Virus record (IMG/VR): IMGVR_UViG_2671180458_000004
Length of the DNA: 21,008 nt
Source of the DNA: a virus
Taxonomy: Duplodnaviria; Heunggongvirae; Uroviricota; Caudoviricetes
Reading direction: 5' to 3' (one strand)
Position 1 is the stretch's first letter. The number at the start of each line of letters is the position of its first letter. The position numbers were made by a program, and so were the translations under genes. Positions 1-21,008 of this stretch are shown piece by piece. The notes beneath the pieces are model-generated. The model had not been told where the DNA came from and searched no databases. It saw nothing but the letters and a program-made list of their open reading frames with translations.

Positions 1-25
1 CGGGTTTGATAAAGATGGTTTTCAT
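1..25 (-). CDS. 5' end of the next late gene (runs out of window; Mu gp38 position)
   Basis: ATG at 25-23 directly abuts the stop (28-26) of the upstream ORF. GGAGG lies about 8 nt upstream on the minus strand. It reads MKTIFIKP and then the window ends. Confidence 0.4.
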
Positions 26-586
26 TTACAGTTCCTCCGGCGGTTCGACCGCCGTTGTCGTGTTCCCCGGCAAATCAATATGTGCCTCAAACGGCGGCGT
101 ACCGGGCGGCTCCACAAAGGTTTCGTAATGACGCAGGAAGTCGTCCAGCGAGCTGATATCGGTCAGCGGTGCGATCATTTCCTCGCAGGAGAAATAAAGC
201 GCATACATCACCGCACCACTGTCCGCCTGGGTTTCGGTGTAACCGTTGACCGCCTTTTCAAAGTAAAGCGGTGAGGTTTTTTCTGTTCTGAAGCCGTTAA
301 GTACGGCGATCAGCCGGGCCACAATCTGATACAGTCCGGGACGGCTGGCCTCACGCCCGTTGAGCATGTCGCCGATGACGTAGAACACCCAGTGACTGAC
401 CAGGCGACCACGGGTACGGCCTTCACCGGCACCCAGCCAGGCAACGTAGATCGCCGGGGCGTTAATCAGCATGGTGCGCAGTACGCTGTCGCTCCAGTCG
501 CCGGGATGCGTGTCAACAGACACCAGTTCATTCCCGAAATACTCACGGATACGGGCGATGTATGCCTGTTCGGTTTCCGTAATCAT
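26..586 (-). CDS. Mu gp37-like head-tail joining/neck protein (DUF1834-type)
   Basis: 186-aa ORF whose start overlaps the upstream stop by 4 nt. It sits directly after the gp36-like gene as in Mu. The N-terminus MITETEQAYIARIREYFG...THPGDW resembles the Mu gp37 family from memory. Confidence 0.7.
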   Translation of the reverse strand: MITETEQAYIARIREYFGNELVSVDTHPGDWSDSVLRTMLINAPAIYVAWLGAGEGRTRGRLVSHWVFYVIGDMLNGREASRPGLYQIVARLIAVLNGFRTEKTSPLYFEKAVNGYTETQADSGAVMYALYFSCEEMIAPLTDISSLDDFLRHYETFVEPPGTPPFEAHIDLPGNTTTAVEPPEEL

Positions 587-1002
587 ATGAAGCCCTTCTG
601 GTTGCGCCCGAATACCGCTGCATCAGACTGAACCTGTGGTAAATCCCCGGATTCAGGGGCCGCACCGTTCGTATCCACACCGACCGGCACATTGCCGTTC
701 ATGACATCTTTCAGCCAGGCCAGCGCCTCACGGTAACGGTCACGCGCCTGATCGGAGGCTCGCTGATCGCACAGGTAATAAAAGGCAATCGCACAACAGT
801 GCTGAACAAGAACAGCCGGGATAACCTCCAGCGGCAGCGTGTAACGGGCGGACAGATAGCTGTCGATAAGGGCTGACGCATCTGTCAGCGCCCGGTTCAG
901 CTTGCGCGTGTCCGGCTCATCCGAACGGGGCACAGCCAGTAACGGCCTGAGCAAATCCTCGCGGTAACGCGCCCGCATATCGGTTTCAGTGGCGTAATTC
1001 AT
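583..1002 (-). CDS. Mu gp36-like head completion protein (DUF1320-type)
   Basis: 139-aa ORF with 4-nt overlaps at both ends. Its position after gp35 matches Mu. The family call is from memory of the DUF1320/Mu gp36 sequence style (ATETDMRARY...LL). Confidence 0.7.
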   Translation of the reverse strand: MNYATETDMRARYREDLLRPLLAVPRSDEPDTRKLNRALTDASALIDSYLSARYTLPLEVIPAVLVQHCCAIAFYYLCDQRASDQARDRYREALAWLKDVMNGNVPVGVDTNGAAPESGDLPQVQSDAAVFGRNQKGFI

Positions 1003-1370
1003 GCGCGGGCCTTTTTCGCCTGTTTCGCTTTGTTACCGGTCTTTTTCCGGGGAGCATCCTGTCCGGCTTCGGCTTCGGCTTCGGCTTCGGCTAAATCTGT
1101 ACCGGCCACTGCATGAACCACACCCGCCACGCTCCCCGCATCATCAGCAGGCGTCTGTAGTATTCGCACAGTGAGGCATGGCTCCGCCTCCAGTCGGGCA
1201 AGCTGCTCCGGGGTGACCTCAACCTGCTGACGTCCACGCGTGAACAGGAACCCCGCACGACGAAACGCCGAACGACTGCAACGCACTTCTGCCAGCACCG
1301 TGACAGAATTGTCACCACTGACCTGAAGACCTGAATCATCTGTTGCTGCCACAGTGTGATGTTCATTCAT
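999..1370 (-). CDS. Mu gp35-position small head-associated protein with (Ala-Glu)4 repeat and Lys-rich tail
   Basis: 123-aa ORF immediately downstream of the major head gene, with GGAGGG upstream of the ATG. The C-terminus reads AEAEAEAEAGQDAPRKKTGNKAKQAKKARA. Confidence 0.7.
   Translation of the reverse strand: MNEHHTVAATDDSGLQVSGDNSVTVLAEVRCSRSAFRRAGFLFTRGRQQVEVTPEQLARLEAEPCLTVRILQTPADDAGSVAGVVHAVAGTDLAEAEAEAEAGQDAPRKKTGNKAKQAKKARA
1065..1092. repeat. Tandem hexanucleotide repeat (GGCTTC)x4 plus a partial unit
   Basis: Read directly: ggcttc ggcttc ggcttc ggcttc ggct. On the minus strand it encodes the in-frame AEAEAEAE tract of the 123-aa ORF. Confidence 0.9.
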
Positions 1371-1385
1371 ATTTGCCCTCCGCAG

Positions 1386-1408
1386 GGGCCGGGCCGTAAG
1401 CCCGGCTC
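1386..1408 (-). promoter_or_regulatory. GC-rich stem-loop between the major head gene and the downstream gene
   Basis: gccgggc (1388-1394) and gcccggc (1400-1406) are perfect complements with a 5-nt loop. No U-tract follows on the minus strand, so this is more likely an RNA-stability or attenuating hairpin than a full terminator. Confidence 0.4.
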
Positions 1409-1413
1409 ACCGT

Positions 1414-2361
1414 TTACAGATAATCCGCGACAACCAGCTCCAGCTTGCCCTTCATCTCGTTAGAGACGGTTGCGTTTCCGTCTGCGAACAGTTCACGCTC
1501 CAGCAACTGCACCGCCTGTTTTTCCAGCGAGGTGGGGACAACAATATGGGTGGGTTTAATGCCGAGTTTGCGGCCACCGTCAGCGGTAAATTCGCGCATG
1601 GCTGACCAGCCGTGCCACAGTGCATCCAGCGTCAGCGGTGACTGCATCATGTAGGCCATCTGCCAGAAGCCGTAGCCCACATTGCGACGGGCGGATGCAC
1701 CAAACACAAATTCGTTATCGGTGAATGCGCGACCTTCATCGACTTTGGTCTGGGCAACCAGTTCAGCCTTACGGCGATCCTGATAAATCAGCGGTTTTAC
1801 CGCGCGTGAACAGTCAAGCAGATACCAGGCCGGACCGCTGTAATCCGCCTGTGCGCCGACAGAGCCGGTTTTTGCCACAAACATATTGCTGACCATCTGC
1901 GCATCCCCGGAGCCATCCACTTTGGGGTAAACCGGATGTTCGGTATCAAAGAAGTTCTGACCGTCATAGCAGGCCGCACTGATCCCGTCACGCAGGGCAG
2001 CAAAGACCAGCTCATCCGGTTGTACCGCCGCAGCGCGCCCCATCTCCTGAAACAACGGGGAATAAATACCGAGGTTGTCGTCTTCGAAGTCATCGCGGCT
2101 AATGGCGACAGTGCCTTCAAAAGTTTTGTTCACGATGGCATAGCCATAGGCTTTCATCTTCTCGATGACGCGGGAGCCGATCCACTCACGGAACTGCGGG
2201 AACTGCCCCAGCCAGCCGTAGGTGTTGGATTTCGAGGTGGAGGGCACGGTCATCGCAATTTTTTTGTACTGCGACGGGGCCATGGACATCCCGGCCTGAA
2301 AATCAGAACGGTAGCCCGTCATCAGGGCGGTGATCATCGCCGGTGTAATCGGGGTAGGCAT
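1414..2361 (-). CDS. T: Major head (capsid) subunit, Mu gpT family
   Basis: 315-aa ORF. The N-terminus MPTPITPAMITALMTGYRSDFQ...YGWLGQFPQFREWIGSR matches the Mu T / Mu-like prophage major head subunit family from memory. It lies directly after the I protease/scaffold gene. Confidence 0.9.
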   Translation of the reverse strand: MPTPITPAMITALMTGYRSDFQAGMSMAPSQYKKIAMTVPSTSKSNTYGWLGQFPQFREWIGSRVIEKMKAYGYAIVNKTFEGTVAISRDDFEDDNLGIYSPLFQEMGRAAAVQPDELVFAALRDGISAACYDGQNFFDTEHPVYPKVDGSGDAQMVSNMFVAKTGSVGAQADYSGPAWYLLDCSRAVKPLIYQDRRKAELVAQTKVDEGRAFTDNEFVFGASARRNVGYGFWQMAYMMQSPLTLDALWHGWSAMREFTADGGRKLGIKPTHIVVPTSLEKQAVQLLERELFADGNATVSNEMKGKLELVVADYL

Positions 2362-3494
2362 TATTGCATTTCCTCTTTCATTTTCAGGAACTCGGCTTCG
2401 GTTTTACCCAGCAGATGGGCAGCGGCGATATCTTCAGCCGACAGCGCAGCGGTGGCAGTCTTTTTATCCGGCACGGTCACGGTGTCGGTCTGAAGGCCGG
2501 TCAGGGCCGCAACCGGCTGTCGGGCGTCAAGCTGTGCAGAAAGTGCCGCAACACCAATCTGCCCACCCAGTTGTTCCAGATAGCCGCGTTCGCTTTTGAA
2601 GATGCGCCCTTCGGATTCAGCCTTGTCCAGCACCTGCTCCAGTGTGGTGCTGCCGTGCTGTGCCGACAGCGCAACGTATTCGGTACGCAGGGCGTTATAC
2701 GTTTCAACGGGCACGTATTTCGTCAGATCAATACTGCCTCCAGCCGGTGTGCCTTTTGCGGTTTCCAGCTCTGCCGACAGACTGGCGACCTGTGTTTTCA
2801 GGTTGTCGTGTGCATCCGCACGGGTTTTGATCCCGGTGAGTGCAGACAGCGCCGCCGTGCCCAGCTCCGGCGTAAATTCGTCACCGTCAGCCACGGTCAG
2901 ACCGAGCGCCGTCAGCAACTGGCGTAATTGCTCATTCATGGGGTGTTGCTCCTGAGAAGGGGAAACTACATAGAGATCGTCAGCACTGAGTGCTGCGACA
3001 GGGTTCATACCCGTAATACCTGGATCATTCGTCAGGGAAGCCATGCGCAACAGGTAGGGTTCCCCGGTGTCAGCGAAATAATGCATATACGCAGACAGAT
3101 AGGCATATTCACGGTCATCAATATGTTTTTGGGCCTGCGGCGTCCATTCAGGTTTAATGAAAATCCCCTGACCCTCACGCCATTCGATGTTTTCCGGCTT
3201 AACCCAACCTGCGGCAATGGCCTTAAATCCGTTTTTCTGCGCATTCATGGAGTGATGGTCATAATCAATCAGTAACGGCTGATTCAGGGCGGAAAGCCCG
3301 GCTTTCATCCGGTTGCAGGCGGATTCGTTAATCAGCCAGCCTTCAGCCGGTTTTTCCGGGCGACCGTCACGGGCCTTTACCCTGCCTGCTGGCAGTAACT
3401 GACACCATCCGTCGCCGGATGCAGTCAGCGAAGCTGAAAGCACGGCTAAACCAGAGGGGCGATTTGCGTCTTTTGGGTGATTTTCTGTCTTCAT
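2361..3494 (-). CDS. I: Head maturation protease / scaffold, Mu gpI family (probably with a nested C-terminal scaffold product as in Mu I/Z)
   Basis: 377-aa ORF between the G-like and T-like genes. The N-terminal region (WCQLLPAGRVKARDGRP...LLIDYDHHS) is typical of the Mu I family. The Ala/Leu/Glu-rich C-terminal half looks like scaffold. The nested product is inferred from Mu. Confidence 0.85.
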   Translation of the reverse strand: MKTENHPKDANRPSGLAVLSASLTASGDGWCQLLPAGRVKARDGRPEKPAEGWLINESACNRMKAGLSALNQPLLIDYDHHSMNAQKNGFKAIAAGWVKPENIEWREGQGIFIKPEWTPQAQKHIDDREYAYLSAYMHYFADTGEPYLLRMASLTNDPGITGMNPVAALSADDLYVVSPSQEQHPMNEQLRQLLTALGLTVADGDEFTPELGTAALSALTGIKTRADAHDNLKTQVASLSAELETAKGTPAGGSIDLTKYVPVETYNALRTEYVALSAQHGSTTLEQVLDKAESEGRIFKSERGYLEQLGGQIGVAALSAQLDARQPVAALTGLQTDTVTVPDKKTATAALSAEDIAAAHLLGKTEAEFLKMKEEMQ

Positions 3495-3669
3495 ACCGGC
3501 AGCATAAGCCGGGAATTTTCAGGGCGGGTTTTGCGGGATTTCAGGAAGTATTTTCAGGGAAAAATGCAAAGGCGCTTCACGCAGATTTTAAAGCCCGTTA
3601 AATACAGGTTAGAAAATCACGACACGCGCCTGAAGGGGGTAAGGTAATGCATTTGCATACCTTAAACAA
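3495..3669 (-). promoter_or_regulatory. G-I intergenic region: candidate late promoter (Mu P_I position) and candidate strong gyrase site position
   Basis: 175-nt non-coding spacer in an otherwise overlapping operon. It holds an imperfect hairpin at 3641-3663 (aaggtaatgca tt tgcatacctt). Three copies of aTTTTCAGGg-like repeats sit at 3514-3524, 3537-3546 and 3549-3560. A 5-bp hairpin (ccggc/gccgg, 3497-3513) lies just before the I start codon. In Mu, both P_I and the central SGS map between G and I. Confidence 0.45.
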
Positions 3670-4143
3670 TTAAGGCGTTTCTGTGGCCTTTTTAAAGCGT
3701 TTTCTGATTTCGTCCATGATCTCCTGCTCTGCCACCTGATCAAAGCCCATATACGGGCGTGCACCAATGGCCGCCGGTCCCGGTGGCATACCGGGCAGGC
3801 CACCCCACTGATGAATGGCCGCATAAGGCTCATTTGATCCAATCAGCGCCCAGGTGTCGCCATAATCCGTGGTCAGGCGTCGGGCCAGATCGCCGTTCAG
3901 CGTCAGGATTTTGCCGGGCATGTATCCCTTACGGGTACGCCACTTGCGGTAAGGATCTGACCAGTCATGCCAGCGTTCGCCGTCCGGCTCTTTTTCCTGT
4001 TCAAACGCCATTTCTGAGGATGACAGAAGGCTGGACGCCACACTGCGGGCCAGGTCTTTTCCGCCACCCACAAACTGAAGCCGGGCAAAGACCCGCTGGA
4101 GACGCGTAACGTCAACAACGACAGCGGCATCAATGGATGACAT
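3670..4143 (-). CDS. G: Virion morphogenesis protein, Mu gpG family
   Basis: 157-aa ORF with GGAGG 6 nt upstream of the ATG. The sequence ...WHDWSDPYRKWRTRKGYMPGKILTLNGDLARRL...PYAAIHQWGG is typical of the Mu G / phage virion morphogenesis family. Synteny is F-G-I. Confidence 0.85.
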   Translation of the reverse strand: MSSIDAAVVVDVTRLQRVFARLQFVGGGKDLARSVASSLLSSSEMAFEQEKEPDGERWHDWSDPYRKWRTRKGYMPGKILTLNGDLARRLTTDYGDTWALIGSNEPYAAIHQWGGLPGMPPGPAAIGARPYMGFDQVAEQEIMDEIRKRFKKATETP

Positions 4144-4181
4144 ATTGCCTCCGCATAAAGGATGAATATAAAATAAACAGG

Positions 4182-4264
4182 CGGTCAGTGTACGCTTAAC
4201 TGGTAAAGTCGGTGCCTGCCTCCGGGTGGATCATGTATGCGGGTTCGACCCCCGCCACTGACCG
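4182..4264 (+). other. tRNA-like structured element in the F-G spacer (not a canonical tRNA)
   Basis: A perfect T-arm, GCGGG-TTCGACC-CCCGC (4239-4255), is directly followed by a strand (4256-4264) that pairs with 4182-4190 over 9 bp. U8/A9-like TA follows the 5' strand. The D-arm is plausible, CGCT/GTCG with one mismatch and a GG-containing loop (4193-4211). No 5-bp anticodon stem with U33 can be drawn in 4212-4238. Confidence 0.3.
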
Positions 4265-5596
4265 TTAATCAATATCTCCTTCCAGTACCTCAAGCATTCC
4301 GCCCCGGATATCCGATTTCAGCTTATCCATATTGATAACCCGGTAAGCATTCACAATCACATCCAGTTTATCCGGCTGACGCTTCAGGCTGTACGGCGCA
4401 TTAACGGCAATCTGCACACTGCCATCCTTACTTTCCACGATATACATCAGATTGTTGTGGCGTTTATCCCACAGTACCGCTTTTGGCGCGGCCAGCATTG
4501 CCGGTAATCGCCCGAAATCCTCCGGCGTCAGGGCGATACCGTCATTCTGATGTTTCATGCTGTCCGCATGGAGCACATTTTTACCGCTCATCGCCAGCAG
4601 GCGGGCCGGTGGCGTTCCCGTCCGGCTTTCCACCGCCTGCGCAATGCTTTCGGTCATAAAGCCCAGCGTGCGGATATCGTTACCGCCTCGCCGGGTTTTC
4701 ATGATGTTTTTTGCCCAGATGCGAAATGCCAGCTGCCGCTCCGGGCTGTTGTTCATCTCCTGAACCACCATTTCCCGTAACGCCGGGCTTTTCACTTCGA
4801 TCAGCTTGCGGATCAGCGCCTGGTCTGTGCCGAACGCCGCCGAACCGGGGTTATATGACCAGCCCACATCCGGTGTCATGGTTCTGGTGCCATCTGAATA
4901 TGTGGTCACCGGCATTTCTCTGACTTCTCCGGTCTGCTTATCCACGCCAGCCTCAACATTGCGGGTGGAGAGATGATCCTGACCGGATGAAACAGACAGC
5001 CCCATCGCATCCAGACGGGCCTGAGACAATGGCCGGACACGGCAGCGACAGTTCCAGCCATTGGGCGGGTAGTGTGTATTCCAGAACGGATCGTCATAGC
5101 GGAATACCAGCCCGTTAAGGGCGGAATGTGCCGGGCGGGTGCGGCTGTCCATCACCGCCACATACTGCCAGAACGGATGCGTGTCCGTGTTGTTCATCAT
5201 CTGCGTGTAACGCCCGGCATTGTAAGCCACACGGGTGTTCACGTTGTAAATCAGCGCCAGACGGCGGGGACTGCCCAGCTGCACTTCTTCCGCGTTACCG
5301 GCACTGTCCACCACAATCTGTTTTCCCCACCATCCCAGCTTTTGCAGGCGGGGTGTCAGCGTGCGAATAAATGCTTTCTGTGAAATCCCCTCATCAACAG
5401 CACGCTGCACTTCCGCCTGTAGTGTGGTCAGTACGTCCAGGCGTGCCACTTTTGCCGCCGTGAATGAACGGGCATGAACATCCGCGTCTGTTTCGAACCA
5501 GTTCCAGCTGATATGCGCCCCTTTGGCGCGGAAGTATGCCACCGCCTCTTTTGAGGCAAGTGTGGCGGCATAACCTAAATCAATCCCCTGTGCCAT
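4265..5596 (-). CDS. F: Head morphogenesis protein, Mu gpF (SPP1 gp7) family
   Basis: 443-aa ORF after the portal gene. It contains the family hallmark PFWQYVAVMDSRTRPAHSALNGLVFRYDDPFWNTHYPPNGWNCRCRVRPL. Confidence 0.9.
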   Translation of the reverse strand: MAQGIDLGYAATLASKEAVAYFRAKGAHISWNWFETDADVHARSFTAAKVARLDVLTTLQAEVQRAVDEGISQKAFIRTLTPRLQKLGWWGKQIVVDSAGNAEEVQLGSPRRLALIYNVNTRVAYNAGRYTQMMNNTDTHPFWQYVAVMDSRTRPAHSALNGLVFRYDDPFWNTHYPPNGWNCRCRVRPLSQARLDAMGLSVSSGQDHLSTRNVEAGVDKQTGEVREMPVTTYSDGTRTMTPDVGWSYNPGSAAFGTDQALIRKLIEVKSPALREMVVQEMNNSPERQLAFRIWAKNIMKTRRGGNDIRTLGFMTESIAQAVESRTGTPPARLLAMSGKNVLHADSMKHQNDGIALTPEDFGRLPAMLAAPKAVLWDKRHNNLMYIVESKDGSVQIAVNAPYSLKRQPDKLDVIVNAYRVINMDKLKSDIRGGMLEVLEGDID

Positions 5597-7178
5597 CCAG
5601 CATCCCCTTCATTTCCGCAGCAAACATGGCATCACTGAGCAGCGTCATCAGGCGGGAATCATCCATTTCACGGTAAAGGGCAGGCAGGTCTGCCAGTGCC
5701 TCCGCCAGCCCCCGCGTTCTGATGGCATCAATGACCGGCTCCAGTACCGGGTCGATGGCCTCCTGTAACCGACGGGCAGGCACCGCATCCCCCATGTCGT
5801 CCAGTTCATCTCGGGGGCTGCTCTTCGCTTCCGGCAGTCTGGCAGCCAGCGCTGTCTGCTCTGTCTTCTCCTGTTTTTCCGGTGGCATCTCTTTGTCTGT
5901 CTGAGCAGGTTCATTGCCACTCTGACGGACACGGAAGATGGCTTCGCCGGGCGTGGGCTGCGGAATACCCGTCTGCTCACGTATCCAGGGATCAGAAATA
6001 TCCATCCCCGTACTGAGCTGCATCACCGCACTGGTGATTTTGGTGATATCCCCCGGCTCTTTTGTCTGGAAACAGATACGCGGCAGGCGACGGATATCTA
6101 TGGCGTGGGCGGTGTTCAGGGCATACAGCGGATACACCAGATCGCGGTTCAGCGTGGCGGCCAGCTGACGTAAATCAGAATCCCTGATTTCCCGGCGCAC
6201 CTCGTTATGCACTTCACCCAGCGAGCGCGCGCCCTTGTCTCCGGCTTCCGTGGTCAGCGTGCCGCCGAGGATAGCTTTGGAGATGGAACGCTCCCCCCAC
6301 GAAATCATGGTTTCAAACGGATCGGCCTGACCGTTCGCTGCCGCCTGAAACTCCAGCGACATCCCGGCCGGGATGATCCCGCCTGTACGTCGCCCGATAT
6401 CCATCACCGCCCGCATCAGGGCGCTTTTCTGCTCCGGTGTTGCCCCGGACGGGTATTTACCGACCTTCATCGGCAGGCCGTACACCTCCAGAAATTCAGC
6501 CAGATCGCGCACGGAATAGTTTTTGAAAATGAACGGCCAGATAAGCGTTCTGACAAGCCCCGTCGCACCACCGTATCCAGTGCGTGAACGCGACTGATGC
6601 ACTATCCAGCCAAAGGGCTGAAACGCCACCCCGGCATGGCTGCCGTCACGCAGCCGCAGTTCGCTCAAATCATCCGGGTTAAGGCAGAAATGCCCGCTGT
6701 CACGCCAGCGGATGGCGCGGATGATGTGCATTTTACCGAGCATCCCGTGCTCAATCTCCATACAGGAATAGCCCTTCAGGATGGCATCGGTGGCATCAAA
6801 CAGCATGGCATCAAACCAGTCGGCGGAATGAAGATATTCGTCGAGCATTTCCGCGTCCTTTTTCTCATTCGCGCTGGCGTTCGGTGGCGGCTCAATACTC
6901 CAGGGCACGCCCTGAATGGCAAGACGTCGCTTGCCCAGCTCTGCAAAAAGGTGGGTATCCTTTTCTTCAATGTCAGCGGCCAGATCGGACTGGGCAATCA
7001 GATCGCCACGTTCAGCCCCGCGAAGGCACTGCGCCGCCCGGTTCGGGGTGATACCCGAGGCCGGATGTTCAATATAACGGCTGGCAATCTGCGGAATATC
7101 CAGCACGGCACTCTGCATCTCCGGATCAAAGGAGAAAGGTTTTCCGTCAAGATCAATTATGCGTCCCACTACCAGCAC
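5580..7178 (-). CDS. H: Portal protein, Mu gpH/gp29 family (DUF935-type)
   Basis: 532-aa ORF between the large terminase and the F-like gene. Size and position match the Mu portal. Its start overlaps the terminase gene end by 10 nt. Confidence 0.85.
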   Translation of the reverse strand: MLVVGRIIDLDGKPFSFDPEMQSAVLDIPQIASRYIEHPASGITPNRAAQCLRGAERGDLIAQSDLAADIEEKDTHLFAELGKRRLAIQGVPWSIEPPPNASANEKKDAEMLDEYLHSADWFDAMLFDATDAILKGYSCMEIEHGMLGKMHIIRAIRWRDSGHFCLNPDDLSELRLRDGSHAGVAFQPFGWIVHQSRSRTGYGGATGLVRTLIWPFIFKNYSVRDLAEFLEVYGLPMKVGKYPSGATPEQKSALMRAVMDIGRRTGGIIPAGMSLEFQAAANGQADPFETMISWGERSISKAILGGTLTTEAGDKGARSLGEVHNEVRREIRDSDLRQLAATLNRDLVYPLYALNTAHAIDIRRLPRICFQTKEPGDITKITSAVMQLSTGMDISDPWIREQTGIPQPTPGEAIFRVRQSGNEPAQTDKEMPPEKQEKTEQTALAARLPEAKSSPRDELDDMGDAVPARRLQEAIDPVLEPVIDAIRTRGLAEALADLPALYREMDDSRLMTLLSDAMFAAEMKGMLDGTGD

Positions 7179-8833
7179 CCCCGATCAAATTCATGATATG
7201 CCTCATCGTCATCACGATAACCGCCCTCCATTGCCCGCGACCGTTCCGGCAGCGCCTGACAGGCTGATTCATCCAGGATGAAGCCCTCCATGTATGACGC
7301 CCGGTTTGCCATACAGAGCGCCACGGCAAAATCGCCATGGCGGCGGGCGTTCACAGCCGTTGCGTTCTGGTCCTTCGTGCGCCCCTTGTCGATTTGCGGG
7401 ATACCGTTCACCACCTTCACATGGCGCAAATCATCAAGCGTGGTCTGATGGCGGGCGATGAGGATATTCTGATCCTCAAACTCGGCCTTCAGTTTTGGCA
7501 TCCACTCGCCGTACCACTTCGGCGATAACATCACGCAGTCGATGATGTCCGGGCCAAAGGCCAGCAGCGCGGCTTCGGCCAGATAGCCGCCGTTACCGGT
7601 GGCGTCGAACGCCGCACCGACCAGCGCCGGAACGCGGGTCAGGATGTACATCATCACCTGCTCCTGCTGGGCATACGGCAGGTTGCGCAGCTCCACGCGA
7701 AACACCTCGCGTTTTGCCAGGGATTCAGTGATTTCCAGCAGCACAAAGCAGGAGAGGTCACCGGTGCGGGCAAAGTCTTCCCCGAAGCTGAAGCGGGAAC
7801 GGGAATTTAACGCCTCTAAAAGCGGTTTTAAATGTTCTTCACACCAGGTTAAAACCTCCGATTCACGCAGCCATGCGGCACGGCTGATGAAGTCGTCCGG
7901 GGCTTCAAACGTCAGAATCGGGATGTCGCGGATCATCGCCATTTCAATAAGTGCGTGAGGAATATAGGCACCGCCGGACTTTTTCGGGATACAGCCGTAT
8001 TCCTCGTCGGCATCCTCACGGGTCGGGGCGTTTTTGTAGAGATCATCACGCCACTTCTGCTCGCTTTCCGGTGACCATTCGCGGCCGGTGACATAACAGA
8101 TACGACGGTACAGCCCGTCCGCAATGGCATCATCCAGGGTAATGCGGTGGACGCTGTAATCCTTGCGCCCCTCGCGGGCTTCCTGAATGTACTGATTAAA
8201 CAGATTATCGACGCCGTTATGCGTGGAGATAATACGCACGCGCGCGCCCCACATGGTAAGCGCCATTGCCGCCTTGAGAAGTTCATCCAGTGACTCGTGG
8301 AACGCGGCTTCATCAATCACCACATCCCCCTGAAGGCCGCGCAGGTTTGACGGACGGGAAGACAGTGCCTGAATTTTGAATCCACTGTTCGGAAAGCGGA
8401 TCATGTAGGTCAGAATTTCTTCTTTTTTATCCCGATCCCAGAAGGTCTGCTCATACACATCAGCATCTGCCAGCTGGTTAAAGGCACGGGAGAACAGGGC
8501 GCAGGCAGAAATATATTCCAGCGCCATCTCCTGCTTTGACCCCACATAAAACACATTGCGGCCACCGCGCCGCTTCGGTTTTGCAGCGGTAATGACGTTA
8601 CGCCCGGCTTCCGCCCAGGTAAGCCCGGTACGGCGGGATTTTTCCGCGATGCAGACCTCGCTTTCATCCTCAAACCAGCGGGCCTGATAATCCAGAAACA
8701 CCGGCATATCACCGGGCAAATCAAGGCTGTCCGGCACATCCACGCCCAGCAGGGCTTTTTCACCGGCCAGATCAATTTTGCGGGTGGAGACGGTATTCGT
8801 CAGTAAGGGTGAGAGTTCTTCGGCGTTATTCAT
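7169..8833 (-). CDS. Terminase large subunit (Mu gp28 family)
   Basis: 554-aa ORF following the DUF3486-like small subunit. A Walker-B-like DVVIDEAAF and a C-terminal nuclease-like region fit phage TerL. The call rests mainly on synteny and size. Confidence 0.85.
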   Translation of the reverse strand: MNNAEELSPLLTNTVSTRKIDLAGEKALLGVDVPDSLDLPGDMPVFLDYQARWFEDESEVCIAEKSRRTGLTWAEAGRNVITAAKPKRRGGRNVFYVGSKQEMALEYISACALFSRAFNQLADADVYEQTFWDRDKKEEILTYMIRFPNSGFKIQALSSRPSNLRGLQGDVVIDEAAFHESLDELLKAAMALTMWGARVRIISTHNGVDNLFNQYIQEAREGRKDYSVHRITLDDAIADGLYRRICYVTGREWSPESEQKWRDDLYKNAPTREDADEEYGCIPKKSGGAYIPHALIEMAMIRDIPILTFEAPDDFISRAAWLRESEVLTWCEEHLKPLLEALNSRSRFSFGEDFARTGDLSCFVLLEITESLAKREVFRVELRNLPYAQQEQVMMYILTRVPALVGAAFDATGNGGYLAEAALLAFGPDIIDCVMLSPKWYGEWMPKLKAEFEDQNILIARHQTTLDDLRHVKVVNGIPQIDKGRTKDQNATAVNARRHGDFAVALCMANRASYMEGFILDESACQALPERSRAMEGGYRDDDEAYHEFDRGCW

Positions 8834-9414
8834 CAGGCTTTACCCAACAGAATCCCCTTAATACGGGACTCAAGCTGTTCACTCATCCCGTCCACGCCGC
8901 GCAGCTCGTCGGTGACCGCGTTTGCCATCTCTTCAGCAAATGCGGCCCGGATTTCTTTTTCACGCTTAATGCTGCGCTCGGCGGCACTTTCCGCACGCTG
9001 TGCTGACAGGAGGATGTCTTTGATGAGGCGCATATCCACGTCGCTGTCGCTGTTCAGAGATTCGGTCGCGGCACGCAGGCGGCGGTACATCAGGGCGCGG
9101 GACATTTCCAGAATCAGCGCTGTGGTTTCACCGGTTGGCTTGTCCCCCAGTTCGGCCATCATGGCTTTTGTCTGCTCGCGTAAATCACGCAGGTTACGGG
9201 CAATCAGCTCATTACGGGAGGCTTCCCGGCTGATGGCCGCCGGTGAAAGCTGCTGCTCTTCCGGCAGGCCCGCCTCACGGATCAGACGGTTGATTTCCTC
9301 GCGGATCTGGACCTGCGTCAGACGTTTTTCACGCAGCATTTCCAGCAGCGGCTTACGGATGCTGTCGGGGAGCAAATCCACCTTGCGTACACGACCACGC
9401 GTCGGCTTGTCCAT
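8833..9414 (-). CDS. Terminase small subunit candidate (Mu gp27 family, DUF3486-type)
   Basis: 193-aa ORF directly upstream of TerL. The N-terminus RGRVRKVDLLPDSIRKPLLEMLREKRLTQVQIREEINRL matches the Mu gp27 style from memory. Confidence 0.75.
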   Translation of the reverse strand: MDKPTRGRVRKVDLLPDSIRKPLLEMLREKRLTQVQIREEINRLIREAGLPEEQQLSPAAISREASRNELIARNLRDLREQTKAMMAELGDKPTGETTALILEMSRALMYRRLRAATESLNSDSDVDMRLIKDILLSAQRAESAAERSIKREKEIRAAFAEEMANAVTDELRGVDGMSEQLESRIKGILLGKA

Positions 9415-9416
9415 CG

Positions 9417-9707
9417 TTACCCCCTTGCGCGTGGTTTCTTCACACCCGGAACGCAGGCCCGGCCTTCCGCCACATCCTGCCCCCGGCCGGTCAGCTCTGC
9501 GATGAAATAACCGTTAATCAGAACGCGTTTGCGCACCAGTCCCTGCTCGGCAAGCCAGGCAATGTGGGTGTGAACGGTGTCGCGGGACACGCGGTGGCCG
9601 TAATCATCCAGACAGTCCTGGAGCACGGATTCACCCAGTTCACCGTTGTAATCTGCCAGCGACCGCAGAATGACCAGACGCTGATCTTCAGTAATGAAAT
9701 CACTCAT
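9417..9707 (-). CDS. Small winged-helix DNA-binding protein (Mu gp26 position)
   Basis: 96-aa ORF. ILRSLADYNG...VSRDTVHTHIAWLAEQGLVRKR looks like an ArsR/MarR-type wHTH. Its start overlaps the upstream stop by 4 nt. Confidence 0.6.
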   Translation of the reverse strand: MSDFITEDQRLVILRSLADYNGELGESVLQDCLDDYGHRVSRDTVHTHIAWLAEQGLVRKRVLINGYFIAELTGRGQDVAEGRACVPGVKKPRARG

Positions 9708-10012
9708 TGCGTTTTTTTCCTTACAGCCTGCTCCAGCAGCAGTTCGTTCTGATAGGAGACAGAGCGGAGCGTGGCGTTCGTGGTTTTCAGTTCACCCCGC
9801 AGGGTCACGATTTCCACATTCAGACGGTTGACCTCGGCTTCTGTCGGCAGTGACGACAGGCGGGTTTCCACCTTCTCAACGCGGTCGGAGAGTTTTTCAA
9901 AGGCCTCGCGGGGGACAAACGTTTTGCGCATCAGCGCCATGAATATCCCGCCAGCGGTTGCCGTCGCCGAAAGGATCGGCACAACATAATCTTTAACGAT
10001 GCTGACCCACAT
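9704..10012 (-). CDS. N-terminal TM plus coiled-coil protein (Mu gp25 position; possible lysis accessory protein)
   Basis: 102-aa ORF. It has a hydrophobic N-terminus (VVPILSATATAGGIFMALM) followed by a heptad-like helical region. It lies at the distal end of the lysis cassette. Confidence 0.6.
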   Translation of the reverse strand: MWVSIVKDYVVPILSATATAGGIFMALMRKTFVPREAFEKLSDRVEKVETRLSSLPTEAEVNRLNVEIVTLRGELKTTNATLRSVSYQNELLLEQAVRKKTQ

Positions 10013-10220
10013 GACGGGCCTCCATGATGTTCTGGCAGTTCACACAACGGATGGCATCCGGCACCGCAACAAGACGTGCGGCGGGGATCTCTCCGCCACA
10101 GTCTGCGCAGACACGTCTGCCCGGAGCATCCATTGCCCGGCGCTTACGTGTCAGCCGGTTACAAAGGGCGCGTTCTGATCCCCGCTCCATCACAGCCTGA
10201 GCACGATCTGAATCATCCAT
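9993..10220 (-). CDS. TraR/DksA-family C4 zinc-finger protein
   Basis: CADCGGEIPAARLVAVPDAIRCVNCQ is the CxxC-17-CxxC TraR/DksA motif. I place the start at the ATG at 10220 (MDDSDRAQ...), which has AAGGA upstream. The ORF track's start at 10286 would overlap the o-spanin. Confidence 0.75.
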   Translation of the reverse strand: MDDSDRAQAVMERGSERALCNRLTRKRRAMDAPGRRVCADCGGEIPAARLVAVPDAIRCVNCQNIMEARHVGQHR

Positions 10221-10230
10221 ACCTTTTTCC

Positions 10231-10602
10231 TTACTTCGTCTTTCCTGCCGGAACAGCAGGCGTTCCGGCCATATCAGTAAATTCATGTTGTCGCCGCGCC
10301 TCCAGACGACGAATACTGGCCTTGTCCACGTTGCAGTTCTTGATCACCGCCAGCAGTTGCAGGTTGTAAGTGACCGATGCCCCAAACGTGAACGGCTCCG
10401 GCGCAGGAGGGACCAGGCAGTCAGCCAGCCATTCAGCGGGGATCGGCACCGGCTTCACAGGCACGTATTTCACAGACGGCCCGGCGCACCCGGTCAGCCA
10501 CATCATCAGGAACAGGGACAGAGGCCGCAGGCACTGCTGCCAGCGACCGGCGGACAACGCTCTGCTGCTCCTCGCTGTGCTGAATGTTCTGTTGTTTTTC
10601 AT
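10231..10602 (-). CDS. Outer-membrane lipoprotein spanin (o-spanin) candidate, overlapped architecture
   Basis: A lipobox LTGC lies after the hydrophobic stretch LSLFLMMW, and the mature part is Pro-rich. The ORF starts (ATG 10602) inside the i-spanin gene in another frame and extends about 200 nt past it. The signal peptide from this ATG is unusually long, so the true start may be downstream. Confidence 0.6.
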   Translation of the reverse strand: MKNNRTFSTARSSRALSAGRWQQCLRPLSLFLMMWLTGCAGPSVKYVPVKPVPIPAEWLADCLVPPAPEPFTFGASVTYNLQLLAVIKNCNVDKASIRRLEARRQHEFTDMAGTPAVPAGKTK

Positions 10603-10783
10603 TCGTGGCCGCCTCACTGATTTGTGAAATGAGTTGCAGGGTGTGCTGCTGATTTGCCAGCACCTGACGCGCCTCATCCCGCTCACGCACAAGCACCTGA
10701 TTATTGTCTTCAAGGCGCTGTGTCTTCTGGTGCATTCCCCATATCGCGGCAACCAGTACAGCGATAATCCCCAGCGCCGCCAT
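10433..10783 (-). CDS. Inner-membrane spanin (i-spanin, Rz-like) candidate
   Basis: From ATG 10783: an N-terminal TM (MAALGIIAVLVAAIWG), then a charged coiled-coil (QRLEDNNQVLVRERDEARQVLANQQHTLQL). The gene is immediately downstream of the endolysin. The frame stays open upstream to 10954 (TTG), so the start is uncertain. Confidence 0.6.
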   Translation of the reverse strand: MAALGIIAVLVAAIWGMHQKTQRLEDNNQVLVRERDEARQVLANQQHTLQLISQISEAATNEKQQNIQHSEEQQSVVRRSLAAVPAASVPVPDDVADRVRRAVCEIRACEAGADPR

Positions 10784-10895
10784 GCACGCCCCGGCAATCA
10801 GGGCCGGTAAGGCATTATTCACCGCAGCCACAGGACACCCCGTAACAGCAGTACCGCACACAGCAGCGCTATCATGAGCGGTCGCCAGAAGCGGT

Positions 10896-11396
10896 TCAGA
10901 CTTTCGGCAAGTCGTAGCGACATAACCATTCATCCGCCGAACGGCGGGCCTCAAGGCCGGGGAGTTTCACCCCCTTTGAATAAATCCAGCGGATATACTG
11001 CTTACAGGACGCGGGCATCTGCCCGGCATTGATCAGGCGCAGAAGCGTGGAGTTGCGGAAGTTCGTTTCACCGGCCCAGAAGATCCACGAAGCCAGCGCC
11101 ACCGTCTGACCACGGGTAAGCGGCACCTGAACACGCCGATCAATGGCCGCAAAGGCCCATTTCATGTCCTTTTCCAGCAGTTCCAGGCATTCTTCATCCG
11201 TCAGGGTCATACCCGGTTTCACATCCGGGCCGGTATGGCCGTAACAGATGGTGGGTGTACCGGTGGGATCGATATACGTGGAGTTTTCTTTCCCTTCCCA
11301 GTAACCGGTGTAATGCGTGGCAATCGTGAACGTCCCGGCACCGGCCAGAACAAGGGCAATCAGCTTTTTACGCAGTGGTGCGGGGAGTTTTGGCAT
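10896..11396 (-). CDS. lys: SAR (signal-anchor-release) endolysin, T4-lysozyme/GH24 type (Mu gp22-like)
   Basis: 166-aa ORF. The catalytic E-8-D-5-T pattern is present in YWEGKENSTYIDPTGTPTICYGH. The N-terminal segment KKLIALVLAGAGTFTIATH is Gly/Ala-rich and weakly hydrophobic, typical of SAR domains. Confidence 0.85.
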   Translation of the reverse strand: MPKLPAPLRKKLIALVLAGAGTFTIATHYTGYWEGKENSTYIDPTGTPTICYGHTGPDVKPGMTLTDEECLELLEKDMKWAFAAIDRRVQVPLTRGQTVALASWIFWAGETNFRNSTLLRLINAGQMPASCKQYIRWIYSKGVKLPGLEARRSADEWLCRYDLPKV

Positions 11397-11397
11397 T

Positions 11398-11435
11398 GTT
11401 ACGCTGTCTCATGATGTTCTCTGAGTCAGCGTAAC
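11398..11435 (-). promoter_or_regulatory. Perfect 9-bp inverted repeat immediately upstream of the endolysin start codon
   Basis: gttacgctg (11398-11406) and cagcgtaac (11427-11435) are perfect complements separated by 20 nt. On the minus-strand mRNA the 3' arm ends 1 nt before the lys AUG. This is either an RNA hairpin around the ribosome binding region or a dyad protein-binding site. Confidence 0.45.
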
Positions 11436-11467
11436 GGTGAAGGAAAGGCGGCAGGCTTTGCGGAATA

Positions 11468-11893
11468 TCAGAAAAGTGGCGGTTGCGTTCTTGCCAGATG
11501 CAGACGGCGCTGTTCGCGTATGACGGTATAAATCTGGGTTTCTGACATCCGGTAATGGCGGCGAAGGGATTCAATTTTCTCGCCCCGGTCCCAGCGCGAA
11601 AATATCTCATTGTTTCGCAGCTCGGCAAAGAGAGATTCCCCGACCGGCAGGTAATAACCCCGTCCGCCCATATAGGCTGCCTGAGCCGCAGCCACCTTGC
11701 GTGCCAGTTTACCGGCCAGTACCGGCTCAATCCCCTGACGCTGAAGTTCTGCGCCAGTGACTTCAACCAGTTCTGACAGGGTCCGCGGCCAGTTCTTTTT
11801 GAGAACATCATCAGGGATGTCATCAAGGCGGTCGATAAGGGCGTGCAGTTGCTCACTGTCACCACCAAACATGCTCATCTGAGTTTCTGCCAT
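11468..11893 (-). CDS. Mor/C-family transcriptional activator (middle/late gene activator)
   Basis: 141-aa ORF. The C-terminal HTH region LRNNEIFSRWDRGEKIESLRRHYRMSETQIYTVIREQR matches the Mu Mor/C family pattern. It lies directly upstream of the lysis and late genes. Confidence 0.85.
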   Translation of the reverse strand: MAETQMSMFGGDSEQLHALIDRLDDIPDDVLKKNWPRTLSELVEVTGAELQRQGIEPVLAGKLARKVAAAQAAYMGGRGYYLPVGESLFAELRNNEIFSRWDRGEKIESLRRHYRMSETQIYTVIREQRRLHLARTQPPLF

Positions 11894-11926
11894 ATCAGCC
11901 TCCGGTTCTCGCGTTCCCGGTAAGTT

Positions 11927-11958
11927 TAAAATAAAAATCCCGCGTTGTGGCGGGATTT
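11927..11958 (-). terminator. Rho-independent terminator after gemA (end of the early operon)
   Basis: The minus strand reads AAATCCCGC-CACAAC-GCGGGATTT followed by TTATTTTAAA. That is a 9-bp perfect stem, a 6-nt loop and a U-rich tail, placed 5 nt after the gemA stop. Confidence 0.8.
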
Positions 11959-11962
11959 GGGG

Positions 11963-12472
11963 TTAACGGGGAAGTGATTTTTCATACTGCCTGCAAACGG
12001 CGTCATACCCCATCAGCGTGCGTTCGGGCATTCCCATCGCGGCCAGCATTTTGCGGCGGTGCCATCGCTTGAGACGCTCCAGCACATCTGAGGCCAGGGC
12101 GGGGTGTTGCTCCAGCCACTGCCAGTTTGCCACACCTTCGCCGCCGTTTTGCGCGGCCGTCTGCGATTTCACCCAGCGGTTAAGGGCGGTTTCCGCACCA
12201 TCAGAGATAAAGCCCTGCCGGTGCATCACCTTCCAGATGGCGCGAATTTTAGCGGTCACCGTACCCGGTTTTAAGGCCCGGTTAACCGGGTTCTGACGCA
12301 CTTTAAAACCGCGTTTTTTGAAAACATCCAGCACGCGGGACAACTCATCCGGTGACATATCCCGGCAGCTGGTTTTGCCGGTGGCTGCCAGCAGCACGAA
12401 TGTATAAGTCTCATCATCCAGGGCAAGCTCGCGCTTTGCCACATGAATGGCGGATATCAGTTTTCCTCTCAT
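11963..12472 (-). CDS. gemA: GemA-like regulatory protein (Mu gp16 family, DUF1018-type)
   Basis: 169-aa ORF. The N-terminus LISAIHVAKRELALDDETYTFVLLAATGKTSCRDMSPDELSRVLDVFKKRGF matches the Mu GemA/gp16 family from memory. It is adjacent to the Mor-family gene as in Mu. Confidence 0.8.
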   Translation of the reverse strand: MRGKLISAIHVAKRELALDDETYTFVLLAATGKTSCRDMSPDELSRVLDVFKKRGFKVRQNPVNRALKPGTVTAKIRAIWKVMHRQGFISDGAETALNRWVKSQTAAQNGGEGVANWQWLEQHPALASDVLERLKRWHRRKMLAAMGMPERTLMGYDAVCRQYEKSLPR

Positions 12473-12765
12473 ACCGTATTTACCTTTTTACGGACATGGA
12501 AAGCCTTTTCTGCCTCATCCCACCGGGCATGGTGTGTTGGCGGAATAATCATTATGTGCCAGCCATCTCTGGTTGTTATCCGGCAGAAAAATTCACCGCT
12601 ATATAACACAATGGCCTGCTGAATGAGCGCATCAGCCGCCCGTTCAACCGGATATCTTTTATCAAAAAAGCAGATGATTTTTCGACATAACCACCGGGTA
12701 ATAACAAATGCACCGAAAAAGGATGTGATATATAAGCACCAGAACAACAGAGAACTATTGTCCAT
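12469..12765 (-). CDS. Hypothetical protein with N-terminal transmembrane segment
   Basis: 98-aa ORF with an ATGA-type 4-nt overlap with gemA. The N-terminus is hydrophobic (LLFWCLYITSFFGAFVITRWL). It lies in the AT-rich block. No recognisable family. Confidence 0.6.
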   Translation of the reverse strand: MDNSSLLFWCLYITSFFGAFVITRWLCRKIICFFDKRYPVERAADALIQQAIVLYSGEFFCRITTRDGWHIMIIPPTHHARWDEAEKAFHVRKKVNTV

Positions 12766-12952
12766 TATCTTTCTCCTTATTCACTCTTCTTCGGCATTCG
12801 GCACAGTCATCAGGGCTTTCAAATGTATCCGGCTCGCGATTATGAGCCAGATATAACCACCGTCCACATATACTGATATTTTCGCCTGTTTTAAAAAAAT
12901 GATGCTTCCTGGCCATTAGTGGCCGCGCCCATCCAGCGGGTAGACTATTCAT
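12755..12952 (-). CDS. Small hypothetical protein, possible zinc-ribbon
   Basis: 65-aa ORF overlapping both neighbours by 8-11 nt. ICGRW...H...CAEC could form a Cys3His or zinc-ribbon site. The call is weak. Confidence 0.5.
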   Translation of the reverse strand: MNSLPAGWARPLMARKHHFFKTGENISICGRWLYLAHNREPDTFESPDDCAECRRRVNKEKDNGQ

Positions 12953-13280
12953 TTGCTTTATCCTCCATGCTGGACAGAATCATATGTATTAATGTCGGGC
13001 GTGGAGATATACGCATTTCATTAAGCGTCTGAAGGGCAGCAACAGCTGCCTGTTTATCGGTGCCTTTGGCTATCTCTGCAAGAGAATGCACAATCCATAA
13101 CGGACTTAACGCCACGGCTGAATCCAGAATCATGTCATCCATAATAATTTCTGGCATATCCCGCTTGTCACATTCTTTATCTATAAAAGAAACGATTTTT
13201 TCTGCATCTTCCGGTTTCATGCCTCCGGCGATGAGAATTTTACGATATTCATAAGGCGATCTTAATTCAATACTCATCAT
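12945..13280 (-). CDS. Hypothetical acidic protein
   Basis: 111-aa ORF in the AT-rich block. By my count it has 19 Asp/Glu versus 13 Lys/Arg. No recognisable family. Confidence 0.6.
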   Translation of the reverse strand: MMSIELRSPYEYRKILIAGGMKPEDAEKIVSFIDKECDKRDMPEIIMDDMILDSAVALSPLWIVHSLAEIAKGTDKQAAVAALQTLNEMRISPRPTLIHMILSSMEDKANE

Positions 13281-13292
13281 TCACCTGCCTGT

Positions 13293-13661
13293 TTAATCAG
13301 TTTCCAGTGCTTTGCTACGGGCAACAGCCTCACACTCAAAAAATACCGACTCCGGCACACGCTCCTTTAATTCACGAACAAGAAAATCATTAACGAGCTC
13401 ATGACGTCTTATATTTCTTTCCTTTTCCTCCTGGCGCAATACAGCAAGGCGGTATTCAACAGTCCGGCGTTGTTTCTGAAAGACAGCCAGTGCTTTTCTG
13501 GCAGAGTTACGCCATGTATCATCGCCACAGGGTTCGTATTCAAGCTGAAATTTAATCTCTTCAATGGTTTCTTTTATTTTTGCCAGCAAGCTAAGACAGT
13601 CGCTGATTGTCTTCAGTTTTTCATTATCAATATAACTTCTCACGCATTCACCTCCCGTCAT
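13293..13661 (-). CDS. Hypothetical coiled-coil protein
   Basis: The ORF is open from 13685, but the ATG at 13661 forms an ATGA overlap with the upstream stop (13660-13658), so I prefer it. The protein is helical and charged (KIKETIEEIKFQLEY, LAVLRQEEKERNIRRHEL). Confidence 0.6.
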   Translation of the reverse strand: MTGGECVRSYIDNEKLKTISDCLSLLAKIKETIEEIKFQLEYEPCGDDTWRNSARKALAVFQKQRRTVEYRLAVLRQEEKERNIRRHELVNDFLVRELKERVPESVFFECEAVARSKALETD

Positions 13662-13969
13662 TCCGGTAAAGCTGAAATATGACACCAGTGCGTCACCTGT
13701 CCGTCCTCATCTTCAAGGCAGGCTCCGGTTTCTTCATCAACAAAAAAGCCTTCATACCCCATATGGCCGATGCGCAGTTCCTGCCTGTGACCATACTGAA
13801 CAATCAGCACGACAGCCTCCATATCAGGCGGGAAAGCATCATTCAGTGAATGCCAGGGATAACCGCGCAAATCCCCGAAATAAACACCGGTCAGCGTTCC
13901 GCCACAGACCGGCATTCCGGCGGCACACACAAGAGGTTCATCTGATTCAACAAATAAGGTGGTTATCAT
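13658..13969 (-). CDS. Very acidic hypothetical protein, DUF551-like C-terminus
   Basis: 103-aa ORF with 17 Asp/Glu versus 3 Arg and no Lys. YPWHSLNDAFPPD...VVLIV...VTHWCHISALPE resembles the DUF551 pattern (W..v.D.lP ... VTHWmPLPe) from memory. Confidence 0.6.
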   Translation of the reverse strand: MITTLFVESDEPLVCAAGMPVCGGTLTGVYFGDLRGYPWHSLNDAFPPDMEAVVLIVQYGHRQELRIGHMGYEGFFVDEETGACLEDEDGQVTHWCHISALPE

Positions 13970-14193
13970 GATGCCATTTGCTCCTGTATTTTCTGGCGTA
14001 AGTTTTCAATTTCTGCCGCCATATAAAAACCAATTTTGCTCCAGACATCAGCATCATCACCATGTTCTTCCAGCTCCATTACCGCCATTAAACACGCATC
14101 CTGCCAGTCACTGCTGTTATCAGTTACCGCCACTGAAAATGATGTACTGTCATGTCTGTTAATTATGACGACTGGCTTTTCAATTTTTCTCAT
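13966..14193 (-). CDS. Small acidic hypothetical protein
   Basis: 75-aa ORF with ATGA-type overlaps at both ends. It has 14 Asp/Glu versus 7 Lys/Arg. Confidence 0.6.
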   Translation of the reverse strand: MRKIEKPVVIINRHDSTSFSVAVTDNSSDWQDACLMAVMELEEHGDDADVWSKIGFYMAAEIENLRQKIQEQMAS

Positions 14194-14375
14194 TTATGCC
14201 TCCCGGAAATACGAATGTATATACCGATGAGAAAATCCATAATAAACAGGAAGAGCGACATCCTGATAAAGAACCAAATGTCAGGCATCATGGACAGGTT
14301 TCCTGTAATCGCAAATATAAAACCAATCCCCAACACCGGAACGATAATTGCGAAAAATATAAGTCGTTTAATCAT
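14190..14375 (-). CDS. Small two-TM membrane peptide
   Basis: 61-aa ORF with two hydrophobic stretches (LIFFAIIVPVLGIGFIFAI and IWFFIRMSLFLFIMDFLIGIYI). It is translationally coupled (4-nt overlaps) to both neighbours. Confidence 0.6.
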   Translation of the reverse strand: MIKRLIFFAIIVPVLGIGFIFAITGNLSMMPDIWFFIRMSLFLFIMDFLIGIYIRISGRHK

Positions 14376-14923
14376 GGCATTAACTCCCGTAATACAACAT
14401 CCTCGGCAGTCCGGCGATGGTGATAAATAAAATTCACCGTACTCTCGGATAATTCAAATTTCTCGCCTATTTCCCGGAAGGTAAGACGTCGTGGTGATTC
14501 AGCATCCCGTAATTCACGAATAAGATGAACATCATCGTCAGGTATACGGGTGAAGGGCAGCAATTCTCCGTATTTTTTCATGCTTACGCCAATATATCGC
14601 GCCCGATTGTGGACAGAATCCCGGTCTCGCCCCAGATATTCTCCTATTTGCTTACCGGTCATCGTTCTGGCATTTTTTCGGATAAATTTATCTTCATCAT
14701 GTTTAAATCTTGGACGTTTGCATTTGAGCAACTCCGGGTAAGTACCGCGTAATAAAACAATCCGGTTATGTACACCCCAGAAACTTCTTTTTACCCTGAC
14801 AGCAATATCCTTAACCGGGGTGGATGGATAAAGCGCAATCAGCAGTGCATCTTCTTCAGGTGTCCACGCACGGACATGAGCGGGTGCACGGCCTTTTCGC
14901 CCCATGGGTTGTAAAATCATCAT
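14372..14923 (-). CDS. Putative DNA-binding protein with three Myb/SANT-like HTH repeats
   Basis: 183-aa ORF with three similar units. These are WTPEEDALLIALY...IAVRVKRSFWGVHNRIVLL, FKHDEDKFIRKNARTMTGKQIGEYLGRDRDSVHNRARYIG and IPDDDVHLIRELRDAESPRRLTFREIGEKFELSESTVNFIYHHR. Confidence 0.65.
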   Translation of the reverse strand: MMILQPMGRKGRAPAHVRAWTPEEDALLIALYPSTPVKDIAVRVKRSFWGVHNRIVLLRGTYPELLKCKRPRFKHDEDKFIRKNARTMTGKQIGEYLGRDRDSVHNRARYIGVSMKKYGELLPFTRIPDDDVHLIRELRDAESPRRLTFREIGEKFELSESTVNFIYHHRRTAEDVVLRELMP

Positions 14924-14926
14924 ACA

Positions 14927-15442
14927 TCACCCCCTGACTCGCTTTTCAGCAGCATAAAACTCATCAGACAGAATTTCGGTCATTTTCCGTTTTGCGGAAT
15001 CATCTTCGCACTGAAGGTAAATAACATCGTCAACGCAGAACCACTTCACGGGACCATGCAATATTGCTGAAAAGTCAATGCCCAGCCAGAACAACAGGGC
15101 ATCGGTTCTGGCATACGTGACGGGCGAATATTCACGCCACAGACTGTTAAGTTCGTCAGAGGCAACGCGCAGGGCTTTGGGAATACGTGATGTGCGCGGT
15201 GTGCAGCTCCAGCCATTCGACGCAGTCGGTTTTCGCCATAAGTCGCGATGAAAAGGATATTTGTCATCCATAAAGCGCAGCCCTTTAAAACAAAAGCCAC
15301 TGATACCGGATACAAATACCGACCGGCACGCAACATTCAGCACGGCCTCAAGGCGTTTTGCCTCATCCTTAACTTTCTGGCAGTCCTGCTGATATTTTTT
15401 CCACGCGGCCAGCGCGGAAGGGTTTGATGTTTTAAAGAACAT
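14927..15442 (-). CDS. Hypothetical protein (possible distant paralog of 15979-16521)
   Basis: 171-aa ORF. It shares KYQQ near the N-terminus, a WRK motif about 50 residues later and a D.L.(F/V)WL motif with the 180-aa ORF, in the same order. The similarity was judged by eye only. Confidence 0.6.
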   Translation of the reverse strand: MFFKTSNPSALAAWKKYQQDCQKVKDEAKRLEAVLNVACRSVFVSGISGFCFKGLRFMDDKYPFHRDLWRKPTASNGWSCTPRTSRIPKALRVASDELNSLWREYSPVTYARTDALLFWLGIDFSAILHGPVKWFCVDDVIYLQCEDDSAKRKMTEILSDEFYAAEKRVRG

Positions 15443-15975
15443 TACGCCACCTCCGCAGATATCCCGGCAGGCGCGGCCGTCCGGTCAACAATCAGGTAAC
15501 GCAGAACACGCGCGGTGATATTCCAGCCGCTTAAACCGCAGATGATGACACCCAGGCGTATGTCGATATACGCCATCACAAACTGGGGCACGCCTTCTTT
15601 CATGGCCTGCTCATCAACTTCAGCCACCACATAAACGGTTTCGCAGGTCAGTACGCCCTGAGCAAATTCCCACGCCATCGACGGAATATCATGCCCCTCA
15701 ATCCACGGCAGGGACTTTCTGAAGCTGCACCACTGAACATCATCAGCCGCACATTCCTGGCTGCATTTGCGACGAACCGGCTGCACCGGGCGGGGACGCG
15801 GAATATCATAAAAACCGTTACATTCCGTCAGCACCCCGGCATCAACCGCATCACGCAGAAAATAAACCATCGAGGATGGCGGCATATTCATTTTTTCAGC
15901 CAGAACACCGCAGGTCAGACGTCCGTAAATACGCAGCCAGTTTTTAACCCCTTCAAGCACTTTTGCATCAATCAT
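15442..15975 (-). CDS. Hypothetical protein: N-terminal winged-helix-like domain plus DUF551-like C-terminal region
   Basis: 177-aa ORF. The N-terminus LRIYGRLTCGVLAEKMNMPPSSMVYFLRDAVDAGVLTE looks like a wHTH. The C-terminal QWCSFRKSLPWIEG...VYVVAEV... resembles the DUF551 opening motif. This is a weak by-eye call. Confidence 0.6.
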   Translation of the reverse strand: MIDAKVLEGVKNWLRIYGRLTCGVLAEKMNMPPSSMVYFLRDAVDAGVLTECNGFYDIPRPRPVQPVRRKCSQECAADDVQWCSFRKSLPWIEGHDIPSMAWEFAQGVLTCETVYVVAEVDEQAMKEGVPQFVMAYIDIRLGVIICGLSGWNITARVLRYLIVDRTAAPAGISAEVA

Positions 15976-15978
15976 GAA

Positions 15979-16521
15979 TTATTCCTCCGTCAGCGCCACA
16001 TATTCAGAATGTTTAATTTCCTGGCATTCTTCAGGAATACACCCGTTTATTTCCCTGCCATAAGCGCCTACTTTAAACACCACGCACAGGGCATCACGGG
16101 AGAGTGACGGGGTCCACCAGGAGTCCGTGTTAAACATGGAGGGGATTCTCATTACCCCCAGCTTTTCACAGAGCCAGACAAGGAAATCAGGACGCTTTCT
16201 TAACTCGCGTTCAGCGGCTTCAACCATTGCGGCAATCGCCGGACCTTCAGGGCATGACTCATCAGGTCTGGCAATAAAGCACGGTCCGCCCCCGATAAAA
16301 GCCACATCATCGCGCTTACGCCAGCCCGCAGGCAGAGAACCAGAAAAATAAAACTCACTGATTACGTCCATGGCGAACGGCTTTAAGCGCAATCCGGCAG
16401 CGCCTGTATTTTTCAGTAATGCCCGAAGAATACTGTTGCGTAGCGGTAAAACAGTCTGTTGATATTTGGTGAAATATTTATTTGTCTGTACACGGTCTAA
16501 TTTGAAATAAAAATATGCCAT
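15979..16521 (-). CDS. Hypothetical protein (first gene after gam)
   Basis: 180-aa ORF with AAGGAACAGG upstream of the ATG. A 97-nt AT-rich spacer precedes it. No recognisable family. Confidence 0.6.
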   Translation of the reverse strand: MAYFYFKLDRVQTNKYFTKYQQTVLPLRNSILRALLKNTGAAGLRLKPFAMDVISEFYFSGSLPAGWRKRDDVAFIGGGPCFIARPDESCPEGPAIAAMVEAAERELRKRPDFLVWLCEKLGVMRIPSMFNTDSWWTPSLSRDALCVVFKVGAYGREINGCIPEECQEIKHSEYVALTEE

Positions 16522-16618
16522 ATTTCCTGTTCCTTATTTTCAGTTTACAGGCGCAGGCAGTCCCCTGACGCGAGCGCCATAATTAAAACGAAGTGATATT
16601 TAAAGATTTAATGCGGTG

Positions 16619-17149
16619 TTATTTATTCAGTCCGGCGTCCTGTTCAAAAGGCTCGACATGAAAACTTTCAGCACCTTTATTCACCTTAATACCAGCAACC
16701 CCTTTCACCGCATCCGGCTCCGCCAGGACAGCTTGCTTATTCACTTCCTCTTTCGTGCGGATGAAGCGCTCAAGCCCCATACGACGCAGCATTTCAATCA
16801 CACCTTCCACATCACGACTGACGCTGCATGATGGATTTCCCAGCCGCCATGACACCGTTCCGGTGGTCAGATTGGCAGTTTTGGTTTCGCCGCCGTTCGT
16901 CAGCTCATTGCGGTTGGTTTTACACCAGTCATGAATCCCCTTAAAAAGCACTTTGATTTCTTTTTTAAGGTTTTCAATCTGCGGCGTATAACGGGCGGTG
17001 ATTTCTGCCACTTCATCATTCATTGCCGTTTCCAGGCGCAGCGCCTCTCGCTGAATATCGCCCAGGGTGCGGATATCGCGGCTGACCTCTTCACGGGTCT
17101 GCGGTGCCGCCTCTGCTGCGGCCTTTAATTTTGTAACGCGTTTTGCCAT
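16619..17149 (-). CDS. gam: Gam, host-nuclease (RecBCD) inhibitor / DNA-end binding protein, Mu Gam family
   Basis: 176-aa ORF that aligns by eye along its length with Mu Gam. Shared segments include LGD(I/L)QREA.RLET.MND..AEIT, NR.ELTNGG..KTANL.TG.VSWR, RFIRTK.E.NK.A.L.EP.AV.GVAGI.V and PFEQ.AG. Confidence 0.9.
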   Translation of the reverse strand: MAKRVTKLKAAAEAAPQTREEVSRDIRTLGDIQREALRLETAMNDEVAEITARYTPQIENLKKEIKVLFKGIHDWCKTNRNELTNGGETKTANLTTGTVSWRLGNPSCSVSRDVEGVIEMLRRMGLERFIRTKEEVNKQAVLAEPDAVKGVAGIKVNKGAESFHVEPFEQDAGLNK

Positions 17150-17160
17150 TTTGTTTTTCC

Positions 17161-17454
17161 TTATTGCAATGTATCTGGTCCGTTCTGAACAGAACGGCGT
17201 TCAACGGAGCTGCTTACCCCCATGGCCTGCATGGAACCCTGTAGTTCATCTGTCAGAAACTGAATGATTGTGGGGCTGTGATATTTAAGAATTTGTGCAT
17301 AAACATCACAGGGTCCTGCCGGTCTGTTCTCTGTATCACGTTCGATTTTTACCGTGGCAGTAACCCCCTCCGTGATTTCCTTACTATCATTACCGGCTGG
17401 CTTTACTTCATGCATTACGTGGTCAAATTCAAAAATAACGCGTACTTTGCTCAT
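17161..17454 (-). CDS. Hypothetical early protein, tandem paralog A
   Basis: I prefer the ATG at 17454 (MSKVRVIFEFDHVMHEV...), 4 nt after the upstream stop. The ORF track's 17481 start overlaps the neighbour. The N-terminus parallels that of the adjacent 90-aa ORF. Confidence 0.6.
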   Translation of the reverse strand: MSKVRVIFEFDHVMHEVKPAGNDSKEITEGVTATVKIERDTENRPAGPCDVYAQILKYHSPTIIQFLTDELQGSMQAMGVSSSVERRSVQNGPDTLQ

Positions 17455-17458
17455 GGAA

Positions 17459-17731
17459 TTACCCCTGTTGATTAAATTCATTACCGTTAATAACCCCGGA
17501 ACTCATGTCCATATCTTTCATGAGCGCACTGGCTTTCATTGCCACAAGTTCAGCAAAGTCTCTGCTTTCCGCGAGCATAACCACCCCAAAAATCATGGCG
17601 GGTCCATCACCTTTCTGCTTTATCCCGGTTGAACGTATGTCCAGACTTACCCCCATGCGCACTGTTCCATCAGCGTTTTTATGGATAACGTGCTCCTTGT
17701 ATTCGAAAATAATGCGTACGACTTTACTCAT
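17459..17731 (-). CDS. Hypothetical early protein, tandem paralog B
   Basis: 90-aa ORF beginning MSKVVRIIFEYKEHVIHK.... It has a 4-nt overlap with the upstream gene. Confidence 0.6.
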   Translation of the reverse strand: MSKVVRIIFEYKEHVIHKNADGTVRMGVSLDIRSTGIKQKGDGPAMIFGVVMLAESRDFAELVAMKASALMKDMDMSSGVINGNEFNQQG

Positions 17732-18009
17732 CCTCTGGTCCTCGTTCTGTTTGGATAACTGACCCGGCGTCTGACCTCACGGCAGAACCGAATCATGGCA
17801 TTAAAGGCTTCTTCCTCCGTCACCGCTTCCGGTATCCCCGGAACCAGTAACTGCTCCTGTTCATCACGTCCATGACGCGCCATAACCTCAATCACATGCC
17901 GTACTGTGGCAGGCTTTCCGGCAACTATCGGCAATGCACCTTCCGGCAGGACGTAACCCAGTTCAATGAGACCGCTCGACCACGCCCACGCAATTAGATT
18001 TCGTTTCAC
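17728..18009 (-). CDS. Hypothetical early protein
   Basis: 93-aa ORF packed into the operon. IAWAWSSGLIELGYVLPEGALPIVAG is reminiscent of small conserved ORFs in Mu-like early regions, but I cannot name a family. Confidence 0.55.
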   Translation of the reverse strand: MKRNLIAWAWSSGLIELGYVLPEGALPIVAGKPATVRHVIEVMARHGRDEQEQLLVPGIPEAVTEEEAFNAMIRFCREVRRRVSYPNRTRTRG

Positions 18010-18010
18010 C

Positions 18011-18277
18011 TCACTCCTCCCAGTAAACCGTGCAGCCGCTGATGCGGGTAGCCTTCACACGGCGGCGCAGGCCGTTGGTCTGTATGGTGATTTCAATTTC
18101 ACCGGTTCCCTTAACTTCGCTTACCGGCGGCGTGGTTTTCAGGGCATAACGTTGTGGGTAGCGTTTGCTGCGTTCCAGTACCGCACCGGCAAGTTCAGTC
18201 AGACGGCGTGCACTGTTCAGGGAGTCGAATAAATTCATTTTTTTACCGCAGGATTGCATATTCATATAACACCTCAT
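18011..18277 (-). CDS. Hypothetical early protein
   Basis: 88-aa ORF. The start is ambiguous: GAGGTG inside the first codons would serve the ATGs at 18265 or 18259 better than the one at 18277. Confidence 0.5.
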   Translation of the reverse strand: MRCYMNMQSCGKKMNLFDSLNSARRLTELAGAVLERSKRYPQRYALKTTPPVSEVKGTGEIEITIQTNGLRRRVKATRISGCTVYWEE

Positions 18278-18505
18278 TTAGCTGACTTGTTTCGCACCAA
18301 CAGAACGGCATATTCCGCTGTAAACTTCTGTCGCACCTTCGCGATCAAGTCCGGCAGATATCACCATTCGTGTGCGGTCATTAAATTCAAAAAGTAAATC
18401 GCCACATTCTTTATTTTCGGCCAGTGAAATCACCTTCACGTTATCGAAATTAACCAGGTAAAAGCGTCCGTAAATATCAGGAATATTAAATACCGCCATA
18501 ATCAC
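18278..18505 (-). CDS. Hypothetical early protein in the position of Mu kil (immediately after B)
   Basis: 75-aa ORF with a 4-nt overlap with the B stop. The kil analogy is positional only; no sequence similarity is claimed. Confidence 0.55.
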   Translation of the reverse strand: MIMAVFNIPDIYGRFYLVNFDNVKVISLAENKECGDLLFEFNDRTRMVISAGLDREGATEVYSGICRSVGAKQVS

Positions 18506-19434
18506 ACCTGTGAGAGTAATTCAGGGTTGGTATAAACCTCTTTAAAGGCCGCATTAATATGTTTTTCTGTCAGCGCCGCGCCTTCACCGCTGGCGGTGAG
18601 CCACGCCTGGTTAAGCGTATGTGTCAGAACGCGTAACGCTCCCGGCTTTTCAGCGATAGCCTGCATGACGGCCAGCTCGGCCTCACCACTGATCCCCCAC
18701 GCCCTGGCAATGGCCAGCACATCCGCCTTTTTGGCCTTGCGAAGTTGTTTTGTACGGGCAAGACGGCTGAACAGGCGCGATAAATCATCAAAGGCGCGGC
18801 GTCCACCTTTAAACAATCCGCGCGGGTTACCAATAAGCACCATCCCGATCCCCGTGGCGTCCTGAATTGCCCGGAGTTGCTCCAGACCGTCAATACCAAG
18901 ATGATCCGCCTCATCCACAATCACCAGTCCACGCGTTCCCATCAGGCGACGGCGGATGGCGCGGGATAATGCCCCTTTGTTCGCGCGGGTGTAATCAATC
19001 CCCAGCGCATCGGCCAGCTCCAGCAGACACTCCGTGACGCTGGAGTGCGCGGGTGACAGGGTGATCATCCAGGTGTTTGGTTGCTCCTGGCAGTAATTAC
19101 GGGCAGTGGCCGTTTTACCCACACCCGGTACGCCCACAATAACGTTAATACAGCCCATCAGACGAACCGCCTGAAACAGTGTGCGCAGCTCCTGGACTGT
19201 CTGCGTTTCCACAAACTGCGGCGGTTCCGGCAGTGCGCTTTGTTTATTCCAGTTCTCATACCAGGAACGCAGGGAAGCAGCCACAGCAGCGTTATCGCCT
19301 TTATATTTTCCCTTACGGAAAGCCGATAATGTGCCGTCGGAAATTCCCGCCTCTCTGGCGATGGCATACTGCGTCAGTACGCCGCCATCAATAAGTTCAT
19401 CAATGGTCTTGATTACATCGTTAATATCAGTCAT
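18502..19434 (-). CDS. B: MuB-like DNA transposition ATPase (AAA+), N-terminal HTH
   Basis: 310-aa ORF, the same size as Mu B. It has Walker A GVPGVGKT and Walker B LVIVDEADHL, plus an N-terminal HTH (LTQYAIAREAGISDGTLSAFRKG). It lies directly downstream of the transposase, with GAGAGG upstream of the ATG. Confidence 0.9.
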   Translation of the reverse strand: MTDINDVIKTIDELIDGGVLTQYAIAREAGISDGTLSAFRKGKYKGDNAAVAASLRSWYENWNKQSALPEPPQFVETQTVQELRTLFQAVRLMGCINVIVGVPGVGKTATARNYCQEQPNTWMITLSPAHSSVTECLLELADALGIDYTRANKGALSRAIRRRLMGTRGLVIVDEADHLGIDGLEQLRAIQDATGIGMVLIGNPRGLFKGGRRAFDDLSRLFSRLARTKQLRKAKKADVLAIARAWGISGEAELAVMQAIAEKPGALRVLTHTLNQAWLTASGEGAALTEKHINAAFKEVYTNPELLSQV

Positions 19435-19469
19435 ATTATTAACCTCTCATTTGATACCTTGTTTAATCA

Positions 19470-19497
19470 AATAACCTGAGTCGCCGCTCGGGTTATT
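19470..19497 (-). terminator. Hairpin flanked by A- and U-tracts between A and B (possible attenuator)
   Basis: The minus strand reads AAAAAAAT-AATAACCCGAG-CGGCGA-CTCAGGTTATT-TGATT. That is an 11-bp stem with one C/A mismatch and a U-rich 3' side, inside the 71-nt A-B spacer. Confidence 0.35.
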
Positions 19498-19505
19498 TTT
19501 TTATT

Positions 19506-21008
19506 TCAGGCCAGCGGGTCATTTTCTTTTAATTTCGCTTCCAGCAACTGCAATCCCCGCTGGAAATTACGCTCGTATTCTTCATCAGGCTCATCATCAA
19601 CGGCAGGTTGCTGAACGGCCACCGTATTACCTACCGGGCGATAGATGTTTTCCAGCCAGGGCTCCTGCGGCTTGTGCTCCAGCACGTTGACAACCTCATC
19701 CTCGGCATCACGGATTTTTTCCTCTGCGCGTTTACGCATGCCTTTAAGGCGTTGCTGCTGTTTGTAGTATTCCGCGCTAACCGGGAAGGCTTCGCGTTTA
19801 TTACCGTCCCATACCGCCTCGCAAATCACGCTGCCATCCAGGCGACGTACGGTAATTCGTTCGGCATCATGAATGTCATAGCTGATAAGCACCTTGCGGC
19901 CATGCTCATCACGCAGCTCGGGCGCGTAGTAAATATTATTCAGCCAGCGTATTTCACAGCGTCTTACAGGGCGTTCCACCATCGGCCGGAACATGTCCCG
20001 CAATTCCACATCGGACAGCCATTCAATTTCCGTGTCCTCTTCCGCCAGGCATTTTTTTCTGAACTCCGCCGGGCTGTAATGTTTACCGTTCGGCTTCATC
20101 GGTAATTCATCGTGCGGTCGGTTGTTGTACCACTCAACACCATCACGAATGGCATCAATCAGTTCAGACCAGGACGGTAAATCACGCATCGCTGACTGTT
20201 GCCGGGCGTTCAGCCGTTTGCCCTGTTGCAGGGCGGTAAATGCCGAGCGTAAATCGCGGTTGGTTTTGCGTAACGTCTCGCGATCTGCACCTTTCCCGAA
20301 ATAGGTGCGGTATTTACGGGCTATGCGCATCGGTAATGTGCGGTTAAGCCGTTCGATAATGCCTCGTCCCTGCGGATTACCGGCAATCCCGGTCGGGTGA
20401 TTAATCCCCAGTCGCGGCAGTATCCCCACAACCTCCTTATCCAGGATGTCGGCGGTTTCCCCGGAGCCGTTATCCGAGTAATACAGAAACGGTTTGCCGT
20501 GATGGCGAATGCCGTGCTGTATGGCACCGGCTACGGCGAAAACATTTTCAGCCAGGTCAAGGCTCCAGCCCACCACAAAGCGCGTGCCACCGTCGATAAC
20601 AAAGGTCACTTCCGGTGCAAATGGCCGACCGTGAACCGGGTGTGCGCATTTCAGCTTCATGCCGTGACCGTCACCAATCCAGACATAATTCACCGGCATT
20701 TTTGACCAGTCGCGGCGCGTGAATCCCTCAAGCTGGCGGTATTCACTGCCGGTCACCCGGCCTTTTTGTTTCACCACTTCCGGCAGTTTCTTCATTGCGC
20801 GGCGAATGGTGTCATAAGACGGCATGATATCGAGCATATAAGGCTCATCAGCGTGCCGGTGCTGCCATTCAGCGACAAAATCCTCGTAAGCCTCGGTCAT
20901 TGGTCGGCCGTTTGACTGGCGATACTGCGCCAGAAATTCGGGCAGCCAGTTAATATCTTCGGCTTTTATTTCCTGGCGCTTACCCGGTGCCAGTAAAAGC
21001 AGGCGTTC
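19506..21008 (-). CDS. A: DDE transposase (Mu A-type / rve-fold core), 5'-truncated by the window edge
   Basis: The frame is open from the annotated ATG (20900) to the window end (...ERLLLLAPGKRQEIKAEDINWLPEFLAQYRQSNGRP-MTEAY...), so the gene starts beyond 21008. The DDE triad is visible: VWIGDGHG, 66 aa, YYSDNGSGE, 40 aa, GIIERLNRT. It sits upstream of the MuB-like gene. Confidence 0.9.
   Translation of the reverse strand, partial: ERLLLLAPGKRQEIKAEDINWLPEFLAQYRQSNGRPMTEAYEDFVAEWQHRHADEPYMLDIMPSYDTIRRAMKKLPEVVKQKGRVTGSEYRQLEGFTRRDWSKMPVNYVWIGDGHGMKLKCAHPVHGRPFAPEVTFVIDGGTRFVVGWSLDLAENVFAVAGAIQHGIRHHGKPFLYYSDNGSGETADILDKEVVGILPRLGINHPTGIAGNPQGRGIIERLNRTLPMRIARKYRTYFGKGADRETLRKTNRDLRSAFTALQQGKRLNARQQSAMRDLPSWSELIDAIRDGVEWYNNRPHDELPMKPNGKHYSPAEFRKKCLAEEDTEIEWLSDVELRDMFRPMVERPVRRCEIRWLNNIYYAPELRDEHGRKVLISYDIHDAERITVRRLDGSVICEAVWDGNKREAFPVSAEYYKQQQRLKGMRKRAEEKIRDAEDEVVNVLEHKPQEPWLENIYRPVGNTVAVQQPAVDDEPDEEYERNFQRGLQLLEAKLKENDPLA

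Follow-up and report, generated by a model that had tools for sequence, protein, structure and literature searches.

The DNA analysed here, referred to as the window, is a stretch of 21,008 nucleotides, and it is a Mu-like prophage that is read on the minus strand. The T, F, portal, lysozyme, Mor/C-family activator and GemA genes identified with Pfam follow the Mu order, and all of the genes around the spacer considered below lie on the minus strand, a point on which the preliminary description of this DNA was silent. The spacer itself comprises 175 nt (3495-3669) between a G-like gene and an I-like gene. Within G, the window retains only ~70% identity to Mu. The features of the region, which include a putative strong gyrase site (SGS) and a putative homologue of the Mu late promoter P_I, are as follows.

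2361-3494, minus strand: I-like protease/scaffold gene (PF10123, E=4e-89)
3492-3494, minus strand: start codon of I, the A at 3494 being the predicted transcription start (Mu numbering of +1)
3501-3506, minus strand: -10 hexamer TATGCT of the putative P_I homologue, without a -35 (aligns with the Mu -10 CAAACT)
3517-3523, 3539-3545 and 3552-3558, minus strand: three CCTGAAA repeats (TTTTCAGG-type), with four A-tracts ~11.7 bp apart
3527-3544, minus strand: predicted C-like activator box CTGAAATCCCGCAAAACC, centred at about -43.5 (by alignment with the Mu P_I C site CTCAAATAGCATAACCCC)
3568-3636, no strand: putative SGS right arm with putatively phased A/T-rich units GATTTTCTAAC, TGTATTTAACGG and CTTTAAAATC (a homologue of the right arm in Mu)
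3640-3664, no strand: imperfect palindrome or hairpin, interpreted as the predicted gyrase G-segment core (RNAfold and palindrome I3)
3670-4143, minus strand: G-like virion morphogenesis gene (PF05069, E=1e-33; 54% identical to Mu G)
11454-11471, minus strand: second predicted activator box CTGATATTCCGCAAAGCC, belonging to the lys promoter, with a -10 TACGCT at 11428-11433
11468-11893, minus strand: C-like late activator gene (Mor/C family, PF08765), whose product is presumed to act in trans on both boxes

The window is 97% identical to the Mu-like prophages inserted in the Stx phages LC727881 and LC727895; these prophages, transposed into an Stx2c-converting phage (LC727881) and an Stx1a-converting phage (LC727895), are its nearest database relatives. 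A match to the G-I region was found in 272 of 5,426 complete E. coli genomes, in 228 of them across most of the region, and the majority of these matches are relatives at ~90% identity, for example the O157:H7 prophage. The prophage family is thus a common one, and it sometimes resides inside Stx phages. Its member in strain Sakai, the Mu-like prophage Sp18, was placed at NC_002695.2 5040971-5079729 (38,759 bp), with the start of I around 5059409 and lys around 5051516. The window represents a sister lineage of Sp18 that carries a different I allele: a mosaic boundary lies at the spacer (window ~3100-3494 compared with the relatives), the first 390 nt of I exist as two alleles, and the window groups with strain PO06021, not with O157/Sakai. 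Across six close relatives, 92% of G is invariant, compared with 54% of the start of I.

Among the known elements of Mu are reportedly the SGS and, as a part of it, a right arm. The Mu GenBank record annotates, in the gap between G and I, a gyrase cut site 20 nt past the G stop, a predicted terminator and the late promoter P_I, which bears out the background given in the preliminary description, namely that a gyrase site and P_I both lie between G and I. According to a 2023 review (PMC10052514, with reference to Oram & Pato 2004, J Bacteriol 186:4575), the SGS of the Mu-like prophage of Sakai is the only tested alternative gyrase site able to replace that of Mu, and, following this review, we take the site reported to be functional in Sp18 to be its G-I spacer. 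A single strong quinolone-induced cleavage by gyrase and a need for the site in timely replicative transposition are likewise reported for Sp18. The window spacer matches the Sp18 spacer throughout the 103 nt past the G stop (3669-3567), and the two are ~96% identical overall, with all seven differences falling within the promoter-proximal 72 nt. The same spacer also occupies the same central position in both, at 47-48% of the prophage length. The prophage ends lie outside the window, and this position was mapped through the 97%-identical LC727881 insert and Sp18; the predicted site falls at 47% of Sp18, at ~48% of the LC727881 insert (39,968 bp) and at 48.7% in Mu.

The SGS of Mu likewise occupies the middle of the genome, in the gap that separates G from I, and the offset of its cut site from the G stop is matched in the window by alignment. 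The spacers of Mu and the window share a block at the same offset, 48-75 nt past the G stop, which reads CGTGATTTTCTAACCTGTATTTAACGG in the window and CGGGATTTTTAAACCGGTATTTAACGG in Mu. The local alignment of this block scores 34, a value reached by none of 2000 shuffles (mean 16.3, maximum 30). Identity to the Sp18 spacer over 103 nt, a right-arm block at the Mu offset and a central location together support the preliminary suggestion of a candidate strong gyrase site, and argue that the spacer holds a central SGS homologous to the experimentally characterised SGS of Mu and Sp18. This element is already known, and a site that is the same as that of Sp18 adds no new biology. Among DNA sequences that draw in gyrase so that a mobile element is organised for its transposition, the SGS is the best-studied example. 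A surrogate gyrase score, which counted matches to a published 133-bp consensus, was discarded, as it ranked the true Mu SGS only ~215th-245th of 73,170 positions.

The homology to the Mu right arm spans ~3636-3591 in the window. In an alignment of nine phages, which includes prophages of Citrobacter, Erwinia and Kluyvera and one from an Enterobacteriaceae genome and in which G is 52-72% identical, conservation within the spacer is highest in this block and peaks at 3640-3621 and 3615-3591. A profile of the right arm matches 80 of the 90 Mu-like loci drawn from two collections; the best matches are all on the gene strand, they begin 23-43 nt past the G stop in all but one locus (where the value is -6), and they extend to phages in which G is only 41% identical. 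The consensus of the family consists of three TTTAAACG-like units with spacings of 21 and 11 nt. Compared with Mu, the first of these units is degenerate in the window, where it reads CTTCAGGCGCG. No invariant run in the 1.2 kb compared among the six close relatives is longer than the 68 nt at 3635-3568, and 99% of the right arm is invariant, against the 92% of G. RNAalifold finds no shared structure over the block, with 0 shared pairs across six lineages, and this places the constraint on the DNA. The A/T periodicity of the right arm, a weakly informative measure, lies at the ~85th percentile in the window and at the 92nd-96th in Mu.

In structures of gyrase with the Mu SGS, the 49 bp from about +18 to +66 relative to the cut wrap the C-terminal domain of GyrA; removal of the right arm abolishes the activity of the Mu SGS, and the region wrapped by this domain is reported to be essential (PMC11626157, PMC13284261). 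The conserved block of the window coincides with this wrapped region of the Mu right arm. A phased TTTAAACG block in a fixed position offers a simple sequence handle with which SGS right arms can be found and compared, down to 41% identity in G, and this fixed offset is a modest addition to what is known of the SGS.

Between the G stop and the right arm, RNAfold pairs spacer positions 5-14 with positions 19-29, corresponding to 3664-3640 of the window, and a repeat search returns the same palindrome. The imperfect hairpin of the preliminary description is therefore present, although it starts 5 nt past the G stop and not 7 nt as had been stated. By its offset from the G stop, a 4-bp staggered gyrase cut is predicted at ~3654-3649, which is the dyad centre of this hairpin; the Topo-Seq fragment is centred on Mu 17876-17879. 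The core around the predicted cut shows little similarity to that of Mu, from which it differs both in its unrelated sequence and in being an imperfect palindrome. A role of the hairpin as a terminator was ruled out by the lack of a U-run after the stem. Since, in addition, the substitutions found in the hairpin in relatives are not compensatory, it is better read as the symmetric core of a gyrase site than as a terminator.

P_lys, P_I, P_P and P_mom are reportedly the C-dependent late promoters of Mu. Promoters of this class have a 16-bp element centred at -43.5 and a -10, with no -35 (Jiang & Howe 2008, PMC2582627). The four Mu late promoters of the annotated record align by a CATAAC(C)CC box and a -10 hexamer, and the predicted box of the window matches the Mu P_I element column for column. 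The distance from the start of the box to the -10 is 38 nt at both the I and the lys promoter of the window, at all four Mu late promoters (with the P_lys anchor moved by one base) and in four or five other lineages. A sigma-70 scan revealed no full two-hexamer promoter in the spacer. The gene at 11468-11893 lies directly upstream of lys, and its product shares 39% identity with Mu C (E=4e-35), compared with 27% for Mor. In all of these respects (a -10 without a -35, an element at -43.5, the 38-nt register and a C-family gene beside lys) the window resembles the Mu late promoters, from which it differs in the core of the box (CATAAC in Mu, CCGCAAA in the window) and in the -10, here TATGCT.

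The second box provides an internal comparison. The preliminary description had noted that a motif at 3523-3540 resembles one upstream of lys at 11447-11466, and this likeness holds: the 18-mer CTGAWATYCCGCAAARCC occurs with 0 mismatches only at the sites upstream of I and lys, both in the window and in Sp18, and the local alignment of the two segments scores 25, a value reached by 10 of 3000 dinucleotide shuffles. Among sub-lineages of Sp18-type phages, whose activators are ~100% or ~84% identical, the intervening 20 nt diverge but the box and the -10 are invariant; the scan for C genes behind this footprint recovered only Sp18-type and Mu-type phages. A third or fourth late promoter was not found in Sp18 beyond chance, whether by the 18-mer with up to 4 mismatches, by the cores CCGCAAA and ATYCCGC or by a half-box and -10 in register. 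The element is thus shared only in part, by the I and lys promoters, and the box has been found at only two promoters in the window and Sp18, whereas Mu has four. By inspection the halves of the box, CTGAAA and CGCAAA, are more like direct repeats than a dyad, and the left half is equally poor in Mu P_I. The alignment with the Mu P_I element, the register and the C-like activator encoded by the phage uphold the earlier proposal of a late promoter in this spacer, and support an assignment of its I-proximal half as a C-type late promoter that is a clear homologue of Mu P_I, with the binding of the activator as a prediction.

One Mor/C-family gene was identified in the window, between gemA and lys, and it is C-like; no separate Mor gene was found among the window genes. 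With a single C-like gene and no Mor, phages of this family may have a shorter version of the early-middle-late cascade of Mu.

Unusually, there is no space for a 5' leader downstream of the predicted -10. TATGCT is followed by 6 nt (GCCGGT) and then by the ATG of I, with no Shine-Dalgarno sequence. The same arrangement, a -10 followed after 6-7 nt by an ATG without a Shine-Dalgarno sequence, is found in at least four diverged lineages, among them that of the window and those represented by Citrobacter, L056 and L061/62. The I promoter of the window differs in this respect from that of Mu, where, as in Kluyvera, Erwinia and related phages, there is a leader of 29-35 nt with a GAGCAGG-type Shine-Dalgarno sequence. 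These observations suggest a leaderless mRNA for the head operon, which would be a new proposal and a modest addition. We give about an even chance to the specific prediction that, in Sp18-type phages, the A of the I AUG (3494) would be the first base of an activator-dependent transcript and that translation of the protease/scaffold would proceed on an mRNA without a leader. The EHEC papers examined report no transcription start for Sp18.

A perfect 5-bp G+C inverted repeat (CCGGC...GCCGG, 3496-3500 and 3508-3512) brackets the -10 before the I ATG, and its conservation extends through the close family. Only read-through transcripts would contain this repeat; the predicted leaderless transcript would lack it.

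Judged from these alignments and registers, the spacer is most likely a cis-acting region of two modules, an SGS and a P_I homologue, inherited from the ancestor that Mu-like phages have in common. The first module would be the central SGS at ~3669-3568; on its left it probably reaches into G, so that the 3' end of G would serve as its left arm. Host gyrase would sit with its cleavage core over the imperfect palindrome, close to 3651, and the A/T-rich, putatively phased right arm at ~3633-3585 would wrap around the C-terminal domain of GyrA. Gyrase bound at this site would supercoil the prophage processively, and this supercoiling would help to unite both prophage ends for assembly of the transpososome and replicative transposition, as shown for Mu. 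The second module, at ~3545-3494, would be the homologue of the late promoter P_I. A dimer of the C-like activator would bind CTGAAATCCCGCAAAACC near -43.5 and would thereby let sigma-70 RNA polymerase use TATGCT without a -35, and transcription of the head operon, of which I is the first gene, would start from the A of the I start codon, give or take a base or two. Within this scheme the gyrase cleavage position, activator binding, the transcription start and leaderless translation are the parts that we infer.

The conserved block could also be read as part of an ordinary region between two operons, with a terminator for lys to G followed by the promoter of I, in which case it would be kept as a terminator hairpin and not for gyrase. 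In Mu, TransTermHP does predict a terminator that covers this block; in the window, the fold of the spacer is more stable than that of its shuffles (z = -4.25), and an inverted repeat (3584-3598/3604-3618) encloses the block. The Mu terminator has no counterpart in the window, however, where the gene strand holds no intrinsic terminator, and the 0 shared pairs across six lineages would leave at most possible small stems in differing registers. What is conserved is primary sequence with phased TTTAAACG units, and the site of Sp18 is reported to replace the Mu SGS functionally (PMC10052514). We therefore regard this explanation as improbable. A different emphasis would make the three CCTGAAA repeats the main functional feature of the spacer, as iterated sites for a regulator, either extra half-sites for the activator or sites for a repressor. 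In favour of this, the three copies fall within 42 nt, against ~3 that would be expected across all of the window, the A/T phasing of this stretch is the strongest of the 21-kb window, and the middle copy belongs to the activator box; but the outer copies vary even among close family members and the lys promoter has one copy only, which makes such a role very improbable. It is hardly credible that the spacer encodes a small protein or a small RNA, for instance a minimal gene against host defences at the anti-CRISPR junction. The junction is a known insertion hotspot, a 42-aa ORF ('31.5') is placed in the spacer of D108 and a 117-aa ORF is inserted here in an Edwardsiella relative, yet the spacer shows conservation in blocks and registers, not codons, and neither its reading frames nor Rfam, as set out below, offer a candidate product.

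CCTGAAA is over-represented in the window as a whole (11 copies against 3.1 expected, with 0 of 100 shuffles reaching 11), and the three direct repeats pointed out in the preliminary description are real; as a conserved feature, only the middle copy stands. This copy forms the left part of the activator box and is the sole one conserved in relatives, since the first copy reads CCCTGGAAGC in Sakai and CCCTGTCAGC in other relatives, and the third copy varies. The segments 3517-3538 and 3539-3560 form a 22-nt tandem pair with 73% identity. The strongest A/T phasing in the window, at 3493-3541, is given by the outer copies and may be incidental. The second-strongest A/T helical phasing is found at 12237-12320, inside the gemA-like gene.

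With regard to coding capacity, the gene strand of the spacer has no ORF of at least 24 aa, the only one being a 23-aa ORF with a TTG start, and the plus-strand ORFs of 56-60 aa overlap the 5' end of the I coding sequence. No Rfam family was detected inside the spacer, and the earlier statement that no ORF is present agrees with these results. In Pseudomonas Mu-like phages (JBD30, DMS3 and others) anti-CRISPR loci have the G homologue on one side and the protease/scaffold gene on the other (PMC3993853); this is the same junction and the location that the preliminary description had given. Whereas the Pseudomonas loci carry ORFs, the junction in the window consists of cis-acting DNA only; an acr-aca locus, with small ORFs and an aca regulator, was not found at the G/protease junction, and the hotspot is empty, as had been proposed.

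The junction is occupied in a prophage of Edwardsiella anguillarum (L014 1981-2656), in which the G-I gap measures 677 nt instead of the usual ~175-215. The insertion is AT-rich, and the 117-aa ORF that it carries (2159-2512) reads in the opposite direction and belongs to no Pfam family. An SGS-like block remains beside G, and the insertion lies between this block and I. Mu-like phages of enterobacteria thus share this insertion hotspot, and the two modules are separable. The D108 annotation (L006 684-812) of a 42-aa 'putative phage protein 31.5' overlaps with the right arm of the SGS and probably does not correspond to a real gene.

On the other side of G, the gap between F and G (4144-4264) contains a tRNA-like element at 4184-4263 on the plus strand, antisense to the phage genes. 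It matches the Rfam tRNA family with 31 bits (gathering score 29, E=4e-5), with good acceptor, D and T arms and an anticodon region of 24 nt instead of 18, and ARAGORN makes no call on it. The region diverges in Sakai Sp18, and in three relatives RefSeq annotates a 'tRNA-OTHER' at this position.

Follow-up and report, generated by a model that had tools for sequence, protein, structure and literature searches.

A tRNA-shaped element without an anticodon loop between late genes F and G of Mu-like phages

What is encoded in the interval between late genes F and G of this Mu-like prophage, and on which strand? In phage Mu the two genes overlap (F, 16073-17392; G, 17389-17859) and our family covariance model, R1, finds no match, so the element at 4144-4264 of the window (the whole 21,008-nt stretch analysed here) is best regarded as an insertion. 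It abolishes the F-G overlap and therefore uncouples translation of G from that of F. The TAA stop codon of F (complement of 4265-4267) adjoins the base of the RNA stem described below, and the Shine-Dalgarno sequence of G, GGAGG, is the complement of 4148-4152, beneath the -35 hexamer of a promoter predicted on the opposite strand. The + strand of the element is thus antisense to the late operon. A search of the open-access full-text literature found no published description of the element.

The features of the locus are collected in Table 1. An earlier note, made from the sequence of this DNA, had described a perfect T-arm, a 9-bp pairing of the strand that follows it with an upstream strand, TA at tRNA positions 8-9 and a D-arm with a GG loop, and each of these held up. 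The T-arm at 4239-4255 reads GCGGG/TTCGACC/CCCGC, a direct sequence check found the strands at 4182-4190 and 4256-4264 to pair perfectly over 9 bp, the TA lies at 4191-4192, and the D-arm occupies 4194-4209. The nucleotides on which tRNA tertiary structure depends, U8, A14, G18, G19, A21, G53, U54, U55, C56, R57, A58 and C61, are all present (4191-4250). When the window RNA is aligned to the tRNA model, the 7-bp acceptor, the D-arm and the T-arm are paired, and all three helices covary among relatives, as expected of a tRNA cloverleaf.

Table 1. Coordinates of the element and its neighbours in the window
Feature	Position	Strand	Details
tRNA-shaped RNA gene	4182..4264	+	83 nt, including two extra stem pairs, -2:74 and -1:73
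Extended acceptor stem, 5' strand	4182..4190	+	CGGTCAGTG; C-2, G-1, then GTCAGTG (tRNA positions 1-7)
U8, A9, extra C and D-arm	4191..4209	+	Aligned to the tRNA model
D-arm	4194-4209	+	Stem GCTT/AAGT; loop AACTGGTA with A14, A15, G18, G19, A21
Arm in place of anticodon arm	4210..4238	+	CG, then base stem GTG/CAT (27-29 with 41-43)
Distal hairpin of central arm	4215-4231	+	CCTGCC-TCCG-GGTGG with bulges
Variable loop	4235-4238	+	GTAT, 4 nt
T-arm	4239..4255	+	GCGGG (4239-4243), TTCGACC (4244-4250), CCCGC (4251-4255)
Extended acceptor stem, 3' strand	4256..4264	+	CACTGACCG; CACTGAC (66-72), C73, G74
Predicted sigma-70-type promoter	4145..4174	+	-35 TTGCCT (4145-4150), 18-nt spacer, -10 TAAAAT (4169-4174)
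Gene F, Mu gp30-like minor head protein	4265..5596	-	Pfam Phage_Mu_F and MuF_C; from the ORF list
Gene G, Mu gp31-like virion morphogenesis / neck protein	3670..4143	-	Pfam Phage_tail_S

Two detectors that the earlier note had proposed gave different answers. Rfam's tRNA family (RF00005) matched 4184-4263 on the + strand with 31.0 bits, above the gathering score of 29 (E = 8e-5 in a 311-nt search), a match that appears only with permissive filters; the default fast-filter, gathering-mode Rfam scan of the whole window missed the element. ARAGORN made no call at the element, either in the window or in 17 related loci. Because the element is without an anticodon loop, this negative shows only the absence of a canonical anticodon arm. 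In RefSeq, PGAP labels an identical sequence 'tRNA-OTHER' at exactly the same bases, with an isotype that PGAP could not assign. PGAP/tRNAscan-SE gives 'tRNA-OTHER' to some copies and no feature to a G57A variant, and across loci the existing labels are 'tRNA-OTHER', 'tRNA-Tyr' or none; such loci ought to stay out of tRNA gene counts. The RNAfold energies of the element do not differ significantly from those of shuffled sequences on either strand (z = -0.63 for + and -0.47 for -), and we therefore do not use stability as an argument. The family model R1 scores 88 bits at 4179-4267, its sole match in the window.

We collected 43 distinct relatives, from Mu-like phages of E. coli, Leminorella, Alishewanella and Pasteurella. 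In Mu-like phages, every family-model match is antisense and sits immediately 3' of gene F, and the F proteins of the carrier phages, Pasteurella phage Pmp9 among them, are 38-96% identical to that of the window. Lysogens make up 230 of 5,426 complete E. coli genomes, O157:H7 and other STEC included, and are therefore common. Because it is conserved at the same spot in many Mu-like phages, we regard it as a real, unstudied phage RNA and not as a decayed tRNA or a terminator. In the scans for members, a combined D-arm and T-arm pattern gave 0 matches on genome contigs and a looser T-arm pattern gave 3, and what a T-arm pattern returned from metagenomes and a D-arm/T-loop pattern from viral contigs was mostly genuine tRNAs, which were removed with R1 and ARAGORN. 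The F-G spacers of five loci (L147/148, L150-152) were left out of the family because the T-arm-like hairpins there fail tRNA models.

Covariation among these relatives shows that the cloverleaf fold is under selection. Among 22 members aligned with MAFFT, 89.5% of the cells are paired versus 77% in shuffles, and changes on both sides occur in 11 pairs. With all 43 distinct members, in an alignment that was itself fitted to the model, the figures are 95.2% versus 72.3%, with both-side changes in 17 of 18 pairs; RNAalifold independently recovered the extended acceptor stem and the T-arm. The covarying positions comprise acceptor pairs 2-5 together with -1:73 and -2:74, D-stem pairs 11-24, 12-23 and 13-22, and T-stem pair 50-64, which alternates between C-G and U-A. 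The D-loop GG is present in 43 of 43 distinct members and the T-loop UUCRA in 41, and the universal tertiary nucleotides are kept in 41-43 of the 43. Among natural copies, some have A58C (TTCGCCC), a change that should weaken a canonical T-loop, and a G57A polymorphism also occurs.

The same alignments bear on the strand. The earlier note had pointed out, correctly, that CCUGUUUAUUUUAUAUU comes after the long stem when the minus strand is read, and had offered an attenuator or terminator before G as one explanation. More broadly, a structure in the late mRNA could attenuate, terminate, direct processing or block 3' exonucleases and so set the F:G ratio, the tRNA likeness being a relic. The minus-strand RNA folds stably (-33 kcal/mol) with a U-rich stretch after it, and the uncoupling of G translation from F that accompanies loss of the overlap would suit such a role. 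Yet G.U pairs number 22 when the element is read on the + strand, versus 5 A.C or C.A cells, which would be G.U on the minus strand, and the T-loop and D-loop consensus fits the + strand only. The U-rich tract is set apart from the stem, starting ~8 nt after a multibranched structure, and it varies by lineage; a pattern scan for intrinsic terminators listed none on the minus strand between 4144 and 4264. The conserved AUUUUA makes better sense as the -10 hexamer TAAAAT of the + strand promoter, and it is this reading that is conserved. We therefore consider a late-mRNA structure improbable.

Prophage tRNA-like sequences are often att duplications (PMC9897764), and the earlier note had raised the possibility that the 3' part of a tRNA was captured as an integrase att-like remnant. 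The element is instead full length, a complete cloverleaf and not a 3' half, and none of its 284 matches in the 5,426 E. coli genomes is a host tRNA, all being phage or island copies. It also lies in the middle of the late operon of a transposable prophage that encodes the Mu A and B transposition proteins and, within the window, no integrase; Mu-like phages transpose and do not integrate at tRNA genes. The probability that the element is an att remnant is close to negligible.

Where a tRNA has its anticodon arm, the window RNA has something else. As the earlier note had recognised for 4212-4238, the anticodon-arm region does not fold canonically: neither a 5-bp stem with a 7-nt loop nor U33 and an anticodon was found at 4210-4238. 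The central arm is 24 nt long, versus the 18 expected by the tRNA model, and folds into an 8-bp stem that is bulged and capped by a UCCG tetraloop. At its base the first three pairs are maintained, with covariation, among 28 members, 27-43 being G.U in 25, 28-42 being U-A in 14 and C-G in 13, and 29-41 being G-C in 17 and A-U in 8. The distal part is wholly different between close relatives, yet it forms a hairpin in 26 of the 28; the other two, L036 and L037, are short copies from Alishewanella in which the arm folds as a whole. Of the 43 members, 32 have a terminal loop of 3-4 nt, and a canonical anticodon arm can be drawn for just one (L298, as tRNA-Ile(UAU)). Because a zipped hairpin that varies among members takes the place of the anticodon loop, an RNA with this fold cannot decode. 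We also considered whether the RNA might decode through an 8-nt loop, or whether the island copy might be a tRNA-Tyr, and rejected both: the 'GUA' lies in a 6-nt palindromic loop, and in the 7-nt register the arm is unpaired. For five variants with long distal loops, a search of their own loci found no complementary site besides the element itself; there was one other match, of low complexity, in L011.

The acceptor end is closed as well. Across the family, covarying pairing between leader and trailer lengthens the acceptor stem to 9-12 bp, with AU, CG, UA and GC variants at the sealing pairs -1:73 and -2:74, and no member encodes N-CCA at 73-76. His, Ala or Leu identity through the acceptor stem alone was examined and rejected as a family property: position 73 can also be U or, rarely, A, so that G-1:C73 is not a conserved feature, and G.U never occurs at 3:70. 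Charging is unlikely should the mature RNA retain its sealed end; removal of a 2-4-nt leader by RNase P, if real, would weaken this argument, and CCA addition and charging would then be possible.

These features help to decide whether the element is merely a vestigial tRNA pseudogene, a former phage tRNA that is without its anticodon loop and drifts without function. Such an origin would account for the ARAGORN negative, the borderline Rfam score, the missing PGAP isotype, the A58C and G57A polymorphisms and the one, distant member that can be drawn as a tRNA-Ile. Against drift, compensatory changes keep all stems down to about 38% F identity, the central arm is a closed hairpin in nearly every member, which is not what random decay produces, a promoter motif is found at a fixed distance, and the leader-trailer pairing, which is not conserved in real tRNA genes, covaries. 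We regard a functionless relic as very improbable. The earlier note had left a choice between a decayed or non-canonical tRNA and a tRNA mimic; the mimic is favoured by the tRNA core, the covarying cloverleaf and a predicted promoter of its own, and decay is disfavoured by compensatory changes that preserve the fold where F proteins are only 38-66% identical.

The predicted sigma-70-type promoter is the only promoter-like site within 3400-4700, and its position suggests that transcription starts at about 4180-4182. In almost all independently positioned members that were checked, the distance from the end of a -10-like hexamer to acceptor nucleotide +1 is 5-14 nt (mostly 8-10). The sequence of the hexamer varies by lineage, with TATACT, TACTAT or TATAAT found at the same distance elsewhere; it is weak only in L139. 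The predicted -35 hexamer overlaps the complement of the Shine-Dalgarno sequence of G, and in other lineages the G start codon falls within or beside the predicted promoter. Leminorella copies are followed, on the tRNA-sense strand, by a GC hairpin and a T-run, and a terminator was seen in these copies only.

Copies also exist away from the F-G junction. Two or three lie in tandem at the end of an 8-kb integrase island (the ileX island), where the downstream copies are without a -10-like hexamer, and an orphan copy is present in Alishewanella aestuarii. In neither setting is the element antisense to a gene. The island looks like a satellite, and because of the shared element and a related late activator it may be a satellite of Mu-like phages; we know of no described satellite of this phage group.

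The position of the element nonetheless raises the possibility that it acts in cis. Either the RNA itself, or polymerase firing from 4145-4174 across the ribosome-binding site of G, could oppose the late transcript, through transcriptional interference or through an RNA-RNA duplex cleaved by RNase III, and thereby keep leaky late expression shut off in lysogens or set the level of G. The tRNA-like fold would then serve only stability and processing, and the variable arm would provide specificity, as in plasmid RNA I and CopA or P1 c4. No Mu-like member found departs from this site and antisense orientation, the promoter sits on the start region of G in the manner described above, and a conserved scaffold with a hypervariable arm, which the element displays, is the pattern of antisense specificity groups. 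However, the island and A. aestuarii orphan copies lie opposite no gene, and an antisense RNA has no need of U8, A14, G18G19, U54U55C56 or A58, yet these nucleotides are the best conserved of all, the most divergent members included. The Shine-Dalgarno sequence and start codon of G lie outside the RNA and are covered by its promoter only, and only G and the genes downstream of it would be affected, an odd control point. On balance we think a countertranscript or convergent promoter unlikely, though it is the main rival to the explanation preferred below.

The constancy of position would also be explained if the element worked as DNA, as a strongly transcribed or structured mid-genome site that organises supercoiling or the synapsis of ends, like the strong Mu gyrase site ~500 bp away. 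The element lies at about 0.47-0.53 of a 40-kb Mu-like insert (LC727881), its position is strictly conserved, and in Mu, where the element is absent, the gyrase site occupies the adjoining gap between G and I. But G.U wobbles and tRNA tertiary nucleotides indicate selection on RNA and not on duplex DNA, and the island and orphan copies are not in the middle of a transposable genome. Such a centre element has, in our estimate, only a slight probability, a little below that of a decayed tRNA.

The explanation that we prefer, tentatively and at somewhat less than an even chance, is that the element is a trans-acting, non-decoding mimic of the tRNA body, encoded by a self-contained small-RNA gene (a 'moron') between F and G. 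According to this proposal, 4145-4264 would be a small-RNA gene of about 120 bp inserted between the two late genes on the opposite strand, in which the promoter TTGCCT-18-TAAAAT would start transcription at the foot of the 9-bp stem. The ~83-90-nt product would adopt a complete tRNA L-shape, with an acceptor/T-arm helix, a D-arm and an elbow formed by the D-loop and T-loop, and its 3' end would arise by exonuclease trimming back to the stem. Because homologous copies exist that are antisense to nothing, in the integrase island and in A. aestuarii, the RNA probably acts in trans. We suggest that it is an inert mimic occupying a factor that recognises tRNA shape, most plausibly a tRNA-directed nuclease or toxin belonging to the immunity of the host or of a rival, alternatively RNase P or another tRNA-handling enzyme, and that the variable arm would tune specificity or stability. 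The link to anticodon nucleases that the earlier note had drawn is a possible one; a decoy role is suggested by the architecture of the RNA. Some observations sit uneasily with a mimic. A simple competitive decoy would face a very abundant pool of host tRNAs, a role in cis might also explain why site and antisense orientation are the same in every Mu-like phage, the predicted promoter lies on the ribosome-binding region of G, and the fold is no more stable than that of shuffled sequences.

A wider generalisation is possible but rather doubtful: Mu-like phages of several Gammaproteobacteria orders, together with a satellite-like island, may carry an undescribed class of 'sealed' tRNA-body mimics that act as uncleavable and unchargeable binders, with the central arm as a specificity module in an arms race and the islands as arrays of two or three specificities. 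If this were true, only the tRNA elbow and helices would have been kept, and the candidate targets would be an immune nuclease or toxin, or RNase P. The phage tRNAs now recognised as a counter to tRNA-cleaving immunity do decode; if a DNA phage uses a conserved tRNA shape that has a promoter of its own and both functional ends closed, that would be a different strategy, mimicry of the tRNA body.

How does this RNA compare with known systems? With a canonical tRNA (RF00005) it shares the 7-bp acceptor core, U8, a D-arm with A14, G18G19 and A21, the first three pairs of the anticodon stem, a 4-nt variable loop, a T-arm with UUCRA and an A15-U48 Levitt-type pair. It differs in having no 7-nt anticodon loop, U33 or anticodon, in an extra C after A9, in the extension of the acceptor by -1:73 and -2:74, and in the absence of an encoded CCA. 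The tRNA-like domain of tmRNA is likewise a mimic of the acceptor and T-arm without an anticodon. In tmRNA, G3:U70 serves alanylation, the CCA is encoded or added, the D-arm is reduced and a long mRNA-like domain with a tag ORF is attached, whereas the window RNA is ~85 nt long, with C-G at 3:70 and a complete D-arm. An ARAGORN tmRNA search of the window was negative, and lower-scoring matches within the Rfam clan were discarded in favour of tRNA.

Two further classes of small RNA invite comparison. The C4 antisense RNA of P1 and P7 is a small, constitutive countertranscript processed by RNase P, whose sequence variants define specificity groups; it is not a cloverleaf, has no elbow and base-pairs with ant mRNA. 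Both are small phage RNAs, but the window RNA has a cloverleaf and an elbow, and neither the default nor the sensitive Rfam scan found C4. YrlA (Chen et al. 2014) reportedly supplies bacterial Y RNAs, which bind Rsr/Ro, with a tRNA-like module. It is said to be non-decoding, to keep the tRNA elbow with one tRNA end closed, to occur on some mobile elements, and to act via proteins that recognise tRNA shape. Its acceptor end is reportedly capped, with the 5' and 3' ends on the anticodon side forming the Ro-binding stem. The window RNA has the opposite topology, with its ends at the acceptor side and the anticodon side capped. A sensitive Rfam scan of the element gave no Y-RNA family match at E<=10, and no rsr gene was found among the 20 proteins scanned, which cover part of the window.

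Two precedents lie further afield. The mascRNA of MALAT1 is tRNA-shaped and non-decoding, with a degenerate anticodon arm and functionally important leader-trailer pairing by the acceptor stem (PMC8457004, PMC11693755). It is eukaryotic, and RNase P and RNase Z excise it from a long transcript before CCA is added (PMC8457004, PMC11693755); the window RNA has its own predicted promoter. For phage T5, the phage tRNA-Tyr is proposed to neutralise the tRNA-targeting immunity of retron Ec78 (bioRxiv 10.1101/2023.03.15.532788). The tRNAs of the T5 type decode and replace cleaved host tRNAs, whereas the window RNA would be an uncleavable binder.

In its genomic setting the element resembles the morons described by Juhala and Hendrix, extra transcription units with their own promoters that lie between genes adjacent in a relative and are likely expressed from the prophage. 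The window element similarly lies between F and G, which overlap in Mu. It departs from that precedent in that its product would be an RNA and not a protein, and in that it is retained over very deep divergence and not sporadically.

The window spans the left and central portions of a transposable prophage of the Mu-like kind, and every gene in it is on the minus strand. By Pfam matches and the ORF list, transposase A (C-terminal part), B, Gam, GemA and a Mor/C-type activator are followed by lysozyme, gp27, large terminase, portal, F, G, protease I and the major head protein T. The activator, between GemA and the lysozyme gene, is the single Mor/C-family gene in the window; mor and C are separate in Mu. 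F and G are separated by a 121-nt spacer. In phage Mu the two genes overlap by four bases, and a search of the Mu locus with the family covariance model (R1, built from 22 members) returned no match, so the spacer is extra DNA relative to Mu, an insertion. The 175-nt G-I intergenic gap occupies the same place as the strong gyrase site of Mu (Mu 17879/17880).

Features of the window and of related loci (L-numbers), with window coordinates unless a locus is named
Feature	Location	Strand	Basis or remark
Mor/C-type activator	11468-11893	-	Pfam + ORF list
Portal	5580-7178	-	Pfam + ORF list
F	4265-5596	-	Pfam + ORF list
Terminator-like hairpin and T-run inside F	4551-4585	+	RNA-sense strand
Element	4182-4264	+
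Rfam tRNA model match	4184-4263	+	Permissive filters
T-arm	4239-4255	+	GCGGG/TTCGACC/CCCGC
T-loop	4244-4250		Polymorphic in E. coli copies
9-bp stem	4182-4190 with 4256-4264		Perfectly paired
Sigma-70-like site	4145-4174	+	TTGCCT-18-TAAAAT
G	3670-4143	-	Pfam + ORF list
G-I gap	3495-3669
Terminator-like hairpin	3454-3474	+
ileX island, E. coli JNEC-KY179	L153 1507-9394		NZ_AP045176.1 744506-752393
Further island-type loci	L100 1-1700; L084; L093; L096
Orphan copy, Alishewanella aestuarii	L036 4452-4531		NZ_ALAB01000027.1
Two copies in one F-G gap	L302 2847-2926, 3076-3160		Separate -10 box each
Two copies, metagenome contig	L067 118-199, 752-835
Distant F-G spacers	L147/L148 3773-3868; L150-L152
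Close relative lacking the element	L126 2501-4182

The earlier note proposed a tRNA-like element in this spacer, and inspection of the sequence bore out its T-arm, its 9-bp terminal stem, TA at tRNA positions 8-9, a D-arm with GG and a central segment that forms no anticodon arm. Fold stability alone was not significant (RNAfold z-scores of -0.63 on the plus and -0.47 on the minus strand). The note also called for Rfam and ARAGORN scans. Under permissive filters the Rfam tRNA model matched the plus strand at 31.0 bits (E = 8e-5; gathering score 29), with 24 nt in place of the model's 18-nt anticodon segment; a fast-filter scan of the whole window missed this match, and ARAGORN made no call at the element. 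Unlike stability, the covariance evidence for a tRNA-like fold is significant. In E. coli genomes with identical sequence, RefSeq/PGAP labels exactly these bases 'tRNA-OTHER'. T-loop polymorphisms occur among E. coli copies (L270, from O157:H7 FRIK804, and L008-type viral contigs). A G57A variant (TTCAACC) keeps the purine, yet receives no tRNA feature from PGAP; an A58C variant (TTCGCCC), present in 11 collected window-type copies and some island copies, should weaken a canonical T-loop.

Comparison of family members indicates that the fold is under selection, and on the plus strand. With 22 members aligned by MAFFT, standard pairs made up 89.5% of acceptor-, D- and T-helix cells, versus 77% in shuffles and 36–56% when partners were slid; 11 pairs change on both sides. 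RNAalifold, unprompted, recovered the extended acceptor stem and T-arm. When all 43 distinct members were aligned to the model, 95.2% of cells were paired versus 72.3% in shuffles, with double changes in 17 of 18 pairs, although this alignment was fitted to the structure and leans towards it. G.U pairs numbered 22 on the plus strand, and only 5 A.C or C.A cells would be minus-strand G.U. This bias, together with a UUCRA T-loop in 41/43 members and an A..GG..A D-loop in all 43, places the functional RNA on the plus strand, antisense to the late operon. An attenuator formed by the minus-strand mRNA, a decayed pseudogene and a DNA-level 'centre element' are all weaker explanations.

Apart from those in the anticodon loop, the element has every universal tRNA tertiary position (U8, A14, G18, G19, A21, G53, U54, U55, C56, R57, A58 and C61), as well as an A15-U48 pair. 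The anticodon stem retains its first three pairs, with covariation: G.U at 27-43 in 25/28, U-A or C-G at 28-42, and G-C or A-U at 29-41. Beyond 29-41 the arm is wholly different in sequence and length even between otherwise near-identical phages, and in nearly every member it is a closed hairpin. Its terminal loop has 3–4 nt in 32/43 members; the set's sole 7-nt loop is that of a genuine tRNA-Gly also caught by the model, and canonical threading (5-bp stem, 7-nt U33 loop) is possible for L298 only. At the other end, two extra pairs (-1:73 and -2:74), formed in most members and covarying as AU, CG, UA and GC, extend the acceptor stem to 9–12 bp. No member encodes CCA. Because the discriminator can be C, U or A and G.U never occurs at 3:70, the family conserves no aminoacylation identity that resides in the acceptor alone. 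In sum, the tRNA elbow and helices are preserved, with both functional ends closed. The sequence evidence shows a conserved, structured, plus-strand RNA gene that is tRNA-shaped and non-decoding.

The upstream site is the only sigma-70-like one in 3400-4700, and its -35 hexamer shares bases with the complement of G's Shine-Dalgarno sequence. Among the independently positioned members that were checked, almost all have a -10-like hexamer (TAAAAT, TATACT, TACTAT, TATAAT or TAGGAT, by lineage) ending 5–14 nt, mostly 8–10 nt, before acceptor position +1; it is weak only in L139, and second and third copies in tandem arrays are without it. From this spacing, transcription is predicted to start at the foot of the extended stem. 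Leminorella copies have a GC hairpin and then a T-run on the tRNA-sense strand. In the others F's stop codon directly adjoins the stem, so the 3′ end would have to arise by trimming as far as the stem. A longer antisense transcript could terminate at the hairpin inside F, which lies some 290 nt downstream of the element.

Of 5,426 complete E. coli genomes searched by BLAST, 230 carry the element, at 284 places, all within Mu-like prophages or one kind of small island. None of these matches was a host tRNA gene; an att-remnant, that is, a captured tRNA fragment, is among the weaker readings. Diverged copies (72–76% identity, 81–88 nt) occupy the same site in other Mu-like prophages. Further copies came from pattern scans of viral, genome and metagenome collections, sorted with R1, and from a survey seeded by an alignment of nine F proteins; their hosts include Leminorella grimontii, two Alishewanella species and Pasteurella multocida, and in Pasteurella phage Pmp9 the F-G gap is 123 nt and carries no annotation. 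At Mu-like loci the model match is always directly 3′ of F and opposite its strand, in phages whose F shares between 96% and about 38% identity with that of the window. The element is absent from Mu-type phages and from loci aligning only F's N-terminal half.

Several loci depart from this arrangement. L302 has two copies in one F-G gap. The metagenome contig L067, which is short and may contain errors, also has two, about 550 nt apart; the second has diverged further and apparently lies within or next to the part of F that encodes the C-terminus. L126 encodes an F 96% identical over residues 1–418 with a different C-terminus (469 aa), followed by a 271-nt gap lacking the element, which suggests that the F 3′ end and the RNA gene were replaced together by recombination. 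More distant Mu-like phages (F 29–35% identical) have F-G spacers of 110–135 nt whose antisense strand forms a long terminal stem and a T-arm-like hairpin covarying between variants, with TATACT upstream in L150–L152 as well. These spacers are not recognised by the Rfam tRNA model, and the family model gives only about 20 bits in L147/L148 and no match in L150–L152; they may hold very divergent relatives.

Copies also lie outside the late operon. In E. coli JNEC-KY179, ileX is the site of an 8-kb island, of a type found in 15/5,426 E. coli genomes, that encodes an integrase, an HTH protein, ash, two Icd-like genes, DUF4222, a RepA-type helicase, SSB, PerC and a Mor/C-type activator, and ends in two tandem element copies labelled 'tRNA-OTHER' and 'tRNA-Tyr' by PGAP. 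Metagenome contigs carry two or three tandem copies, one adjoining dinD, and tandem island copies differ in their central arms. Structural genes are missing from the ileX island. Among phage records its activator is most similar to the Mor/C-type protein of the window (47% identity); the island may be a satellite of this lineage of Mu-like phages. The A. aestuarii orphan has its own -10 box and no Mu-like context, and is flanked by a tRNA-Gly gene (about 720 nt) and the trailer end of a type I-F-like CRISPR array (about 65 nt). Island and orphan copies are antisense to nothing.

The main rival is a role in cis at the ribosome-binding site of G, with the element serving there as a countertranscript or a convergent promoter. 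Invariant position and orientation speak for it, but the island and orphan copies and the conserved tertiary nucleotides speak against it. We favor an RNA that would act in trans as an inert tRNA-body mimic, because the elbow is the most conserved feature, the ends used for translation and anticodon-nuclease cleavage are both closed, and copies would function outside an antisense context. The most attractive candidate partner is a nuclease or toxin directed at tRNA; alternatively, it could be RNase P or some other enzyme that handles tRNA.

Automated annotation flags some copies as 'tRNA-OTHER', and a full-text search of the open-access literature found no published description of the element. 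The element has strong comparative support. Because it fails the defining anticodon-arm and 3′-end features of a canonical tRNA, it should not be filed as one. By analogy it may work like the known tRNA mimics YrlA, the tRNA-like domain of tmRNA and mascRNA, although each of these differs from it in topology, identity elements or biogenesis.

Follow-up and report, generated by a model that had tools for sequence, protein, structure and literature searches.

Sequence analysis of the variable early-gene interval between gam and gemA in a Mu-like prophage of Escherichia coli

Gene array between gam and gemA

The window, i.e. the whole stretch of 21,008 nucleotides that was analysed, contains eleven minus-strand ORFs between gam (16619-17149) and gemA (11963-12472), as the first-pass annotation had listed; they are numbered here O1 to O11 from the gam side (Table 1). 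Pfam matches to Phage-MuB_C, Phage_Mu_Gam, GemA and Mor and a PHROG match to Kil were found, the gene order equals that of Mu, and only one Mor/C-family gene is present in the window. By sequence comparison the source is identified as a transposable Mu-like prophage of the Sp18 type. It resides in E. coli and is common there: at 80-99% identity it was found in 232 of 5426 complete genomes of this species. The domain matches also uphold the earlier placement of the block in the semi-essential early region of such a prophage. The gam product shares 55% identity with Mu Gam and 94-100% across all related loci, while gemA is the last gene of the operon and its product is 43% identical to Mu GemA.

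Table 1. Features of the gam-gemA interval and its anchors (positions in the window)
Feature	Position	Strand	Size	Description	Supporting match or detail
Intrinsic-terminator-like hairpin	11935..11958	-		directly 3' of gemA, closes early operon	9-bp stem, then TTTTATTTT
gemA	11963..12472	-	169 aa	downstream anchor, outside block	Pfam GemA E 1e-29
O11	12469..12765	-	98 aa	optional; one N-terminal hydrophobic segment	phrog_17269 E 2e-33
O10	12755..12952	-	65 aa	optional; small basic; very widespread phage family	phrog_2358 E 5e-34
O9	12945..13280	-	111 aa	optional; acidic; SfMu gp14 homologue in same slot	phrog_1988 E 2e-43
O8	13293..13685	-	130 aa from GTG start	optional	phrog_6158 E 2e-57
O7	13658..13969	-	103 aa	optional; pI 4.3	phrog_6925 E 1e-51
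O6	13966..14193	-	75 aa	rarest part of block; pI 4.5	sequence homologues
O5	14190..14375	-	61 aa	optional; pI 10.9; two transmembrane-like hydrophobic segments	weak phrog_19804 match
O4	14372..14923	-	183 aa	predicted DNA-binding, Myb/SANT-like and HTH motifs; pI 10	phrog_323 E 2e-58
O3	14927..15442	-	171 aa	conserved core; Mu gp12 orthologue	53% identity; phrog_2314 E 1e-82
O2	15442..15975	-	177 aa	conserved core; Mu gp11 orthologue	68% identity over full length
O1	15979..16521	-	180 aa	optional; slot directly 3' of gam	related to SfMu protein annotated DUF5420
Conserved non-coding leader of block	16522..16618	-		~75-nt core	GC-rich imperfect hairpin
gam	16619..17149	-	176 aa	upstream anchor, outside block; Mu Gam/Ku-like DNA-end-binding protein	Pfam Phage_Mu_Gam E 2.6e-39

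The tight packing noted in the first-pass annotation was confirmed. ATGA overlaps join O4/O5, O5/O6, O6/O7 and O11/gemA, a TAATG joins O2/O3, and the remaining block junctions are overlaps of 8, 11 and 28 nt or gaps of 3, 3 and 12 nt. This layout permits translational coupling, and we infer from it that the block is co-transcribed and translationally coupled. The hairpin behind gemA is the top match in the terminator scan, the single strong one, and it is kept in every related locus. A consensus scan gave 6 promoter-like sites inside the block against 10.9 +/- 3.9 by chance, i.e. no excess, and such a crude scan could let weak or activator-dependent internal promoters escape.

It turned out that 10 of the 11 ORFs match PHROG families (E 4e-4 to 3e-105) and that the RefSeq annotation covers all eleven. 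Substitutions among relatives are in excess at the third codon position for O2-O4 and O7-O10, which supports real coding; variable sites at the three codon positions number 5/1/13 in O7, 7/3/22 in O8 and 3/2/11 in O10. Because nonsynonymous changes outnumber synonymous ones in O5 and O6 is invariant in the loci examined, the coding status of these two genes is argued from homologues alone. Several of the small ORFs might instead be non-genes, either ORFs that arose by chance in AT-rich DNA or remnants undergoing decay, given that the ORF list was purely mechanical, the codon-position signal of O5 is weak and O6 resembles the N-terminal part of longer proteins. We regard this as very improbable in view of the family matches, the third-position excess and the RefSeq annotation, as well as the free-standing 71-78-aa versions of the O6 module found elsewhere (P0028, P0044, P0054) and an uninterrupted head-to-tail packing that non-genes would hardly produce.

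Conserved core, exchanged genes and base composition

The first-pass annotation had described eleven unassignable ORFs with no match to Mu core functions, and on both points it was wrong. Besides the gp11 and gp12 orthologues O2 and O3, O4 is related to Mu gp9/E8 (31% identity with Mu gp9), and both O1 (39%) and O9 (35%) are related to genes of SfMu. O2 is 67-70% identical in Mu, D108, SfMu and Yersinia Mu-like phages, matches Pfam PF25754 Gp11_C at 136 bits (cutoff 27) and was found in every related locus reaching its position; a sub-threshold Pfam HTH_20 match at residues 17-49 points to a possible N-terminal winged HTH. O3 is present in all Sp18-type relatives, and its counterpart is called “Mu-Gp12 family protein” in a RefSeq record. 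A search of PDB gave no relative of O2 or O3. The family of O4 is labelled “transcriptional regulator, D5-like” in PHROG, and its RefSeq counterparts are named AsnC family, SANT/Myb-like or DNA-binding protein; sub-threshold Pfam matches place an HTH at residues 131-167 and Myb at 19-32. O4 is constant in the Sp18-type lineage, with two allele classes (~70% and 89-99% identical). O1, whose identity to its DUF5420 homologues is 37-39% across SfMu and the Yersinia Mu-like phages, occurs as two alleles mutually only 26% identical, and a fold search with its predicted structure gave no informative neighbour.

In relatives whose A, B and Gam are 94-99% identical, the gam-gemA interval occurs in at least 8 gene combinations of 2880-4150 bp, the longest version being the window's own. 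The genes for gp11, gp12 and O4 are constant, while the presence of O1 and O5-O11 varies, the changes falling at gene boundaries. The O7-O11 segment is complete in only 114 of the 232 prophage carriers, and an alternative cassette in the interval consists of Mu gp13 and gp14. O6, O8 and O10 are shared with non-Mu phages. Thus the earlier suggestion of a variable cassette between gam and gemA holds for the content of the interval, but not for gp11, gp12 and O4. Judged by sequence comparison, the block is pieced together from single genes and small cassettes, each exchanged independently of the others, which surround a conserved Mu core.

An element of ~75 nt directly after gam turned up incidentally. 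It is the core of the non-coding leader and reads TTTTAATTATGGCGC...CGTCAGGGGA...GCGCCTG; the leader as a whole is 73% identical to the 98-nt gam-gp11 gap of Mu (core 81%), with 56-71% for the flanking genes. It aligns across Mu, D108, SfMu, one Yersinia phage and Sp18-type variants, and in 74 IMG/VR contigs it lies always directly 3' of the gam stop, followed by at least 6 different downstream continuations. It marks the start point of the variable genes. No compensatory pairs were found, and an Rfam search gave no match.

The G+C counts of the first-pass annotation are exact (17/60 for 13141-13200, 22/60 for 14221-14280 and 43/60 for 7561-7620). The G+C content is 0.466 in the block (12469-16521) and 0.569 in the late region (1-11396). 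Each of the 20 windows of 500 bp inside 12469-14923 lies within 0.410-0.474, below the late-region minimum (109 windows of 500 bp; mean 0.570, sd 0.024, lowest 0.504). The sharp drop that had been claimed applies to this O4-O11 trough (0.442) and is sharp at the gemA edge only, whereas O1-O3 (14927-16521; 0.503) stand outside it and are comparable to the B-to-gam stretch (0.510). The small ORFs 5' of gam are equally low (0.42-0.45).

These values, together with the sharp edge at gemA and a majority of products of no known function, could be read as a single compositionally foreign cargo insert unrelated to Mu functions, as first proposed. However, O2 and O3 are collinear orthologues of Mu genes, O2 being more conserved than B or Gam; O1, O4 and O9 also have Muvirus homologues; the G+C of O1-O3 is not low; and the content varies piecewise at 0.46-0.48 G+C in every architecture, whatever the genes present. 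The same slot of Mu dips too, more mildly (0.455-0.475 in gp13-gp15 against 0.553 for gemA). One foreign insert is hence highly unlikely; low G+C is a lasting property of the small accessory genes from which the interval draws, and does not record a single recent insertion.

Optional genes and their possible roles

O5 has Kyte-Doolittle 19-residue peaks of 2.92 and 2.02. DNA matching it exists in 108 of 5426 E. coli genomes (80-99% identity), and relatives carry it in the absence of O6, O7 and O8; the complete O5-O6 pair was found in 3 of the 5426 genomes. O6 gave no match to PHROG or Pfam and no similarity to lambda Ea22 itself. Its homologues (53 representatives at E<=1e-3) are mostly proteins of 99-320 aa matched at residues 1-70, including the “Eae-like protein” of phage Cyrano, and among ten relatives scanned for Pfam domains one carries Ead_Ea22 and another DUF551. 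On sequence grounds, O6 is recognised as a free-standing copy of an N-terminal module (~70 aa) that mosaic accessory proteins of the Eae/Ead/Ea22 type carry in other temperate coliphages.

The O7 family is confined to E. coli and Salmonella, and a Pfam domain was found in 0 of 19 homologues. Membership in DUF551 was tried for O7 as well, and the comparison gave no support. Its AF2 model is unreliable (pLDDT 50.5) and gave no function; O7 is predicted to be beta-rich from this low-confidence model. O8 has an alternative start at the ATG at 13643, the RefSeq choice, giving 116 aa, and its relatives (40-42%) are in the unrelated Escherichia phages Fraca, SaltyDalty and Fostie and in Aeromonas phage AsXd-1. 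O9 is as similar to a Yersinia phage gene as to SfMu gp14, and it occurs in many Mu-type and Sp18-type architectures. For O10, tblastn gave 197 phage records, of which 167 are Pseudomonas phages (many with ~66-kb genomes), besides diverse Escherichia phages. O11, with a Kyte-Doolittle peak of 1.82 at residues 4-24, is predicted to be membrane-anchored and has two allele classes (91-100% and ~52% identical).

Taken together, the block is probably the distal semi-essential early region of the prophage, a polycistronic array in which a conserved Mu core is combined with optional genes exchanged gene by gene. The array would begin at the conserved non-coding element after gam and end at the terminator after gemA, and by analogy with Mu an early promoter lying upstream of the window would drive its transcription within the first minutes of infection or induction. 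One layer, presumably inherited with the Mu backbone, would consist of gp11, which may bind DNA through its weakly matched N-terminal HTH, gp12 and, in this lineage, O4; these genes most likely aid Mu DNA transactions or early regulation. The second layer would be the optional genes O1, O5, O6, O7, O8, O9 and O10-O11, swapped at gene boundaries and in some cases common to unrelated phages. They most likely confer conditional advantages in lytic growth, for instance in taking over the host or in competing with defences or other phages, an expectation that, with a function assigned to one of the 11 ORFs, is a prior. Because no internal promoters are evident, these genes should be active during the lytic phase and not from the repressed prophage.

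A narrower proposal, which we hold only tentatively and consider less probable than not, is that at least one optional gene (the O1 alleles, O5, O6 or O8-O11) is an early-lytic factor of counter-defence or inter-phage competition, the mosaicism and deep allelic divergence reflecting an arms race. Consistent with this are the presence/absence polymorphism and the alleles of 26% (O1), 52% (O11) and 70% (O4) identity in prophages 94-99% identical, the early-operon position between Gam and GemA, and an O10 family that spans lytic and temperate phages. Moreover, JBD30 homologues of Gam and GemA license Gabija targeting in Pseudomonas (preprint PMC12407980), and Pseudomonas Mu-like phages carry anti-CRISPR genes in a low-GC plasticity region (PMC4378225). 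On the other hand, no block ORF matched a defence or counter-defence family in PADLOC, Pfam, NCBIfam or PHROG, the fold of O1 was uninformative, no literature on the block proteins was found, and the support is all circumstantial.

The transmembrane-like segments of O5 and O11 would also fit superinfection exclusion or lysogen fitness conferred by the resident prophage, like classic morons, and a temperate phage of the B3 family from P. aeruginosa has documented small genes for exclusion (PMC9936078). Yet both genes lie inside the early lytic operon, overlap their neighbours and are flanked by neither a promoter nor a terminator of their own, and from Mu biology they should be silent in a repressed lysogen. 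A repressed prophage could exert exclusion only with the help of an internal promoter, and promoter-like sites are fewer than expected by chance, which leaves this reading improbable. The preferred interpretation as an exchanged early-gene array makes the block a region of plasticity within the early operon of a transposable phage, a type of region already known.

Comparison with known systems

In phage Mu (NC_000929) the order is gam - gp11 - gp12 - gp13 - gp14 - gp15 - gemA - mor. The position, strand logic, anchors, gp11 (68%), gp12 (53%) and the conserved non-coding gap of ~98 nt after gam are alike in both phages, and so are the small, tightly packed ORFs of unknown function and the G+C dip. 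However, the 11 genes of the interval here fill 4.15 kb, compared with 5 genes in about 1.9 kb in Mu, O4-O11 stand in place of gp13-gp15, and O1 is an extra gene after gam. The gp9-like HTH gene lies downstream of gam here and upstream in Mu; the terminator follows gemA here and mor in Mu; and the present element has only one Mor/C-family gene. Two features of the interval recur in Shigella phage SfMu and in the Yersinia Mu-like phages (Muvirus): a DUF5420-type gene separates gam from gp11, and the gp12-gemA slot holds an O9 homologue. These phages, however, are without O4-O8, O10 and O11 and retain Mu-type gp13 and gp15.

Pseudomonas Mu-like phages have variable accessory ORF sets between core genes, mostly in the early (left) arm; their multi-ORF regions consist of short, closely packed, dispensable ORFs, some at low-GC valleys, and are read as horizontally exchanged accessory genes (PMC4378225). 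The block resembles these RGPs in layout, in a different phage lineage and host and with no sequence relationship shown; anti-CRISPR genes were experimentally shown in one Pseudomonas RGP (PMC4378225). It is also similar to the lambdoid ninR and exo-xis (ea) regions, which have short overlapping dispensable early genes and gene-level mosaicism, and O6 has sequence in common with the module found at the N-terminus of Eae/Ead/Ea22-type proteins in lambdoid regions. In contrast to these, O6 is dissimilar to lambda Ea22 and stands without the Ead_Ea22 coiled-coil or any C-terminal domain, and the element that hosts it is a transposable phage.

Layout and identity of the early block

The eleven minus-strand ORFs between gam and gemA (O1 to O11, numbered from gam) lie exactly where the first-pass annotation had placed them, in the early operon 3' of the transposase genes A/B and kil and 5' of the Mor/C activator and lysis genes. 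The assignment to the semi-essential early region of a transposable phage was borne out by Pfam matches (MuB_C, Phage_Mu_Gam, GemA and Mor), a PHROG match to Kil and the Mu gene order. The protein identities to Mu are 24% for A, 49% for B, 55% for Gam and 43% for GemA (BLASTP), and the stretch is collinear with Mu (NC_000929) through gam, gp11, gp12 and gemA.

Coordinates of the block, its anchors and neighboring features
Feature	Coordinates	Strand	Basis or remark
B	18502-19434	minus	Pfam Phage-MuB_C and AAA_22
B-to-gam interval	17161-18505	minus	ORFs 18278-18505, 17728-18009, 17459-17731, 17161-17481
Kil homologue	18011-18277	minus	PHROG
gam	16619-17149	minus	Pfam Phage_Mu_Gam
gam-O1 gap	16522-16618	minus	97 nt
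O1	15979-16521	minus	
O2	15442-15975	minus	gp11 orthologue
O3	14927-15442	minus	gp12 orthologue
O4	14372-14923	minus	
O4-O11	12469-14923	minus	G+C trough
O11	12469-12765	minus	
gemA	11963-12472	minus	Pfam GemA
Terminator-like hairpin	11958-11935	minus	directly 3' of gemA
Mor-family activator	11468-11893	minus	Pfam Mor
Lysozyme	10896-11396	minus	after Mor-family gene

The tight junctions, together with the promoter and terminator scans, indicate one operon segment that ends after gemA. Four junctions are ATGA overlaps (O4/O5, O5/O6, O6/O7 and O11/gemA), O2 and O3 share a TAATG, and of the remaining ones three overlap (8, 11 and 28 nt) and three are separated by short spacers (3, 3 and 12 nt). 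Promoter-like sites number 6 in the region against 10.9 +/- 3.9 expected from shuffles, no strong terminator was found inside the block by the terminator scan, and the sole strong terminator-like hairpin, after gemA, is kept in every relative. The block genes do not fit the strict definition of morons (individual genes, each with its own promoter and terminator, that are expressed from the prophage), since they overlap their neighbors, strong internal terminators are lacking and promoter-like sites fall below chance. The block genes are probably translationally coupled, and we infer transcription from a Mu-type early promoter (Pe), which lies beyond the window's end.

An excess of substitutions at third codon positions among relatives was found for O2-O4 and O7-O10 (for instance, variable sites at codon positions 1/2/3 are 7/3/22 in O8 and 3/2/11 in O10), and these are real genes under purifying selection; the codon-position signal of O5 is weak. 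In RefSeq, all eleven genes are already annotated in hundreds of genomes, mostly as hypothetical proteins. The start of O8 is ambiguous between GTG 13685, which gives the 28-nt overlap with O7, and ATG 13643, the start of the RefSeq counterpart (116 aa), and the shorter form is favored because the PHROG match starts at residue 15.

About 4% of complete E. coli genomes (232 of 5426) match the 5.8 kb around the block, with a query coverage of 80% or more in 209 of the 232, where identity is mostly 95-99%. Serotypes O157, O103, O121 and O111 are frequent among the carriers, many of which are Shiga-toxin producers. Sp18 of O157 Sakai is, by description, the same element type (PMC2669165, PMC4406740), while in a 2026 sRNA paper it figures only as a prophage loss in a mutant. 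Besides, LC727881.1 holds a 97.9% identical copy (64227-69999), annotated as a Mu-like phage inside a Stx2c-converting prophage, which means that a second prophage has served as a transposition target of the element.

Only one Mor/C-family gene occurs in the approximately 10 kb examined gene by gene (10896-20900). It lies 3' of the strong terminator that follows gemA and may be expressed by read-through. Its product shares 39% identity with Mu C but 27% with Mu Mor.

Conserved core and optional genes

It had been claimed that all eleven ORFs were unassignable and that none matched a Mu core function. This did not hold, as O2 is gp11, O3 is gp12, and the matches of O1, O2, O3, O4 and O9 give five of the eleven ORFs Muvirus counterparts. 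O2 shares 68% identity with Mu gp11 over the full length and O3 shares 53% with Mu gp12 (BLASTP), which equals or exceeds the levels of B and Gam, and O2 also passes the Pfam profile PF25754 (Gp11_C) with 136.3 bits at a cutoff of 27, the alignment spanning all 78 positions of the profile. The basic protein O4 combines Myb/SANT-like and HTH motifs; phrog_323 ("transcriptional regulator, D5-like") is among its PHROG matches, and it shares 31% identity with Mu gp9. An SfMu protein annotated DUF5420, likewise encoded directly after gam, aligns with the full length of O1 at 39% identity, and a homologous representative named DUF5420 (P0014) does so at 36%; O1 itself had no match at E<=0.1 in Pfam and NCBIfam. 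SfMu gp14, which occupies the corresponding slot, shares 35% identity with O9.

Ten of the eleven ORFs belong to PHROG families, annotated "unknown function" except for the matches of O4. Sequence and profile searches of the PDB with O1-O4, gp11 and gp12 returned nothing below E 0.1. A DNA-related or regulatory role is suggested for gp11 by a weak, sub-threshold HTH match, and the HTH motif of O4 points to such a role as well. To our knowledge, no function has been assigned to gp11 or gp12 about 40 years after the mapping of the Mu early region. O1 and gp12, which have similar length and share a KYQQ motif, were considered as paralogues and rejected (hhalign probability 1.2%).

To describe gene content, the window proteins were compared with 42 Gam-anchored IMG/VR loci, two E. 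coli loci and Mu; a Gam-anchored scan of genome contigs gave two loci, both distant and uninformative. A, B and Gam are 94-100% identical across the related loci, all of which carry gp11, gp12 and O4, the last with alleles that are about 70% or 89-99% identical. O1 is present, swapped for a 26%-identical allele or absent, and O5-O11 are gained or lost singly or in small sets. For instance, Mu gp13 (92% identity) and gp14 (about 50%) form an alternative cassette in place of O8-O11. Among the 232 E. coli carriers, only 114 have the complete O7-O11 segment, and the intact O5-O6 pair was found in only 3 complete E. coli genomes, all bovine isolates from Okinawa, whereas DNA matching O5 alone occurs in 108. 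A wider set of 74 contigs reveals such mosaicism in the Mu-type lineage as well, in which gp11 is near-universal, gp12 is frequent and all else is optional.

At least eight architectures of the gam-gemA interval occur, with lengths of 2880-4150 bp, the window version being the longest. The region is variable, early and accessory, as proposed. This piecewise gene content among near-identical relatives supports a variable cassette for the distal genes and O1 and speaks against a single foreign insert, the other part of the proposal, which also fails on the constant core, the gene-by-gene exchange and the G+C dip seen in Mu gp13-gp15 as well.

The base composition had been read as a sharp drop inside the block. 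The three 60-base G+C counts (17/60, 22/60 and 43/60) are exact, and the whole block has a G+C of 0.466 versus 0.569 for the late region. The drop stands for O4-O11 (0.442), where 20 of 20 windows of 500 bp fall below the minimum of 109 late-region windows (0.504; mean 0.570, sd 0.024), but not for O1-O3 (0.503), no lower than B-to-gam (0.510). The small ORFs 5' of gam are also low (0.42-0.45), gp13-gp15 of phage Mu have 0.455-0.475 versus 0.553 for gemA, and the gam-gemA interval keeps 0.46-0.48 in every architecture compared. These comparisons show a conserved core and an optional layer, with exchange at gene boundaries and constant low G+C. Besides, the late lysis and morphogenesis region (1-11396) has about 0.57 and the early accessory genes are lower; since typical E. 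coli G+C is roughly 0.51, the prophage backbone and the accessory genes bracket the host composition.

Among the optional ORFs, hydrophobic transmembrane-like segments occur in O5 (two) and O11 (one). O6 belongs to no PHROG family and has no Pfam match even at E<=10; it is not an orphan, as an exhaustive HMMER search found 53 representative relatives, most of which are proteins of 99-320 aa whose first 70 residues correspond to O6. Pfam scans of ten of these revealed an Ead_Ea22 coiled coil in one protein and DUF551 in a second. Phage Cyrano has a copy with the annotation "Eae-like protein", and free-standing short versions exist elsewhere (P0028, P0044, P0054). O6 could not be assigned as Ead/Ea22-like (PF13935), having neither an Ead_Ea22 domain nor similarity to lambda Ea22. 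O7, with no Pfam match at E<=10 and a BLASTP E of 2.4 against the DUF551 region of protein P0049, was rejected as DUF551 (PF04448). A split Ea22-type protein made of O6 and O7 was rejected too, as no O7 homologue has DUF551 and only a short C-terminal motif is alike. The O7 family is restricted to E. coli and Salmonella, and its AF2 model (pLDDT 50.5) is too poor for a fold search. O8 has relatives at 40-42% in unrelated Escherichia and Aeromonas phages, and the O10 family includes 197 phage records, of which 167 are Pseudomonas phages, many with genomes of about 66 kb.

Several further observations concern O1 and the neighboring intervals. O1 and its counterpart in the relative L007 (7702-8292) are two alleles, only 26% identical overall, which keep an identical C-terminal tail (IKHSE..A.TEE) and an N-terminal Y.YFK motif; this split is unusually deep, with the surrounding prophage genes more than 90% identical. 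The B-to-gam interval is mosaic as well among otherwise near-identical relatives, in which its four listed ORFs match partially or through alternative alleles of about 60-80% identity; the phrog_1518 family, with the annotation "host nuclease inhibitor", is matched by ORF 17728-18009. In relatives, the gemA-mor junction is a further hotspot of insertion. Locus L038 (about 8831-9550) has an insert of about 650 bp there, with a copy of the terminator hairpin on each side and perhaps an ORF on the opposite strand, judged by eye, and L034 has an IS-like element of about 1.45 kb within the hairpin. Immediately 5' of gemA, about 520 bp in L022, L026 and L027 and about 300 bp in L007 had no match among the query proteins used.

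Conserved non-coding element after gam

The 97 nt that separate gam from O1 are 73% identical to the 98-nt gap of Mu, and a 42-nt core reaches 81%, versus 56-71% for the flanking genes. The element (about 75 nt) is conserved among the window phage, Mu, D108, SfMu and Yersinia Mu-like phages, and was also found at L003 (6326-6423) and in 74 IMG/VR loci (L052-L116). In every case it starts directly after the gam stop codon, and similarity is lost beyond '...GCGCCTGAA', at the start of the variable genes, with at least six unrelated continuations across phages. A GC-rich hairpin is predicted, with 0 compensatory pairs and no covariation. Rfam gave no match for the whole window at the gathering threshold or for the element at E<=1, no convincing sigma-70 promoter was seen in the element by eye on either strand or in the promoter scan, and nothing on it was found in the searchable literature. 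It is a conserved cis element, of RNA or DNA type, at the 5' border of the variable array.

Possible functions and comparison with Mu-like phages

For defense and counter-defense families, PADLOC, NCBIfam, Pfam and PHROG gave no assignment for any ORF. The only PADLOC match is to a homing endonuclease (O4, 0.0085), and besides regulator families PHROG gave one weak HNH-endonuclease match, also for O4 (E 0.004). Literature searches on Mu gp11/gp12, DUF5420 and the RefSeq accessions of the block genes found nothing. The optional genes probably confer a conditional benefit in the lytic phase; superinfection exclusion from the repressed prophage is a less likely role, since the genes have no promoters of their own. 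Counter-defense during lytic growth is possible on circumstantial grounds, namely the gene polymorphism, the deep alleles and the position between Gam and GemA. It also counts in favor of this role that Gam and GemA homologues of JBD30 license Gabija in Pseudomonas (PMC12407980), and a precedent is known from Pseudomonas Mu-like phages, where a plasticity region of low G+C contains anti-CRISPRs (PMC4378225).

A bolder joint reading, which we hold to be rather unlikely, is that the shuffled genes are an undescribed toolkit for counter-defense or phage competition and that the element after gam is a new cis-acting signal. The toolkit would be switched on within minutes of the onset of Mu-type lytic growth. 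Candidates for it are O1 with its two alleles (26% identity), O5-O6 as a rare insert, and O8-O11 as the cassette for which Mu gp13-gp14 are the alternative. The element might act as an RNA or protein-binding site governing expression of the accessory array, and/or as a homology anchor for cassette exchange.

The result mainly corrects annotation, in that the block is the semi-essential early region of Mu rather than exotic cargo. The conserved core (gp11 and gp12) can now be told apart from the optional genes, which are listed one by one and whose natural presence/absence variants offer ready isogenic comparisons when Mu-like phages are screened for host-takeover or counter-defense genes, and the element after gam is a concrete and cheap mutational target.

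In conclusion, the block is the counterpart of the Mu gam-gemA stretch, but it is about twice as long, O4-O11 replace gp13-gp15, and gam is followed by one additional gene, which is also the case in SfMu. The early operon of Mu and D108 includes mor and has its terminator beyond that gene, whereas in the window the terminator comes after gemA and a single Mor/C-family gene lies beyond. "Regions of genomic plasticity" in Mu-like phages are flanked by conserved core genes and differ in gene content among closely related genomes; their ORFs are short and packed, and a G+C valley often coincides with them (Cazares 2014, PMC4378225). With at least eight architectures and a G+C of 0.44-0.47 versus 0.57, the block fits this definition, and it is an E. 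coli example of the plasticity regions known from Pseudomonas Mu-like phages.

Follow-up and report, generated by a model that had tools for sequence, protein, structure and literature searches.

An early operon of a Mu-like prophage

The window, the whole 21,008-nucleotide stretch of DNA analysed here (IMG/VR record IMGVR_UViG_2671180458_000004), represents a Mu-like E. coli prophage in reverse orientation, with every gene on the minus strand. Positions 13000-16500 are 97.7% identical to an "inserted Mu-like phage" within a Stx2c phage record, and positions 13900-15000 share 99.3% identity with a prophage of E. coli OkiPb01678. Followed along the minus strand, the genes begin with transposase A and B, a Kil-like gene (18011-18277), Gam (16619-17149) and a 180-aa gene. 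These are succeeded by homologues of Mu_11 (15442-15975) and Mu_12 (14927-15442), a gene for a 183-aa HTH protein (14372-14923), a 61-aa peptide gene (14190-14375) and a 75-aa ORF (13966-14193). Three small genes come after the 75-aa ORF, followed by the GemA and Mor/C homologues and then by the lysis genes, with the lysozyme gene at 10896-11396. The Kil homologue was recognized by BLASTP to Mu Kil (E 2.6e-5), with PF26843 at the same position in relatives, and the Mu_12 homologue (Phage_Mu_Gp12) by BLASTP to Mu_12 (53% identity, E 1.8e-63), by phrog_2314 and by PF26885 in relatives. The gene order therefore places the HTH gene and the peptide gene within a long early ("semi-essential") operon. 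The coding strand shows no promoter-like site between 13300 and 17300, and convincing intrinsic terminators are likewise lacking there.

The 183-aa ORF opens with MMILQPMG, and its AGGGGG Shine-Dalgarno sequence lies within the end of the upstream gene. As the sequence-only reading had described, its stop overlaps the start of the 61-aa peptide, in an ATGA at 14372-14375, and the peptide in turn overlaps the 75-aa ORF, in a second ATGA at 14190-14193; a GGGAG(G) ribosome-binding site serves each of the two downstream starts. The next junction, between the 75-aa ORF and a very acidic 103-aa protein (13658-13969; phrog_6925; net charge -14), is an ATGA overlap too, so coupling of this kind is not peculiar to the HTH, peptide and 75-aa trio. 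In most Mu-like prophages, this 103-aa protein is encoded immediately 3' of the HTH gene, in the place that the peptide occupies here. The 75-aa ORF is as acidic as first described, with 14 D+E against 7 K+R and a net charge of -7. It is an ORFan: it belongs to a single homologue cluster, the stretch is present in 3 complete E. coli genomes, and no family match was found in Pfam, PHROGs, NCBIfam or PADLOC. Both the HTH gene (dN/dS 0.23-0.28) and the peptide gene (dN/dS 0.13-0.43 between intact copies) are under purifying selection, and both are therefore real genes.

The peptide consists of two hydrophobic helices, in agreement with the initial description. Its hydrophobic segments span about residues 5-25 and 33-54 (Kyte-Doolittle peaks of 2.8 and 2.25), and AlphaFold2 models a helical hairpin of residues 2-27 and 31-57 with a pLDDT of 73.5, which we take as a predicted inner-membrane hairpin. 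The basic residues at its two termini would favor an N-in/C-in orientation. Searches of Pfam, NCBIfam, PHROGs and PADLOC returned nothing usable for the peptide, the single PHROGs match being to phrog_19804 (E 4e-4), a family of unknown function. The PADLOC defence models matched neither the peptide, nor the 75-aa ORF, nor the neighboring genes, and a scan of positions 13000-15600 against Rfam gave one chance-level match and no antisense-RNA family.

Two classes of membrane toxin, Kil and Hok, had been suggested for this peptide, and neither fits. The Kil-like gene of this prophage (PF26843) is a separate ORF, so the peptide is not its Kil. Hok-type (type I) toxins have a single TM helix and about 50 aa, and they come with an antisense RNA and a translational-coupling leader. 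With two helices and no antisense RNA, the peptide does not resemble Hok; moreover, there is no nearby promoter-like site on either strand and no family match. Class II holins and pinholins have two TM helices and a charged C-terminus, and are encoded in a lysis cassette. With its two helices and basic C-terminus, the peptide has a pinholin-like shape; its gene, however, belongs to the early operon and lies outside the lysis cassette, with the lysozyme gene about 2.8 kb further downstream, and it has no holin family match.

Three HTH units in the 183-aa protein

The 183-aa protein is basic (36 K+R vs 25 D+E). AlphaFold2, supplied with a 19-sequence family alignment, folds it into three three-helix bundles (residues 22-59, 75-110 and 129-169) followed by a C-terminal helix. 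The mean pLDDT is 81.9, with blocks of about 85-92 in the bundles; at a pTM of 0.45, the model leaves undefined how the three units sit relative to one another. Unit 1 (residues about 18-60; 14744-14872; helices 22-31, 37-43 and 48-59) is Myb/GcrA-like and carries at residues 20-25 the W-T-P-E-E-D signature on which the sequence-only reading had remarked. Unit 2 (residues about 72-113; 14585-14710; helices 75-84, 90-97 and 101-110) is a duplicate of unit 1. Unit 3 (residues about 126-172; 14408-14548; helices 129-140, 149-156 and 160-169) has diverged, and resembles sigma-70 region 4 and AsnC-type HTHs.

Profile-profile comparison with hhalign aligned units 1 and 2 with a probability of 98.5% (E 2.8e-15) and units 2 and 3 with a probability of 76.6% (E 2e-5); units 1 and 3 gave a weak match over 14 columns only. 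Units 1 and 2 are therefore clearly duplicated and unit 3 is a diverged HTH, and the internal duplication is well above chance level. The earlier description of three internally similar HTH units is thus confirmed, the third unit being the diverged one.

Conservation differs along the protein. Across the 19 family members, W20, T21 and D25 of the W20-T21-P22-E23-E24-D25 signature are invariant. Unit 3 is the best conserved part of the family, its invariant columns including D129, D131, V132, L134, R136, L138, R139, F149, I152, E154, K155 and F156. The N-terminal 17 residues are predicted to be disordered, yet G11, P14 and H16 within them are invariant, which hints at a protein-protein contact that lies beyond the model.

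Assignment to a named HTH class was approached through family models and structures. The Pfam matches of the 183-aa protein were to HTH families only, with no enzymatic or ligand-binding domain detected, and all were sub-threshold: HTH_AsnC-type, HTH_11 and Sigma70_r4 at residues 131-167, and Myb in unit 1. The Myb models (PF00249/PF13921) scored 15.7 bits, short of the 24.4-bit cut-off, and covered residues 19-31 only. Among the 19 family members, nine match Pfam Myb at E<=1e-3 (best 6.3e-9) and 12 match Sigma70_r4 at the same threshold. The protein possesses the tandem arrangement of three-helix HTH folds that typifies Myb/SANT. In Myb repeats, three regularly spaced tryptophans make the core of each repeat; here W20 alone is invariant, with I40 and L58 at the later positions of unit 1, and the first tryptophan position of unit 2 is F73 in the 183-aa protein and W in some relatives. 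When the family profile was compared with the PDB, c-Myb R2R3 aligned in tandem register across both repeats (E 3.9e-6), and Cbp1 (2lvs) was also matched (E 4e-4). Unit 2 is matched to c-Myb R3 in the tandem alignment, and also to residues 1-48 of phage Mu's Mu_9/E8.

GcrA comprises one DNA-binding domain of this sort and a C-terminal sigma-70-binding domain. The DNA-binding domain of Caulobacter GcrA (PDB 5yiu) is the best structural match of the 183-aa protein, at 17% identity; comparisons with sigma region 4 and the small terminase gave about 5.8-6.0, and a Foldseek search of the PDB with the whole 183-aa model returned no significant match. No Pfam match to the GcrA family (PF07750) was found for the 183-aa protein, which does not have the two-domain architecture of GcrA. 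Nor is it a sigma-70 factor: the region-4-like HTH is confined to unit 3 and scores 19.3 bits against a cut-off of 24.1, there is no region 2, and the NCBIfam sigma70-ECF model reaches 14 bits against a cut-off of 42.9. The AsnC/Lrp family can likewise be set aside, with HTH_AsnC-type at 22.4 bits (cut-off 27; residues 131-163) and no match to the AsnC-type ligand-binding (RAM) domain. Because that ligand-binding domain is absent, the "AsnC family protein" name that RefSeq gives to homologues is a misnomer. Overall, the choice posed at the outset between Myb/SANT, sigma region 4 and small terminase folds comes out as a Myb/GcrA-like HTH pair plus a sigma-4-like third unit, a bacterial flavour of the fold. 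The Myb/SANT label of the sequence-only reading thus applies to units 1 and 2 and does not extend to unit 3.

Distribution and genomic neighbors of the HTH gene

The 183-aa protein is a member of PHROG 323, which it matches with E 1.9e-58 (199.5 bits) over residues 2-182, on positions 80-256 of the 319-position profile. The relatives P0085, P0149 and Mu_9 match PHROG 323 as well. The label of this PHROG, "transcriptional regulator, D5-like", is an annotation, not a functional test. E. coli, Salmonella and Citrobacter all have full-length homologues of 182-187 aa, which NCBI/RefSeq names "AsnC family protein", "DNA-binding protein" or "SANT/Myb domain-containing protein". An exhaustive search with the family profile retrieved 13,961 proteins at E<=1e-3. 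Many of these are 300-1100 aa long with three to ten repeats of the unit, and one has a helicase ahead of the repeats. BFVD likewise holds many uncharacterized phage multi-HTH proteins of similar size and architecture. The family alignment gave no matches when scanned against the species-representative genomes of GTDB; the prophage is strain-specific, and IMG/VR was therefore scanned instead of the GTDB representatives. Among complete E. coli genomes, the HTH gene is present in 232 of 5426, at 273 places. The protein had been called unusual for an enterobacterial phage early operon. Its PHROG 323 match, its counterpart in Mu itself (Mu_9/E8) and its frequency in E. coli overturn that view. The literature searched (Myb- and GcrA-like phage proteins, Mu semi-essential early genes and Mu gene names) contains no reported function for the 183-aa family or for Mu_9/E8.

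We also weighed whether the 183-aa protein derives from, or is the nuclease-free counterpart of, the multi-HTH DNA-binding module of phage homing endonucleases, binding a single specific site, for example to protect or mark it, and having no transcriptional role. This would account for the weak matches to HNH-endonuclease PHROGs (phrog_1891, E 0.0043, and several more for the relatives), the weak PADLOC homing-endonuclease match over residues 18-165 (E 0.0085), the tblastn matches in mycobacteriophage genes annotated as HNH endonuclease or as split methyltransferase, and the BFVD matches annotated "Endonuclease". However, these endonuclease-family matches are weak and cover the HTH part only. 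The nuclease-free 182-187-aa architecture is kept from 98% down to 34% identity under purifying selection and is no recent remnant, and the HTH gene sits in-line in early operons, not within another gene. We consider such an origin and role unlikely. An apparent fusion of HTH units with a methyltransferase in mycobacteriophages was also considered and discarded: in Bombitas, gp109 and gp110 appear to be the two parts of a single methyltransferase interrupted by an insert, at a place where relatives have an annotated HNH endonuclease.

The neighborhoods of the HTH gene vary on its 3' side. In the 42 Mu-like loci from IMG/VR, a Mu_12 homologue lies upstream of the HTH gene wherever the upstream flank was captured, while the gene directly 3' is the peptide in 12 loci and an unrelated acidic protein of 103-110 aa in 27. 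HTH alleles 98% and 70% identical to that of the window were each seen both with the peptide and with the 103-aa protein downstream, and Salmonella Mu-like prophages carry a 103-aa homologue directly 3' of the HTH gene. These neighbor data identify the order of HTH gene, peptide, 75-aa ORF and 103-aa protein as a rare mosaic. Outside the Mu-like group, phage Shae_phiSM and the P2-like prophages found in Salmonella and Citrobacter have the HTH gene next to a Dam methyltransferase, an Ash-family gene or replication gene A, and it follows the O and P/DnaC-like replication genes in lambdoid prophages. When Mu-like contexts were compared with the others, the HTH gene was the sole gene in common within 4 kb, barring one unrelated nucleotide pyrophosphohydrolase. 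The HTH gene is thus a self-contained cassette swapped among Mu-like, P2-like and lambdoid enterobacterial phages, and its place is always among the replication-proximal accessory genes of the early operon.

The recurrence of methyltransferases in these loci brings a second possibility into view, namely that the 183-aa protein reads DNA-methylation state as GcrA does, tying early phage functions to Dam or other methylation. The structural match to GcrA is consistent with this, as are the matches of some superfamily repeats to Pfam GcrA, the Dam-type methyltransferase often found directly up- or downstream in P2-like and lambdoid loci, and the C5 methyltransferase or PAPS-reductase gene 3' of the HTH gene in some loci. 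However, with an accessory region of only a few kb in which methyltransferases are frequent, adjacency to Dam is expected by chance. The Mu-like loci have no methyltransferase within 4 kb, the 183-aa protein itself lacks a Pfam GcrA match, and the mycobacteriophage "methyltransferase fusion" looks like an insertion splitting a methyltransferase gene. We judge methylation reading to be quite improbable. A composite of several of these ideas can also be drawn. It holds that temperate enterobacterial phages with three unrelated backbones each gained the family as a GcrA-like methylation reader or site-specific DNA "marker" to time early or replication functions, that the N-terminal tail (G11, P14, H16) recruits a host protein, and that the HTH protein cooperates facultatively with the peptide in E. 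coli Mu-like prophages. To this we likewise assign a rather slim chance.

The same neighborhoods bear on whether HTH protein and peptide function together as a two-gene module, as a regulator with a membrane effector or as a toxin with its controller, both of which the sequence-only reading had listed. The stop/start overlap and the ribosome-binding site inside the upstream gene would suit a module, and every peptide copy seen sits directly 3' of the HTH gene or of its remnant, a position that would also allow for a facultative interaction. Their distributions, however, are not those of partners. The peptide gene is optional and limited to Mu-like prophages of E. coli and Shigella, with 16 homologue clusters found in E. 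coli or Shigella only; it is present in 109 of the 5426 complete E. coli genomes at 120 places, and hence accompanies about 44% of the E. coli HTH copies (120/273 places). It alternates downstream with the 103-aa protein whatever the HTH allele, and none of the Salmonella, Citrobacter, P2-like or lambdoid loci examined has it. The ATGA overlap likewise joins unrelated downstream genes. Nor do the searches for known modules favor a pair, given that the peptide has no PADLOC match and the HTH protein a weak homing-endonuclease match (E 0.0085), that no Rfam antisense RNA is present, and that a separate Kil homologue exists at 18011-18277. With peptide and HTH gene so loosely associated (12 of 42 Mu-like loci, and the HTH gene alone common across backbones), a regulator/effector or toxin/controller pair appears very unlikely.

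Proposed role and comparison with known systems

The reading that we favor, with moderate confidence, is that the 183-aa protein is an early stand-alone dsDNA-binding accessory regulator, and that the peptide and the 75-aa ORF are independent genes and not its partners. The protein would be made early in lytic growth from the long semi-essential transcript of the Mu-like prophage. Its three recognition helices may enter successive major grooves, in the manner of c-Myb R2R3 or Sulfolobus Cbp1, and it would occupy specific sites in host or phage DNA during lytic development. Judged by domain type, "regulator" is the most likely description of its function. The 61-aa peptide would be an independent small inner-membrane hairpin protein, with peptide and 75-aa ORF probably inserted separately at the boundary 3' of the HTH gene in some of the E. 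coli prophages. On this view, the start/stop overlaps would reflect the general packing of the operon rather than functional pairing. By analogy, an early membrane-acting accessory role, e.g. the exclusion of superinfecting phage as by T4 Imm, seems the most plausible for the peptide.

The 183-aa protein is a further member of a known, functionally uncharacterized phage HTH family, beside an optional small membrane gene. The practical value of this result is modest and there is no sign of a new kind of system. It does correct the RefSeq name, the 183-aa protein being no AsnC/Lrp regulator, and it makes clear that neither annotation nor experiments should treat the HTH gene and the peptide as a pair. 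Moreover, it ties the long-unexplained E8 (Mu_9) of phage Mu to a widespread multi-HTH family found next to replication genes in phages of the Mu-like, P2-like and lambdoid types. Since this family is common and conserved but without known function, a single experiment to locate the binding sites of any one member would provide an annotation for hundreds of prophage genes.

Among known proteins, a close comparison is with Mu_9 (formerly E8), a 95-aa hypothetical protein from the semi-essential early region of phage Mu (AF083977, 5494-5781). It too belongs to phrog_323 (E 1.3e-28), aligns with the 183-aa protein by BLASTP at 31% identity over 101 residues (E 5e-10), and is encoded in an operon of the same kind in a Mu-type phage. 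However, Mu_9 has two units only, equivalent to units 2 and 3 of the 183-aa protein, and its gene lies upstream of gam, whereas the 183-aa gene is downstream of the Mu_12 homologue. The eukaryotic proteins c-Myb, in its R2R3 structures (PDB 1h88 and 1mse), and the plant R2R3 MYB WER (6kks) are further comparisons. Relative to these, the 183-aa protein retains the first spaced tryptophan alone, has a third, non-Myb HTH and no activation domain, and comes from a prokaryotic virus. Cbp1 of Sulfolobus (PDB 2lvs) differs in being an archaeal host protein from another genomic context, with CRISPR repeats as its known target. For the peptide, the comparison is with T4 Imm and other early small inner-membrane proteins of phages. 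Imm is small, has two hydrophobic helices and is made early, and the peptide is alike in size, in its two hydrophobic helices and in its presumed early expression; there is no sequence or family match between them, and the resemblance is one of type only.

The HTH protein and its Mu homologue

The first 17 residues of the 183-aa HTH protein (14372-14923, minus strand) are predicted to be disordered, with pLDDT values of 41-59, and within this tail G11, P14 and H16 are invariant across the family. Such a tail may serve as a short linear motif that a partner protein recognises. A homologue was also identified in phage Mu (AF083977): Mu_9, formerly E8, a hypothetical early gene of 95 aa (5494-5781) that lies shortly upstream of gam. 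Mu_9 comprises two units, matching units 2 and 3 of the 183-aa protein (BLASTP E 5e-10), and when compared with PHROGs it matches phrog_323 (E 1.3e-28).

The acidic neighbour and a terminator-like hairpin

In most E. coli and Salmonella Mu-like prophages, the gene directly 3' of the HTH gene encodes the acidic 103-aa protein (phrog_6925; in the window at 13658-13969, minus strand). This protein has a net charge of -14 and four cysteines; it might mimic DNA or bind metal. Further along the same strand, a strong terminator-like hairpin of nine pairs followed by a T-run (11935-11958, minus strand) sits between homologues of GemA (11963-12472) and of a Mor/C-type activator (11468-11893).

Apparent decay and exchange of accessory genes

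A degenerate Mu-like prophage (L014, 2086-2558) carries a copy of the 61-aa peptide, upstream of which lies a truncated 96-aa ORF, apparently a putative remnant of the HTH gene. Comparison of this peptide copy with intact copies gives a dN/dS near 1, which suggests that it is decaying. Separately, the early region of a Salmonella Mu-like prophage contains a dATP/dGTP pyrophosphohydrolase gene (PF04447; L007, 6040-6987), whose product shares 78% identity over 95 residues with that of a gene in a separate, non-Mu-like prophage locus (L076, 2976-3446). The likeness is further evidence that accessory genes are traded across phage backbones.

Gene models in Shae_phiSM and Bombitas

Citrobacter phage Shae_phiSM (OR565851) contains an unannotated 205-aa ORF with an Ash-family Pfam match (5208-5825), within which an annotated 76-aa hypothetical gene (5519-5749) is nested in a different frame. 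Since many P2-like loci contain this same pair of ORFs, it is likely that one of the two has been annotated wrongly. Mycobacterium phage Bombitas has what looks like a split DNA methyltransferase (1004-2887), its two parts being gp109, which ends with a Myb-like HTH pair, and gp110. Phages related to Bombitas have an HNH endonuclease annotated at the corresponding place, which suggests that the split reflects a homing-endonuclease-type insertion.
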